A stretch of DNA of 64,000 bases from an uncultured Gammaproteobacteria bacterium (GCA_963848305.1 CAWKDC010000001.1:864001-928000); one strand, 5' to 3'; counted from the first letter of the stretch, positions 1-64,000 are shown. Notes: a model not told the origin generated them from the letters alone. Translations and numbers: made by a program.

Positions 1-156
1 ACGAATGGCTAAATGAAGCTCAGCAAAATACTGAAAACCCACCAAGGCCACGCCAAACAGGATAGAAGATAAAAACCATTTGATTTTATTCAAGTTATTT
101 CCACCAACCACTGAAAAATCGGACTTTTTTGCACATGCAACTTGACTGTCAGCCAT
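1..156 (-). CDS. secE: Preprotein translocase subunit SecE, 5' part (runs off the window edge)
   Basis: Manual translation from ATG 156: MADSQVACAKKSDFSVVGGNNLNKIKWFLSSILFGVALVGFQYFAELHLAIR. The KW plus hydrophobic helix is SecE-like, and the position after tuf-tRNA-Trp is canonical. Confidence 0.8.
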   Translation of the reverse strand, partial: MADSQVACAKKSDFSVVGGNNLNKIKWFLSSILFGVALVGFQYFAELHLAIR

Positions 157-276
157 ATCAACACCCATACCCGCATCCTGAGGAGCAGGGATAGTAACAC
201 AAAATTTGAAAAAAACAAAGGTTATATGCGACTTTTTGCAAAATTTGCAGGGCGCGTCAATGCGCCCGTACAAATT

Positions 277-352
<76 letters not shown>

Positions 353-426
353 AAAATGTAAAGATATTGACAGGCCCTTGCGGGCCTTGTCAAGGGCACA
401 GCATACTGTGCCCATACAATTACCAA

Positions 427-1620
427 TTACTTCAAGATCTTGCTGACAACGCCAGCGCCAACGGTACGACCACCTTCGCGGATAGCAAAGCGTAAGCCAT
501 CTTCCATCGCGATAGGCGCAACCAGTTCAACGATCATCTTGGTGTTGTCACCAGGCATGACCATTTCAACGCCTTCTTGCAAGAAGACTTCGCCTGTGAC
601 GTCAGTCGTTCTGAAGTAGAACTGTGGACGGTATCCAGCCAAGAATGGGGTATGACGACCACCTTCTTCTTTGGACAACACGTACACTTCGCACTCAAAC
701 TTGGTGTGAGGCTTCATGCTACCTGGTTTGCACAATACTTGACCGCGTTCCACGTCTTCACGCTTCGTGCCTCTGAGCAGAACACCGATGTTGTCCCCGG
801 CTTGACCTTGATCAAGCAGTTTGCGGAACATTTCAACACCTGTGCAAATGGTCTTGACCGTGTCTTTGAGACCCACGATTTCGATTTCTTCGCCGACTTT
901 GACGATACCGCGTTCTACACGGCCTGTCACCACAGTACCACGTCCAGAAATCGAGAATACGTCTTCGATAGGCATCAAGAAAGGTTTGTCGATTTCGCGT
1001 TTAGGTTCAGGGATGTAGCTATCCAATGCATCCAACAGTTTAGCAACGGCTTGCGTGCCAATTGGGCTGTCTTCGCCTTCGAGTGCTTTCAATGCAGAAC
1101 CGGTCACGATAGGAATGGTATCGCCAGGGAAGCCGTATGCGCTCAGCAAATCGCGTACTTCCATTTCGACCAATTCCAGCAATTCAGGATCATCGACCAT
1201 GTCAGCTTTGTTCAAGAATACAACAATATAAGGAACACCCACTTGGCGTGCTAAGAGGATATGCTCTCTGGTTTGTGGCATAGGACCGTCCGCTGCCGAC
1301 ACAACCAAGATCGCGCCGTCCATTTGGGCAGCACCCGTGATCATGTTTTTGACATAGTCGGCGTGTCCTGGGCAGTCCACGTGCGCGTAATGGCGATTCT
1401 TCGTTTCATACTCTACGTGCGCTGCGTTAATCGTGATACCACGAGCCTTTTCTTCAGGCGCATTATCAATTTCGTTGATGTTTTTAACTTCACCGGCACC
1501 GCTCAATTTTGCAGCAACGGTTGTTAAAGCTGCTGTCAACGTGGTTTTACCATGATCGACGTGGCCGATAGTGCCCACGTTGACGTGTGGTTTATTACGT
1601 GCATAAGTTGCTTTAGCCAT
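427..1620 (-). CDS. tuf: Elongation factor Tu
   Basis: [21 protein letters not shown] and NKAD motifs, C-terminal [13 protein letters not shown]. Confidence 0.99.
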
Positions 1621-1655
1621 TTCTCACCCCTTTCTAAATAAACACGCGTATGACC

Positions 1656-1730
<75 letters not shown>

Positions 1731-1787
1731 CTGTCAAACGCTTTAATTTTGCCATCATATAGCGCGGATGCCGGGTATATATCTATT

Positions 1788-1861
1788 TGGAGCGGGTGAT
1801 GGGAATCGAACCCACACAATCAGCTTGGAAGGCTGAAGTTCTACCATTGAACTACACCCGC
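1788..1861 (-). tRNA. tRNA-Gly (TCC)
   Basis: GCGGGTGTAGTTCAATGGTAGAAC...CTTCCAAG...GGTTCGATTCCC...CTCCA. Confidence 0.96.
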
Positions 1862-1898
1862 ACCGACACCCAAACATTCGTCTACTTCATACTTATTT

Positions 1899-1980
1899 TG
1901 GAGGGAGTAGGATTCGAACCTACGAAGGCAGAGCCGTCAGATTTACAGTCTGATCCCTTTAACCACTCGGGAATCCCTCC
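1899..1980 (-). tRNA. tRNA-Tyr (GTA), 3' CCA not encoded
   Basis: GGAGGGATTCCCGAGTGG...CTGTAAA...long variable arm...GGTTCGAATCC...TCCCTCCA, followed by AAA. Confidence 0.96.
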
Positions 1981-1994
1981 ATAAACAGGGAGTC

Positions 1995-2023
1995 ATTGTC
2001 CTCAAAGCAATCAGTCCTGTCAA
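1995..2023 (-). promoter_or_regulatory. Sigma70 promoter of the tRNA-Tyr/Gly/Thr-tuf operon
   Basis: TTGACA (2023-2018), 17 bp spacer, GACAAT (2000-1995), 14 nt upstream of tRNA-Tyr. Confidence 0.7.
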
Positions 2024-2231
2024 GGGGGGGAAAGTAAATATTTGTTTAAAAAACACACATTTTTGATAGAGAAAGCTTCGCTCTCGAGAATGACAAGCAA
2101 GGGTTTAGCTAGGGAGGGGGATATCGTGAGGTGGCTTGGTTCCTGCATGCCGTCCTGTTTCCGTACAACTCTATTATTATGCCTACTTGTGCTCACACCG
2201 TCGTGTTACACATTTATTTATGTTGAACGGG

Positions 2232-2260
2232 ATATTAAATAATTATTTCAAGCGTGTCAA
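2232..2260 (-). promoter_or_regulatory. Second sigma70-like promoter with AT-rich upstream element
   Basis: TTGACA (2260-2255), 17 bp spacer, TAATAT (2237-2232), with A/T tracts upstream. Confidence 0.5.
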
Positions 2261-2302
2261 TAGGGGTTATAAAAATATTTTTGATTTTGGCAGTTTTTGT
2301 GT

Positions 2303-2743
2303 CTAACTCTCTTCGGCAGACTGTATATAATCACCATCTGTGCACAATTGTAAAAAGTGCTTTCTGTTAAAGGTCACTAATTTTTCTGCGTGATGTTGTT
2401 GTGCAGTTTTCAAAATAATCGCATCATAAATAATTCCACCGCTCAAACCCAACAGTGAGAGATCTTCGGCAATATCCATAAACTCTTGCGGATCCAATGT
2501 CACAAGTTTTCCCATTTTCTTCGCATTGTCACGAAGAATGCGATATGCCACCGCTGGAGAAATTTTGGGGCTTAGAGGCAGACGAGTGAGGACGGCATAG
2601 CACTCTGCGATGGAATGTGCTGCAACCATGATTGAAATTTTTTTCTTTTCAGCTAATTGAAACCAATGGATAGCAGCACTATGGTGCGGATGTGTCGCAA
2701 CAAAGGCAGCCACTAAGACATTCGTGTCCAGTAAAACTAGCAT
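2303..2743 (-). CDS. vapC: PIN-domain VapC-like toxin
   Basis: LLDTNVLV start, conserved acidic PIN residues (AEC, IYDAII) and LVTFN. Confidence 0.9.
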   Translation of the reverse strand: MLVLLDTNVLVAAFVATHPHHSAAIHWFQLAEKKKISIMVAAHSIAECYAVLTRLPLSPKISPAVAYRILRDNAKKMGKLVTLDPQEFMDIAEDLSLLGLSGGIIYDAIILKTAQQHHAEKLVTFNRKHFLQLCTDGDYIQSAEES

Positions 2744-2748
2744 GATTA

Positions 2749-2991
2749 TCAGTCCCTCAACCTTTCATCCCTGATGGTATCTAAAATATGATCTACATTA
2801 CCGGTCATTTTCCCGGTGTATACCAATAACCCATCTTCCATAGAAGTATATTGTTGTTTATGAACAACTTTAATAATGACAGCGTCCCCCTGCTCTTGCA
2901 TCTCCAGCAGGGTATCTGTGTCGATACCTAAATGAGTACGCATGGCTTTTGGAAGCGTGATCCGGCCAAATTTATCGAGTGTTGTTTGCAT
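2749..2991 (-). CDS. AbrB/MazE/SpoVT-fold antitoxin (VapB-like)
   Basis: MQTTLDKFGRITLPKAMRTHLGI AbrB signature, directly upstream of the PIN toxin. Confidence 0.88.
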   Translation of the reverse strand: MQTTLDKFGRITLPKAMRTHLGIDTDTLLEMQEQGDAVIIKVVHKQQYTSMEDGLLVYTGKMTGNVDHILDTIRDERLRD

Positions 2992-3005
2992 ATACCCCCC
3001 CCCAT

Positions 3006-3057
3006 ATTGCCAATATAGACCCCCAATTGCCAATTGTCAATACCAAAAATTGACAAT
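3006..3057. promoter_or_regulatory. Array of four ATTG-N-CAAT palindromes, putative vapBC operator
   Basis: ATTGCCAAT at 3006, ATTGCCAAT at 3026, ATTGTCAAT at 3033 and ATTGACAAT at 3049, just upstream of the antitoxin start. Confidence 0.6.
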
Positions 3058-3197
3058 CCACATCCCCAATGTCTTGCACAGTACATGCTTTGAGCCTTCA
3101 TCGCACAGCTACAAGTCCAACCTGCAAATTCGTATTGCCAGTTCTCAGAAACTGGGACATAATATAGCTACATTTGGCTTGGAGGCTATTTCTTATC

Positions 3198-4376
3198 ATG
3201 TTCAAAAAACTATTCTTATTCCTGGCAACCCTCAGTTTCACATCCACTTTGCTGGCTGCTCCAGCAGCACAACTGCCTGTCCCTGCTGCTCCAGCACTGG
3301 CGGCAAAAGCTTACGTTTTGCAAGACAGCAACAGTGGGCAAATCATTGTCTCTCATAATGGACAAGAACGCCTTCCCCCCGCCAGTCTCACCAAAATGAT
3401 GACCGTGTATGTTGTTGATAACGAGCTGGCCGCAGGCCGCCTGAAAATGGATGATCCTATCCTGATCAGTGAAAATGCATGGCGAAGCGAAGGCTCACGC
3501 ATGTTTGTCGATGTGAACAGTACCGTGCCTGCACGTGACTTATTAAATGGTGTGATCATTCAGTCTGGCAATGATGCCTCTGTCGCATTTGCTGAGCACA
3601 TTGCCGGCACAGAAGCCGCATTTGCAGATCAAATGAATGCGTATGCCAAAGCGTTGGGCATGAACAATACCCATTTCGTGAATGCCACCGGTATGCCAGA
3701 CCCCAATCATTACACGACGGCTGAAGACCTTGCGATCCTGGCCCGTGCCATCGTGCGTGATTTCCCCGAAACTTATCAAGTCTATTCGCAAAAAGATTTT
3801 GTCTTCAATGGTATCAAACAAAGCAACCGTAATAGCTTATTGTGGCGTGACAGTTCCGTAGACGGCATCAAAACCGGCCACACAGAAGATGCTGGGTTTT
3901 GTTTAGTCGCTTCAGCGCTGCGCAATAACATGCGCTTCAATGCGGTGATCCTGGGCGCTGAAAACGAAAATGCCCGCGCTGAACAAGCACAAAGTCTACT
4001 CAACTATGGTTTCCGCTTTTTCAGGACCCAATCATTATTGACCGGCAACAAACCCATTGCACAAGCACAAGTGTATCAAGGCAAATCATCCAAGCTCCCG
4101 ATTGGCGTTGAAAAAGATCTCGTCGTCACACTGCCCCAAAATCAAACACAACCCATCACGACTGCGCTCACCTTGAATGGCGATTTACGCGCACCCATCA
4201 CGCGTGGGCAAGTCGTGGGGGACATCACGATCAGCTTGAATAATCAAGTCATTGCGAAAACACCGATTGTGGCACTGGAAGCCGTCGATCGCGCGGGCAT
4301 TTGGGGACGTTTCACCGGTTGGTTGAAACTGTTCTTTAAGAACATTTTTCACAAGGCCCCAGCACCCCAACCCTAG
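3198..4376 (+). CDS. dacA: D-alanyl-D-alanine carboxypeptidase (PBP5/6 family)
   Basis: Signal peptide, SxxK (ASLTK), SGN and KTG motifs, PBP5 C-terminal domain. Confidence 0.93.
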   Translation: MFKKLFLFLATLSFTSTLLAAPAAQLPVPAAPALAAKAYVLQDSNSGQIIVSHNGQERLPPASLTKMMTVYVVDNELAAGRLKMDDPILISENAWRSEGSRMFVDVNSTVPARDLLNGVIIQSGNDASVAFAEHIAGTEAAFADQMNAYAKALGMNNTHFVNATGMPDPNHYTTAEDLAILARAIVRDFPETYQVYSQKDFVFNGIKQSNRNSLLWRDSSVDGIKTGHTEDAGFCLVASALRNNMRFNAVILGAENENARAEQAQSLLNYGFRFFRTQSLLTGNKPIAQAQVYQGKSSKLPIGVEKDLVVTLPQNQTQPITTALTLNGDLRAPITRGQVVGDITISLNNQVIAKTPIVALEAVDRAGIWGRFTGWLKLFFKNIFHKAPAPQP

Positions 4377-4395
4377 AAGGAATATCCATCACACC

Positions 4396-5241
4396 ATGAG
4401 TGACACCGTTTTTCTCAATGGCAGCTACATGCCTGCCGATCAAGCGACAGTCTCTGTCTTTGACAGAGGCTTCCTGTTCGGCGATGGTGTCTATGAAGTG
4501 ATCCCTTTCTATCAAGGCCGCGCGTTTGGATGGGAAGGGCACATGGTGCGCCTTGAAAGGAGTTTATCAGCGATTCAATTGAACAATCCACTCAGTGAAT
4601 CCCAGTGGCGTGACGTGGCAAAACATTTGTTGAAAGCCAACGGAGAAAGCCAGCTCGTTTACCTTCAAATCACACGCGGCGCTACAACGCCGCGCAAACA
4701 CAGTTATGAAGCAGGCACACAGCCGACCGTGTTTGCAAACAGCCTGTCTTTCACACCCGTCAACACACAGGGCGTGCATGCGATCACATTGCCTGATGAT
4801 CGTTGGGCGCATTGTCACATCAAATCGCTGAATTTATTGCCCAATGTGTTGGCCACGCAAGCCGCAAAACAACGTGGCGCCGTCGAGGCGATCTTGATCC
4901 GGCAGGGTCTCGTGACAGAGGGCGCATCCAGTAATGTGTTCGTCGTGAAAAATAATCAAGTGATGACTTCGCGCCTGGATGGTTCCATTTTAAGCGGTAT
5001 CACCCGTTCACTCGTGATGGATATTCTCGCCTCGCTGCAACATACTGTGAAAGACGTCGATGTCTCTTTTGAAACACTCATGCATGCCGATGAAGTCTGG
5101 CTAACCTCTGTCGGAAAAGAGATCACCCCGGTCATCCAAATTGATGGCCAACCCATCGGCACGGGTAAACCTGGCCCTGTTTGGGAACGCGCATTTGCCG
5201 CTTATCAACAACGTATTGCGCATGATGCAACACCCCTGTGA
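4396..5241 (+). CDS. dat: D-amino acid aminotransferase (class IV PLP enzyme)
   Basis: DRGFLFGDGVYE, IKSLNLL, EGASSN and LSGITR motifs. Confidence 0.85.
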   Translation: MSDTVFLNGSYMPADQATVSVFDRGFLFGDGVYEVIPFYQGRAFGWEGHMVRLERSLSAIQLNNPLSESQWRDVAKHLLKANGESQLVYLQITRGATTPRKHSYEAGTQPTVFANSLSFTPVNTQGVHAITLPDDRWAHCHIKSLNLLPNVLATQAAKQRGAVEAILIRQGLVTEGASSNVFVVKNNQVMTSRLDGSILSGITRSLVMDILASLQHTVKDVDVSFETLMHADEVWLTSVGKEITPVIQIDGQPIGTGKPGPVWERAFAAYQQRIAHDATPL

Positions 5242-5863
5242 TGTGATCATTCGACATTTGGGTCAAGTCCCCTACCTCCCCACATGGGAAAGAATGCGCG
5301 CCTTCACCGAAACACGCACGCCCGGCACCTGCGATGAAATCTGGTTTCTCTCTCATCCACCTGTATTCACGCAAGGACAAGCGGGGAAACCAGAGCATTT
5401 GCTTTACCCCGGTGACATTGAAGTAGTGCAGACCGATCGTGGCGGGCAGGTCACCTATCATGGGCCTGGGCAACTGATTGTTTATTGTCTCATTGATTTG
5501 AAAAGAAAAAATTGGGGGATTCGTCGGCTGGTGAGCCTGATTGAAACGTCAGTGATTGAGATGCTCGCAGCAGAAGGGATCGATGCCCATGCCAAACAGG
5601 ATGCCCCGGGTGTGTATGTGGGGAATGCCAAAATTTGTTCGCTCGGGCTGCGCGTGAAGCGGGGCTGTAGTTATCACGGACTGGCGCTCAATGTGAACAT
5701 GGATTTGAAGCCGTTTAGCCAGATTAATCCTTGCGGATACAAAGACTTAGCAGTTTGTCAAACGAAAGATCTGGGAGGGCTCACAACAGTTGAGGCTGCC
5801 CAAGAAAAGCTGTTGGTGCAATTGCTTGCTCACTTCGGGTATAATCAGCCGTGTCTTGTATAA
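5222..5863 (+). CDS. lipB: Octanoyltransferase LipB
   Basis: [33 protein letters not shown] and INPCG motifs. Confidence 0.96.
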
Positions 5864-5873
5864 AGGGGTGCTC

Positions 5874-6815
5874 ATGAGTAGTCAAGAAAAACAACGCGGT
5901 TTTGACAAATTGTCCCGCATTCCCATTAAAATTGAATCACAACCACCCTTGAAAAAACCTGACTGGATCCGTGTCCGCCTTCCCTCACAAGATAACATTG
6001 ACATTGTCACAAACATGCTGCGGCAAAATCGTTTGCACAGTGTGTGCGAAGAAGCCTCTTGTCCGAATTTACCCGAATGTTTCAGTAAAGGCACCGCTAC
6101 ATTCATGATCATGGGCGATAAGTGTACTCGCCGTTGTAGTTTTTGCGATGTTGCGCACGGCCGCCCCGATCCACTCGATGAAAGCGAACCTGAAAATGTC
6201 GCGAATGCCATTCAAACGATGGGACTCAAATATGTGGTGATCACGTCTGTTGATCGAGATGATTTGCGTGATGGTGGAGCGGGACATTTCGCTGCTTGCA
6301 TCAAAGCAACACGCGCCAAAAATCCAGCTACTCGCATTGAAATTTTAGTGCCCGATTTTCGCGGTAAAAACCGTCGGCAAATCGCGATTGATATTTTAGC
6401 GACAGAACCACCTGATGTATTTAATCACAATATCGAAACGGTGCCACGGCTTTATGCGCAAGCCAGACCCGGTTCAGATTATCAATGGTCACTATTGTTA
6501 CTCAAGGAATTCAAGGAAAAGTTTCCACACATACCGACCAAATCGGGCATCATGCTAGGTTTAGGCGAAACACTGGATGAAGTGCGTCAGGTCATGCGCG
6601 ATTTACGCGCGCACAATGTAAACATGGTGACGATTGGCCAATACCTTCAACCCTCAAAATATCATTTGCCCGTGGCACGATACGTCACCCCAGCTGAATT
6701 TGATCAGTTGCGCATTGAAGGGGAAGCCATGGGCTTCACCAATGTGGCCAGCGGTCCGCTGGTCAGATCGTCTTATCATGCGGATAAGCAGGCAGATGGG
6801 GAGCGCGTGGCATAG
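5874..6815 (+). CDS. lipA: Lipoyl synthase LipA
   Basis: [20 protein letters not shown] radical-SAM motif and VRSSYHA. Confidence 0.98.
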
Positions 6816-9456
6816 AAAAGAAAAAGATGGCTCCGCCATCTTCCGCATTTTGAACGCCAATTTCACCGCCATGTGCGTGAATGATCGTATAACAAATGGC
6901 CAAGCCCAATCCTAAACCCCGTTCCTTCGTGAGCAGACGGCCTCTGTAAAATTTATCAAATAACTTATCCATTTCATCCGGCATAATGCCTGGACCATGA
7001 TCCACCACACTCACAATCACCTGCGCTTGATCAAAGGTGACATGAAATTCAATCGGTGTATCTTTTGGCGTAAATTTAATCGCATTGTCCAACAGGTTGA
7101 TCAGCACTTCCTGTATCAAGATAGTGTCGAATGGAATGAGTGGCAAATCATTGGGTATATTCATATAAATAGGACGATTCCCCAGCTTTCTCTCTGAGGC
7201 TTGCACCACTGTCATGATGGCATTTCTGATCGACAGCATTTCTTTGTGCAATGTAATATTTTCATATTCGAAATAAGTACTTTGCAGCATATTATTGATC
7301 AAACGGCTTAATTGCTCCGTTTCAAGATAAATGTCTTTACCAAACTCCATAATCGATTGAGGATCTAAATCAGATGCCATTTGCATTTGAGAGGTTGCAG
7401 ATTCAATGATAGAACGCAAAGGCGTACGCAAATCTTGTGAGAAAGATCTCAACAAAGTACTTCTCGCACGATCTGTTTCAGCTTTCAATTCAGTTTTCTT
7501 CGCATTTTCTTGCAAACGATCCACCTCAATCGCCAATGCAATTTGATTGGCACAAGCCTCAAGCAAATGGATAGTTTCAGGTTCAAGAAAACGATCAGGA
7601 TTTTCAGGATGCAAGCGCAAAACACCCATCACAGATTGAGAACCTTGCAACGGCATGAAAAGTGCTTCAGAAAATGACAGCGAGTCTGTTCCCAATCCCG
7701 CTTTCTGTCCTATTTCATACACCCATTCAGCGATGCCTTGCTCTTTCTCGTTCAATGCATGATCGGTCCGTGTTTTAACACACACAGACAAATGTCCTTC
7801 TCTGGGCAACAACCCCATGACATCGCAATTAAACGCATCACTGATATATTTTGCACCCATCTTGAGCAATTGCTCTGTACCTCGGGTTTTGGACAATTGT
7901 CGACTGAGCGTATACAGCGCAGATACCTGTTGGGCAGATAATCGCGCAGATTCAGCTTGCCTGCGTGATAACAATGTTAATTGCGTGATCACTTGACCGA
8001 CAATCAACATCACAGCGAGGGTAAATAAATATTTGACATCACTCACAGCAAAACTAAAATAAGGCGGAATAAAAAAGAAATCATACGCCAGGACACTGAG
8101 TACCGACGTTAAAATAGAAGGACCCACTTGCCCAAACACAGCGACTACTGTGATCCCCAATAAATAAACCATCACCAGATTACTGGATGTCATGAGAGGA
8201 AACAGCATGAAGTAATCAATCACTGTGGCGACGACCACAACACCGATTGCGATGAAATAAGATCCCCACTGAATGCGGCGCTTCTTGATAGGTTCCATTT
8301 TTTTCGGGGGCTCTTTTTCAGGTAATCCCGTCATGACATACACATCAATATCACCACTGACCCTGACAATTTCATCTGCCAAGTTTCTAAAAAAGACATT
8401 GCGCCAACGGCGTCGAATATGCTTCCATAACATGATTTGCGTGATATTTTGTTCATGCGCAAATTTCATGATCTCTTCCACAATGTCAATACCAGTGAGA
8501 ATGCGTGTTTCAGCACCTAGCTGTTCAGCGAACCGTAGATTTTTAACAGCCTTATTGCGTCTCTCTTCTGCATGACGGATTTGTGGTCGATCGACGTAAA
8601 CGCATACCCATTCGGCTTGCAAGCTCGAAGCCATGCGTTTTGCACGTCGTATAAGTTTTCGCGACTCATCTCCCGAACCCACAAACACCAATATCTTTTC
8701 TCGCGTAGGCCAAATCGGCTGAATGCCTTGTCCTTGACGATACAATAGGACTTGCGCTTCAACCAACTCAGCGGTTACACGCAATGCCATTTCACGCAAT
8801 GCAATGAGATTTCCCTTTCTGAAATACATGTCTTTTGCAATATCGGCTTGTTGACCGAAATACACTTTCCCTTCTTGCAAGCGCTTTAATAATTCTTCTG
8901 GTGGAATATCGACAAGCTCGATGGTGTTCGCCATTTCAATCATTGAGTCAGGCACCGTTTCCTTAATGGACACCTGAATAATGCGTGACACATCATCGAT
9001 GAGACTTTCAATATGCTGAACATTTAATGTCGTGTAAACATCAATACCACGATCTAATAACTCTTTGATATCTTGCCAACGTTTATTATGCCGAAGCCCA
9101 GGCACATTGGTATGTGCCATTTCATCCATTAGTATAAGCGCAGGATGTCTTTTCAATGCAGCATCTAAATCAAATTCTGGCATTTTCATGCCACGATAAT
9201 CGACCGAAATTTTGGGTAATAGCTCGAATTCCTTCAGCATTGCTTCAATTTCTTCACGACCATGTGATTCAACGATGCCAATCACCACATCTAACCCTTT
9301 CTCGCGCTCCAATAGCGAATCACTGAGCATGGCATATGTTTTACCGACGCCGGGTGCAGCACCCAAATAAATTTTGAGCTTGCCTCGATTTTCCTGGCGT
9401 ACTTCATCTTGAACTTGCTGTAACAATTTATTGGGATTGGGTCTTTGTTCCTGCAT
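6763..9456 (-). CDS. kdpD: KdpD sensor protein with the H-box His replaced by Gln
   Basis: [17 protein letters not shown]-domain, Usp-like domain, 4 TM, GAF, DHp reading SQDLRTPL, and HATPase N/D/F/G boxes ([19 protein letters not shown]). Confidence 0.95.
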
Positions 9457-10000
9457 GAACGCTCCTTAATTGATCCAGTGCGATATTCAGTGTGAGTACA
9501 TTGATACGAGGTTCGCCAAATATTCCCCATGTTCGTTTTTCAATATGTGATTCTACCAGCGCGTGTATGTCCGCTTCAGGAATCTGATTGGCATTTGCAA
9601 CACGAGCAACCTGGTAAAATGCAGCTTCTGGGCTGATGTGAGGATCTAATCCACTGCCAGAAGCTGTGACTAAATTGACGGGAACAGATTCTGTTGATTG
9701 AGCATGCTGATCTCGCAGAGCATTCACTCGTGCTTGAACTGTTTTGATATAATCAGGATTAGATGGACCACTGTTCGATCCTCCAATTTGTGATGCTGAC
9801 GGCCTGCCCCAAAAATAGTGAGATCCGGTGATGTTTTGTCCAATCAATTCAGAACCAATTTTTTGTCCATTTTGTTCGATTAAGCTCCCATTGGCTTTCC
9901 AAGGAAAAAATATTTGTGCGGCAGCAGTGATGGCCATGGGATACAGAAATCCTGTCAAGACAGTCATGCATAACATCAATTTCAAAGCGGTTTTGATCAT
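9428..10000 (-). CDS. kdpC: K+-transporting ATPase subunit C
   Basis: [33 protein letters not shown] and GEPRINVL motifs. Confidence 0.96.
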
Positions 10001-12066
10001 GCTGTTAATCCTAATGCAACCAGTAATAAATCGATCATTTTAATCCCAAGAAAAGGCACCAATAAACCTCCAAAACCATATATCAGCACATTACTGCGCA
10101 GTAATTTGGATGCAGACACACGACGGTATCTCACACCTCGCAAAGCGAGAGGGATCAAAGCGACAATGATCAGTGCATTGAAAATCACCGCTGACATCAC
10201 CGCACTTTGTGGTGTTGCAAGATGCATGATATTAAGTGCATTCAGTGAGGGATATGTTGCTGCAAATGCTGCGGGCAATATCGCAAAATATTTGGCAACA
10301 TCATTCGCAATACTGAAAGTGGTGAGAGAACCTCGCGTCATGAGTAATTGTTTACCAATTTCCACAATTTCAATGAGCTTAGTGGGATTAGAATCAAGAT
10401 CCACCAAATTACCTGCTTCTTTCGCCGCTTGCGTTCCCGTGTTCATCGCCACTGCCACATCGGCTTGTGCTAAAGCAGGAGCATCGTTGGTGCCATCCCC
10501 TGTCATCGCCACCAAATAACCTTCTTTCTGGTAACGTGCAATCAATTTCAATTTATCTTCAGGTGTTGCATTGGCCAGAAAATCATCAACGCCCGCTTCT
10601 GCTGCAATCGCCGCGGCCGTCAGCGGATTATCGCCCGTGACCATGATGGTTTTAATCCCCATTTGCCTGAGTTGCGCAAAACGCTCTTTGATGCCACCTT
10701 TTACAATGTCTTTGAGATAAATCACGCCCAATATTTTATTTCCTTCTGATACCACCAAGGCAGTGCCGCCTTTACGCGAAATACTGTCGACTTGGCGAGA
10801 CACTTCTTCAGGGATTTTCCCCCCTAGTGCTCCCATATGATCTTTGATTGCATCAGCAGCACCTTTGAAAATTTGTCGACCCGAGATATTCACGCCACTC
10901 ATGCGCGTTTGTGCAGTAAAGGGAATAAATGTCGCTTTTAATGCTGCAATGTCATGCGCGCGCAATCCATATTTTTCTTTAGCAAGGATCACAATGCTGC
11001 GCCCTTCTGGGGTTTCATCTGCGAGTGAAGCAAGTTGCGCTGCCTCTGCGAGTTGTTCCACTGAAACGCCTTCTGCGGGCATGAATTCATGTGCTTGGCG
11101 ATTGCCCAAGGTGATCGTGCCTGTTTTATCCAGCAATAAAATGTCAACATCTCCTGCTGCTTCAACGGCTCGTCCTGACATGGCAATGACATTTGCTTGA
11201 ATCATGCGATCCATACCTGCAATGCCAATCGCTGACAGTAATCCGCCGATGGTTGTTGGGGCTAAGCACACAAACAATGCGACAAGGACTGTGATCGTGA
11301 TGACTTGACCCGTCCCTGCGGATGCAACACTGTAAATGGATAGCGGTAACAATGTTGTGCACACGAGTAAGAATACAATGGTAAGCGCAGCGAGTAATAT
11401 GGTTAAGGCCAATTCATTAGGTGTTTTTTGACGCTTCGCACCCTCGACCAAATCGATCATGTGATCTAGAAATGTTTCTCCTGGATTAGAGGTGATGCGC
11501 ACGATGATCCAATCAGATATCACCAGTGTACCACCTGTCACTGAACTTCTGTCGCCGCCACTTTCACGGATCACGGGTGCGCTTTCTCCCGTGACAGCAC
11601 TCTCATTGACAAACGCAATGCCTTCAATCACTTCACCATCACTGGGAATAAAATCACCGGTTTCGACCAATACAATGTCCCCCGCATGCAATTGCGCGGA
11701 TGGAACCACTGTGATATGTGCATCACGCGAGGGCTTTGATAATTTTTTCGCTTGTACCTCGCGCCGTGATTGACGCAAAGCTTGCGCCTGTGCCTTGCCT
11801 CTGCCCTCTGCCATGGCTTCTGCAAAATTGGCGAATAAGACGGTGAACCATATCCACAATGAAATGCCTAAAATAAACATCGGAGGTGCTTCACCTGTTT
11901 TCCAAACAGCTTGAATGAAAAGACACGTCGTCAGGATAGCACCTATAAACACGGTGAACATCACTGGATTTCTTGCTTGATGGCGCGGAGAACACTTCAG
12001 TAATGCATCCTTGATGGCCACTGTGATGATGTTCACATCCCATATTTTATGTTGCTTAGTGGCCAT
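9997..12066 (-). CDS. kdpB: K+-transporting ATPase subunit B (P-type ATPase)
   Basis: NPVMF, TGES, DKTGT and [10 protein letters not shown] motifs. Confidence 0.98.
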
Positions 12067-13720
12067 ATTCGCCCCACAACATTAAATGCTCAACAATCGG
12101 GCCTAATGATAGGGCAGGCAGAAATGATAATGCACCAATGATGATGGTCACACCGGCTAACAGCATGATAAACATAGGCGTATGCGTTTCTAATGTGCCA
12201 GAACCACTGGGCACAATTTTTTTACATGCCAATGACCCGGCAATGGCCATCACAGGAATGGCTATACCGTATCGGGCTGTCCACATCGCTATCCCACCAA
12301 GGATATTATAAAAAGGTGTATTTGCATTCAATCCTGCAAATGCACTGCCATTATTATTCGCCATCGATGTGAAAGCATATAAAATTTCAGTGAGGCCGTG
12401 AGGCCCTGGGTTGCCCAATCCGCTTAAGCCAGCTTTTGTTACAACACCAATGGAAGTTAATAAAAGAACGGTTAATGGCATAACCAAGACGGCGACACAG
12501 GCCATTTTCATTTCAAATGGTTCAATTTTTTTCCCTAAATATTCTGGGGTTCGGCCAACCATCAATCCCGCTACAAATACCGTGACAATCACCAACATTA
12601 ACATGCCGTACAAACCTGATCCTACGCCACCAAAAACAACTTCTCCCAAATGCATCATCCATAATGGTATGAGACCACCTAGGGGAGTGAAAGAATCTAA
12701 CATGGCATTCACTGAACCATTCGACGCCGCAGTAGTGGCTGTGGCCCATAGTGCAGAAGCAGTGATACCAAACCGCGTTTCCTTTCCTTCCATATTACCA
12801 ACTGTGATCCCCATGTGTGACAATGCCGGATTGCCCTGATTTTCTGCGAACACTGTCACGGCTAGGAATGGCATGAATAAAACAAACATGGCGGCCAATA
12901 ATCCCCAGCCTTGTTTTGTTTGATGGATCATTTTACCGAAGCTGTAACACAGTGCTGCGGGGATCAGCAAAATGGCCAATGTTTCCAAGAAATTCGTGAG
13001 TGGCGTTGGGTTTTCAAACGGATGTGCACTGTTCGCATTGAAAAATCCCCCGCCATTGGTTCCCAACTGTTTAATCGCCACTTGCGAAGCAACAGGGCCC
13101 ATGGGGATGACTGATTCGATCGTCTCATAAGGATGTAGATTTTGAATCACCCCTTGTGAAACCAGGATCACTGCAAAAAGAATAGACAATGGCAAATACA
13201 AATAAACAATACCACGCACCATATCAACCCAATAATTCCCCAATAGATGGGTTTCGTATCCTGCGATGCCTCTGATCAATGCCATGAGGATAGCCGTTCC
13301 TGTCGCCGCTGACATAAAATTTTGCACGGTAAGCGCCATCATTTGTGTAAAATAACTCATCGTGTTTTCGCCAGCATATGACTGCCAATCTGTATTCGTG
13401 ACAAAGCTGATCGCGGTATTGAATGATAAATCTTGTGAGGGTGCTTTAAAATGTTGAGGATTAAAAGGTAAATAAAATTGAAAACATTGAATAAGATAAA
13501 CACATAAAAACCCGATCGCATTGAGTAACAGCATCGATAATAAATATTGCTTCCAATCCATCTGCGTTGTTTCATCAATGCCACAGATTTTATACACCAT
13601 CAAATCTATTTTTTGAGGTTTTCCTGAATATACAAACACGATATAACTGCCAAGCGGTTTGACCAAGGCAAGGAGGATGATCACAAATAAGGTGATGTAA
13701 AGTAGATCGATGTGTGTCAT
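12056..13720 (-). CDS. kdpA: K+-transporting ATPase subunit A
   Basis: [37 protein letters not shown] and NNGSAF motifs; start taken at MTHID. Confidence 0.97.
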
Positions 13721-13754
13721 CGAGGCATCCTTTCCAACATTCGCATTCTGAAGA

Positions 13755-13804
13755 TTGATAGACATTCCAAGTCTATCAAGGGTGCAGCATGCTGCACCCC
13801 TACA
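13755..13804. repeat. REP-like double hairpin (GTAG type) between kdpF and kdpA
   Basis: TTGATAGAC..GTCTATCAA followed by GGGTGCAGCATGCTGCACCC-CTACA; the same architecture occurs at 367-418. Confidence 0.6.
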
Positions 13805-13813
13805 ACAATCTTA

Positions 13814-13900
13814 TTAAAATAATTCAGGTTTGAATAATACAACCAATAAATAAATGAGCAGGCCAAAGGCTATTAACCCGCAAATCAGATACAGTGTCAT
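13814..13900 (-). CDS. kdpF: K+-transporting ATPase subunit F (28 aa, not in the ORF track)
   Basis: Manual translation MTLYLICGLIAFGLLIYLLVVLFKPELF* matches the KdpF YLxxxLxxPExF pattern and lies upstream of kdpA. Confidence 0.9.
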   Translation of the reverse strand: MTLYLICGLIAFGLLIYLLVVLFKPELF

Positions 13901-13980
13901 GCTGCCCCCCATACTCTTTGAGAGTCTAGCAATGATCAGGGGGGAAAGCCAGGCGAGGACGTATTCTGTACCTTATCCTT

Positions 13981-14520
13981 TTATGATAACCACTGTTCAC
14001 GGTACCAACGCAACTCATTGATGGACGCACGAATATCGCTCAAGGCACGGTGATCTTCCGACTTCTTCACCTGACCGAATAATTCAGGCCGCCAACGGCG
14101 GGCCAGCTCCTTAATGGTGCTGACATCAATGTGGCGATAATGAAAGAATGCCTCTAGAGCGGGCATATATCGCGCTAAAAATCGTCGATCCGTGCAAATT
14201 GTGTTGCCGCACATGGGTGACGCCTTTGCCTCTACAAATTGCGCTAAAAATGCGAGGGTTTGTTGTTCAGCCTCATGCTCCGTGACTTGACTGTCTCGCA
14301 CGCGGGCGACCAATCCTGAACCCGTGTGTTGGCGCACGCACCATTCACTCATTTGCTCGAGCAATGTATCCGATTGGTGGATCACCAGCTCTGGGCCGAT
14401 GCCAATTTCATTCAAATCGCTGTCTGTAACCAAAGTCGCGATTTCAATGATCCGCTCTTTGGTTTCATCCAAACCGGTCATTTCAAGATCGATCCAGATT
14501 AAATTGGTTTTTTTGTCCAC
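13981..14520 (-). CDS. orn: Oligoribonuclease
   Basis: [24 protein letters not shown] and HRALSDI motifs; GTG start. Confidence 0.96.
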
Positions 14521-14534
14521 GACAATCCTCACCC

Positions 14535-15277
14535 TCAATTTCTGTGCAATAAAGATAGCACAGTTTGACCCAGTAATGTCAGCTGAGGTTCAGAGGCCAA
14601 GCGGTGATCGCCCTGTTTGATGAGGGTGACATGCACGTCACTCGAGGTCAGTTGTTCAGAGATGCGCATGGCTTTTTGCCAGGTGACTTCTTTATCATTC
14701 ATGCCTTGCAATAAACGCACGGGACAATTGATAGAGATTTTTTTGTGAAGTAGGTTATGCTGTTTTGCTTCAGTCAAGAGTGTTTGTGCAATTGGATAGG
14801 GTTTTCCCTCAATGCCTGAAGGCACGTAACACATGCCTGTTTGTTCGAGTGATAAACGTTGTTCATCAGTGATCTTTGAAAAATCATCCAGAAAATCAGG
14901 AGCCGCAGCAATACCGACCAACGCCTGAACGCGCTCTGGCCGCGCCAATGCAGCCAGTAACATCAGCCACCCGCCCATGCTGGAGCCGACCAATATTTGG
15001 GGCCCTCGGTGAGTTCATCAATCACTTTCAGCGCATCGGTCAGCCAACGCCCCAATGTCCCTTCCACAAACTCGCCATCCGATGCGCCATGACCGAAATA
15101 ATCAAACCGCACAAAAGCATGACCCCATTCACGCGCCCTGGCCTCTAAATAGGTGGCTTTACTGCCCGTCATATCTGACTGAAAGCCACCTAAAAAAACG
15201 ATCCCTGGGTTCTTACCTTCCGTCTTTGCATAAGCAAGTCGCGTGCCATCAGGGTTCACGAGAAAAGTATTCACCAA
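14535..15277 (-). CDS. Alpha/beta hydrolase (ABHD10-like), split by an apparent frameshift near 15000
   Basis: N-half [12 protein letters not shown] and [11 protein letters not shown]; C-half GSSMGG nucleophile and GDHRL. One added C restores [12 protein letters not shown]. Confidence 0.85.
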
Positions 15278-15285
15278 TATGCGTC

Positions 15286-16744
15286 CTATTCGCCACCACC
15301 CAAAATAAAGATATCATTGGGAACATTAAAATTTGAATCCCCCGTGTACAGCGCACAACTGTCGTTAAGCGATCCATCTTCATTGATAGGACAGGCTGTG
15401 ACGGAATACTGCTCACTGCCCGACTCGCCCACTGGATTGTTATTAGAGATAAACAAATACCCGTAAAGAATGGTCAGCCCAGCAGGCGCACCCAGGGTAG
15501 AATAATCCGACGTACAACCTGCTGTGAAGGGTGGGTTACTACAATCGATAAACGCCCCAGAGGTTGGATCAATTTGGCAGCTGGTGATACTGGGTCCGTT
15601 CGTCACGGATGGGTAATCATTGCAGGTGTTGCTATAATCGCCATCGCTTGAAATATAGGCCATGGTACCATCCGTACTCAGCTCAATCGCGTCAGGTGAA
15701 CTTAAGTTACCACCAGCGCTGTCTTCTGTACAGTCCGAGAGTACGCCCGTTTCAGGATCCAGGTCACAAATGCTCACCGCATTATCGAAATAATCGGTGA
15801 CATAGGCCAATGTGCCGGCTGGATTGATCGCAATCGAATTGGGACCACTGCCCACATCGTTCGACACGACACATGCTTCCAATAAGCCGGTTGAAGGATC
15901 GATCGGGCATGCACTCACGGATTGAAATCCTCCGACCCCACCATTGACAACATACAAGATGTTATTGACTGAATCGACCGAAAGGCCGTTAGGATTAGAG
16001 AAAGTGGCGGTATCAGAACTGTCATTCCCCGTGCTATATTGACAAGGATTGTCAACCGTGCCCAATGTGTAGTCAGCTGGGTTCACCTCACAGATAGTCA
16101 CCGTTGTCCCTATATAAGGCGATTCGCCCCAGGCAAAATTAGAAATGTAGGCATAGGTTCCTGACTCGACAGTGGCTAACACGATAAATGCAGGGCCATC
16201 CAATGCTGCTCCAGGCCCTGTGGTGATGCTAGGCGTTGTACAACTGCCCACTTCTGTGGTCAGATCGCACAATGTAATGGTATTGCTTCCATAATTGACA
16301 ACGTAGGCAGGGGGATCTCCCGCAGCAACAGTCGTTTCAATGGTTTCTGTGACATTGAGTTGCCCAGAGGCACTAAGCACTAAATCACGATCCATGTCTC
16401 CGGGTGTACAAGGTTGAAAACTTAAGACAATGGTGCAAGTATCTCCGCCACCCAATGGACCGACCCTGTGGGCAAGTACTGTCAACCGAGTCAATCGTCA
16501 CTGCATCGGCACCTAGATCGTCGTTGTCATTGAGTGTGTATGAAATGTTAACCGCAACATCACGATTGTTGATAACGGTATAGTTTGCGGAATAGGGACT
16601 TGTACAATTGGATGTGGATAAGCCACTGATGGTCGGCGGATCTTGGAAGTCTACAGCACATCCAAATAATCCCGCCATGCACATGGCCTGAGCCAACGTG
16701 GTGAGTGACATTAACATCACTGCTAGGCATAATCTCATCATCAT
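15286..16744 (-). CDS. Secreted Cys-rich protein: Ig-like N-domain plus beta-propeller (paralogue C), frameshift near 16460
   Basis: Signal peptide; ADAVTID...TCTIVLSFQPCT shared with paralogue A; repeated AYV.N...V(S/T).C......G.L..C blades. Confidence 0.75.
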
Positions 16745-16896
16745 ACGCTCTCCTTGTCTCAAAAATTACCAGCATCCATTGCTATAAAAAATGTAGCGTC
16801 CGGCGACTATACCACAAAGATCAACGCTTGCAAAGCAAAAAGGATTTTTATATCCTATAATACCGACATCAACTCTACCCTGGGAAAGGCAACATA

Positions 16897-17439
16897 ATGA
16901 TTGAGCGCGATGATTGTGCACTACTATTGGTAGACATGCAAGAAAGATTGGTGCCTTTTGTCACTGATCATAAATCTTGCATCGAGCATTGCCAGTGGAT
17001 CTTAGAGGTTGCACAAGCACTGCGGATCCCCGTTTATACTTCTCAACAATATCCTGAAAAACTGGGCAATACGATCAAACCGCTGCACATCTTAATCAAC
17101 ACGGAAAACATCATCAACAAACTCGCATTTTCTGTGTACCGTCAGCCAGAGGGACTCACGAAAATCCATGCAAGCAACAAAAAGCAATGGATCCTCATGG
17201 GGATTGAAACGCATGTATGTGTGTTTCAAACCGCCATGGAATTAACAGCAGCAGGACATGAGGTGTTTGTGGTGGAAGAAGCCACACAATCGCGCAACCT
17301 TCATGACAAACTATTGGCCATTGAACGCATGCGTCAAACAGGCATAAGCATTATTTCCCGAGAAATGGCGGTCTTTGAATGGCTGCGGGTCGCAGGGACT
17401 CCTGAATTTAAGGGCATCATCGAAAAATTTATTAAGTAA
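16897..17439 (+). CDS. Isochorismatase-family cysteine hydrolase
   Basis: LLLVDMQE, QYPEKLG, GIETHVCVFQT and FEWL motifs. Confidence 0.9.
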   Translation: MIERDDCALLLVDMQERLVPFVTDHKSCIEHCQWILEVAQALRIPVYTSQQYPEKLGNTIKPLHILINTENIINKLAFSVYRQPEGLTKIHASNKKQWILMGIETHVCVFQTAMELTAAGHEVFVVEEATQSRNLHDKLLAIERMRQTGISIISREMAVFEWLRVAGTPEFKGIIEKFIK

Positions 17440-17451
17440 CGCAGTTATTCT

Positions 17452-18816
17452 TCATGGCGTGAATAATATATCACTCGGCGCACTAAAGCTTTCATCGAGA
17501 AGCGCCATACAAGACGAATCGATAAAACTGCCATCTGAAGGATCGAGTGAACATGTTGTGATGGTATATTCATCACTTCCATTTTCATCTAGATTGCTGA
17601 TATAGATAGTGTTACCTGCGATGAACAAACCTGCAGGATCAGCCAGCAGGCCGTTTGCATCATCTGCCATCGGCGCACAATTTGTCCCATTACAAATAGC
17701 CACCGTATTGTTGCCCCCATTGGACACATATACATTATTGAGCCCAGGAGCGAGACTGGTAGGACCATTCAGCGTGGGATCTGTTCTATTTTCAACAAAG
17801 ATCAAATTTCCAAAGTCATCGATTTCCATAATAGAAATATTGTTTGTCAGTGTGTTGGCAATCAGCGCTAAACCACCATTATTAATCACCACAATATCTT
17901 CCGGCGTAATGCCCAAAACTTCATCACCTGCAGGCGCAGTTGTGCAAGGCGCCAATGTACCATCTCCATTAATTCCGCAAATGCTGATGTTGTTGCCAAG
18001 CTTGTTTGCAACGTAAAGCAAATTACCCGATTCAACAACATTGACCGACATCCCATAAGGTTGGAGAAAGGTGACATCTGTCAGTTTTTCGCAAGTTCCC
18101 ATTTCACCAGGACCTGTGACTGGGCAAAAAGACACAGAGTTATCGCCTTGGTTGCTGATATATACATATTCTCCCGTCGGATCAAATGTCATGCCCCAAG
18201 GATTATTCAAAATATTGGTTGATGTATCATCGAGAATCGGAACCGGCGTACAAGTGGTTGAATCCACCGAGCCAGAACCAAATGTGCCATCGTCATTTAA
18301 TGGGCAATATGAAATTGAATTTGAGCCAGCATTCACAACATAAACATTATTATAACCACTGCCCACATCAGCGCTAATATCCCAATTCAATGGGCGTTGT
18401 ATGCTATTGGGCACAATCGTTAATGTATAATCAAGCAAACCCGTGGAACACGGCGCAAAATTCAAATACACCAAACATTGGGAAGCGCTGCCACCACCGC
18501 CATACAGCGTTACCATATTATTGCAACACGATGGCCCGCACCCGAGCCACATGCCATCACTGACAGCATTGTCTAGATTCGGTGTAACCGATAAACTTTC
18601 CAACATCACAGGAGCTGATCCAACATTGGTAAGTAGATAGGTGATGCCCACAGGGTTAGAACAGTTCAGCACCGTTAAGGGTGGGGTTGCAACTGGTGTG
18701 AGCACAAGCCCGCAAGGCCCCAAATCGTTTATGCACACATCCAACGCTTCTATAGCCTGAACAGTAAAAGGGATTATGATCACAACAAGTGCGAGTCCGT
18801 TTCTATACAATGACAT
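17452..18816 (-). CDS. Secreted Cys-rich protein: Ig-like N-domain plus beta-propeller (paralogue B)
   Basis: Signal peptide; YLLTNVGS...CLVYLNFAPCSTG; repeated VYV.N...NSIS.C......G blades. Confidence 0.8.
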   Translation of the reverse strand: MSLYRNGLALVVIIIPFTVQAIEALDVCINDLGPCGLVLTPVATPPLTVLNCSNPVGITYLLTNVGSAPVMLESLSVTPNLDNAVSDGMWLGCGPSCCNNMVTLYGGGGSASQCLVYLNFAPCSTGLLDYTLTIVPNSIQRPLNWDISADVGSGYNNVYVVNAGSNSISYCPLNDDGTFGSGSVDSTTCTPVPILDDTSTNILNNPWGMTFDPTGEYVYISNQGDNSVSFCPVTGPGEMGTCEKLTDVTFLQPYGMSVNVVESGNLLYVANKLGNNISICGINGDGTLAPCTTAPAGDEVLGITPEDIVVINNGGLALIANTLTNNISIMEIDDFGNLIFVENRTDPTLNGPTSLAPGLNNVYVSNGGNNTVAICNGTNCAPMADDANGLLADPAGLFIAGNTIYISNLDENGSDEYTITTCSLDPSDGSFIDSSCMALLDESFSAPSDILFTP

Positions 18817-18847
18817 AAGCTCTCCAACAGAGTTAAGTGAGCCCTTT

Positions 18848-20576
18848 TCATTTTACTGGGGTATACGGAAAATTCGCAATCCAGACAGAATCAGCCGTAC
18901 TGAACAAATCACTTCCCGTCGTGGTCACACAATCGCCAAACAATCCGCCAGCCATCAAAGGGCACACTGATACCGTGCTATCGGCTTGAGGCTGACACAG
19001 CAATGCACCATCCGTTGCGGGATATTCATAACCGTCCACACATCCATTGGGGATGTATGCATAAGACACACCATAAGGGGATAATCGATTGTTGGTGAAT
19101 ATATTGGTAGAATAAACATCAAAGTTAAATGTTCGATTCCCACTGCTGTCCAATCCCGCATATTTTTGACAACTCGTCAGTGCCTTACCACCGGGCGCGA
19201 TCTCACAAATCACCACATTGCCGCCAGGGATATTGGTTTGAGAAGCACAACCCGGATCGGATGCTGCACAGGGTTGTTTATCGTAAAAATTATTCGCTAA
19301 ATACAGATGGTTCCCGTCAGGACTGATATCAATCCCTTGTAAGAACGTGAAAAAGCTCGGTGAACCATACGCGATTTGACAATGCTGAAACCCACCAGGA
19401 TTAGTCGCATCATTATCCGGCAACACCTCGCAGATAGATACGTTGCTGTCATAGTACTTACCCGGATTACCGCCTGAATCATTCACAAAATTAGGCACAT
19501 ACACAATTTTACCATCCAAACTGAAGGCCATGCGTCCATTGGGTTGATTTAAAGTAACGATGCCATTCTGACCTGTCATCGAATCAAATGTACAACAATC
19601 ACTTGGCATACCTGGTGCATTCGGCGTGCAACTGCCAATGTCTGCGGGAGGAACTGTACGGGTTGTGCAACCATAGTCAATGTTGCAGTTACTCAATGAG
19701 CCATCAACGGGATTGATCGGACAAACGGCCACGGTTTGATCCGTCTCATTAGGGGGGTAATTACTATTCGTGGTATACAAGAAGGTATTGGCTGGATTGA
19801 TCCTGAGACCAGAGTCTTGCAAGATCAATGGGCTGCTGGTAAATTTGGTGCAAGGCTGCAGCAACCCATTTGAATCGACGTCGCAGACCGCAATGAATGA
19901 ATCAGTTGTTAAAGTCTGCTGCCTGGGCTCGCCTGGCAAAGGGATGGTTGGTTGAGGGACCCGCATTGGCGACGTAGGCAACGGTGCTATCGTTATTAAC
20001 CACGATATCAATTGGAGAATTAAAATAAACACCGCTCGAATCTAAGAAATTTTGGCACATGTCGAGGGAACCATCTGTTTCATCAACCCCACAAATGGTG
20101 ACCGCATCGCTGACATCGTCATTCGCAATATAGGCCATCTGGCTAAACACAGTGGACTTGATGTTCGCCACCAATGGCTTTTGGTCTGTGGCCTTCACCA
20201 CCAATTGACGGTTGATCGTACCCGCCGTACAGGGCTGAAAACTTAATACAATCGTACAGGTTTGTCCGTGTACCAACGTTTCATTTTCCTCACACGTACT
20301 CAGCGCATCATCGATAGTCACTGCGTCAGCAAGCAAGGAATCATGGAGAACAAGAGAATAGGTGATGGTTCGGGGCAAGGGAAAATCGTTGATAATGACA
20401 TAAGTATAGGTAAGCAAAGAAGGAGAAACGTCACAATTGGCAGTGGTTGTCACAGGACTGATCACGGGGGTAGATTCAAATGCAACGGCACATCCCGTGG
20501 AATTGTTAAAACAAAGGGCATGCGATACCGTGGCCAAGGCACATAACAAAACACTTCTCATGATACATTTAAACAT
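18848..20576 (-). CDS. Secreted Cys-rich protein: Ig-like N-domain plus beta-propeller (paralogue A), frameshift near 19960
   Basis: ORFs 19902-20576 and 18848-20032 join into one protein with a signal peptide, TCTIVLSFQPCT and C-x6-G-x-L-xx-C blade repeats. Confidence 0.75.
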
Positions 20577-20587
20577 ATTGACTCCCT

Positions 20588-21297
20588 TTAAAAGGCAACG
20601 CTAAAGCCTAATAACAATGCTTGTGAATGGATATTAAAGTCCTCAGATGAAATAGCCTGCGTATTTTTCAATGAAACATCCGAAAATGCAGCATACAAAT
20701 ATTCTGCCGTTAAGGCGACATCCTCAATGATCTCAAGACTCAAACCCGCACCCACTTCATAAGCAAAGTTTGAGTCTGTTTGTGCCTCAAGGACCACGCC
20801 AGGATAATACTGGTCTTCGTCTTGCGCGAAATCAATGTGATTCCAAGATGATCCGATCCCAACAATACCATAGAGGGAAACCACTTCGTAGCTGACAATG
20901 GTGAGTGCCACATCCATCATCAAACGATTGCTGATGAGCTGCCGATCTGGTAACTGACGTCATTGCAGTCAATGTCAAACTGACGATAACGATCAACATG
21001 TCCACTGATATTACCTTTAAGGTAATAATAATTAAATTGCGGTGCAATCGATGGGAACCAATGGGAGTTTTCCCATAAAGGAATGACATATGCAAGACCC
21101 GCCTGGCCTGTGCCTGCTTTCCATTGATCTTCATTGCCTTGAATGAGATTGTTGTCTTGCGTACTGGAAAGGCGCATCTCTACATTGCCCGTATCCAAGG
21201 CAGCGGTGCCGCCAGACAGCGAGAATTGCCAGTGAGACTCGGCAATTGCGGAGGATGAAACGAGAATCATTCCCGTTGCTAAAATCATTTTTTGCAT
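20588..21297 (-). CDS. Small outer-membrane beta-barrel (OmpA-TM/opacity-like), frameshift near 20930
   Basis: Signal peptide, amphipathic strands (SLYGIVGIG, FAYEVGAGLS, LTAEYLY) and C-terminal Phe beta-signal (LLGFSVAF). Confidence 0.8.
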
Positions 21298-21397
21298 AGC
21301 CTTTCCTTGGTCATGAAAATCTGCTCAACAAAGTATATCACAGCAATCCATTTTTACAGTATACTTCAATAATAAGCTCATCAGACAAGGAAACGCC

Positions 21398-21958
21398 ATG
21401 AACACGATGATTATTTTCGGCATACTCGCCCTCTTCTTTCTCTTTTTTATCATGCTCTACAACCGATTGGTTGCTTTGCGTCAAGCACGCAACAATGCGT
21501 TTGCGGATATTGATGTGCAGCTGAAGCTGCGTTTCGATTTGGTGCCAAACCTGGTCAATACCGTGAAAGGATACGCCACGCATGAAAGCACTGTATTTGA
21601 AAAAATCACGGAAGCACGGGCCAGCGTTGGACGCGCGCAGCAGGTCAATGATCGCATTGCGGCGGAAAATGCCTTGAGCGGTGCATTGATGAATTTATTT
21701 GCCGTGGCAGAGAATTATCCCGACCTGAAAGCAAATCAAGGGTTTCAACAATTGCAACAAGAATTGGCTGACATTGAAAACAAAATTGCCGCAGCTCGGC
21801 GATTTTTCAACAATGCAACGAATGAATTCAATACCTCCATTCAACAATTTCCTGCCAATTTGTTTGCACCTGCTTTGGGGTTTAAACAAGAACCATTTTT
21901 TGATTTGGGCGGGGATCGCGCTGAACATGAAAAACCGGTTGCCGTTAAATTTGATTGA
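21398..21958 (+). CDS. lemA: LemA family protein
   Basis: N-terminal TM, YNRLV, IDVQLKLRFDLVPNLV, ENYPDLKAN and FPANL motifs. Confidence 0.95.
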   Translation: MNTMIIFGILALFFLFFIMLYNRLVALRQARNNAFADIDVQLKLRFDLVPNLVNTVKGYATHESTVFEKITEARASVGRAQQVNDRIAAENALSGALMNLFAVAENYPDLKANQGFQQLQQELADIENKIAAARRFFNNATNEFNTSIQQFPANLFAPALGFKQEPFFDLGGDRAEHEKPVAVKFD

Positions 21959-22923
21959 TGGGAAATGTGCTCATGTCAGCAGGGATTAATACATACATTT
22001 GGAATAATAATTTGAAGAGCATATTACTATTGTGTGCTTTTCCATTTTTATTTTTCCTGCTTGATTTTTTATTTTTTTCGGGCATGGCCGCTATTTCACC
22101 CATGCCTATCAACGTCGATCCCAATCAGTTCATCGTGCAACAAGGCGTGTCGGGCTTGGCCAATACTTGGCATTGGGTAGTGATGGGTGTCGGCATCTGG
22201 TTTATCGTTGCGTATTTTTCACACAGTGCGATCATTCGCGCGGCCACGCATGCGGTGCCGCTCGCACGCAAGGATGCACCTGAGCTCTATAATTTGCTCG
22301 AGAATTTATGCATTTCCCGCGGTATACGCACCCCCAAATTGTTTATCATGGAAACACCTGCCATGAATGCGTTTGCCAGTGGGATCGATCAGGGATCATT
22401 TTCAATCACGGTCACACGCGGACTGCTGAACAACCTCAACACAATAGAATTGCAGGCAGTGCTGGGACATGAATTAACGCATATTCTCAATCGCGATGTG
22501 CGATTGCTGATTGTCAGTATTATTTTTGTGGGGATCATCAGTTTTTTATCGAACATGGCTGTGCGCAATATGCTATTCATGAATCGAGGCAACCGCAATC
22601 GTCGTGAAGGCGCTGCTGTCTTGGTGGGGATGATGGTCTTGGCGATCGGTTATGTGTTGGCGATCCTCATTCGTTTTGCATTATCACGTCGCCGTGAATT
22701 CATGGCGGATGCCGGTGCAGTGATGCTCACTAAAGATCCGGATGCCATGATATCTGCCTTGCAAAAGATCTCTCGCCATGCGGAGATCCCGGGCGTGGCG
22801 GGTGAAGTGAAGTCCATGTTTATTGAAAACCCACCATCAACTTCTTTTCTGGATTGGTTTGCGACGCATCCGCCCATTGAGGCGAGGATAAAAGCATTGA
22901 GGGAGATGGGCGGGGGATTGTAG
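21958..22923 (+). CDS. M48 family zinc metalloprotease (HtpX-like)
   Basis: NAFASG, HELTH, SRRREFMAD and FATHPP motifs; TGATG coupling to lemA. Confidence 0.92.
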   Translation: MGNVLMSAGINTYIWNNNLKSILLLCAFPFLFFLLDFLFFSGMAAISPMPINVDPNQFIVQQGVSGLANTWHWVVMGVGIWFIVAYFSHSAIIRAATHAVPLARKDAPELYNLLENLCISRGIRTPKLFIMETPAMNAFASGIDQGSFSITVTRGLLNNLNTIELQAVLGHELTHILNRDVRLLIVSIIFVGIISFLSNMAVRNMLFMNRGNRNRREGAAVLVGMMVLAIGYVLAILIRFALSRRREFMADAGAVMLTKDPDAMISALQKISRHAEIPGVAGEVKSMFIENPPSTSFLDWFATHPPIEARIKALREMGGGL

Positions 22924-23764
22924 ACGAACATAATTGCGTTATCAAATCATGTTCTTTCACCCTTTTGGGGATATCATCGTCAACAAATAAGACAGGTGGA
23001 TCATCATCATCATCTTCATCGTCAATACCGTTCTCATCACCATCGTCGTCTTTGATTCCTTCATTCAGGAGTGAAGCCATCGTTACAGCTTTTTTTTTAT
23101 CTAGATCAGCAGAATCCTCCTTACTCCACCGCATCACCCACATTGGCGCCATGGTTACCACCGTGCCCACGCCCGTGACCAAGGGGGAGATGAATCCTCT
23201 GACTAATTTATCAAGAGAAGAACCTTCTTCAGCGCCTATCCATTCCGGTGTCAAGTAGCCGACGTACCACATAAACCCGCCCATAAAGAGGCTCGCAGCC
23301 AATAATGTATATGTGCCAGGGTTTGCTTTGACTTCGCTCCAGCCATCGTAATAAATATTGTAAGCCATGGACAATGCCATCGTGCCCAAACCGGCGTAAG
23401 CGCCTAAAATAAGACCATTAGTCTCTTCACCCATCAAAAAGAAAGCAGGCAGAAAACCTGACATCCATCCAGCAATGCCAATCACGATACTGGCGGCGAT
23501 GTACTGATCATCCTTTTTCTGTGCTTCCTGCTCATCTTGTTCTCGACAGTGCTTCGAATAATAACGTGCCCCTGCATAAGCCAAGCCCGCCAACACGAAC
23601 GGATAAATGAATAAATTCGTGAACAGATCTGGCGACAGTGTCCCGATCATATGCTTTTCAGTAAAATGAATATCCACCTCTTGGTTAAAATATTGCCAGC
23701 CCACGTCGGCAAACACGGACATGGAAGCAGCTTTGGCGATGTTTAACTCTGTGATTTGGGGCAT
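22820..23764 (-). CDS. Hypothetical multi-pass membrane protein with an acidic tail
   Basis: Long ORF with about 6 hydrophobic segments and a DDDGDENGIDDEDDDDD run; paralogous to the upstream gene; the 3' end overlaps the M48 protease gene and is uncertain. Confidence 0.65.
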   Translation of the reverse strand: MPQITELNIAKAASMSVFADVGWQYFNQEVDIHFTEKHMIGTLSPDLFTNLFIYPFVLAGLAYAGARYYSKHCREQDEQEAQKKDDQYIAASIVIGIAGWMSGFLPAFFLMGEETNGLILGAYAGLGTMALSMAYNIYYDGWSEVKANPGTYTLLAASLFMGGFMWYVGYLTPEWIGAEEGSSLDKLVRGFISPLVTGVGTVVTMAPMWVMRWSKEDSADLDKKKAVTMASLLNEGIKDDDGDENGIDDEDDDDDPPVLFVDDDIPKRVKEHDLITQLCSSTIPRPSPSMLLSSPQWADASQTNPEKKLMVGFQ

Positions 23765-23799
23765 TTTAACTCATGTACCAGGTTTTAAAATAAGTGTGA

Positions 23800-24628
23800 C
23801 TAATGCAAATACTCAGGCGTGCACTTTTCTTGAATATACTCAGTTGTCTTATGATGGCCATAAAGCATCGTCGCTGTGCCCACGGCGGTAAATAAGGGTG
23901 CAAAGAGCCCACGTGCCACTTTATTCCACTGCTCCTCATTGCCGATACCCTTATCCATCAGGTGTTCACCTATGCCAAAATCGGATGCACAAAAACTGAT
24001 ATACCACAAAAAGCCAGCGCCCAGGGTGAAGAGTGCCATGGACGCGCGGGTTAAGCGCTTTCCGTTTTCTGTGAGTGCGATATAAGGTTTAATCTCACGC
24101 TTTTTATTGTCCATTTGTTTTTCTAAATAGAGATAATGGTATAACCCTACTGCCAATGCCGAGCCAACACCTACCAGTGCACCCACGGCCAGCATGGTAT
24201 GCCAATCCTCTGTGGGTACCCAGTCTTCAGCCACCAGCCCAAAAGCCAGATCAGCCACATAGTAGCCTGCGGTGCCAGCCGACCATGTCAATACAAGCCC
24301 AAGTCGCAATTTGCGCATTGGAAATGTTGGCTGATTTTTTGTCTTTATTTAACCGATTGATCAACGCGCCCATGGCCCAGATCACGCCCAAACCAATGGC
24401 AAAAGGATACAATATCGCCGTCACATCGGTGCTGGCAAGTTCCCCTGCATTGGGATGGTCTTCGCTCAGTTTGTAATCTATCCATTGGGCACAGACTTGC
24501 CAGATCACTGCGCTCAGGATCAGGAGGATCTCGGGTTTATGATCAGCTAAGAATGTCACCGCAGTGTTATCTGAGCTAGATATAGGTGCTACCTCAAAGT
24601 CATTTCTGGAAATCTCTTCACCCCGCAT
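23800..24628 (-). CDS. Hypothetical multi-pass membrane protein, frameshift near 24285
   Basis: Two ORFs join; shares WQ...(I/L)YPF and F(L/M)WY...K(V/L)(A/V)RG...PL.T.VGT motifs with 22820-23764. Confidence 0.6.
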
Positions 24629-24724
24629 CTTTCACCTCCGCTACAAACTACATCTCTAGCTTATCCCATCTGCGATGGCATGTCAAGATGGACAACTATC
24701 TTTAAAGTCTTTAAAAACAGAGGG

Positions 24725-25324
24725 TTACAATTTTGCCTCAAGATAGCTCAAGTTATCTGACAAACATTTCATGTCAGCGTCTATAGGATTAGCCACCCAA
24801 GTCACCTTAAGCCCCGCAGCTTGCAAGGCACGGTAGGATAAAATCGCATGGTTGAGGCAACCCAGCCGCATCCCAACCACCAATATCACTGGTATATCAA
24901 ACGCTTGCATCACATCCAACAAGGTTTCCTGCTCATTGATGGGCGCATGCACGCCGCCCGCTCCCTCAAAAAAAACATGGTCGTATTGAGACATGTCTGC
25001 CGACAAACAGCGCTTGGCCACAGTCGCAGCATCTATGCGCACTCCCATTTTCGCGGCGGCAATATGCGGGCTGACAGGCGCCTCAAAACAGAAAGGATTA
25101 ACCATCTCATCAGTGGGTGCAAAATCGCTGGCAGCTTGCAACAATAGGGCATCTTGATTGCGCAAACCGACCGGTGTATGTTCCCCGCCAGAGGCAATCG
25201 GTTTCACACCCAACACTTTTTTCCCAGATTGTTTGAGTGATTGCATGAATTGCAAGGTCATATAAGTTTTGCCACAATCCGTATCGGTGCCTGTCACAAA
25301 ATAATAACGTTCAGTGAATTCCAT
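24725..25324 (-). CDS. bioD: Dethiobiotin synthase
   Basis: FVTGTDTDCGKT, KPIASG, SPHIAA, EGAGG and LGCLNHA motifs. Confidence 0.95.
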   Translation of the reverse strand: MEFTERYYFVTGTDTDCGKTYMTLQFMQSLKQSGKKVLGVKPIASGGEHTPVGLRNQDALLLQAASDFAPTDEMVNPFCFEAPVSPHIAAAKMGVRIDAATVAKRCLSADMSQYDHVFFEGAGGVHAPINEQETLLDVMQAFDIPVILVVGMRLGCLNHAILSYRALQAAGLKVTWVANPIDADMKCLSDNLSYLEAKL

Positions 25325-25325
25325 G

Positions 25326-26123
25326 TTATTTCCTCCCCTGAATCGCTGAGATGGGAATCGCAACTTCACCATGTTTAACAGGCTGCTCTGCCCGCTTCTC
25401 CGCCATGCCGTAATTGATTTCATAGGTGGCTGGATATACATCATCGACTCGCATCTCATCGTATGCAGCAGCGACAGCATTTAATTGATCCTGATCAAAC
25501 GCATAACTTCCAGTGCCTTTTAAATCTTCCCATAAACCATGAAGACTGCGATACGTGAGTGTGACCCATTCTGCATTCATCACGGGTTGAAAAAATCCGA
25601 TATGCAATAACATATCGCCTATGGGATGCAAATCCACATAATCCTTCAAGTGTACTTGTTGCCCACTCGCAACAAATGCCGAACGCAATTCTTTGAGTGT
25701 ATCAACACCGAATGTTGAAAACATTAAAAAACCACCAACAGCCAACCATGCGTAACACCGTTCCAACAATCTCGGCAAATCGGCGTGATCTTCTGGAAAA
25801 CAATTAAAAATGATCGCATCAAACTGCCCCGCACGAAACGCAGATTGGAAAATATCTTGTTTTAAAAAAATCACATTCGGGAGATTTTTTTCTTTGGCGA
25901 TGGCGAGCATATTATCCGAACTGTCAATGGCGGTGATAGCTGCATCGGGATACATTGCAGATAATTTGGCCGTCAAAAAACCTGTCGCACATGCGATTTC
26001 TAAAATCCGCGACGGCTTGGCTTTAAAAAAAGATAACCGATCGATAAGGCGATCGGCAATTTCATGCTGCAATACCGCATAATGATCGTAGCTCCTGGCA
26101 ATCAGATCATATCGATTGTCCAT
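25326..26123 (-). CDS. bioC: Malonyl-ACP O-methyltransferase BioC
   Basis: YDHYAVLQHEIA, SAM motif LEIACATG, STFG.DTLKEL and YPATYE; bio operon context. Confidence 0.9.
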   Translation of the reverse strand: MDNRYDLIARSYDHYAVLQHEIADRLIDRLSFFKAKPSRILEIACATGFLTAKLSAMYPDAAITAIDSSDNMLAIAKEKNLPNVIFLKQDIFQSAFRAGQFDAIIFNCFPEDHADLPRLLERCYAWLAVGGFLMFSTFGVDTLKELRSAFVASGQQVHLKDYVDLHPIGDMLLHIGFFQPVMNAEWVTLTYRSLHGLWEDLKGTGSYAFDQDQLNAVAAAYDEMRVDDVYPATYEINYGMAEKRAEQPVKHGEVAIPISAIQGRK

Positions 26124-27267
26124 GGCATACCTCCTCAATGGCTGTTAATAATGTATCGATGTCCGCTTGTGTGTGTAATGCAGTGAGTGTGAAACGCAAA
26201 CGGGGCTTGTCGATTGGCACAGTGGGATAGCGGATCACCGGTACCCAAATATATTTTGCTTTTAAAGCATCGCCCATTTTTTGTGCCGCCTCAATGCTAG
26301 GGCACATCAGTGATTGAATGGGAGAATCACTGGGATATAAATCTACTCCCATCGATTGCATTTTTTCACGAAAATAATGGATCATGGCACGTAAATGCGT
26401 GCGCGCTACATCGCTCTGTTGCACGCAATCTACCGCACACGTCACAGCTGATGCAATCATCGGTGAGATCGCGGTTGTGAATAAATAAGGCCTCGCTGAT
26501 TGCATGATCATATCAATATGATCGGCTCGCCCCGCCAACATCGCTCCAGACACCCCCAAGGCTTTACCGAATGTGCCCATCACCACGGGAACATCCTCTT
26601 GCGTTAAACCGTGTTCAGCCACGCAGCCCTGCCCTTGAGGTCCATACAAACCAAATGCATGCGCTTCATCGACCAACAATGTGGCGTGTGATTGATGGGC
26701 AATGTCTGACAAGCCGCGCAAATCCGCGGCGTCCCCTTCCATGCTAAATACCGATTCGGTGACAATGAAGCCTGTCCCATCATGAGGCAAACATTTTTTG
26801 GCAGCATCCACATTCAAATGTGCGTACCGTTTAAATCGTGCACCACTCATGCGCATGCCATCGATCAAAGAAGCATGATTGTGTTTATCTGCAGCAATAA
26901 AATCGCTGGGGTTCACCAGGGATGACAACATCGCAAGATTGGCTTGATAGCCACTCGAGAATAATAAAACTTTATCTCGCTGCAACCACGCTGATAAAGC
27001 ATGACACAACGCTTCATGTGCTGCTGTAAAACCAGACAATGTATTGGCTGCGCCTGATCCCAAACCGAATTGGCGCATGCCTGCAATGGCCGCTTCTATC
27101 AAACGGTGATCCGCTGACAAGCCCAAATAATCATTGCTGTTAAAATTTAAATAACGCTTGCCTTGATAATCGACAAAACGAGATTGTGACGATTCGCGCA
27201 CATGATGCGTACGCCACAACCCTGCTTCACGCAAAGCAGACAATGTCGTGCCATAGCGATCAGGCAC
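26107..27267 (-). CDS. bioF: 8-amino-7-oxononanoate synthase
   Basis: [28 protein letters not shown] and GTFGKALG motifs. Confidence 0.96.
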
Positions 27268-28213
27268 AAGCCACCGGCGAGATGCCTAACGATGAAAACA
27301 ACGCTTGATCTTTCTCGACACCAGGCAAATCCGTCGTCAATAATTTTTCACCATAGTGAATGGAGTTCGCGCCTGCAAAAAAGCACAGTGCTTGCAATTC
27401 ATCACTCATGCTGTTACGACCGGCGCTCAGACGTACATACGCAGTCGGCATCATGATACGTGCCAATGCCACCATACGTGCAAATTCAATCGCACCAATT
27501 TGTTGTTGTTTGGCAAGTGGTGTGCCGGGAATAGGCACCAACATATTGATCGGCACACTTTCTGGGTAAGGATCAAGCTGAGACAATTCAATCAATAAAT
27601 TGAAACGATCTTCTAAAGATTCGCCCAAATTTAAAATGCCGCCACAACAGACTGATATACCGGCTTCCCGCACATTTTTGATCGTATCAAGACGATCATC
27701 ATATGCTCGCGTGGTGATCACTTCAGGATAATATTCGCGCGAGGTATCCAAATTATGGTTGTAATAATCAAGGCCGGCATCTTTCAAGGTTTTCGCTTGT
27801 TCGACAGACAACATCCCAGCGGTTAAACATGTTTCAAGCCCGCGCGCTTTGACTTCCTTGACCATCTCGATCAACGCAGGCATGGCATGATCGGGCGGGC
27901 TGCGCCAGGCGGCACCCATGCAAAAACGTGTGGCGCCTGTTGCTTTGGCTTTATCCGCGGCTTCGCAGATTTTTTGGCAAGACATGAGTTTTTCTTTTTC
28001 AAGTCCTGTTTTATAATGCCCGCTCTGAGAACAATATTTACAATCTTCAGGACACGCACCCGTTTTGATGCTTAAAATGGTGGAAATTTGTACTTGATTG
28101 GGCGGAAAATGTTCCCGATGAATGGTTTGTGCTTGCATCAGCAAATCATTGAATGGCTGATGGTATAATGCAGCGACTTCAGCCAATGTCCAGGTGTTAG
28201 GGTGTTGTGCCAT
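27260..28213 (-). CDS. bioB: Biotin synthase
   Basis: [24 protein letters not shown] and VRLSAGR motifs. Confidence 0.98.
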
Positions 28214-28266
28214 GAGGGTTCTCCAAAAAACGTATATTGACTATTTTAATGGTAAATGTCAAGAAA

Positions 28267-28930
28267 ATGAAAAGAATAAAACTATACAATTGCCTGATCT
28301 GCCTAGCCGCCTGCGAAACCTATTGCTGCCCTGCCTGCCTATCTGAGCTGCCATTTGTTCGGTTCCATTGCCTGGCCTGTCAGAGATCATCGAAGCTTCC
28401 TAACTCATATTGCGTGCCTTGTCGAGAAAAACCTTCATACATTCCCTTTACCGTACCTTTGTTATATGAACCGCCCATTTCCCACATCATTGGGGCGTTC
28501 AAACTTGGGCAACAAGAGCATTTGTGCGTTCCGTTGGCAAACCTATTCGCTGAGCAGTACCCGACTGACGCGCCCAAACCGGACCTTCTTGATCCCTGTC
28601 CCTTCTCACCCCAAGCGCATGTGGGAACGGGGATATAATCCTGCCTTGTTGATTGCACGTCGCATCGGCAAACTGCTGAATATCCCTGTCGATGACCGAG
28701 CAGTGAAACGATCCCGTCACACGCCGCCTCAACGCCTGCAAACCAAACGCGATCGTTCACATAATTTGAAGGAAGCTTTTCAGATGATCAAACCATTGCC
28801 AGCATTAAACATCGCATTGGTGGATGATGTCGTGACCACAGGAGAAACCTTGCGCGCATTGGCGCAAACAGTATCACCCCATGTAAAAAGTGTGGTATTT
28901 TGGGCCATTGCAGAAAAGGAATCACAATGA
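28267..28930 (+). CDS. comF: ComF family protein, frameshift near 28585
   Basis: Double zinc ribbon (CxxC repeats), IPVP.H..R..ERGYN and LVDDVVTTG; divergent from bioB. Confidence 0.85.
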
Positions 28931-30999
28931 ACAAATACTTTTTATCCGCATTGAACGTCTTGCCCAAAGTCGGCAGTCAAATTCAACAAAAATGTGCAAA
29001 ACTGGGGCTGCACACCCTTCAAGATTGTCTCTTTCACCTGCCGACTCGGTACCAGGATCGCACCCGCATTTATCCTATTCGGTCTTTGAGAGAGGGTGAT
29101 CAAGTCACTGTGGAAGGATATATTATCGCCAGCAATATTGCACTGGGGCGGCGCCGCATGTTGCGCGTGCATGTTCAAGATAAATCCGGCATCTTATTTC
29201 TGCGTTTTTTTCATTTTTATCCTCAGCAACAAGCCAAAATGGCGCCGGGCTTAAAAATCCGTTGTTTTGGCGAGGTGAGGCGTGTGGGCATGCAACTCGA
29301 AATGACACATCCTGAATATACACTCGGTGACGCCGAAAGCATGCCCGATGTTCAAACCAGCATGACGCCGCTATATCCCCTCACCGAAGGGATCACGCAA
29401 CCTACCATGCGCAAGCTGATCAAAACCGTATTAAATACGCTTGAACATCAACACTTACCAGATTTTCTGCCGAGTGATCTCGCTGCACAATTTGGTTTCC
29501 CCTCTTTGAAAGATGCGCTGTTATTTTGTCATGAACCCCCGCCTGATGCCTCGATTGAACAATTGGAAGCCCACACACATCCCGCGCAACGGCGTTTGGC
29601 GTTTGAGGAGTTGCTCGCACATCATTTAAGTTCAATGCTTTTTCGTGCTCGTGAACAATCTCAACCTGCTTACCCCTGCGGCAAGACTGCCCTGCGCGAT
29701 GCATTGCGCAACGGATTGCCCTATCAACTCACCCCGCCTCAAGCACACGTGGTCTCGGAAATTTCTGCTGATTTAAAAAACACAAAACCCATGATGCGTT
29801 TATTGCAAGGCGATGTCGGCAGCGGCAAGACCATTGTCGCGGCACTCAGCATGCTGCAAGCGGTTGAGAGTGGTTATCAAGCCGCTTTGATGGCGCCCAC
29901 AGAATTACTCGCTGAGCAACATCTTGAATCTTTTAAACAGTGGATGGCGCCTTTTGGCATAGAGATTGCATTTCTGTCGAGCAAACTCACGTCCAAAGCC
30001 AAAAAAGACACCTACGAAGCCATTCTATCTGGGCACGCACGCATAGTGATAGGCACGCATGCACTCGTCCAAGAATCGCTCGCGTTTCAACAACTCGGTT
30101 TGGTCGTGATCGATGAGCAACACCGATTCGGTGTGGATCAGCGTTTGGCCATCTCTAAAAAAAGCAAAGACGGCACTGTGCCCCATCAACTCATCATGAC
30201 TGCCACGCCCATTCCGCGCACACTCGCCATGACAGCTTACGCAGATCTCGATGTCTCTATCATCGATGCTTTGCCCGCGGGTCGGCAGCCCATCACTACT
30301 GTCGCCATTCCTCAAGCAAGGCGGCAAGAAGTGATCGCGCGTGTACATGAAGCTTGTCTCCAAGGCAAACAAGCCTACTGGGTGTGCACATTGATTGAAG
30401 AATCGGAAAATTTTAATGCACAAGATGCCATGGCACTTGAAGCTGCTTTGCAGCAAGCCTTGTCTGGCATCCGAGTGGGATTGATACATGGCAAAATGAA
30501 ACCGAATGAAAAAGAAACCGTGATGCAATCTTTCATCCACAACGAGATCCAATTATTGATCGCCACCACTGTGATTGAAGTCGGCGTGAACGTACCGAAT
30601 GCCAGTTTGATGATCATTGAAAACCCCGAGCGTTTGGGGTTGGCACAACTCCATCAATTGCGCGGGCGCGTGGGCCGTGGACATGAAAAATCCCATTGTG
30701 TCTTGTTACATGATGCTCCTTTATCGTTCATGGCCCGTGAGCGTTTAAAAACCATGCGCGAAACACAGGACGGATTTTTCATTGCGGAAAAAGATTTGCA
30801 ATTGCGTGGCCCGGGAGAATGGTTGGGCACGCGTCAAACAGGCAGTACTTTGTATAAAATTGCGGATTTGTCCCGTGATGGCGTCTTGTTGCCGCAAGTC
30901 AAAGCATGTGCGTCTCTTTTATTGGCACAATATCCCGAGCAAGCTCAAGCATTGATTGAACGCTGGCTCAAGCATCACATGGCCTATGGGATGGTGTGA
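28927..30999 (+). CDS. recG: ATP-dependent DNA helicase RecG
   Basis: HLPTRYQDRT, QGDVGSGKT, DEQH, MTATPIPRTL and QLRGRVGRG motifs. Confidence 0.98.
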   Translation: MNKYFLSALNVLPKVGSQIQQKCAKLGLHTLQDCLFHLPTRYQDRTRIYPIRSLREGDQVTVEGYIIASNIALGRRRMLRVHVQDKSGILFLRFFHFYPQQQAKMAPGLKIRCFGEVRRVGMQLEMTHPEYTLGDAESMPDVQTSMTPLYPLTEGITQPTMRKLIKTVLNTLEHQHLPDFLPSDLAAQFGFPSLKDALLFCHEPPPDASIEQLEAHTHPAQRRLAFEELLAHHLSSMLFRAREQSQPAYPCGKTALRDALRNGLPYQLTPPQAHVVSEISADLKNTKPMMRLLQGDVGSGKTIVAALSMLQAVESGYQAALMAPTELLAEQHLESFKQWMAPFGIEIAFLSSKLTSKAKKDTYEAILSGHARIVIGTHALVQESLAFQQLGLVVIDEQHRFGVDQRLAISKKSKDGTVPHQLIMTATPIPRTLAMTAYADLDVSIIDALPAGRQPITTVAIPQARRQEVIARVHEACLQGKQAYWVCTLIEESENFNAQDAMALEAALQQALSGIRVGLIHGKMKPNEKETVMQSFIHNEIQLLIATTVIEVGVNVPNASLMIIENPERLGLAQLHQLRGRVGRGHEKSHCVLLHDAPLSFMARERLKTMRETQDGFFIAEKDLQLRGPGEWLGTRQTGSTLYKIADLSRDGVLLPQVKACASLLLAQYPEQAQALIERWLKHHMAYGMV

Positions 31000-31055
31000 T
31001 TTTTTCGCTAAAGTAGCGTATGCTTATCTCAATAAACTTGCACGAGACATTTGTC

Positions 31056-32122
31056 ATGGAAAAATTACCCCTCTTTAGAATCATCTTCATCATCATTGGC
31101 ATTGGGTTGATCGGATTTGGATGTCTGCTCATTGTGCACCCATTTCTCCCGGCCATGTTACTGGCCGTTATTTTTTGCCTGGCCACCTGGCCCGCATTCA
31201 GTATCATCGAAAAAAAAGTCGGTGGCCGCAGTTGGCTAGCAGCCCTCATCATGACTACCCTGTTGTTCCTCGGTTTTCTGCTTCCCCTGGTTTTCTTGGG
31301 GTCTAGCCTAGCGGACAGTGTCATGCAATTTGTTAAATTCGTTGTAGATGCCTTTAGGGAAGGGCACGGCCAAGTACCTGATTGGGTCTCGCGTTTACCC
31401 CTTTGGACACAACAATATGTCAAGGATTTTTGGGCGAACTATCTGAAAAGTGGGCAGCAAATGGTGGAAGGCTTAACCAAGCATGCTGGGCCTTGTCGCA
31501 ATATGCCATTTATGTTGGCAGTAAAATTGGTCACGGGTTTGTGGATTTGTCATTAGGGCTTTTCATTTCATTCTTTTTCTTCAGCTATGGCGCACAAACT
31601 GTTCAACGCATTGGTATCTTGATGGAGCGGATCATCGGCCAACGGGGCTTGTATCTCTTGCAAATCACCAAAGATACATTGATCAGCGTGATATACGGTG
31701 TCCTCGGCACTGCATTAGCGCAAGGCGCTGTTGCTGGCATTGGCTTTTGGATCGCCAATGTGCCTGGTGCGACCTTTCTGGGATTTGTGACAATCCTCAT
31801 GTCACTCATTCCTGGCGGGCCACCCATTATCTGGATCCCCGTCACTATTTGGCTTTTTCTGGAAGGTCATCTTGGCATGGGGATTTTCATGTCAATTTGG
31901 GGACTCTTTGCCATCAGTGGCGTTGACAACATATTACGACCCTATTTCATCAGCCTGGGAAGTGATTTGCCCCTTTTATTGGTCTTGCTGGGCGTCTTGG
32001 GCGGATTACTGGCTTTTGGTTTTATCGGACTCTTTATCGGCCCAACCCTGTTGGCTTTGGCTTACACGCTTATCCTTGAATGGAGCCACGAGGAAGAAAG
32101 ACGCCTGGAGCCCGAGGCTTGA
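31056..32122 (+). CDS. AI-2E family transporter (YdiK-like), frameshift near 31490
   Basis: PFLPAMLLAV, TALAQG, DNILRP and GVLGGLLAFGFIGLFIGP motifs. Confidence 0.88.
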
Positions 32123-32142
32123 GTTTGTTATAATGCGAGGCT

Positions 32143-33091
32143 ATGCAGTACAATCCTTGGACATTTTGTGTCGCCCCCATGATGGGCTGGGCAGGACCGC
32201 CACTTCCGTTATTTCTTTCGGTTGGCGTCCAAACGCGCGCGCTTATACACTGAAATGGTCACCACAGGTGCATTATTGCATGGCGATGCCGCACGTTTTT
32301 TGGCGTATGATCCCGCTGAACATCCTCTCGCATTGCAACTCGGCGGCAGCGATCCCATCGCCCTCGCCCGTTGTGCGCGCATGGCGCATGATGCAGGATA
32401 TGCAGAAGTGAACCTGAATGTTGGCTGTCCCAGCGATCGCGTGAAGTCTGGTCATTTTGGGGCATGCTTGATGGCAGAACCGCAGCGTGTGGCAGACAGT
32501 GTGGCGGCCATGTGTGCAGCTGTCCCTATTCCTATCACCGTCAAAACCCGAATAGGTATTGATCACCTTGATTCACTCGAATATTTTGAATCTTTTCTCA
32601 ATACTGTTGCACAAGGTGGCTGCCGTGTGTTCATTGTGCACGCACGCAAAGCGTGGTTGTCTGGATTGAGCCCGAAAGAAAACCGTGAAATTCCTCCGCT
32701 GGATGTCGAGCGTGTGCGCATCGTGAAATCTAATTATCCCGACTGGACCATCGTCCTGAATGGCGGCTTGAAATCTTTACCTGATTGTCAAACAGCATTA
32801 AACACATTTGATGGCGTGATGGTCGGGCGTGCAATTTATCATGACCTGTATCAATTTGTAAGTTTAGATTCAGTTTTGTTTGGGAAAGGAGAAATGATTT
32901 CCCGCGAGGAATGGCTTGCCCGTTTTGAACCCTACATGCACATGCAATCCCAAAATGGCGTTCCCTTGAAAAGCATGAAGAGGCATTTGCTGAACCTTTA
33001 CAATGGACAGCCGGGAGCAAGAGGATGGCGGAGGGAGTTATGCTCATCTGGTGCGGGTGAGATTGGCCAAATAGAGCCGTTTGCTGGATAG
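32143..33091 (+). CDS. dusA: tRNA-dihydrouridine synthase A, frameshift near 32193
   Basis: 5' frame reads FCVAPMMGW, then DRHFRYF..LYTEMV, NLNVGCPSDRV and HARKAWLSGLSPKENRE. Confidence 0.93.
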
Positions 33092-33257
33092 TGGGAAATA
33101 TTGAACTTGTTGATTTCGGCCGTTTCAATGTGTACCCCGCCCGGGATTTGTACAGCATCAGAACGGCCGAAAACACCATACTACACATTGCTTAAAGCAT
33201 AGCATAATTTTTCCAATTGGCATGGTATAATCCCTGCCTCTCATTATTTCTGGATGC

Positions 33258-34106
33258 ATGATCATGTCGCTCAATATCGCTTTTAAAAACAAACTATTCC
33301 AACGTTGGATGACGCTTTTTTTTGGATGGCTGTCCCGCTGCCCCATCCGAATCGTCAAAAACAAATTGATCCGCATGTTTGATCAACGCTTTGATATTTG
33401 CTGGGAAGATGCAGAATACACAACCCCTGAAGGCTATGCCGATTTCAACGCTTTTTTTTCACGAAGACTCAAACCTGGCAGGCGCCCCTTCATGCCACTG
33501 CCCGCAATGGTATCTCCGGTGGATGGTTTCATCAGCCAAATCGGCACGATTCGCGGCGAGCAATTGTTTCAAGCGAAAGGACATGTCTATTCACTCGTCG
33601 ATTTATTGGCGGGCAATCACACCATGGCGCAGGCTTTTCAAGACGGTGCATTTGCGACACTCTATCTTTCCCCTAAAGACTATCACCGTGTGCACACACC
33701 GCTTGATGCGCGCGTGACGGCCATGACATTTGTTCCCGGCACTTTGTTTCCTGTGAATGATCTATCCGTGAATGAAACACCGCAACTGTTTGCACGCAAT
33801 GAACGGTTGATCTGTTATATGGAAACGTCGCTCGGGCCAATGGCGATCATTTTAGTGGCCGCATTAAATGTCGGCAGTATGTTTACGCCGTGGCATGGTG
33901 TGGTGAACGCGGATGGCGTGCACACGTGGGATTACCGCGATAATCCGATTGTGTTAGCCAGGGGTGATGAAATCGGCGGTTTTTTAATGGGTTCGACGGC
34001 CATTATCTTATTGCCGAAAAATACCGTTCAGTGGGACGCATTGCCGAACCAAACTAGGATTGTGTTGGGACAAAGGATTGGGCTCTTGAGTTCTGGCTCG
34101 GTATAA
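33258..34106 (+). CDS. psd: Phosphatidylserine decarboxylase proenzyme
   Basis: FNAFFSR, SPVDG, YLSPKDYHRVH, LFARNER and GST cleavage site. Confidence 0.95.
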   Translation: MIMSLNIAFKNKLFQRWMTLFFGWLSRCPIRIVKNKLIRMFDQRFDICWEDAEYTTPEGYADFNAFFSRRLKPGRRPFMPLPAMVSPVDGFISQIGTIRGEQLFQAKGHVYSLVDLLAGNHTMAQAFQDGAFATLYLSPKDYHRVHTPLDARVTAMTFVPGTLFPVNDLSVNETPQLFARNERLICYMETSLGPMAIILVAALNVGSMFTPWHGVVNADGVHTWDYRDNPIVLARGDEIGGFLMGSTAIILLPKNTVQWDALPNQTRIVLGQRIGLLSSGSV

Positions 34107-34142
34107 TCATTTATATGGAGCCAAAACTTAAATCTGCTGGGG

Positions 34143-34682
34143 TTGTATGCAAGCATTCATTTTTCGAGAATCAGAAATCAAGGTCTTATCACAGGTCCTA
34201 AAATCACCCCATGCAGAGATGAATACTGTCTATTCTATTTAAAATGGATAGAACCCACTCAACGTCATGATATGTGGTACGAATGGGCAGGTTATGCTTT
34301 TGAAAATATCTGCATGAAACACGTTGAAAAAATTCGTGAAGCACTGGAATTACAGCACATAGGATGCACTGTCTCCAGCTGGAAATTCATTCCAAAATCT
34401 GGCGAACAATCCAATGGCGCTCAAATTGATTTGCTATTTGACCGTGACGATGAGGTCATTACACTATGCGAAATAAAATTTTCTGACAAACCCTGTTCAA
34501 TCACCAAAGAATACGCCAAATCACTCGTTCAAAAAATGGATGTTTTTCAGGCCAGCACTAAAACTTCGAAGCAGCTGATGCTAGCCATGATCTGCACCCA
34601 AGGATTGAAACCCAATCTCTGGTTCCGAAGACCTAGTTCAGGCTGTTGTAACACTCGAAGACTTGTTTGTATGATCGATTAA
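34143..34682 (+). pseudogene. 3' remnant of an AAA-ATPase/PD-(D/E)XK (DUF234-like) gene
   Basis: DEY.LFYLKWIEP, WAGYAFENIC and GAQIDLLFDR...CEIKF motifs; no Walker A or N-terminal ATPase part. Confidence 0.65.
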
Positions 34683-34847
34683 AAAAATCGTCCTATTCAC
34701 CAAAAAGGATTCTGGAGCTTCAAAATGTGCCTATAAGAATGATGTTTTTCCGCATTGTCATGGGCCTAATAAAGCACAGGCTGAATGAGCTTTAGTTGAA
34801 AGGCAGCATGATTCATCCATACATTCGTGGAGCCTGTCTTCAGAAAT

Positions 34848-36305
34848 TTATTGGCTTGCAGCAGCATTAAACTCCCCCATACTCGGCAGAGTCACGTCCA
34901 ACACTGCCCAATGTTGACCGCCATCCGTTGTTTGTGCAATCAACGGGGCTTCTTCCATGTCATCCCTGGTCACATAACCTCCCGACAAAATACAATAATT
35001 TCCCGAACAACTGCTGGTATTGAAATTGCTGAATATTGCATCAGATGGCATACCCGACACGGTGGCTATCTTCCAATGTTTTCCAGCATCAGATGTTTGT
35101 ACGACTAAACCTTGATTGTTTGTACCTGCTGCCACGCAAAATTTGCCTGTGCAGCTCGTGCTATAGAATGTACCAGACACATCAGGCAACTGCACCTTCC
35201 ATGTTTTCCCTTGATTGGTGCTTTGTGCTAAAGAAGTCCCTGCAGCAACGCAAATGTGATCGCTACAACTGGCTCCGTTAAAAAAACTGCTGCCAGAGGG
35301 CATTCCACGAATAAGTGATGAAATATCAGACCAATCACCCGTTTGTGGATCACGCTGATACAGCACGGCATGCACAGTATCACTGTAGTGATCTCCAACC
35401 ACAATGCACCACGTTCCCGTGCAGGCGGAGGCTTTGACATCCACGATGTAGGAACCTATCACGGGGACATTCCAAGATCCTCCAACTGTTTTTTCTGCAA
35501 TGAATATATCACCCCCATCATCATAACCTGAAGCCATACACAGATCTTCACTACAGCTGGCTGTGAAAAAATAATTTGATCCTGGCCATGGGTCAGGGTT
35601 GCTGATAAATCCCCAGGTTTGTGTCACAGGATCACGTTCAGCAATTGTTGGCAACCCACCATAACCACCCCCTGTCGCAATGCACCATTCCCCTGAACAG
35701 CTTGTGGCGTGAAAAGCCCCATTCGTTGACCCCAGCGTGATATCATCCCAATCCGTACCGTTTTCATTTGTTTCATACAATGCAAACGCAATACCTCCTG
35801 CCACGCAGAGGTCATCGTCGCATGCTCCACTGAAAAACCCTTCTGCTGAAGTCGTGACCTCTTTCCACTGTTCACCACTATCGACTGTCTGAAATAGCAT
35901 GGCATCGGACAGTGCGCTGAAAAAAACACCCCGGTGCATAATATTCAGCTGATCACGCGTCGCAGGCATTGAACAACGTGCGGGATAATCCACTTCATTG
36001 CACACCGTCGGCCCGCCTTTTGTCAGACCGGTGATATCCAAGGCCAACACGCAACTGGCCTTCGACGCAAGTGAAAAAGGTGAAGCGCAGGTATCCGTCA
36101 AACCTACGGCTTGTGTCACGTGCGCCTGTGGCAAGATCCCATTATTGTTCAGCGTATAAGGTGTGTTATTTGTGACAGTGTAATACGCCACAGAACCTGG
36201 CACCGTTGGCAACGAATCTGTTGGAATGATGGAAAATGTGGGTGTTGCCATCGCGACGGATGCGCCCAAAAAGCCAACCAGGGTGAAGGTACGGTGTAGC
36301 ATCAT
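34848..36305 (-). CDS. Secreted Cys-rich protein: Ig-like N-domain plus Asp-box (BNR) beta-propeller
   Basis: Signal peptide; YTVTNNT...C...FSLASKASCVLAL...GGPTVC; Asp-boxes TVDSGEQW, STNQGKTW, TSDAGKHW and TTDGGQHW; repeated SC-x4-C-x-A-x-G. Confidence 0.8.
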   Translation of the reverse strand: MMLHRTFTLVGFLGASVAMATPTFSIIPTDSLPTVPGSVAYYTVTNNTPYTLNNNGILPQAHVTQAVGLTDTCASPFSLASKASCVLALDITGLTKGGPTVCNEVDYPARCSMPATRDQLNIMHRGVFFSALSDAMLFQTVDSGEQWKEVTTSAEGFFSGACDDDLCVAGGIAFALYETNENGTDWDDITLGSTNGAFHATSCSGEWCIATGGGYGGLPTIAERDPVTQTWGFISNPDPWPGSNYFFTASCSEDLCMASGYDDGGDIFIAEKTVGGSWNVPVIGSYIVDVKASACTGTWCIVVGDHYSDTVHAVLYQRDPQTGDWSDISSLIRGMPSGSSFFNGASCSDHICVAAGTSLAQSTNQGKTWKVQLPDVSGTFYSTSCTGKFCVAAGTNNQGLVVQTSDAGKHWKIATVSGMPSDAIFSNFNTSSCSGNYCILSGGYVTRDDMEEAPLIAQTTDGGQHWAVLDVTLPSMGEFNAAASQ

Positions 36306-36314
36306 GCTATCTCC

Positions 36315-37037
36315 TCAAAATGTATATGAGAGCAGGAAAACAAGCTCCTGTGTGGGCGTATGATCATTCATGAGGGTCGCGCCCAGGTTACCCTGATTAA
36401 AATCCCCTAAAGACACTTTCCCCAAATCGCTGAATTGATAACCCAGACCAACACGCATGTCATCTATCACGGCTACTTCTAGCCCCAATCCTAAGGTGTA
36501 GGTGAAAGCGGTGTAAGTGTGATCCTCAAAGTTCCCATTGGCGAGGGTGCGTCCATTGAGTGCAGTTTCTTGGTAATTTTTTGCTTCATTGAATGCAACA
36601 CCTAAACCTCCCATGAGGTACCCAAACAGTCGATCAGTCATCTCCCATAGATATTTGTTCTCAAACAGGAGACGTTGGCTGAAGACTTCATAGGAATACC
36701 GAATATTGCCTTCATCGGGTAAAGAATAGGCATAACGAATACCTTCGGTTTGATAAGGATTTGGATTGGCGTAATAGGAAACGCCCGTTTGCCAGCGCAT
36801 GGTTTCTTGATAAAGGTCATATTCAGGCCCAATAAAAACACCCAGCAGCAAGCGTGTTGACGTGGCTTGTGTGGTGTCGAAAGCATCAGGCGCGGGTTCA
36901 TGCTTGACCAAAGCAACACGGTTATCGTGGCCCACTTCAGCCCAACTCGACCCCAATCGACCAGAAAAGACAAGCCCCGCAGTGGCGTCCAGCGCCAGCG
37001 GGGCAAGCAGGAAAGAAAAGTATATCCCTATACGCAT
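36315..37037 (-). CDS. Small outer-membrane beta-barrel (OmpA-TM/opacity-like)
   Basis: Signal peptide; YLMGGLGVAFN, FTYTLGLGLE and VGLGYQFSDLG strands; C-terminal LSYTF. Confidence 0.85.
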   Translation of the reverse strand: MRIGIYFSFLLAPLALDATAGLVFSGRLGSSWAEVGHDNRVALVKHEPAPDAFDTTQATSTRLLLGVFIGPEYDLYQETMRWQTGVSYYANPNPYQTEGIRYAYSLPDEGNIRYSYEVFSQRLLFENKYLWEMTDRLFGYLMGGLGVAFNEAKNYQETALNGRTLANGNFEDHTYTAFTYTLGLGLEVAVIDDMRVGLGYQFSDLGKVSLGDFNQGNLGATLMNDHTPTQELVFLLSYTF

Positions 37038-37090
37038 GGTTGACAATCCTTTTAAAACTCAGCGCCCCGAAACGGCACTGAGCTTCAATA

Positions 37091-37384
37091 TTAGCAGAAT
37101 TGTTCGGCCAACAGGGCGATTTTTTTTGTTGTGAGGCCTTTGGCACTGATACCCATGGCTTCTAGAACAGAGCGGGCGGTCAGCTTTGCCATGTAGATAC
37201 GCACTTGACGGGGCAAGCGCTCACCACGGCCATTACGATTTTCTTCCCATTCGCGGATGCGAGAGTGAGTATAACGGGTGCTGAGGGCTTCATTCATCCT
37301 CTCTAAAGCTTCACCCAACGTTTTACCATTTTCATCCATTTCAACAGCCAGCCAGGCTTGAACCAAATTTTTTGCTTTCATCAT
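37091..37384 (-). CDS. Small hypothetical protein, possibly an HTH regulator
   Basis: 97 aa with an XRE-like TLGEAL...HSRIREWE pattern; upstream TTGACA/TATACT promoter overlapped by a TGACAT-N6-ATGTCA inverted repeat. Confidence 0.55.
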   Translation of the reverse strand: MMKAKNLVQAWLAVEMDENGKTLGEALERMNEALSTRYTHSRIREWEENRNGRGERLPRQVRIYMAKLTARSVLEAMGISAKGLTTKKIALLAEQFC

Positions 37385-37464
37385 GACAATACACCTTATA
37401 GGTAGATACTAATGCGAAATAGTATACTGGCTGACATGAGGTGATGTCAAGAGATATTAGGCTA

Positions 37465-37842
37465 TTAGGCGCCCATCGCCATCACATAGAGGCTCACCAC
37501 GCAAACCTGGGCTATTGACCACACCAGGCTACGGGCGGCGGCATAATCAAAAATATAGCAAAAACCATAGATTAACCGCGCCGCCACAAATGCGGCGGCC
37601 AAGATATTGACCTGTGAAGCCGTCACGCCGGTCTGCAGGCAAAACGCCACGCCCACGGCAAAGGGAGCGAAGTTTTCATAGTGATTCATTTGCACCCAAT
37701 TTGCGCGTTGGCGCCAACCCTGCAAACCTGCCAAATACTCACGTGGCTTGGCATTATCGAACCCCTTGCCCGATTTAGCCGCCATCACAAAACCATAAGG
37801 CAATAAATAAGCAAGTAAGACACATAAAATCGCGATAGACAT
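37465..37842 (-). CDS. MAPEG family membrane protein
   Basis: DNAKPRE, RANWVQMNHYENFAPF and ARLIY motifs. Confidence 0.88.
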   Translation of the reverse strand: MSIAILCVLLAYLLPYGFVMAAKSGKGFDNAKPREYLAGLQGWRQRANWVQMNHYENFAPFAVGVAFCLQTGVTASQVNILAAAFVAARLIYGFCYIFDYAAARSLVWSIAQVCVVSLYVMAMGA

Positions 37843-37854
37843 GGTGATTTCCTT

Positions 37855-38151
37855 CTATGATTCAAAAGCGGTTTTGCCGCCCTGAAGATTGTAAACGTCA
37901 AAGCCTTCTTCATTCAGCAATGCACAAGCCCGCTGACTGCGGCCGCCAGAACGACAGTAAATGACAATGGGCGTCTCATGAGACAACTCAACAAACCTCT
38001 CTTCTAATTGGCCCAGGGGAATATGCACGCCGCCGATATGTCCTTCCTCACGTTCATATGTTTCACGCACATCAAGCAATTGAAAATCGCGGTGCTCGCG
38101 TTGCCACGTTTTCAATTCGTCCGCCGTGATGGTATGCATGGTCATATTCAT
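37855..38151 (-). CDS. Single-domain rhodanese (sulfurtransferase)
   Basis: LLDVRE..E..GHI, active loop YCRSGGRS and NLQGG. Confidence 0.9.
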   Translation of the reverse strand: MNMTMHTITADELKTWQREHRDFQLLDVRETYEREEGHIGGVHIPLGQLEERFVELSHETPIVIYCRSGGRSQRACALLNEEGFDVYNLQGGKTAFES

Positions 38152-38756
38152 TTCCCCTTAAATTCTTCAGCCAATGCAGCTGCCACAGCAGGACGTGCGG
38201 AAACTGTATTGAAAAAGCGATCAATGTTAGGATAATCTGTGATGGGAATTTTGAAGGCTGACAGCCAACGCATCATCACAAAGCAGTAGGCATCGGGCAA
38301 GGTGAATGTGTCACCCAATAAATAAGTATGTCCAGAGAAATGCTTGTCTAACAGGTTCAATTTATTTTTCAGGCTGGGTAAGAATATCGTGTCTTTCAGT
38401 GCTTGTGGCACCTCCGAGCTGAATAATGGACCAAACCCTTTATGCACGTCCGAGGCCATGAAGCTGAGCCATTCCAACACACGGTAACGTTGAAAATCTT
38501 TCTGTGGGGGCAACAAGGTGGAAGGATACGTATCGGCCAAGTATTCTTGAATGGCCACGTTTTCAGTCAACAGTTCCCCATTATCGAGCAGCAAAGCAGG
38601 CACGCTGCCCTTGATATTCACCGCATAATAATCGTTGCCCGTGGCTGTTTTTTTTGTGTGCAAGTCAACCGCTTCATAGTCAAGTTTCAAGCCCAATTCA
38701 TGTGCAATGATGCGTACCGATAAAGAGCAGGCACCTTTAGAGAAATACAGTTTCAT
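38148..38756 (-). CDS. gstA: Glutathione S-transferase (beta class, GstA-like)
   Basis: MKLYFSKGACSL, GSVPAL, LTENVAI and FTLPDAY motifs. Confidence 0.9.
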   Translation of the reverse strand: MKLYFSKGACSLSVRIIAHELGLKLDYEAVDLHTKKTATGNDYYAVNIKGSVPALLLDNGELLTENVAIQEYLADTYPSTLLPPQKDFQRYRVLEWLSFMASDVHKGFGPLFSSEVPQALKDTIFLPSLKNKLNLLDKHFSGHTYLLGDTFTLPDAYCFVMMRWLSAFKIPITDYPNIDRFFNTVSARPAVAAALAEEFKGK

Positions 38757-39070
38757 CAAGAACTCCTTTCTGTTCGGGGAAATCTCCCGGCAGTATACCA
38801 TTTTTTAAGCACCCTGACCCGAATGCGATCTTCTCGCTGCGCAAGCCAATCGACCCATTGCCAGAAAAAATAGGCGGGAATAAACCCGAGGGGCAAGATC
38901 AACAAACAAGCGAATAGATTCAACACAAAATAGCGCGATTTTTCAGTGAAGTAAAAACCAACAACCCCCATCATCACCATAACAGGGCCGCCAAACACCA
39001 CGGGCCAGACGAAACATTCCCCAGATTTCACCATGGTGTGTATACCCAAAAACAGCATTGCAAAGTGCAA
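38756..39070 (-). CDS. Possible small membrane protein
   Basis: Hydrophobic ORF with 2-3 possible TM segments; start and end uncertain. Confidence 0.35.
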   Translation of the reverse strand: MHFAMLFLGIHTMVKSGECFVWPVVFGGPVMVMMGVVGFYFTEKSRYFVLNLFACLLILPLGFIPAYFFWQWVDWLAQREDRIRVRVLKKWYTAGRFPRTERSS

Positions 39071-39220
39071 AGGTGAAGGTGTAAAGAATGAGATGATGCA
39101 TCAGTCGTTCCTGCCGATATTTTCACCCATCCTAAAATACAGACAGAGGGATGTCAAGCGACGCTCGTCGATTTTTAGACTATCCTTTATAGAGACAATC
39201 TTATTTTTGGAGAATCACTC

Positions 39221-39820
39221 ATGAACGTCATGAAATCTTTAGCAATGACCGCCGTACTCATAGGCTTAACGATGAATGTGGCCGTCGCCGATTGGTGTGG
39301 GTATCAAACTGGTACTCAACCAACCATCAATCGAGATCCTACAAATTTCTCTACGGTTGATGCCAATCAGGCAGAAAGTTACCTTGATCCAGCCATCCAA
39401 AAATGCAGGGACAATGGGGAATCCGTTATTGCAAACAACTTGAAAATTAAAAGAGATGCATGCCCCGCTCACTATGAAGATGAATGTGTCAGAGGATATG
39501 ATGCTCTGTGGATGAATCCCCCACCAGAATGGGTCACCAAATCGGCCGAAGCTGAACAGTGTGATGCGGTTCCCGCCGGAACCGATTCTAACTGCGCTTG
39601 CCGAAACAAATTTGCCAAGGAAGCAGGGGACACTACTTCTACAGCCAATTTTATCAATGGTAGCACTGCGGGTCTTGTCAGTGGATTAAAAACGCTCATA
39701 CCCGGATTGATCAATGATGTCAGCACGTGTCATACTCAAGGCAAGAGCAACTGTGACGTAGAATTGGTCGCGGCCAGAACTTGTTGCGCCCTCGTGAACG
39801 GTACGGACTGCGGCGTTTAA
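39221..39820 (+). CDS. Secreted Cys-rich hypothetical protein
   Basis: GGAG RBS, signal peptide ending AVA-D, 12 Cys, own terminator. Confidence 0.75.
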   Translation: MNVMKSLAMTAVLIGLTMNVAVADWCGYQTGTQPTINRDPTNFSTVDANQAESYLDPAIQKCRDNGESVIANNLKIKRDACPAHYEDECVRGYDALWMNPPPEWVTKSAEAEQCDAVPAGTDSNCACRNKFAKEAGDTTSTANFINGSTAGLVSGLKTLIPGLINDVSTCHTQGKSNCDVELVAARTCCALVNGTDCGV

Positions 39821-39838
39821 CCAAGCCAATACCACAAA

Positions 39839-39877
39839 AAGAATCCCGGGCTGCCGAGTAGCCCGGGATTTTTTTTG
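39839..39877. terminator. Intrinsic terminator, possibly bidirectional
   Basis: AATCCCGGGCT-loop-AGCCCGGGATT followed by a T-run and preceded by an A-run. Confidence 0.85.
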
Positions 39878-40044
39878 AACGTGCAATAATACCTCCTTTT
39901 CATTCACGCTTTCAGCTCTTTATATTGTGCATTTGATCTATTTAACATTTAACAACGCTTATGAGACATTCAGTTTGTGCACAACACCATTATTTTGTGC
40001 GAGAATGTGCCATCTCACCACACACAATAATAAGGAAAACAGTG

Positions 40045-40992
40045 ATGCATGAAAAAATCCCATATGACCAAATTTACAAGCAATTTTTCTCAGATCCCAT
40101 GATGGTAAAGGCACTTTTATTTGGCTTCTTGAATGAGGACTGGGTACAAAATATCAATTTCAGCACCTTGAAACGGCTTAATACCAGCTATGTCACAGAA
40201 AATCTCCGAGAACGAGAGTCTGACATCATTTGGCGAGTTCAATGGAATGATGAGTGGCTGTATCTGGTGATTTTGCTTGAATTTCAGTCTACGATAGACC
40301 ATTTCATGGTGGTACGCATCTTATCCTACCTCTCATTACTTTATCAAGATATTATCAAAGAAGACAAGAACATTAGGAAAAACATGATATTGCCCCCGGT
40401 CTTACCTCTCGTTCTTTATAATGGGGATGAACCTTGGGATGCTCCAAACAGTTTCAGGCAGCTCATCCCTAAGAACCTTCCTGAAACACTCAAGAAATAT
40501 CAGCCAGACTTCTCTTGTTGGATTTTGGATGAAAGGCGGTATATAATAGACAAAGAGCATGAGGATAATATAGTTTCCGCACTTTTTTCTTTAGAGTGTG
40601 CCGAAACAACTGGCGAGATCTTGCTCATCACAAATCGTTTAACGAGAATGCTACAAGGTTCAGAATTTGATGGGCTTCGTCGTGCCTTTGTGGTTTACTA
40701 CAAAAGACGCTACAAAGAAAACCTGAAAGACCCAGATGCTCAATTTAACACCTTAGAAGAGGTAACAAAAATGCTAGAAAATAATGACACATTCGGCGCA
40801 CGTATTGAAGCACGCGCGAGACGAGAGGGGGAATTAAACGTCATCAAACGCCTATTAACGAAACGATTTGGTCCCCTCTCTCCTGAACAAGAGTCCTGTC
40901 TGAAAAATATGTCCGCTGAAAAATTGCTAGAGCTTTCCGATCTGGTGCTCGAATGTCATTCAATCGACGAAATCATTAACATGCAACATTGA
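40045..40992 (+). CDS. Rpn family (YhgA-like) PD-(D/E)XK nuclease with a DUF4351-like C-terminus
   Basis: YDQIYKQFF, RESDIIWRV, LLEFQS, LPPVLPLVLYNG..PW and C-terminal RLLTKRFGPL. Confidence 0.9.
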   Translation: MHEKIPYDQIYKQFFSDPMMVKALLFGFLNEDWVQNINFSTLKRLNTSYVTENLRERESDIIWRVQWNDEWLYLVILLEFQSTIDHFMVVRILSYLSLLYQDIIKEDKNIRKNMILPPVLPLVLYNGDEPWDAPNSFRQLIPKNLPETLKKYQPDFSCWILDERRYIIDKEHEDNIVSALFSLECAETTGEILLITNRLTRMLQGSEFDGLRRAFVVYYKRRYKENLKDPDAQFNTLEEVTKMLENNDTFGARIEARARREGELNVIKRLLTKRFGPLSPEQESCLKNMSAEKLLELSDLVLECHSIDEIINMQH

Positions 40993-41183
40993 ACTAAGGT
41001 ACAAAAAATATTATACAAACTCTTTCATGGAAGGAAAGAAAAATAAAATTTATCGTTCGTGGAGAAAAAATCATTCTCGATAAGGAGCTCGCTCGATTGT
41101 TACCGCTTATTGGTTCAAAAAATTATTGCGATGAATGAGCACGATGTTGGATAACATATTTATTTAAAAAAAAGCCTTTTCTA

Positions 41184-41446
41184 TTAAATAGTGGTGGAAT
41201 GTTTCATAATATTACATCTTTCATATGCACGTTGATCCGTTCAGTAATCGCATTGGGCAATGGGTAATGAGTAGTGAATGCGTTGGCCATCAAGATTTCT
41301 ATCGAATCGTTTCACTGCCAATGCTTCTGTGCCACTCAAAATCCCCATGTCTGGAAGCTGATGAATGTCATGCTTTATTCTCCAGGCGCTAGAAATAATT
41401 TTCCTACACGCTTTTCATTTAACCAGACGGATAATAGATCGCTCAT
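41184..41446 (-). pseudogene. hipA: Collapsed hipA toxin remnant
   Basis: Three HipA pieces in different frames: MSDLLSVWLNEKRVGKL (N-terminus), ALAVKRFDRNLDGQRIH (core) and YPLPNAITERINVHM (C-terminus); overlaps the stop of the upstream HTH gene. Confidence 0.7.
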
Positions 41447-41724
41447 ACCTCATCCTCCTCTTCATCTATTGTCCATCTGGGCTCTTCAGGGGCACTGCCA
41501 TTGACAATCCCCTGGATCCTACCAATCAATTGCCGGGGAATCAACATTAACTCAGCATCCAATACACGGGCCATTTCAACGACTGTTGAAAGACGCGGAT
41601 CGGTCTCTTCCTGCTCAATTTTCGAGACGTGCGACTGGGGTAGGCCTAGTTTTTTGCCAAATTGCGTCTGAGTGAAGCCTTGTGCCACACGCATCTTCTT
41701 GATAGATCGTATAATATTGCTCAT
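41443..41724 (-). CDS. XRE-family HTH protein (HipB-like antitoxin)
   Basis: RVAQGFTQTQFGKKLGLPQSHVSKIE...DPRLST...LDAELMLIP. Confidence 0.88.
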   Translation of the reverse strand: MSNIIRSIKKMRVAQGFTQTQFGKKLGLPQSHVSKIEQEETDPRLSTVVEMARVLDAELMLIPRQLIGRIQGIVNGSAPEEPRWTIDEEEDEV

Positions 41725-41855
41725 ATATTTGTTATAGCATATATTATAAATAGATAATATGCTTCTGCATATTATTTTTTAACCCGCGGACGGGTGCGGC
41801 TTGTATTTGGCGCATGCACCATTAACGGCAACAAAGAAGCTAAGGAAATGGTCTG

Positions 41856-43219
<1,364 letters not shown>

Positions 43220-43234
43220 CTACACTATCTATGC

Positions 43235-44107
43235 CTACTGTTTGTTGAAATATTGAAAAAACTCGCCGTCAGGAGACAAGACAAACAAGTCATCGCCGCC
43301 TTGGAAAGCATCCTCGTAGGCTGATAAACTGCGCGTGAACGCGTAGAATTCAGGATCTTTGCCATAACTTTGGCCATACACTCTCGTGACCTTGGCTTCA
43401 GCTTCACCGCGAATTTTACGGGCTTCACTTTCAGCCGTCGCGACAGTGATACGCGCTTCTTCATCTGCTTTGGCACGAATCTCTTCCGCGCGACGTTCAC
43501 CATCTGCACGGTGCGCAGCAGCAACTTGCTCGCGCTCTGCGCGCATGCGTTCAAACACGGAGCTGGACACTTCTTCGGGCAAATCAATCCGCTTGATACG
43601 AACATCCACAACCTGAATACCCAACGATTCAGCGCTTTCATTGATCTGTTTACTCAACTCTTTCATGATCGTATCGCGGTTTTCACTCACCACTTCACTG
43701 ATTGTGGAACGACCAAATTGGGCACGTAGACCGTCAGATACTTTTTGTTCCAACAAATCTTCTGCACGGGTAATATACCCCCCTGTTGCTTTGTAAAACT
43801 GCGCGAAATCTGAAATACGCCACTTCACAAATGAATTCACTAACACGTCTTTTTTCTCAACAGTGACGATGCGAGAATCTAAAATGTCCAACGTTTGAAT
43901 GCGTGCATCCAGCGTGATCACCTGTGAAATAATGGGCAATTTGACGTTCAAGCCAGGCTCATACAACTTTGCCTTACCCTCTTTGTCTTGCAACAACTTT
44001 CCAAGCACCGTCACCAAACCACGCTCAGTTTGCTTGATCGTAAAGGTACTGAAAAAGACAATCACCAATAAGACCACCACGATGACTGGCCAAGATTTTT
44101 TCAACAT
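43235..44107 (-). CDS. hflC: Protease modulator HflC
   Basis: SPFH domain, VDVRIKRIDLP, VFERMRAERE, DPEFYAF and LSPDGEFF motifs. Confidence 0.95.
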   Translation of the reverse strand: MLKKSWPVIVVVLLVIVFFSTFTIKQTERGLVTVLGKLLQDKEGKAKLYEPGLNVKLPIISQVITLDARIQTLDILDSRIVTVEKKDVLVNSFVKWRISDFAQFYKATGGYITRAEDLLEQKVSDGLRAQFGRSTISEVVSENRDTIMKELSKQINESAESLGIQVVDVRIKRIDLPEEVSSSVFERMRAEREQVAAAHRADGERRAEEIRAKADEEARITVATAESEARKIRGEAEAKVTRVYGQSYGKDPEFYAFTRSLSAYEDAFQGGDDLFVLSPDGEFFQYFNKQ

Positions 44108-44131
44108 AGTATTCGCTCCCACAAAAATGAA

Positions 44132-45262
44132 TCAGCGTGTGCGGCTGGCACGTGCACTGCTGGATACTGCGGCTTCTTGGCCCAGGTTCTTATTCAAGTC
44201 CACTGGACTTGGCGTACCGACTGAAGGCGGCGCCTCCGGTAGCGTCGTTGGTGTACGGCCCTTCAAGAGCTGATCCAATGGTAAATACATCATGGCATTC
44301 GAGCCTTTATTATCCACCATGATTTTGGGGGCATCCGCCAATATCCCGGAAATGGTATCAAGGTACATTCTGCGGCGTGTGACCACTGGTGCTTCTTTGT
44401 AAGCTGACAGCAATGCATCGAAACGAGCAACGTCACCAGCTGCGCGCAGCGTGGTTTCCCCGGCATAGGCACGTGCATCCGCTAGAATGCGTTGCGCATG
44501 TCCAAGGGCAATCGGCAAGATCCTCTCGCGATAAGCTTGCGCCTGGTTGATCATGCGCTGCTCGTCTTCTTGCGCCTTGATGGCGTCATCAAATGATTCT
44601 TTAACTTCTTCGGGCGCCCGTGCAGGTTGCATGGCCACGTCTGTGATGGTCAGGCCTGTGCGATACAGCTGCAGGGTTTGTTGTAACTGCTCACGAATGG
44701 CATCACGAACTTTAGCACGCTGTGCCGTTAAAATTTCGTCGAGGGTGGAGATACCCACGATTTGACGGATGGCACTGTCAGCAGCTTCTTCTAAGCTGTA
44801 AGACGGATCGACGACACTGAACAAATAATCTTCCAGGTTGCCGACTTTATACTGCACGGTCATTTCGACAAACACGATATTCTCGTCTTTGGTCAGCATC
44901 CGGTTGCGGTGGCGTGATGTATGGATTTCGTCGACATTGACAATGGTTTTAGAACGAATAATTGGAGGTAGCCAATGTGAGCCACGACCGACTTCCTTCA
45001 CGAACTTGCCAAATTGAAACACGGCTGCACGCTCTGGCGGTTTCACGATGTAAATACCTGAACCCACGTAAAATAATACCAATGCAATCAGCGCAATGCG
45101 AAAAGCGCCTGAGAAGCCATTGCCTCCAGTCGATGACGCAAAACCAGGCTTACGGCCAAACAAACCGTCGAGCTTGCGCTTGAAGGCCAGTAATACTTTA
45201 TCAAAATCGGGGGGGCCAGCTTCGCTGCCGCGCCAAGGATCGTTGTTATTTGCCACGAGCAT
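44132..45262 (-). CDS. hflK: Protease modulator HflK
   Basis: DPW...GPPD, MLTKDENIV, FDDAIKAQED and YLPLDQL motifs. Confidence 0.95.
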   Translation of the reverse strand: MLVANNNDPWRGSEAGPPDFDKVLLAFKRKLDGLFGRKPGFASSTGGNGFSGAFRIALIALVLFYVGSGIYIVKPPERAAVFQFGKFVKEVGRGSHWLPPIIRSKTIVNVDEIHTSRHRNRMLTKDENIVFVEMTVQYKVGNLEDYLFSVVDPSYSLEEAADSAIRQIVGISTLDEILTAQRAKVRDAIREQLQQTLQLYRTGLTITDVAMQPARAPEEVKESFDDAIKAQEDEQRMINQAQAYRERILPIALGHAQRILADARAYAGETTLRAAGDVARFDALLSAYKEAPVVTRRRMYLDTISGILADAPKIMVDNKGSNAMMYLPLDQLLKGRTPTTLPEAPPSVGTPSPVDLNKNLGQEAAVSSSARASRTR

Positions 45263-45340
45263 CTCCCATGTGGTGAATATGACAGGGTGGATGATAGCAT
45301 AAATAGAAAAAGGAGGATCAACCCATGCTATTCAAAAACC

Positions 45341-45390
45341 CGCCCCCTTAGAAAAAAGGGGGCGACTCGCAAAGCGAGTGGGGGATTTTA
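45341..45390. repeat. REP-like element (CCCCCTT..AAAAAGGGGG / GGGGGATTT type), copy 1
   Basis: CGCCCCCTTAGAAAAAAGGGGGCG-ACTCGCAAAGCGAGT-GGGGGATTTTA; a second copy lies inverted at 58488-58539. Confidence 0.65.
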
Positions 45391-45411
45391 AATAAGTGCG
45401 CAGCCACCTTT

Positions 45412-45702
45412 TTAGAACGATTCGTCTTCAAACGTATCTGGCAACCCTTCAACGCTGACCGCATCACCCTGACCACCGGCACCAGCGCCACCCATTCTCA
45501 CGTTGCGGGCAGGCACGACGGTCGAAATAGCATGCTTATAAACCATTTGGCTCACGGTGTTCTTGAGCAAAACAACAAACTGGTCAAATGATTCCACTTG
45601 GCCTTGCAGTTTAATGCCATTCACCAGATAAATAGAAACGGGTATCTTTTCTTTACGTAAGGCGTTCAAGAATGGATCTTGTAATGTTTGCCCTTTAGAC
45701 AT
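45412..45702 (-). CDS. hfq: RNA chaperone Hfq
   Basis: [22 protein letters not shown] and [10 protein letters not shown] motifs. Confidence 0.99.
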
Positions 45703-45806
45703 GATTTTTCTCCCAACACAGACAACTTATTTATTTTACTCATCACCCCTTAAAAAAGGCGAATCAAAAACGTTAACGGATAATAACATACTTTTTAAGA
45801 AATGGT

Positions 45807-46076
45807 CTAGAATTCCACATACTCTGGTGTACGCGCCTTCCGAATGCTCCAACGGGCACCCCACCCCAGCACGGTAGTTGACGCGCCGAATATCACGCCT
45901 GTCGCCATATGGGTGTGTTTGGGCTGGTCGTCTGTGAACCAGGTGTCATTGCACAACTCCCCTAGCCATTTCGAGAGGGCGCCGGCAGCCACATAATCAT
46001 TCCCAGCAAATAGGAGAGACATTGAGACCATCGACACAAAAAAAATGAATGTCTTCTTCCTGTTAGGCAGCATCAT
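45807..46076 (-). CDS. Small hypothetical membrane protein
   Basis: 89 aa with two hydrophobic segments; ends TPEYVEF. Confidence 0.5.
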   Translation of the reverse strand: MMLPNRKKTFIFFVSMVSMSLLFAGNDYVAAGALSKWLGELCNDTWFTDDQPKHTHMATGVIFGASTTVLGWGARWSIRKARTPEYVEF

Positions 46077-46698
46077 ACGCGGATCTCCTGATGAAATATA
46101 GGGATAAAAAGAATACACCCAACACCAGGGCATAACCGGCCATGACATCACTGAACCAATGCCGGGAGAGGCCAATGCGCGCGAAACCAACCAACACGGG
46201 AATGACAATCAACCCCCAACGAGTGAAACGTGATAAAGTCACGTACTTTAACCTGTCCATAAATAAGTATAAACCGCACCATAAGGTCGTTCGAACCACA
46301 TGCCCACTGGGAAAAGAATCTTGTTCGGCGTTATAAGGCACTGGTCGGGGAGAGTTGACAATGTCTTTCATCAGTAGCCCCAGTCCCACCACCACGACGG
46401 CGATTGCCACGCCATAAAAAAGCGCCTTCCATTCCCGCTTGATCGCCAATATCAACAGTAATAACGCTAAGGCCGGATAAAACACTGAGGTTTTACCCAA
46501 AATAGCAATGAAAGTCAATGTTTCACTATAATACCTCGCCCAGGGCGAAACCGCATCGGGAGAAGCCAGCATTGACTGTTGAATGAAATGATTCAACGGA
46601 GCGGTGAAACTGTGCAGATGAGCGGTGTCATACCAGGCACCGGCAAATACCAGAACACAGAGGAAGAACCCCCACAATAAACGGTTTGATGTATCCAT
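46063..46698 (-). CDS. PAP2 family phosphatase
   Basis: KxxxxxxRP, SFPSGH and RIGLSRHWFSDV motifs. Confidence 0.9.
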   Translation of the reverse strand: MDTSNRLLWGFFLCVLVFAGAWYDTAHLHSFTAPLNHFIQQSMLASPDAVSPWARYYSETLTFIAILGKTSVFYPALALLLLILAIKREWKALFYGVAIAVVVVGLGLLMKDIVNSPRPVPYNAEQDSFPSGHVVRTTLWCGLYLFMDRLKYVTLSRFTRWGLIVIPVLVGFARIGLSRHWFSDVMAGYALVLGVFFLSLYFIRRSAYDAA

Positions 46699-46715
46699 AC
46701 GTCTTCTCAGCTCCT

Positions 46716-47279
46716 TTATGCCAATGGGGCGTTGACAATCACTTCAACGCGTCGATTAAGTTGTCGTGCAGCATAACCATTACCCTCAACCATCGGTTGA
46801 CGATCGCCGACTCCTTCCACCCTCACAATACGACCGGCAGACACACCCGCCGTCGTTAAATAATCCGCCAAACGGCGTGCTTCACGCAAGGACACGTTTG
46901 CTTGCATCGCAGCACTCATCGTGCTGTTGGTGTGACCCACTACTGCAATCGTTACATTGGGATAAGCATTCAATAAATCCACGATGTGATTCAACACCAC
47001 ATAAAAATCTGGCTGTATGACCACATCAGGCACGGTTTCTACAAATAATTTATCTGAAGGTAAAATCAAATGTGTGCCTTCGCGACTGTCAGCAATGAAA
47101 ATACCGTATTGGAGTAATGTGTTAAATTGATTGCCTTGCTCCACAATCACGCCCTCTGCCACACCGCGTTGTAAAGCAGGCTTTTCACTTTGAATCGCGC
47201 GACCGGGCGCACAACCCGTGAGGATCAATATCGATAACACCGAAACGATGCTACACAAACATGGCTTTGACGAAATCAT
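46716..47279 (-). CDS. icmN: OmpA-like lipoprotein, probable IcmN/DotK
   Basis: Lipobox LTGC, LILPSDKLF, degenerate OmpA_C domain and NRRVEV; at the end of the icm operon. Confidence 0.6.
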   Translation of the reverse strand: MISSKPCLCSIVSVLSILILTGCAPGRAIQSEKPALQRGVAEGVIVEQGNQFNTLLQYGIFIADSREGTHLILPSDKLFVETVPDVVIQPDFYVVLNHIVDLLNAYPNVTIAVVGHTNSTMSAAMQANVSLREARRLADYLTTAGVSAGRIVRVEGVGDRQPMVEGNGYAARQLNRRVEVIVNAPLA

Positions 47280-47943
47280 TTTTCAAATTCTCCCACCATT
47301 CATTCAGTGTTTTCGGACCGGGTGTGCCTTTATCAAACGTTGGATCATAAAATTGCAAATAGGCCAACGTATAATTCAATACGGGGTTGATGATGGTACG
47401 ATCAAGCCCGTTACGTACAAATCCTTGATTTGAAACAACCAGTAACACGCGGCGCGATGAGGGCTCGATCAATTTCACTTCGAACGAAAAAGTGGCTGTG
47501 TCGCCGGGATCACTGGAGCGATTGTTCAGTTCGACTTCCATGATCAAAAAATGTTTTCCATATTCGTCTAACAAGGAATTGATAGGCAACGGAGTTGAAA
47601 CATCCACCCAATCTTGATCATTCACGCGTTGCGTAGGTTCTAACGCCTGCTTATTGATATAAACCGTGGGTTGACGCGTGATCACTTGATCAAAAAACCC
47701 TAAATGCTTGACCGCTGTCATGATGTAATCTTGATACTCAGGCCAATTCACCACACCATGCATTTGAACATCCACATAAACAAGCGGCTTATACACGTGA
47801 GTATCCAGACTGTGGTTGACGGCCACACGAACAGGCGCATCCGATGCTGCAGGCAAATACCCCACTGTGTCAGGATCGATTGGACTGAACATTGTCACGC
47901 AACCTGTTAATATCAACGCGATCAACATCATGCCTCTTTTCAT
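47251..47943 (-). CDS. Hypothetical lipoprotein in the icm operon
   Basis: Lipobox LTGC; starts 2 nt after the icmB stop and overlaps the icmN-like gene. Confidence 0.7.
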   Translation of the reverse strand: MKRGMMLIALILTGCVTMFSPIDPDTVGYLPAASDAPVRVAVNHSLDTHVYKPLVYVDVQMHGVVNWPEYQDYIMTAVKHLGFFDQVITRQPTVYINKQALEPTQRVNDQDWVDVSTPLPINSLLDEYGKHFLIMEVELNNRSSDPGDTATFSFEVKLIEPSSRRVLLVVSNQGFVRNGLDRTIINPVLNYTLAYLQFYDPTFDKGTPGPKTLNEWWENLKNDFVKAMFV

Positions 47944-47945
47944 CG

Positions 47946-50900
47946 CTACCTCCCCTGAAAATCAGCAAAACGTGGATTGGTACGATAATTCTCCAGAATT
48001 TCATCGAGAATGGTTTGCAAAATACTTTTAATGGATTGCTCGTTTAACAAGCCCGTGTCTTTTAACTCGACCATACGGCGCTCAACCACAGGCGCAATGG
48101 TGCCTCCTGGATACATGTTCGATAAAACACGTCTCGCGATACGCGGCCCGATACGATCATACAGTTGATTACGAATATACGCATCTTCTGCCGTGGTTGA
48201 AAAAGCCCATAATTCAACAGGGCCGATCGTGTTCGTCAATAAATGGGTATGCATGCCTTCTTTCGTGGCGAATTGTGCGAGGAATGTACCACCACCTTCT
48301 CGTGAACCATGCACCCGATGACGTAAGGCATATTTGGCGGTTTCGGATAAACCAAATATTTTCGCAGATTTTTCGATGGCTTGCGCAGGCGCATCCATGA
48401 TAAAAATTGACGTGGCGAATTCAACCATGACTTCATCAAAATCATCAAGTGATTGCGATAACAATGCTACTTGCACTTTCCATTTGCGACCTTCACGCAT
48501 ATCCACAACGACTTGATCGCGAACCGCTTTTGCTTTGGATGTGCGGTGAAATTCATCCATCACAATGCGTTTATGATCTTCGCGGATTTCCATCACGCGG
48601 CCACGGTGATATGCACGATATGCTTCAGGCATGTCTTGTACATTTTCTACTGTCAGATAATAATCTCTCGCCATGATATACCGTGCCAACATGTACATCA
48701 CCGCCGTTTGACGATCCGCTGCCTCGCCACCGGTTTTAGCGACTTCATCCAAATCGAGGGATACGACGCGCGCTTCCCCCAAATCAAATTGTGTGGGCCG
48801 CGCCAAAATCGGGTATTCACGAATGGCGCTAGAAATCATGCGATTGAAGGCTTCCACCAAACTTTCACCCGTGCTGATTTTCACGCGACCAAATAAATCA
48901 CTGATTTCAGGAATGCGACATATCGTGCCCGCATCTGCCAGTAAGGGACTTGCGTAACGCTGCGCAAGCATGGCTTCATGAATGTACCCTTTCGCAAATA
49001 ACGCATCGGTGATTTCCCACCAAGATGTATGTGAATCAATGTTCATCCCCAGCGTAGGCAACAGTGCATCAATGCGTTTTTCAATTTCAGGCGCATAACG
49101 GTTGGGGCTCAATTTATCAGAAAAATTCTTATACATTTCATCGATGACCATGCCCACCATATCCGTCATGCCATCATACGTGCGTTCCGATCCCAAAGGC
49201 GTTACCAATAAAGCAATAAAATTCACAAGAAAACTGCGCTCAATCGGTGTCGGAAAGCGTGCACCCAATTGGGTATCAAACGGATTGATGGAATATTCTT
49301 CTTGCATGCGCAATCGGTGATAAGCCGCCAAATGTTGCTTTGTCTTCGGCAATGCTTCTTTGATCAAAGAAATTAAGCCAGAACTCGACGGACCAATATC
49401 AATGATTGCAATGCGTGGCAAACGTTGCTGCCCAGGATTCAAACATAAAGCCAAATTAATGGCATTCGATAGAACTGATTTACCCGAACCCGGCCGCGCG
49501 TACACCAAATCGATCCACGTAGTTTGCAAGGAAGAACCCGGTTGGAAAGGCCAGGGTTTGCCATCGGGTGAACGAAATAGTAAAGCGCCATGTGTCCAAG
49601 GTGAGGCTGGTCGCGTGATAGGCAACATGTAGGCCACATCCGTCAATGGAGCGACAGAAGGTGTTGAGATGCAACTGGACGTCAAGGCCAAGGCGCTTGA
49701 TAAAGTGGCGCCGTATGCATCACCCGAAATTTCAGCCACTTCACAATGTCCCCACCCTTGCACTGCTTTCGCCAATTCGGCGGCACGGATTTTTAATAAG
49801 GGTAGGTTGTCAGAAGGCGCCCAGGTGCAGAGAGCTACCTGCAATTTCACAACTGCATCGTCAGTGTTCGTTTGTATAAAACTGAGCACATTTTTCGCAT
49901 CCGAAATTAACCGATTATTTTCACCGGCGAAACTTAAAATGGCGGCCAACGTGCCTTTCAATCCGAGCGAGGTGAGCCCATTGCTGGTCATCATGAAAGA
50001 AATGCGCCAGGGAATATTCGCCGCCACAGCACGATTGAATAATTGGGTGAATGATTTCACTTCCTTCGGAAATAAATCGATGAATAAGGGCGCAAAAATC
50101 GTATCACCAATACGCGCATATTTTAATGAAATATTTTCGCCATCTCTTGGCAGCAACTGCAATGACAGGGCAGGCCACATGATTTCAGAGGCATCATTTT
50201 TCAATCCCTGCAAAACCCGCACAGGAATGCGATCTCCGGGCAAATAGGGTTCCCATTCGCGGGCAGTGAATTTAGCATCAATCGACATACGTACTTGTGT
50301 AAGCGCAGTATGTACATCCAATAAATGGATGGTCAGCCCCAATGATTGTAATTCGTTCAGCATGGAGCGCACATAAGATTCATGTGATTCTCGCAATTCT
50401 GGAATCGATGCGAATAAACTTTGAGCATAACGCATGCCAGGTAATTTCTTTTCTTTGATCGTCGCATATTTTTTATCGTTGGCGGCCTTCAATTGTTGTT
50501 CGGATATCGCTGTCGGAAATGTCCACAAAACTAAAAACGTTTTTTCTTCCGAACAATAGCGCGCCATTGTTTTTTCACGTTCAGCAAATAAATCATCAAG
50601 CGATAATTCTAAACGCTCGGCTGTTTCGTACGCACCTGAAAAAATTTCTTTGATATTTCCGATGATATCTTCGTTATCATACGTGAACATCATTTGAGCG
50701 CCATATCCTGGCCGCGACATCGCGGTAGTCAACGCATGGGCCACGCCTTCATGCAAGCGCTGAAATTCTTCGCCGCCCACCATGAATTGTGCCCCTTCAA
50801 TGCGGAACATGCTGAGCATGCCCCCATCGCGGGTGACCAATGTATGACGATTATCTACCGCTTCTAGATCACAATATGACGCTGCGGTGGCTTTGAAAGC

Positions 50901-50963
50901 TCCTGAAATCCATTCGAGTAATGTGTCGATTGAACTGAGGATCGGTTCCATGATCTCAGGCAT
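47946..50963 (-). CDS. icmB: T4BSS ATPase IcmB/DotO
   Basis: 1005 aa; YCDLE, LFRSPDGK, Walker A ARPGSGKS, DEFHRT and REGRKW motifs. Confidence 0.95.
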   Translation of the reverse strand: MPEIMEPILSSIDTLLEWISGAFKATAASYCDLEAVDNRHTLVTRDGGMLSMFRIEGAQFMVGGEEFQRLHEGVAHALTTAMSRPGYGAQMMFTYDNEDIIGNIKEIFSGAYETAERLELSLDDLFAEREKTMARYCSEEKTFLVLWTFPTAISEQQLKAANDKKYATIKEKKLPGMRYAQSLFASIPELRESHESYVRSMLNELQSLGLTIHLLDVHTALTQVRMSIDAKFTAREWEPYLPGDRIPVRVLQGLKNDASEIMWPALSLQLLPRDGENISLKYARIGDTIFAPLFIDLFPKEVKSFTQLFNRAVAANIPWRISFMMTSNGLTSLGLKGTLAAILSFAGENNRLISDAKNVLSFIQTNTDDAVVKLQVALCTWAPSDNLPLLKIRAAELAKAVQGWGHCEVAEISGDAYGATLSSALALTSSCISTPSVAPLTDVAYMLPITRPASPWTHGALLFRSPDGKPWPFQPGSSLQTTWIDLVYARPGSGKSVLSNAINLALCLNPGQQRLPRIAIIDIGPSSSGLISLIKEALPKTKQHLAAYHRLRMQEEYSINPFDTQLGARFPTPIERSFLVNFIALLVTPLGSERTYDGMTDMVGMVIDEMYKNFSDKLSPNRYAPEIEKRIDALLPTLGMNIDSHTSWWEITDALFAKGYIHEAMLAQRYASPLLADAGTICRIPEISDLFGRVKISTGESLVEAFNRMISSAIREYPILARPTQFDLGEARVVSLDLDEVAKTGGEAADRQTAVMYMLARYIMARDYYLTVENVQDMPEAYRAYHRGRVMEIREDHKRIVMDEFHRTSKAKAVRDQVVVDMREGRKWKVQVALLSQSLDDFDEVMVEFATSIFIMDAPAQAIEKSAKIFGLSETAKYALRHRVHGSREGGGTFLAQFATKEGMHTHLLTNTIGPVELWAFSTTAEDAYIRNQLYDRIGPRIARRVLSNMYPGGTIAPVVERRMVELKDTGLLNEQSIKSILQTILDEILENYRTNPRFADFQGR

Positions 50964-51591
50964 TATTCATCCCTCCAGGCGCAAAATCTTCCGTGGTTAA
51001 CAACTGCGGTATCACCGATCGCGACCAGTACTGTATCTGTTCGCCGAATGGTTTTGCACTGGGCAACAAGCGCACATATTTCATGACTTCCATGTATTTA
51101 TTGGGATCAATATTGGGTGTATCGACCAGTGATTGTCCAAACACTTCATAGTCGCTGGATCCCTTGCCAAAAATCTCTTCAATCGGTTCTGAAAATTTAA
51201 CCATATTTCGGTATAAGGCTTTTGCTGTTTCTGCAAAAGCAGATCCGCTGTCCATCGCACAAAACAATACCCGAACCAATTGGTTCAATTGCACTTGCGT
51301 GAGGTGCGGCAAATAAATCAGTTTGTGGCCTAATCCTTGTGCGCCCAAGAATAAACAGTGGGCGCACAATGAACAGGCGGTGACTAAATTACTGGGCACA
51401 TTGTGCCGATAATTGCCATCGAGATTCACAATTTCTTGAAAACGTTTTCCTTGGTAACCACAAAATTGGCAGCGATAGTGATCTCGCTGCCAAATTTTAG
51501 GGGCATTTTGCTTGAAAGATTCCTGCTGACGGCGCCCAACGAATGAGCGCCACCCTTCAGGATTTGCCCGCAAGACCAAGGGATGCGGCAT
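50956..51591 (-). CDS. icmJ: T4BSS IcmJ/DotN
   Basis: RDHYRCQFCG, VNLDGNY, NLVTACSLC, LIYLP and QIQYW motifs. Confidence 0.92.
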   Translation of the reverse strand: MPHPLVLRANPEGWRSFVGRRQQESFKQNAPKIWQRDHYRCQFCGYQGKRFQEIVNLDGNYRHNVPSNLVTACSLCAHCLFLGAQGLGHKLIYLPHLTQVQLNQLVRVLFCAMDSGSAFAETAKALYRNMVKFSEPIEEIFGKGSSDYEVFGQSLVDTPNIDPNKYMEVMKYVRLLPSAKPFGEQIQYWSRSVIPQLLTTEDFAPGGMNNA

Positions 51592-52016
51592 TATTGCGAC
51601 CCACCAAAAATGCTTTCAGTTTGGTTTGCACTGCCCGCACCTTCTGTGGTACCAAATATCGTCATACCGGCTGTTTTGATCAGCTGTGGTAACCAAATCA
51701 ACGCCGCTGCAATAAACACGAGCGCAATGGGTTGACCCAATTGCACTTGTTGTGGATTGTCCTTATATTGCTTGAATTTCATGATCGCAGCACCCGCAAA
51801 ACCAATGCCGCCGATGTAGCATAATGAAATCATCACCAACTCAACCGCACTCAAGTTGCTTTGCACGTTTTCTGCCAACGTACCTAAGTTTGTTTCCTGT
51901 GCGAAAGCTGCCACGAAAGCAGACCCCACAAACAGGAGTAAACCACTCAATGTGGCATACACATGCTTCAGCGGTATGCGTTTTGTTAACAATGTAAACA
52001 TATTCATCTCCTTCAT
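51591..52016 (-). CDS. icmD: T4BSS IcmD/DotP
   Basis: YIGGIGF..AAIMKFKQYKDNPQQV..G.PIALVFIAAAL. Confidence 0.9.
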   Translation of the reverse strand: MKEMNMFTLLTKRIPLKHVYATLSGLLLFVGSAFVAAFAQETNLGTLAENVQSNLSAVELVMISLCYIGGIGFAGAAIMKFKQYKDNPQQVQLGQPIALVFIAAALIWLPQLIKTAGMTIFGTTEGAGSANQTESIFGGSQ

Positions 52017-52027
52017 TCCAACGATAT

Positions 52028-52549
52028 CTAGCCGAAACCAAACGTGTTAAACAACACTTCAATCACAGCACCCATGTGAAAAGCCAATACACCCCCCACA
52101 ATGTGGGTAATGCCTTTGCCCACAATACCTTGCGGCGCGCCTTGTTCGCCCGCCTTTGTTAAAAAGTACCATCCACGGATAAACGAGATCAGACCCACAA
52201 TGGCCATGATATTTAACAGTATATTCCATATTTCGAGATAATCTGCATCCAAGTTCGGTGTATACGCAGTGGGGCTTGCACTGCCCCATAACGTGGCTGT
52301 TAACGCATCCAACATCACAGGCCACCAAATCAGTGCCACACCGGTGATGATATTCATCAGAGGAGCGCCCATTTCCATGGGATGAAACATTTGCGTGCGT
52401 TGATCAGAAGAATTATGGAACTTTCTGATGCCAATCATGATGAAGATAACCCCGGTCACATAGCTGATCGAGGCGACCAATCGCGCAATGGGGTCTAATG
52501 ATTCCCCCAGATTGATGAGCATTTGCCATAAATCCATCCCGCGCTCCAA
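52028..52549 (-). CDS. icmC: T4BSS IcmC/DotE
   Basis: Multi-TM; SYVTG, GLISFIRG and GKGITHIVGG motifs; located between icmG and icmD. Confidence 0.85.
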   Translation of the reverse strand: MERGMDLWQMLINLGESLDPIARLVASISYVTGVIFIMIGIRKFHNSSDQRTQMFHPMEMGAPLMNIITGVALIWWPVMLDALTATLWGSASPTAYTPNLDADYLEIWNILLNIMAIVGLISFIRGWYFLTKAGEQGAPQGIVGKGITHIVGGVLAFHMGAVIEVLFNTFGFG

Positions 52550-52624
52550 TCATAACCGTTCATTACCAACCGAACGTCTCTATTTGGCCAATCTCGCGCG
52601 CAAATTCTACGTCGAAATGCAGCT

Positions 52625-52649
52625 GGGCACAACATGTTGCGCCCCTACA
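52625..52649. repeat. GTAG-type REP-like palindrome
   Basis: Minus strand TGTAGGGGCGCAACATGTTGTGCCC. Confidence 0.6.
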
Positions 52650-52746
52650 TTTATGCGCTTTCTCCTCGAATTATCGCGCGACCTTGTCTCAAATATAGCC
52701 GTTCTCCATTAAAGCATATTTCCCTCTGAACGCTTACTCACTATCG

Positions 52747-54317
52747 CTATTGCTCACGAAACACAGCACGCGTACTGGTGACCACGCTGCCTGACGCAGC
52801 ATCAATGCTGACGACACGGCCATAACCAGGGACTTCATCGCCTGGAATCACGGTGATCAATTCGCCCCGCTCGGAGCGCAGCCATGCTCGACCAGGGATG
52901 ATGGCTTGCACCATCATTTTCACAGGAGAAGGTTCACGCATATGAGAAGCTTGCGTATTTTCATTGATGGCACGTTGTTGTTGACCCACGATATTCGTTT
53001 GCGTGACCACATCTTCCTTAAGACCTTGCACCTCACTGTTCAACAAACGCACTTGTTGTTGCAATTCATTGATGCGATCCAATTTGGTATCGAGTGCCTG
53101 CATTTTCTTGACCGCAGATTCCAGCGTTGCTTGCATGCCAGGTGTGCCGTTCTCCGTTGACAAGCGGTCTAGCCGTTCAGCCTGTTCCGTTGGTGTCATC
53201 GCCCCGGTACCCACTTGTGATAAACGTTGATCAATCGATTGCAATGCCATTTCCAATTTATCCAATTTCTCACTCACATCTGTGGTTGCAGGTGCGGCCA
53301 TTTCGTTAGGTTGTGGTTGGCCGGCGCATTCACGAGGGTACCTGTTGAAACCACTTCGGGAGTTTGTGCCGCAGCATGCACGACTGTGCCAGGGACAACC
53401 ATTTCTGTCATCATACCTGTTGAAGGAATCGTCACCGTGGGTTGCACACTGGGTAACCCTGAAGTCACACTGCCAGGCACCGGCAAATTGCTGGGCGTTG
53501 CTGCGACCACTTCAGGGATAGGAGTTACAGCCACCTCAGGCCTTTGTGTGACAGGAGCTACAGCTCGCACAGGTTTTGCAGCGGCTACTGCAGGAATAGG
53601 TTTGTGGATTTCAGCCATTTCTACTGGTTTTTCACCCAAAAAGAATTTCAACCCACCATATATCATGAGGGCTAATACCAACATCACGCCCAATCGCGCT
53701 GCGATGCGTTTCAGATCAGGCGACTTTTTAGCTGGAGGAGGTGTTTCATCCGCCATGCCGATGTCACCCAACTCGGGCTCTGCACCGCCGATGTCTTCAA
53801 AACTGGCTTCAGATTGAGGCTCATAATCAAACAAGGCATCATCACTCAATGATTGACCGGGTTTTTCTTCTGGAAAATCCGCGTTCATGTCCCCAAAAGG
53901 ATCCGGTGACGTGGTTGGCGTTTTAGGGGGTGTCGATGCGGCGGTATTATCAGCAAATAAAGCTTCAAATTCTTCACCACTCGGGATATTGGCTTTCAAC
54001 TTTTTCGGCGGCAAAGGTTCATTGGGGCTGTCAGCAAACAGTGCATCAAATTCTGCGCCCGTGGGAATACCTTCTTTTGATTTTTTAGGAGGGAGCGGTC
54101 CGCTCGGGCTATCGGCAAACAACGCATCAAAATCTGGATCTGGTGGCGTATCAACCTTTTTGCTTTTGGCTGCTTTCTTTTGAGGCACAGGCGATGACTC
54201 TGTGTCTGAACCGAGATCTTTCAGCAAGTCGTCTAGTGAAGGCGCCGTTCCAGTGTCACCGAATAAATCCGTTAACTCGGAGTAGTCCTCAACTTTCTTT
54301 TTGTCATCGTCAGTCAT
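52747..54317 (-). CDS. icmG: T4BSS IcmG/DotF, frameshift near 53320
   Basis: Acidic N-region, single TM, coiled coil and C-terminal VQAIIPGRAWL...VPGYGRV...G.V.TS. Confidence 0.85.
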
Positions 54318-54366
54318 AATGTGCCCTATTTCATAACGGTAAGTTTAGCATCTATTCTCATTGCCA

Positions 54367-56641
54367 TCATTGATAGCCCCCTAATGCGCCACCTTGACTG
54401 CTTGTCAACGTAGCATCTTTGGATAAGCGCGTTGAAGCAGCAGATTTAATCGGCATGGCCGGTGTTGTTGGCGGTGCAACTGGCGCAGGTTTTTCGCCCG
54501 GCGCTAATGGCGCATCCGCGCGCAAGGGTTTTTCACCCGTTGTAGGCGGTTGCTCGATTTTCAAATCAGACATGATCAACAAACCCACCCCTGTGCCACT
54601 GTCCAAAGTGACGGTCGGTTGAATGTTTTTCTTTTCCAAATCGTCCCCAATAGCTTGCCCCACTTTACCCAAACCAACAATGACTTGATCACGTGATGTC
54701 GCAGGCACTTGGCTGGCGATGGTCGCGCTGCCATCTGATGACAACGTGGGCGTTCCTAAACTGGTTTCCACGGCTTCCCCCATTCCTTGCAAGAAACTGG
54801 CTGCAATGATGGTTCCGTATTTTTCCAGCGTATGATTGTCAACAGACGTCGCCACACTGGTGCGAGACGTTTCGGGATCTACAGCAACCGCATCAATGGC
54901 AATACTTTGCGGCACTTCAGGCAAGCTGAGCACGTTGAATCGCACGAACAAAACTTGATCTTGACGTTGGAATGTCCCCATGATCCGCGCACCCTTCAAA
55001 GGACCTTCTGATACTATCCTCGCCAACACAGGACCTGGATCATCACTGTTCACTGACGTGTCGATCACAGCGAATAGCATGTCACCCGCTTTATGAACGA
55101 TGGGTCCTTGACCTGCCGGCGGCAACCCATTGACATTGCCCGGCGCTGCGGGCGGTGTTGCCACAATTTCAGGTGCGATGCCGCGCACATACATCTGCGT
55201 AGGGTGCCCATGTTTGCATGATCGCCTGCGCTTGTGAATTCATTAAATTTTCATACGCCGCCAGTCGCGCTTGCTGATCCGCTAACGCTTGCGCATGTTG
55301 TTCTGCCGTCAACTCTGCATTGCGTTGTTCTTGCAATTTTTGTTGCTCAGCGATCAATCGTTGATACTCTGCTGCCGCACCTTGAGCGGGATTGATATTA
55401 GCATGCCCACCTTGGCCGGGTGACAAAGAAGAAATCATTTCGTGTACACCGCCCGGTGCAGGGCAAGGATTCCCCTGACGATCAACCCCTTGGCGGTTGC
55501 AGCCCAAACGGTTGTAGCCATCTTTATCGTACCCATCTTTATCATACCCTTGCTTATCGAAACCATCTTTATCGTAACCGTTTCTATCATACCCCTGTTT
55601 ATCAAAACCGGCATCGTTGTATCCTTTCGCATCGTAACACGCTTTGCCAGATCGGTTTAAGCCTTGCTTGTTGCATCCATTTTTATCGAAACCATCTTTG
55701 TCATACCCGTCTCTGTCATAACCGTTTCTATCGACACCTTCTTTGTTATAACCTTCGGCATCAAATCCTTCTTTATCCATGCCAAATTTATCAACACCTG
55801 CCGCATTCAAACCATCGATGTTATAGCACGGCTTACCATTTTTATCATTCCCTGCTTTATTGCAGCCATTGCGATCGAAACCATCTTTATTGAAGCCGTC
55901 TTTGTCAAATCCACATTTATCATACCCTTCGGCGTTGAAGCCCTCTTTGTTGTAACACACCTTACCATCGGGATCTAAGCCGTCGCGATTACACCCATTG
56001 GCATCCAATCCTTGCTTGTTGAAACAGTCCACACCGAAAGCTTCAGCACAGGGTTTACCCTGGCGATCGAATCCTTGACGGTTACAACCATTGCGATCAA
56101 AACCATCTTTGTCATAACCAAAACGATCGAACCCTTCTTTATCGAAACCATTCCTGTCAAACCCTTGTTTGTCAAAACCGTTTATATCGTAACCGTCTTT
56201 GTCGTAACCTTTTTTATCAAACCCCATCGCATTGTAGCCATCGCGGTTAAACCCTTCTGCATCAAATCCCTTTTCATCGTAACATTCTTCCCCGCAACGT
56301 GCTTCCCCCAGAATACCAAAGCCTTCACGGTTATATCCCCCCTCTCCTTGATTGATGAGCGAGGGCACAGCGCTGGTGGTACCTGCTAAGGCTGCTCTGG
56401 CTTTTTCTTCATTCGCCAAGGCAACGAGGGGATCGTACACAACGCTGGGCGTGCCGGCACCTGGCAATGATTCTAAATGGGGAGACACACGTTTTGTGCT
56501 AGATTGACTCGCCTCAATCACACTGGGGGCACTGCGCGTGCCAAACCAAATCGCACCAATGGCAATCACGATCACGACCAGCACAACGACGAGCAGTGCA
56601 CGTGATTTCATGTTCCCAATTTTCTCGAATAGGTTTGCCAT
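54367..56641 (-). CDS. icmE: T4BSS IcmE/DotG (VirB10-like), frameshift near 55200
   Basis: N-terminal TM, pentapeptide repeat region and TrbI-like C-domain (KAGDMLFAVIDTSVNSDDPGPVLA, VDNH, ASFLQG). Confidence 0.9.
55462..56290 (-). repeat. Coding 15-nt (G-x-D/N-x-x) tandem repeat within icmE
   Basis: About 46 GFD/GYD/GCN-type pentapeptides in 5 Cys-capped blocks. Confidence 0.9.
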
Positions 56642-57748
56642 TTAGAGCCCTTTCACCTGTAAAGTCGTGCTTCGTCCCTGATCAGACACTAGAACCAAGG
56701 GTGTCGGTGACAATTGATACACTTTGGTGCCATCTGGACTGGACATGGTGGCTTGCCAACCCGGAGATAACATCGTCAAGGAAGTACGCAATAACATATG
56801 ATGTCCGTATAACCACGCTTGCGCATGCCCGCCCACCACTTCCAGCATTTTAGCATCAGAAGGGGCAACACCGTCTAATAAATTCATGAGCACAGGATTA
56901 CTGTTGCTCGGCATCGTGCCCGCAATCATAGAGCCTGTGGCTTTAGGACCGCGACCTTGTACACGGAAATCCAAGCGATAATCCACCACGCGTTGATCAC
57001 TCACCAAAGTAATCATGATTGGTGTGGGTAAATCACGTAACGTAACAGCCATATTCCCCGTGGCATAAGCGACCATGCCCCTGCATCATCATCACGTTGC
57101 TTTCTTGATCCCATTGGATATTGAAACGGGTGGGATCGCCGATGCTATACGACGCAATCGGCCAAGGTGAACCGGTTTGATCAATAAACACGATGGACGT
57201 TACATACCCCAATCCCAGTCGCACGACGGGAGGCACACTGCCGGGCGACAACATCACATTTTGTGTGGACACCACAGGACGCGGCGGTGTTGTTGGCGTT
57301 GTCGCAATCGCCCTTTGTGTTTGATCTTGAATGCCGCGCAATGCTTGAATTTGCTCGGGTGTCATGGGAAACATTTTTCCAGTCATGTTTTGAAAAGCGG
57401 GATCTTTCAACGTGCCCAACACCGTCGGATCAATTAACTGTGATGGCGCAGGCGCCAAAGTGGCTGCAGCGCCGCTGTTGCCCGCTGAAGCGCCCGGAGA
57501 TTGGCCCAGCGTTAATGCAGGCGCAGAAGATGCGGGAGGAGGCACTTGTGCTGTGATGGCCACAGGCGCTGACGTGGATGTCTCAGGTGTTGAAACAGCG
57601 GGCGCTGGTGCAGGGGCAGCAACGGCAGGTGCAGGGGCTGGACCAGATTAAATATTGACGGCATGGCTGATCCTTCATCCGCACAAGCGCCCATACTTGC
57701 CACAGCAAGCATGCCCATGCAGATGATTCCCTTCAAGACTGTCTCCAT
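56642..57748 (-). CDS. icmK: T4BSS IcmK/DotH, frameshifts near 57645 and 57075
   Basis: PMTPEQI, LSPGSVPPVVRLG.GYVTS..F.D.TG.PWPI, GNMAV.L..L.TP and VDYRLD.RV.G.GP motifs. Confidence 0.9.
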
Positions 57749-57764
57749 ATCGTCTCACCCCAAC

Positions 57765-58448
57765 TTACCGTTCTTCTACCCGATCTTGAACCACGAACTG
57801 CGCAATCGCAATACCTTCTGGGTATTGTGTCGTTGGCACACGGGCCACTAAAATGGTGACCAGCACTGGTTGCCTTAATTCTTCACTGGCTGAAGTATAC
57901 TTCACCAACATGGGGATTTGAATTTTCCAAGCGTAACGGCCTTGGATCAACCCTTGTTGGATAATACGAGGCACATCGGTCACCGTGGCTTGAACGACCA
58001 AGCGTTTCGCCACCACTGTGTCTAAGTTGCCCGACGATTTTAAAGCATCTAAAAAGTTCTTGAAGCCCGTTGCCGTGAAATATTGCTGTACGCTGTTCAA
58101 ATCATTTTGCCAATCGACGAAATTGAAGGAATACGCAGAAACAGCCGCCCGCGTTGCCCAAACCAGCAACGTTTCTTGCGCAATTAACGGTTCTGTGAGG
58201 GGTTGAATTTCAATCAGTGAGCCATTGGTTTGGGTTGCAAAATACACAGGCGCAGGCTTTGTGAGGAATTGGATGATGACCAGCGCGAGCAAAGCGATGT
58301 TGACTATCAAAGAGATCAGCAAAGCGGTCATGCTTTTGCGGTAACCGTCCCGATAGAAATAATTACGGAAGCGAACCAATTCAAGCCCACTTACTTTCTG
58401 TTGTTCGGATTGTGCTTTAGCACCTGCAACCGGTTCCTTGTCAGCCAT
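57765..58448 (-). CDS. icmL: T4BSS IcmL/DotI
   Basis: RNYFYRDGYR, TM, PVYFAT, YFTATG..F..AL..SGNL and WKIQIP motifs. Confidence 0.93.
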   Translation of the reverse strand: MADKEPVAGAKAQSEQQKVSGLELVRFRNYFYRDGYRKSMTALLISLIVNIALLALVIIQFLTKPAPVYFATQTNGSLIEIQPLTEPLIAQETLLVWATRAAVSAYSFNFVDWQNDLNSVQQYFTATGFKNFLDALKSSGNLDTVVAKRLVVQATVTDVPRIIQQGLIQGRYAWKIQIPMLVKYTSASEELRQPVLVTILVARVPTTQYPEGIAIAQFVVQDRVEER

Positions 58449-58487
58449 GTCGATCGATCCTCTGATGTCAATTTTTGAGGGCGCGTA

Positions 58488-58539
58488 TAAAATCCCCCCG
58501 ATTCGCTTCACGAATCTGCCCCCTTTTTCAAAGGGGGCG
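58488..58539. repeat. REP-like element, copy 2 (inverted relative to 45341-45390)
   Basis: Minus strand CGCCCCCTTTGAAAAAGGGGGCA-GATTCGTGAAGCGAATC-GGGGGGATTTTA. Confidence 0.65.
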
Positions 58540-58557
58540 TAACCCTACAAGCATAGC

Positions 58558-58833
58558 TTAAACTCTGGCACGGTACCACCAAGGACGAGAGACCTTGTGC
58601 CGCCCAGCAAATATGCCTCGAAACAGCCGCAAGAATACCGTGACGGTAAAGCCGTAACGTTCCAGCACCATGAAAAAGGCGACGCCAATGACCGCCACCG
58701 CCAACGTCCACAAACGCGGCAGAAATATCAAGATCAGCAAAGGGAACAATGCCCGATAATCCACAATGAAAAACCGTACAGGGCGAGAGGAATCTCGCCA
58801 GTGCGCAGTAGGGCTTGGGACGATCGGGGGCAT
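58558..58833 (-). CDS. icmT: T4BSS IcmT
   Basis: AHWRDSSRPVRFFIVD.RA.FPLL...LERYGFT...F.R. Confidence 0.93.
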   Translation of the reverse strand: MPPIVPSPTAHWRDSSRPVRFFIVDYRALFPLLILIFLPRLWTLAVAVIGVAFFMVLERYGFTVTVFLRLFRGIFAGRHKVSRPWWYRARV

Positions 58834-58842
58834 ACGAAATCC

Positions 58843-59193
58843 TTAAGTCTTTGGTTTAGAGGCATCAGTGGAGGGCTGTGCTGTTTGATTTAATCTCTCA
58901 GCTGCCTTTTGGCGCAAATCATCTGGTGGTGGTACAGAATGGCTCTTCACAAATTGTGCGCCTGAAGGCATCACGGTACCCGATACCCTCGAATTTTCTT
59001 CTGCAGCTTTCACTGACATCAAAAATTCTTTGCCCTTCTTGGCGTTCGCAATCATCGCAGGCGTCAAAATATTATTTGGGTCCAGCGCTAAGATGACCGT
59101 GGCCACATCAATCGGCACAGCCACAACATTCAGGTTTTCAGGCCTGTGCATGATGTCATCAATCACAGCGTTCATCACTTTATTATTTCTCAT
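58843..59193 (-). CDS. Hypothetical protein between dotB and icmT
   Basis: 116 aa with an AGGAAGGA RBS, co-oriented and tightly packed in the operon. Confidence 0.65.
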   Translation of the reverse strand: MRNNKVMNAVIDDIMHRPENLNVVAVPIDVATVILALDPNNILTPAMIANAKKGKEFLMSVKAAEENSRVSGTVMPSGAQFVKSHSVPPPDDLRQKAAERLNQTAQPSTDASKPKT

Positions 59194-59213
59194 ATTGTCC
59201 TTCCTATTCACTT

Positions 59214-60224
59214 CTACTCAAATTCACTTTGTAACAACTCTGCACGTACTTCATCGGTAAACACCAACCATTCGCGCAACGGCACACGTCCGCCGTCTCG
59301 GGTTGGGATGAGCCGTTGCCAAACAACAGCACGGATCAATTCGATTAAATCCACGCCACGGCCATAGCGCTCTTCGGCGGGAAATGCGGCAATCATGCGG
59401 CGCAATGTATCGGCAACGCCATTCGCATGCACGGTGGTATACACCACGTGGCCTGTGAGGGCAGCGTCGATCACGGCAGCGATCGTTTCTTTGTCGCGGG
59501 CTTCACCCACCAAAATATACGTGGGCTTGCGGCGCAGCGCATTGCGCACAGCCGATGGAAAATCTGGCAAGTTGGCGGGGATTTCATGCTGAGCGATTGA
59601 TGAGTGCACTTGTTCGACGTTATCATACACAAACTCAATCGGAGATTCATACGTTAACACTTTGCCTGTGTAATTTTCTAATACTTCTCGCATGATAGAA
59701 GCGAGCAAGGTGGATTTACCTGAACCAGTGGCCCCTGCAACGATCACAATGCCTTGATCGGGGATCATGGCTTCAGCAAGAGGTTCGGGCAAGCCCATGT
59801 CTTTCAAATGAGGGGGATCGATTGGAATACTGCGCAAGGTGATTTGAATGCCTTCAACACCTTCCACATGACAACCGGTGGCATTCACGCGGAAACGGTA
59901 ACGTTCTGTGCGGGAAGGTTTGATTTCATAATGTGTGTCTAGATCACGACCGCTTAAAATTTGTGCGGTACCGTTGGCGCCGTAAATTTTGTTGAGGAGT
60001 TCGGCCACTTCTGTGTTCGATAATTTATGTTGCGTGATGCGGTAAATGCGGCCATGCACATCAGCGATGACTTTATCGTTGGTTTGCAAGGTAATATCTG
60101 ACACATGGTTACGTACGCAGAACAACAGGAGTTCATCCAAATCGAGAGACGAGAAACGGCTGGGCTCCTTGGGATAGAGCAACTCCTTTTCTTGCAACTG
60201 GCCATGTATTTCACTGGCTTTCAT
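59214..60224 (-). CDS. dotB: T4BSS ATPase DotB (PilT-like)
   Basis: SDITLQT, RYRFRVNAT, GATGSGKST, TYESPIE, ALRRKP..ILVGEARD and TGH..YTTVH motifs. Confidence 0.95.
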   Translation of the reverse strand: MKASEIHGQLQEKELLYPKEPSRFSSLDLDELLLFCVRNHVSDITLQTNDKVIADVHGRIYRITQHKLSNTEVAELLNKIYGANGTAQILSGRDLDTHYEIKPSRTERYRFRVNATGCHVEGVEGIQITLRSIPIDPPHLKDMGLPEPLAEAMIPDQGIVIVAGATGSGKSTLLASIMREVLENYTGKVLTYESPIEFVYDNVEQVHSSIAQHEIPANLPDFPSAVRNALRRKPTYILVGEARDKETIAAVIDAALTGHVVYTTVHANGVADTLRRMIAAFPAEERYGRGVDLIELIRAVVWQRLIPTRDGGRVPLREWLVFTDEVRAELLQSEFE

Positions 60225-60277
60225 GATATCTACCTCTGTTATAACGTCTGGGGACAACCCCCGCCCTTGCAGGGCAT

Positions 60278-60300
60278 GGGCGGGAATACCCGCCCCTACA
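60278..60300. repeat. GTAG-type REP-like palindrome
   Basis: Minus strand TGTAGGGGCGGGTATTCCCGCCC. Confidence 0.6.
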
Positions 60301-60302
60301 CA

Positions 60303-61164
60303 TCAATTCGCATCGTTGACAGTGGGTGTCCATGCATCACTGTTCGGCTTGAGTGAAGGCAGTGCTTTGATCGTTAAGATCCGATCATTCACTGACAAGG
60401 ATTCACCCCCGCCGGTCACGCCCAAATCCCGTTGAGCCACTTGTGGCGCACTCACCATATTTTGCGCCAACAACATACGATACCTCACCATTCCTTGATA
60501 ATCTCGCTTCAAACGTGCAAGGTTATCTTCATAAATCTGGTTCGCTAATGCCAAACCGCTGTCCCATCCTTCTATCACGCTCGCTTGCCATACTTTCTTT
60601 TCTTGATCGGTTGATGGCAACAGCGACACATCTGGCGGTGCAGGCCGCGTTTCGTCCATGACTAAGTATTCATGCCACGTGGGCGCCAGCGTCACAAACT
60701 TGGCCTGCTTGATAATGCGGTACGTCCTGTCGGCTACTCGAATATTTTGCCCGTCTGACATACTCATGTCGTTCCGGCTTTCAAGCATAACCGGGGGCAA
60801 CACCCCGCCGTCCATTATCATCGCGTGAAAGTTGAAAACATTATCGAGATGGTCTTCTTGCATAGCGACCATTTCATTAATCTCTTGACCTCTCACGGCC
60901 AATGCCGTCCTCGCACTGATGCTCATGGCGGTATCCCTGATCGCCTGCATCCTAATATGGTTCGTCTTCCCCTTAGACTTTGTCAGGCCTTCCTGGCGAG
61001 AAAGGACTTGTAAGTCCTTGAATTCTTGAGGACCGATCTTTGACGTGCACCTCTACCTCATTCAAGGCTAAAGGGTTGGGGGCGCGAACGGAGCCACAAC
61101 CTGCCAAGGAGAGAATCACGCATATTCCTATGATTAAGTTTGGCACATAATTCATTTTTTGCAC
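60303..61164 (-). CDS. dotC: T4BSS lipoprotein DotC, frameshift near 61033
   Basis: Lipobox LAGC; IRMQAIRDTA, VLPPVMLE, YRIIKQAKFV..PTW..YL and RL.RDY.GM motifs. Confidence 0.9.
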
Positions 61165-61313
61165 GTTCCTCTATTGAGCTTACTGTAACCCGGGTGGTAT
61201 GTGACCTACCAACAAACAAGATTTTCCTGTTACACCCCCCCATTACAAGGCATGAGCGCAAAGGCGTATACCCCCGAAAGCGGAGCCGCCCCTACAGGCG
61301 GGTAGTTACAAAT

Positions 61314-61769
61314 TTACAAATAATGCAATTCAATGACGCCCGATGTTGGAAATACAACCACGTTCGCACGCCCGTTGGCTTGACCGCGTATATCCTGCAA
61401 TAACTCGTAGGCCATCGTATCCTGTCGATCCAGTGTCACCAACACAGGAATGGCGGGCTCGTGCCCCAATACTTTTAAACGCATTTGGCTCGCTTGAGCG
61501 ATCTGTTTCAACACAGGTTCAACGGGCCCCGACCAATCAATCGTGATCAAACGTGTCAACACAAGTGGCGGCGCAGTGTCTTCCTCCCGCACCAATTTGT
61601 TTTGAACGTTCTTCACATTCGCCAAATCATTCAGTGCACGACTGACCGACGTTGCAGCCTCGGCCGTGTCCACCATCGCGGGATCAGAGCGCTGCGCTTG
61701 CATCGCAGGATCTTGCGCGCATCCGAACAGCAAAAACAAAGTAATTAAACCAACCATTTTATTAAACAT
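61314..61769 (-). CDS. dotD: T4BSS lipoprotein DotD
   Basis: Lipobox LFGC; AEAATSVS, IDWSGPVE, LG..PAIPVLV and IELHY motifs. Confidence 0.92.
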   Translation of the reverse strand: MFNKMVGLITLFLLFGCAQDPAMQAQRSDPAMVDTAEAATSVSRALNDLANVKNVQNKLVREEDTAPPLVLTRLITIDWSGPVEPVLKQIAQASQMRLKVLGHEPAIPVLVTLDRQDTMAYELLQDIRGQANGRANVVVFPTSGVIELHYL

Positions 61770-61868
61770 AATGCCCCACCATCAATTCACCTAATGTGCT
61801 TAGTATAACTCAGGGTTTCATATTTGTTATGCTAAGATGAGAGGTATAACTGATGGAAGACTGAAAGC

Positions 61869-62210
61869 ATGGTCGATTTTGGCAAAACACTGGGACTCGT
61901 GGCCCGTGAAATGAAAATTGGGTTTACCCTTCACGACAAAACTGTCGCCGTAGACAGCGTGTTCTCAGAAACAGGGTTGCTACCCGCCTTTATCCGCCGA
62001 GCTGATCGTCTTTGCAATTTTTGTATGGGGTATGGGTTGGGCGTCACATTTGACCCTTCCGAGAATGCACAATTGGGCATCAAAGCAGTCTTCAACAATG
62101 ACGTCCCCAATGTGCTGCGCTTGATGTGCGCCGTTGAAATTTTATATGAACTGGCAGAAGCCGCACGTAACAGAACCAGCATCCCGCTGGACGATTTAAT
62201 GTACGATTGA
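61869..62210 (+). CDS. icmS: T4BSS adaptor IcmS
   Basis: VFSETGLLPA..RRAD.LC..C.GYGLG.T, PNVLRL and C-terminal LD.LMYD. Confidence 0.95.
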   Translation: MVDFGKTLGLVAREMKIGFTLHDKTVAVDSVFSETGLLPAFIRRADRLCNFCMGYGLGVTFDPSENAQLGIKAVFNNDVPNVLRLMCAVEILYELAEAARNRTSIPLDDLMYD

Positions 62211-62223
62211 TCAGGGACAAGGT

Positions 62224-63344
62224 ATGGCAGGGCAGCAGCAACAAGGGCAAGGTCAAGAAAATTCGATGGATCTCCTCTGGGGAGTCGTGTTTTTGGTCGC
62301 TGTTGGTTTGGTACTCTGGTATTTCGCCCGTGTGCCCATTTTAAAATTCATGTTCAATGTCAAGCTTGCTGAAATTTATGCGATGAGTTTTTTCACAGAT
62401 TCACTCATCCCGGCAAGAAAAGCCATTTTGCAATATTACAATGACCCCAGCGTGCTCGCCTTTCAACAAGTGCAAGAAATTTTCTCCTACATTGGCAATG
62501 TCGCCCGTTACCCAATTGCCGCGATTTTAGGGATTTTGTCCCTGGTCGTCTTTTTCAAACACCCTTTACTGACGTTCAAAACGGTGTACACCATGGAAAA
62601 ATTGCGCAAATCTGAAAAAGACATTTGGCCGCAAATCAATCCTACCCTGAACCTTGACCTGGTCAACACCGATATCTTTGAAGGTGCCTGGGCCATGTCT
62701 GATAATCCCATGGAATTTGCCAAAAAATATCGCTTGATTGAAGAATTGCCCGTACCGATCGACCCATTCCTTGCCAAACGTGGATTGATCGAAATTCAAA
62801 TCATTCCTGATCGCGCCCGTGCCGTGTTCATCAAACAAATGGGGCCGGTGCTGGATGATCTGAACCAACTTCCCATCCACACCAAAGCTCTCTTTGCCAT
62901 TTTTGCTGCACATGCCGTGAATGATTTGAAAGGCGCCAATGAGTTGAAACTTAATATTGCACGTTCCAGCGCCAACGGAAAGCCGGATTTCAAAGGTGCC
63001 CAAGCATTGCTCAAAAAACATTACAACACGAAACCCATCGCCAAAATTTTCAGTCAACATGCGTATGTATATACGATGATGATCTCGATGCTAGAGTATG
63101 CTCGCACAAATGGTGTATTAGCCACAGCAGATTTTTTATGGCTCAAACCGATTGATCGCCCCCTGTGGTACATTTTAAATTCAACTGGACGTCACACTCC
63201 TTTTTGTGAAGTCGGGGTCCATTCGCTCACTGGAAAGCTGAAAAGGCTATGAAACGCAAGGTGGTACGCCCCATGGTGGATCAAGCCATTAAGGCGCTCA
63301 ACGAGGCCGTTAAAATTATTATTTACACGCGAGATGAAGACTGA
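62224..63344 (+). CDS. icmP: T4BSS IcmP/DotM, frameshift near 63216
   Basis: MAGQQQQ start, WPQI.P, WAM...P.EFA, HAYV.T, FLWLKP.DR.LWY.LN..GR; one added G restores EVGGPFAHWKAE, ending at TGA 63344. Confidence 0.92.
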
Positions 63345-64000
63345 TGGCCAAAGGGATTCGAGGATTAGAAGAACGACACGAACAGCGGCAGCAACAGCTG
63401 ATCCGTGACACGCGTCCTTTATTTTCGCGGTTTCTTGATTATTTGAAGGATCCCAACTCTGCGATCGTCATGATGTTTGCGACCGCCGCCGCGACATTTT
63501 TTTTACCGTCAGTGAATGACATCATTTTATTGATCGGCATTCTTTTCTTCACTATTTGCATGACCGGCCATCGTTCACTCCCATTTCGCATGCCCGAACA
63601 TTCGAATATGATGGATGACAACGATCCCGCCCCTGGCTCTAAGAAAGCACGTAAAGCCCGGGGCATTTGTTTTTTCGGCAATGAACAACACACCGGTCTT
63701 GAATTGTGGTTTAACAATGAAGACATGCGGACACACTGTCTTATTTTCGGCTCCACCGGCTCGGGTAAAACACAAACACTGCTGTCACTCTCTTATAACG
63801 CGTTGATACAAGGCAGCGGATTTATTTATGTCGATGGTAAGGGCGATAACAGTTTATTTGCCCAAGTATTTTCCATGGCCCGATTCATGGGCCGTGAAGA
63901 TGATTTATTGCTCATCAATTTCATGACAGGCGCACGGGACATCATGGGTCCTCAAAAAACACGTTTATCAAATACAATGAATCCTTTTTCTGTGGGATCA
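63344..64000 (+). CDS. icmO: T4BSS coupling protein IcmO/DotL, 5' part (runs off the window edge)
   Basis: Manual translation MAKGIRGLEERHEQ...RDTRP, LPFRMP, ELWF..EDMRTH.LIFGSTGSGKT and YVDGKGD. Confidence 0.95.
   Translation, partial: MAKGIRGLEERHEQRQQQLIRDTRPLFSRFLDYLKDPNSAIVMMFATAAATFFLPSVNDIILLIGILFFTICMTGHRSLPFRMPEHSNMMDDNDPAPGSKKARKARGICFFGNEQHTGLELWFNNEDMRTHCLIFGSTGSGKTQTLLSLSYNALIQGSGFIYVDGKGDNSLFAQVFSMARFMGREDDLLLINFMTGARDIMGPQKTRLSNTMNPFSVGS

Follow-up and report, generated by a model that had tools for sequence, protein, structure and literature searches.

Organization of the barrel-cargo cassette

Does a gene for a small outer-membrane beta-barrel, followed by genes for three paralogous secreted proteins, mark a two-part system that fixes proteins at the cell surface? 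The question is raised by a cassette within a 64,000-nucleotide stretch of the genome of an uncultured Gammaproteobacteria bacterium, and this whole stretch is called the window below. The barrel gene and the three cargo genes (A, B, and C) all lie on the minus strand, where the first-pass annotation had placed them. Three of the four (barrel, A, and C) are not open in the window as given, each being split by a frameshift. The N-terminal piece of the barrel gene is an ORF of 125 aa (20920..21297) that starts with the signal peptide MQKMILATGMILVSSSAIA followed by the subfamily motif W.F..GG.AALD. Its C-terminal piece (20588..20923, 111 aa) terminates in EDFNIHSQALLLGFSVAF, the last residues of the protein being LGFSVAF with the C-terminal Phe described earlier, and the frameshift stretch between the pieces (20921..20955, minus strand) was translated in three frames. 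The gap of 11 nt between the barrel stop (20588) and the ATG of cargo A (20576) was also found as claimed. Cargo A is made of a first piece of 224 aa (19902..20576), containing a signal peptide, an N-domain (about 20519-20139), and propeller blade 1, and of a second piece of 394 aa corresponding to a Cys-rich propeller (18848..20032). After a gap of 31 nt comes cargo B (17452..18816), which is intact and encodes 454 aa with a signal peptide, an N-domain (residues about 26-153), and a six-repeat propeller. Finally, cargo C comprises a first piece with the signal peptide and the initial two thirds of the N-domain (16385..16762), and a second piece of 402 aa with the N-domain end (TCTIVLSFQPCT) and the propeller (15286..16494). 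A and B had been said to be followed by C in one series. Paralogy and strand are as described, but a gene of the isochorismatase family (16897..17439, plus strand; PF00857, E 8.1e-24), which lies outside the module, interrupts the run of cargo genes between B and C, making C a separate transcription unit. In agreement with the annotation, the cargo N-termini look like Sec signals that lack a lipobox, and profile scans of A, B, and C gave no barrel family match; no C-terminal sorting tag was seen at the ends of the three proteins.

A conserved Ig-like N-domain precedes variable cargo domains

The motifs quoted earlier for the N-domain are all present: A and C both carry ADAVTID and TCTIVLSFQPCT, which in C stand on different reading-frame pieces, and B carries CLVYLNFAPCSTG. 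BLASTP comparisons gave 39% identity between the N-domains of A and C (E 3e-16, first piece of C), 25% between that of A and B (1e-8), and 28% between C and B (E 1e-18, second piece of C), and by this measure the paralogy of the three proteins is genuine but distant. The first piece of cargo A matches profile A1 with an E-value of 5.9e-52, and its N-domain shares 40% identity with the N-domain of a cargo from a metagenome locus (L062). In the AlphaFold2 model of B, the N-domain is a beta-sandwich. With the N-domain profile, 4251 proteins were retrieved at E <= 0.001, with giant choice-of-anchor-D repeat proteins on top. Conversely, 11 of 36 N-domains matched NF012200 at E <= 0.01 (best 3.2e-9); at its curated cut-off of 45 bits A, B, and C had no match, and a paralogue on contig C3 reached 21.2 bits (E 3.1e-4). 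The Atlas neighbours, taken as a lead only, are HYDIN/VesB/ASH clusters at 0.89. The N-domain thus appears to be a divergent, cysteine-containing branch of the choice-of-anchor D/ASH-type Ig domains, its likeness to choice-of-anchor D (NF012200) and to HYDIN/VesB/ASH (PF22544, PF15780) coming from weak profile matches and Atlas neighbourhood, which fits the ASH/PapD-type fold suggested from the first reading. Unlike in choice-of-anchor D proteins, it usually occurs as a single copy, follows immediately on the signal peptide and is linked to a barrel gene.

Behind this constant domain, the cargos vary even more widely than had been noticed: lactonase-like, BNR, and WD40-like propellers, ice-binding-like helices, thaumatin, and Big_2 domains were found. 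What follows the N-domain differs from cargo to cargo but is rich in disulfides and of a type found outside cells, whether propeller, beta-helix, or thaumatin. B and C match PF10282 with 47.8 and 30.1 bits (cut-off 21.7); the propeller of A has no match to this family, and it is 27% identical to B (BLASTP, E 2e-6). The AlphaFold2 model of B (pLDDT 78.8, pTM 0.71) has 23 strands beyond residue 155, and the propeller contains six [YL][VIL]xN repeats, not seven. Foldseek matched it to YWTD, NHL, lactonase, and YVTN propellers, with lactonases as well as six-bladed YWTD and NHL propellers in the top group.

The barrel-cargo adjacency is conserved

For the linkage census, we took the barrel loci found with E <= 1e-56 in 12 genomes of the window's order (28 loci) plus the window's own; 28 loci were assessable, L086 being left out, as were 13 weaker barrel rows beyond the window's two pieces and two loci of genome G002. 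An N-domain gene abuts the barrel gene on the same strand at 23 of the 28 assessable loci (21 downstream and 2 upstream), a count that overstates independence since a single genus contributes six genomes in which many of the loci are orthologous. The other five (L064, L077, L083, L088, and L090) have no detectable N-domain neighbour. Where start codons could be read, the two genes either overlap or lie up to about 33 nt apart. Starting from the N-domain, 6/9 genes abut a PF13505 barrel in a whole-genome test of five relatives, and as a specificity control the final N-domain profile matched 15 of the 7513 ORFs of the window's whole genome. More pairs were found in metagenome loci L062, L069, and L070. 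Outside the order, 5/9 assessable loci are paired, spanning four other gammaproteobacterial families, and the profile did not recognise the downstream gene of the remaining 4/9. A single barrel with several cargos recurs in five loci (L089, L091, L093, L095, and L098). Each of the 12 genomes of the order has either both barrel and N-domain (9 genomes) or neither (3 genomes). The adjacency proposed by the first-pass annotation is therefore strongly borne out in other genomes: one or more same-strand cargo genes abut the barrel gene, downstream in most loci. The pairing is not obligatory, and to this extent the first reading was overstated. Two N-domain genes of the window's genome, A and the gene at C1:1062478, are the only ones that abut a barrel of the subfamily; B and C belong to the cluster of A, and 9 of 13 N-domain genes have no such barrel near them.

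Could barrels and cargos simply be co-transcribed envelope or surface genes that duplicate jointly in variable "surface-protein islands"? PF13505 matches number 23 in the window's genome and N-domain genes at least 13, and the neighbours of N-domain genes elsewhere in it include an usher, SCPU pilins, and barrels of another subfamily; on contig C4, two of the nine genes without a subfamily barrel adjoin four such barrels of a different subfamily. Barrel and N-domain divergences are correlated (Mantel r 0.516; 0/2000 permutations as high), as is expected from co-inheritance or co-duplication alone. Against mere co-transcription, the adjacency is limited to one barrel subfamily, one orientation, and abutting distance, and it is kept across five families despite the exchange of cargo ends. 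Complex prediction also argues, weakly, for a coupling of the two proteins. Barrel plus N-domain scored 0.46, 0.50, and 0.46 in three runs, while the best control scored 0.00; the runs shared >= 92% of contacts and the partner pLDDT was >= 82. The mark passed by these scores is reached by 116/157 solved complexes and 2/215 mismatched pairs, but at <= 0.60 by only 18 of those solved complexes plus both mismatches, a band described for the tool as wrong oftener than right unless the pairing is likely a priori. The tool called this weak support and returned no interface, and the interaction implied by the earlier reading is putative. Altogether, we consider it unlikely that the genes are neighbours without any coupling.

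A lineage-specific subfamily within the OmpA/NspA/PagN class of small barrels

The C-terminal piece of the window's barrel matches PF13505 (OMP_b-brl) with 33.7 bits (cut-off 28.7), compared with 40-48 bits for intact relatives, and the N-terminal piece alone has no PF13505 match. Both pieces match the subfamily profile A6, at positions 4-133 (E 7.6e-35) and 129-253 (E 2.0e-36), respectively. They are also colinear with the intact 234-aa relative P0182, the first with residues 1-117 (47% identity) and the second with residues 124-234 (45% identity). The barrel is one of a lineage-specific subfamily, of about 235-260 aa, of the small OmpA/NspA/PagN-class barrels, and the members have conserved N- and C-terminal motifs in common. 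Pfam scans of the barrels gave PF13505, PF01389, PF03797, or SPOR and nothing else, this last being an N-terminal peptidoglycan-binding domain carried by some members. No longer relative with barrel and cargo fused was found, which is weak evidence.

The model of P0182 (pLDDT 90.6) was compared with known structures by VIA-align. The best matches were the Legionella Dot/Icm "porin III" (Z 19.4), NspA (Z 18.8, 154/155 residues aligned), and OmpA (Z 17.1, 134/137 aligned), with OprF-N and OmpW (Z 15.9) also among them. CarO (Z 14.1), AlkL (Z 12.3), an OmpT-type barrel (Z 10.8), and the BrkA autotransporter barrel (Z 8.0) came lower. The predicted fold thus fits best the small 8-stranded OmpA/NspA/OmpX class, the DSSP string of the model having nine strand elements and the count being 8 or 10.

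The matches to OmpW, CarO, and AlkL raise the possibility that the barrel is a channel for small solutes or hydrophobic substrates, to which a docked enzyme or binding protein would deliver its product or ligand. Several cargo ends are enzyme-like, such as the lactonase-type and BNR/sialidase-type propellers, but an enzymatic nature is not obvious for the ice-binding-like, WD40-like, thaumatin, and Big_2 ends. Moreover, the closest Atlas clusters of the barrel are the adhesin/invasin barrels PagN, Hra1, and Opacity. A role in uptake is in our opinion quite unlikely.

The first-pass annotation had proposed that the barrel exports or anchors its cargo. Under the export reading, the cognate barrel would give the cargo its passage across the outer membrane, within or beside it, in a type V or two-partner style, with the N-domain as recognition signal. 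As in two-partner secretion, a conserved N-terminal recognition domain follows a Sec signal, the functional rest is variable and a barrel gene is the neighbour. One subfamily member, P0166, passes the autotransporter beta-domain family PF03797 (27.9 bits, cut-off 26). The order of barrel, Ig-like domain(s), and C-terminal binding domain is that of inverse autotransporters, and the SPOR domain of some barrels recalls the N-terminal LysM carried by intimin. The structural comparison speaks against export, since the model fits the small 8-stranded class (Z 16-19) better than the OmpT-type or BrkA barrels. In addition, the barrels contain no POTRA or periplasmic domain save SPOR in a few, the cargos, as large propellers with several disulfides, would be expected to fold while still in the periplasm, and numerous N-domain genes have no barrel. 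We regard export through the barrel as very unlikely.

The known type V systems were rejected one after the other, in line with the misfit that had been pointed out. In two-partner secretion (type Vb), TpsB is a 16-stranded Omp85 barrel that also has POTRA domains, and the fold of the TPS domain is a beta-helix, whereas here the barrel has 235-260 aa and matches 8-stranded barrels, and the N-domain is Ig-like; scans of the barrel gave neither POTRA nor Omp85, and profile scans of the N-domain gave no TPS match. In a classical autotransporter (type Va), an N-terminal passenger and a C-terminal 12-stranded PF03797 barrel form a single chain, whereas here the barrel has a gene to itself, the cargos have no barrel family match, and the Z-score to BrkA is low. 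Inverse autotransporters (intimin/invasin, type Ve) are single polypeptides with a 12-stranded barrel whose pore is threaded by a linker; here barrel and cargo are encoded separately and both have a signal peptide, and no intimin-barrel match was obtained in Pfam scans.

The barrel as a putative surface anchor

In our preferred reading, the cassette exemplifies a conserved module in which the barrel is the cognate surface anchor of separately exported cargos, and we put its chance slightly short of even. The barrel would be inserted into the outer membrane via BAM, as its C-terminal aromatic residue suggests. The cargo would cross the inner membrane by Sec, then fold and form its disulfides in the periplasm. 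Its way out would be a different one, with the type II system encoded in the genome as the likeliest candidate; a GspD secretin is found there (531.9 bits, cut-off 351). At the surface, gene linkage and the complex prediction with its weak support lead us to propose that the cognate barrel protrudes on the extracellular side and that the N-domain binds to this part of it non-covalently, holding the cargo there, so that the barrel would be an anchor rather than an export channel. The displayed cargos might serve adhesion to hosts or particles.

The barrel model would also be relevant to which side of the membrane the cargo occupies. Judged by its strand spacing, it appears to have long hairpins opposite the termini and short turns on the terminal side, which would leave little barrel surface on that side. 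This is difficult to reconcile with a cargo that remains in the periplasm, bound to the periplasmic face of the barrel in a TolB-Pal-like envelope complex. Such a location would agree with the Sec signal being alone, no outer-membrane export signal being recognised, and with the fact that beta-propellers are common in the periplasm, for example TolB and PQQ enzymes. Nevertheless, the ice-binding-like, BNR, thaumatin, and Big_2 families are typically extracellular, and the N-domain also terminates a 2737-residue IPT/TIG repeat protein resembling a surface adhesin. A periplasmic complex is therefore very unlikely as well.

Returning to the surface-anchor reading, no published description of the barrel/N-domain pairing was found in the literature, and the recurrent adjacency suggests a so far undescribed mode of surface fixing in Legionella-like environmental bacteria. 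The broader proposal, that this is an undescribed envelope system of Legionella-like Gammaproteobacteria in which dedicated small barrels recognise a dedicated N-terminal Ig-like "address" domain and display at the cell surface, or help to export, interchangeable cargos of propeller, beta-helix, and thaumatin type, is possible but leans to the doubtful side. If true, it would be a non-covalent, barrel-based counterpart to sortase, PEP-CTERM, and type IX (T9SS) anchoring, and the N-domain could be reused as a surface-display tag.

Comparison with other barrel-associated systems

T9SS is known only from Bacteroidota and involves a C-terminal signal domain, a PorP/SprF barrel, and transport by the T9SS translocon. 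Its cargos with a type B C-terminal domain are reported to be anchored by cognate PorP/SprF-like outer-membrane barrels (PMC9143113). The proposed module is alike in its variable cargo with a conserved targeting domain, in a cognate outer-membrane barrel gene that adjoins the cargo gene, and in a barrel that would anchor the cargo at the surface and not transport it. It differs in its occurrence in Gammaproteobacteria, its N-terminal Ig-like domain, and its PF13505 barrel of the OmpA/PagN class, and Pfam/NCBIfam scans of barrel and cargos gave no match to the T9SS families PorP/SprF and type B CTD.

The small adhesin/invasin barrels OmpA, NspA, Opa, PagN/Hek/Tia, and Ail (PF13505/PF02462/PF01389) share family and fold with the barrel. 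They act via their own loops and, to our knowledge, have no co-encoded cognate secreted partner, unlike the present subfamily, in which both the terminal motifs, peculiar to it, and the downstream partner are conserved. The DUF560 barrel of Slam (type XI) has 14 strands and is accompanied by TPR repeats, and a C-terminal barrel domain is the means by which its lipoprotein or hemophilin-like cargos are recognised. There too a barrel gene adjoins the gene of a surface cargo, an adjacency that served to find new cargos, but none of the DUF560 barrel, TPR, lipoprotein or hemophilin-like cargo, and C-terminal barrel domain features is present here. Chaperone-usher pili were rejected, as neither an usher (PF00577) nor a PapD-like chaperone gene is among the ORFs of 14535-21297.

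The frameshifts of A and C are private to the assembly

The split genes were compared with contigs from independent soil and wetland metagenome runs that are >= 99% identical to the window. One base at position 16462, in cargo C, is absent from the contigs of 3/3 covering runs. One base at 19956, in cargo A, is absent in the single covering run, and its loss in this independent contig puts both pieces of A into one frame. In the split neighbouring hydrolase gene, an extra G follows 14998 in the contigs of 3/3 covering runs. Because these one-base differences fall exactly at the sites in A, C, and the hydrolase, the frameshifts there are errors made in assembly, private to this one, and not signs of decay. 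The barrel site at 20921-20955 is outside every metagenome contig piece listed, and the window's own barrel may be truly broken in the strain. It is extremely improbable that the cassette as a whole is a decaying cluster in a genome under reduction, as three frameshifted genes out of four and a fourth, likewise split cargo paralogue on contig C3 could suggest, given the otherwise near-identical contigs with their differences at just those sites, and given that housekeeping genes (purA in the window and tilS on contig C3), icmK/dotH, and the AI-2E transporter gene of the window are also interrupted, a pattern that indicates indels introduced by the assembly.

Reading frames and gene layout of the cassette

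The cassette (21297-15286, minus strand) consists of a gene encoding a small outer-membrane beta-barrel (21297-20588), hereafter the barrel, and three genes encoding exported proteins, the cargos A (20576-18848), B (18816-17452) and C (16762-15286). All four genes reported by the first-pass annotation are present, but it had read silently across frame breaks in three of them: only B is open in the window sequence as given, and the barrel (21297-20920 and 20923-20588), A (20576-19902 and 20032-18848) and C (16762-16385 and 16494-15286) each lie in two minus-strand pieces. D, a fourth paralogue on contig C3 of the same genome, is likewise split. Using Pfam profile coordinates, we identified further split genes: an alpha/beta hydrolase gene next to C (14535-15277, two frames with consecutive coordinates), an AI-2E transporter gene (31020-32122, profile positions 2-130 and 131-326), purA (41856-43210, positions 1-253 and 252-416) and icmK/dotH (56642-57563, positions 1-98 and 100-236) in the window, and tilS (G000:C3:49723-50915, consecutive coordinates again) on contig C3. 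Screening codon usage for frameshifted pairs of genes gave no discrimination, ordinary neighbours passing as well.

Metagenome runs from soil and wetland, belonging to several studies, contain DNA nearly identical to the window, and contigs of four such runs were aligned to positions 14500-21400, all pieces being at least 99% alike. The base at 16462 was missing from the metagenome contigs in the three runs that cover it (3/3), the base at 19956 from the contig of the one covering run (1/1), and an additional G followed 14998 in all three covering runs (3/3). At these positions the reading frames of C, A and the hydrolase gene, respectively, are shifted. Since the independent contigs differ at these sites, the frameshifts of A and C are assembly errors and both genes are intact in the population. 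Pseudogene decay of the cassette, according to which the broken frames would be genuine, is highly improbable and was rejected, the independent contigs differing by one base at the frameshift sites and keeping A and C in frame. This comparison covers the sites of A, C and the hydrolase gene, that of the barrel (20921-20955) lying in no listed piece and some bins being uncovered in every run. Because both pieces of the barrel align colinearly with P0182, an intact 234-residue relative (residues 1-117 at 47% and 124-234 at 45% identity), we read them as the halves of a single gene. In the window, the assembly apparently contains one indel error in about every 9 kb, which is to be allowed for in any gene-level reading of this genome.

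Between the barrel stop (20588) and the ATG of A (20576) there are 11 nt, and 31 nt between the stop of A and the start of B, while an isochorismatase gene on the plus strand (16897-17439; PF00857, E 8.1e-24) separates B from C. Judged by this spacing, barrel, A and B look like one unit and C like a separate one. Spacing is the basis here because promoter-like sites (20 versus 13.5 +/- 3.6 in shuffles) and terminator-like sites (7 versus 6.2 +/- 2.5) were both at chance level.

Cargos share an N-terminal domain followed by variable ends

The paralogy of A, B and C put forward in the first-pass annotation is real, but distant (25-39% identity). The model of B (454 residues; pLDDT 78.8, pTM 0.71) predicts a beta-sandwich at about residues 33-152 and then a propeller. 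B carries six [YL][VIL]xN repeats, its best Foldseek matches were YWTD, NHL, lactonase and YVTN propellers, and Pfam assigned both B and C to PF10282. The cargo proteins are cysteine-rich, with 18 Cys in B. A homologue search with B alone was insensitive: it retrieved 12 proteins from a set of 5.8 billion, found matches in 6 of 41 related genomes and missed A and C in their own genome at E <= 0.01. Aligning whole proteins against genome contigs gave four loci from archaeal and unrelated MAGs, with 30-37% identity over parts and no convincing relative among them.

We then considered the domain that directly follows the signal peptide of the cargos (N-domain). When its alignment was searched against 1.84 billion representative proteins, 4251 matched at E <= 0.001, the top ones being giant proteins with up to 48 copies; two of these were scanned and both were choice-of-anchor-D repeat proteins (E 8e-256 and 2e-152). 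Moreover, 11 of the 36 collected N-domains matched NF012200 at E <= 0.01. Pfam gave only faint ASH-type matches, and the Atlas neighbours were HYDIN/VesB/ASH clusters at 0.89, taken as a lead only. By these matches the N-domain appears to be a divergent offshoot of a known Ig-like superfamily, in agreement with the Ig-like fold that had been guessed from the sequence.

Behind this constant domain, the ends assigned by Pfam vary among loci. They are lactonase-like propellers in the window and at loci L098 and L099, BNR/sialidase-like propellers at L053, L054, L055, L060 and L101, a WD40-like propeller at L056, ice-binding-like beta-helices at L057, L069 and L096 (E 2.4e-61 at L096), a thaumatin end at L106 and a Rax2/kelch-like end at L059.

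In the genome of the window, an iterated profile detected the N-domain in 15 of 7513 ORFs, corresponding to about 13 genes: A, B, C and D, the C-terminus of a 2737-residue IPT/TIG protein, four tandem genes at C1:335-343k, two genes on contig C4, and single genes at C1:46759, C1:114155 and C1:1062478. The open frame of the IPT/TIG protein (L003, G000:C1:321936-330149) has IPT/TIG repeats (PF01833, E 2e-64 on the last 627 residues) with the N-domain at its end, and is directly followed by two spore-coat-U (SCPU, PF05229) pilin-like genes (G000:C1:320760-321871). The four tandem genes, each combining an N-domain with a BNR-like end, are located beside an usher gene (PF00577; L051, G000:C1:332516-343359) with no subfamily barrel nearby; three of them, about 2.1 kb apart, gave identical E-values and bit scores in profile searches.

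Barrel and N-domain genes are paired across genomes

The barrel is a PF13505 member (Pfam). In the 5.8-billion-protein set, 45 protein clusters fall into its lineage-specific subfamily at E <= 1e-5. Named rows of the subfamily are Legionellales or Gammaproteobacteria MAGs, and the proteins are called 'outer membrane beta-barrel protein', 'opacity protein-like surface antigen' or 'hypothetical protein'. Barrels adjoining N-domain genes in relatives have the motifs W.L..GGIA.LD (N-terminal) and DFD...Q..LLG.RFA[FL] (C-terminal) in common with that of the window.

The adjacency of barrel and cargo noticed in the first-pass annotation proved to be enriched in other genomes. Starting from the N-domain, the un-iterated profile gave 10 rows for 9 genes in the whole genomes of five relatives, and six of these nine have a PF13505 barrel gene directly next to them in the same orientation. 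Starting from the barrel, the subfamily is present in 9 of the 12 species genomes of the order. We counted 28 loci with E <= 1e-56 plus that of the window, one being at a contig edge and 13 weaker rows being left out. An N-domain gene abuts the barrel in 23 of the 28 assessable loci (21 downstream, 2 upstream), with gaps ranging from overlapping to about 33 nt. With about 13 N-domain genes in 1.9 Mb, a hand estimate of the chance expectation is far fewer than one abutting pair. As in the window, a single barrel with two or three cargos recurs at several loci. Metagenome loci L062, L069 and L070 are additional pairs, L062 being the closest relative of the barrel-A pair (N-domains 40% identical).

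Outside the order, among 400 sampled genomes of the class, the barrel was found in six genomes of four other families, and five of nine assessable loci have a profile-significant N-domain gene directly downstream. At the other four, the downstream ORF (419-692 residues) has a hydrophobic, signal-peptide-like start and was not reached by the profile; Pfam matched lactonase, Big_2 plus BNR, and thaumatin in three of them and nothing in the fourth. In all 12 genomes of the order, barrel and cargo are either both present or both absent, related genomes not being independent. Pairwise identities of barrels and N-domains were correlated over 33 pairs (Mantel r 0.516, reached by 0 of 2000 permutations), with r 0.307 among pairs whose barrels are less than 60% identical. 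This correlation shows that barrel and N-domain genes are passed on and duplicated together, which does not in itself prove co-evolution. None of the 8000 candidates scored was a fused barrel-cargo protein, a weak piece of evidence.

A second pair occurs in the same genome (L050, G000:C1:1061673-1062990), in which an intact 266-aa subfamily barrel is followed, 5 nt away between stop-to-stop frames, by a 170-residue frame holding only the N-domain (E 1.4e-19); this frame may be truncated by another assembly indel. At G000:C4:10946-18905 (L049), four tandem OmpA_membrane-type barrel genes are divergent from two N-domain genes (670-680 aa). None of these barrels belongs to the subfamily at E <= 1e-10, and the arrangement may represent another type of association with barrels, or a coincidence.

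Fold of the barrel and predicted complex with the N-domain

The P0182 model, built with 39 homologues (pLDDT 90.6, pTM 0.83), was compared structurally with 48,161 solved chains. The best match was the Legionella Dot/Icm 'porin III' (9nh2_A; Z 19.4, 189 residues aligned), then NspA (Z 18.8, 154/155 residues aligned), a Thermus outer-membrane protein (Z 17.1), OmpA (Z 17.1), PagL, OprF-N and OmpW; OmpT-type barrels (Z 10.8) and the barrel of the BrkA autotransporter (Z 8.0) ranked lower. 'Porin III' was observed in situ around the Dot/Icm machine of Legionella, and its likeness to P0182 is structural. Atlas neighbours were PagN, Hra1 and Opacity adhesin barrels. DSSP assigned nine strand elements to the model, which suggests 8 or 10 strands. 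As modelled, the barrel is of the small anchor type, without room for a polypeptide. A few subfamily barrels (at L096, 2977-4053, and P0194, P0196 and P0204) bear an N-terminal SPOR (peptidoglycan-binding) domain, which recalls the LysM domain of intimin.

For the complex, mature P0182 (residues 19-234) and the N-domain encoded next to it were folded together, an alignment being supplied for each. Scores in three runs were 0.46, 0.50 and 0.46, compared with 0.00 in all three controls, at least 92% of the contacts agreed and the partner pLDDT was at least 82. Of 157 solved complexes, 116 attain the score mark, as do 2 of 215 mismatches; those attaining it at <= 0.60 are only 18 of these complexes and both mismatches. 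The verdict on the complex, whose prediction the first-pass annotation had proposed as a check, was 'weak support', with no interface given. We read the prediction as modest support for binding because the linkage gives a strong prior.

A candidate surface anchor and its alternatives

We tentatively favour the barrel as a cognate surface anchor for the cargos, for which we infer binding, location and route alike. The cargo would be exported by Sec, would fold and form its disulfide bonds in the periplasm, and would cross the outer membrane by a type II system (GspD is found in the genome at 531.9 bits). It would then be kept on the surface by docking of its N-domain to the hairpins that protrude from the cognate barrel. 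Against this reading, the loci are not independent and pairing is not obligatory, since 5 of the 28 barrels have no N-domain neighbour and 9 of the 13 N-domain genes in the genome of the window stand alone. That the genes are co-regulated while their products do not interact we consider unlikely; the complex scores point, weakly, the other way. A capture-and-uptake pair is less likely still. Export of the cargo by the barrel itself would fit their adjacency, and the modelled barrel lacks the room for it; we regard this as improbable. To the same degree we doubt a barrel-cargo complex that stays in the periplasm.

The pair resembles, in its logic of a cognate barrel and cargo, two-partner secretion and Slam with its cargos; the pair lacks the defining features of both. 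The closest in logic are the type B CTD cargos of the T9SS anchored by adjacent PorP-like barrels (PMC9143113), whose defining features the pair lacks too. The cognate arrangement is already known, and the parts found here are unrelated to those of two-partner secretion, Slam, or PorP with type B CTD. A literature search, most subscription journals being outside it, found no published description of the barrel/N-domain pairing, and we hold it possible, with some doubt, that the pair is a distinct, undescribed surface-display system. To our knowledge, few cases are known of surface retention of Sec-exported, non-lipidated proteins in Proteobacteria without sortase-like sorting. If true, a cognate barrel and address domain would add a general solution to this, a rule to predict the surface proteome of uncultured Legionella-like bacteria and a compact two-part surface-display tag. 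With a short address domain (about 115-125 aa) and a small barrel, the module lends itself to direct testing.

Other genes in the window

Dot/Icm-type type IVB secretion genes are located at 52747-57563, encoding IcmK/DotH (PF12293) and a TrbI/DotG-like protein (PF03743), so that the organism is Legionella-like and probably host-associated. Uncultured Legionella-like bacteria have Dot/Icm systems and are presumed to live in protists. Another small barrel gene (36315-37046) scores 27.9 bits against PF13505 (cut-off 28.7) and weakly matches the subfamily profile (E 1.8e-9). Finally, three adjacent minus-strand ORFs at 22820-24628 encode proteins of 314, 172 and 125 aa without a Pfam match, the first of which has a long acidic tail.
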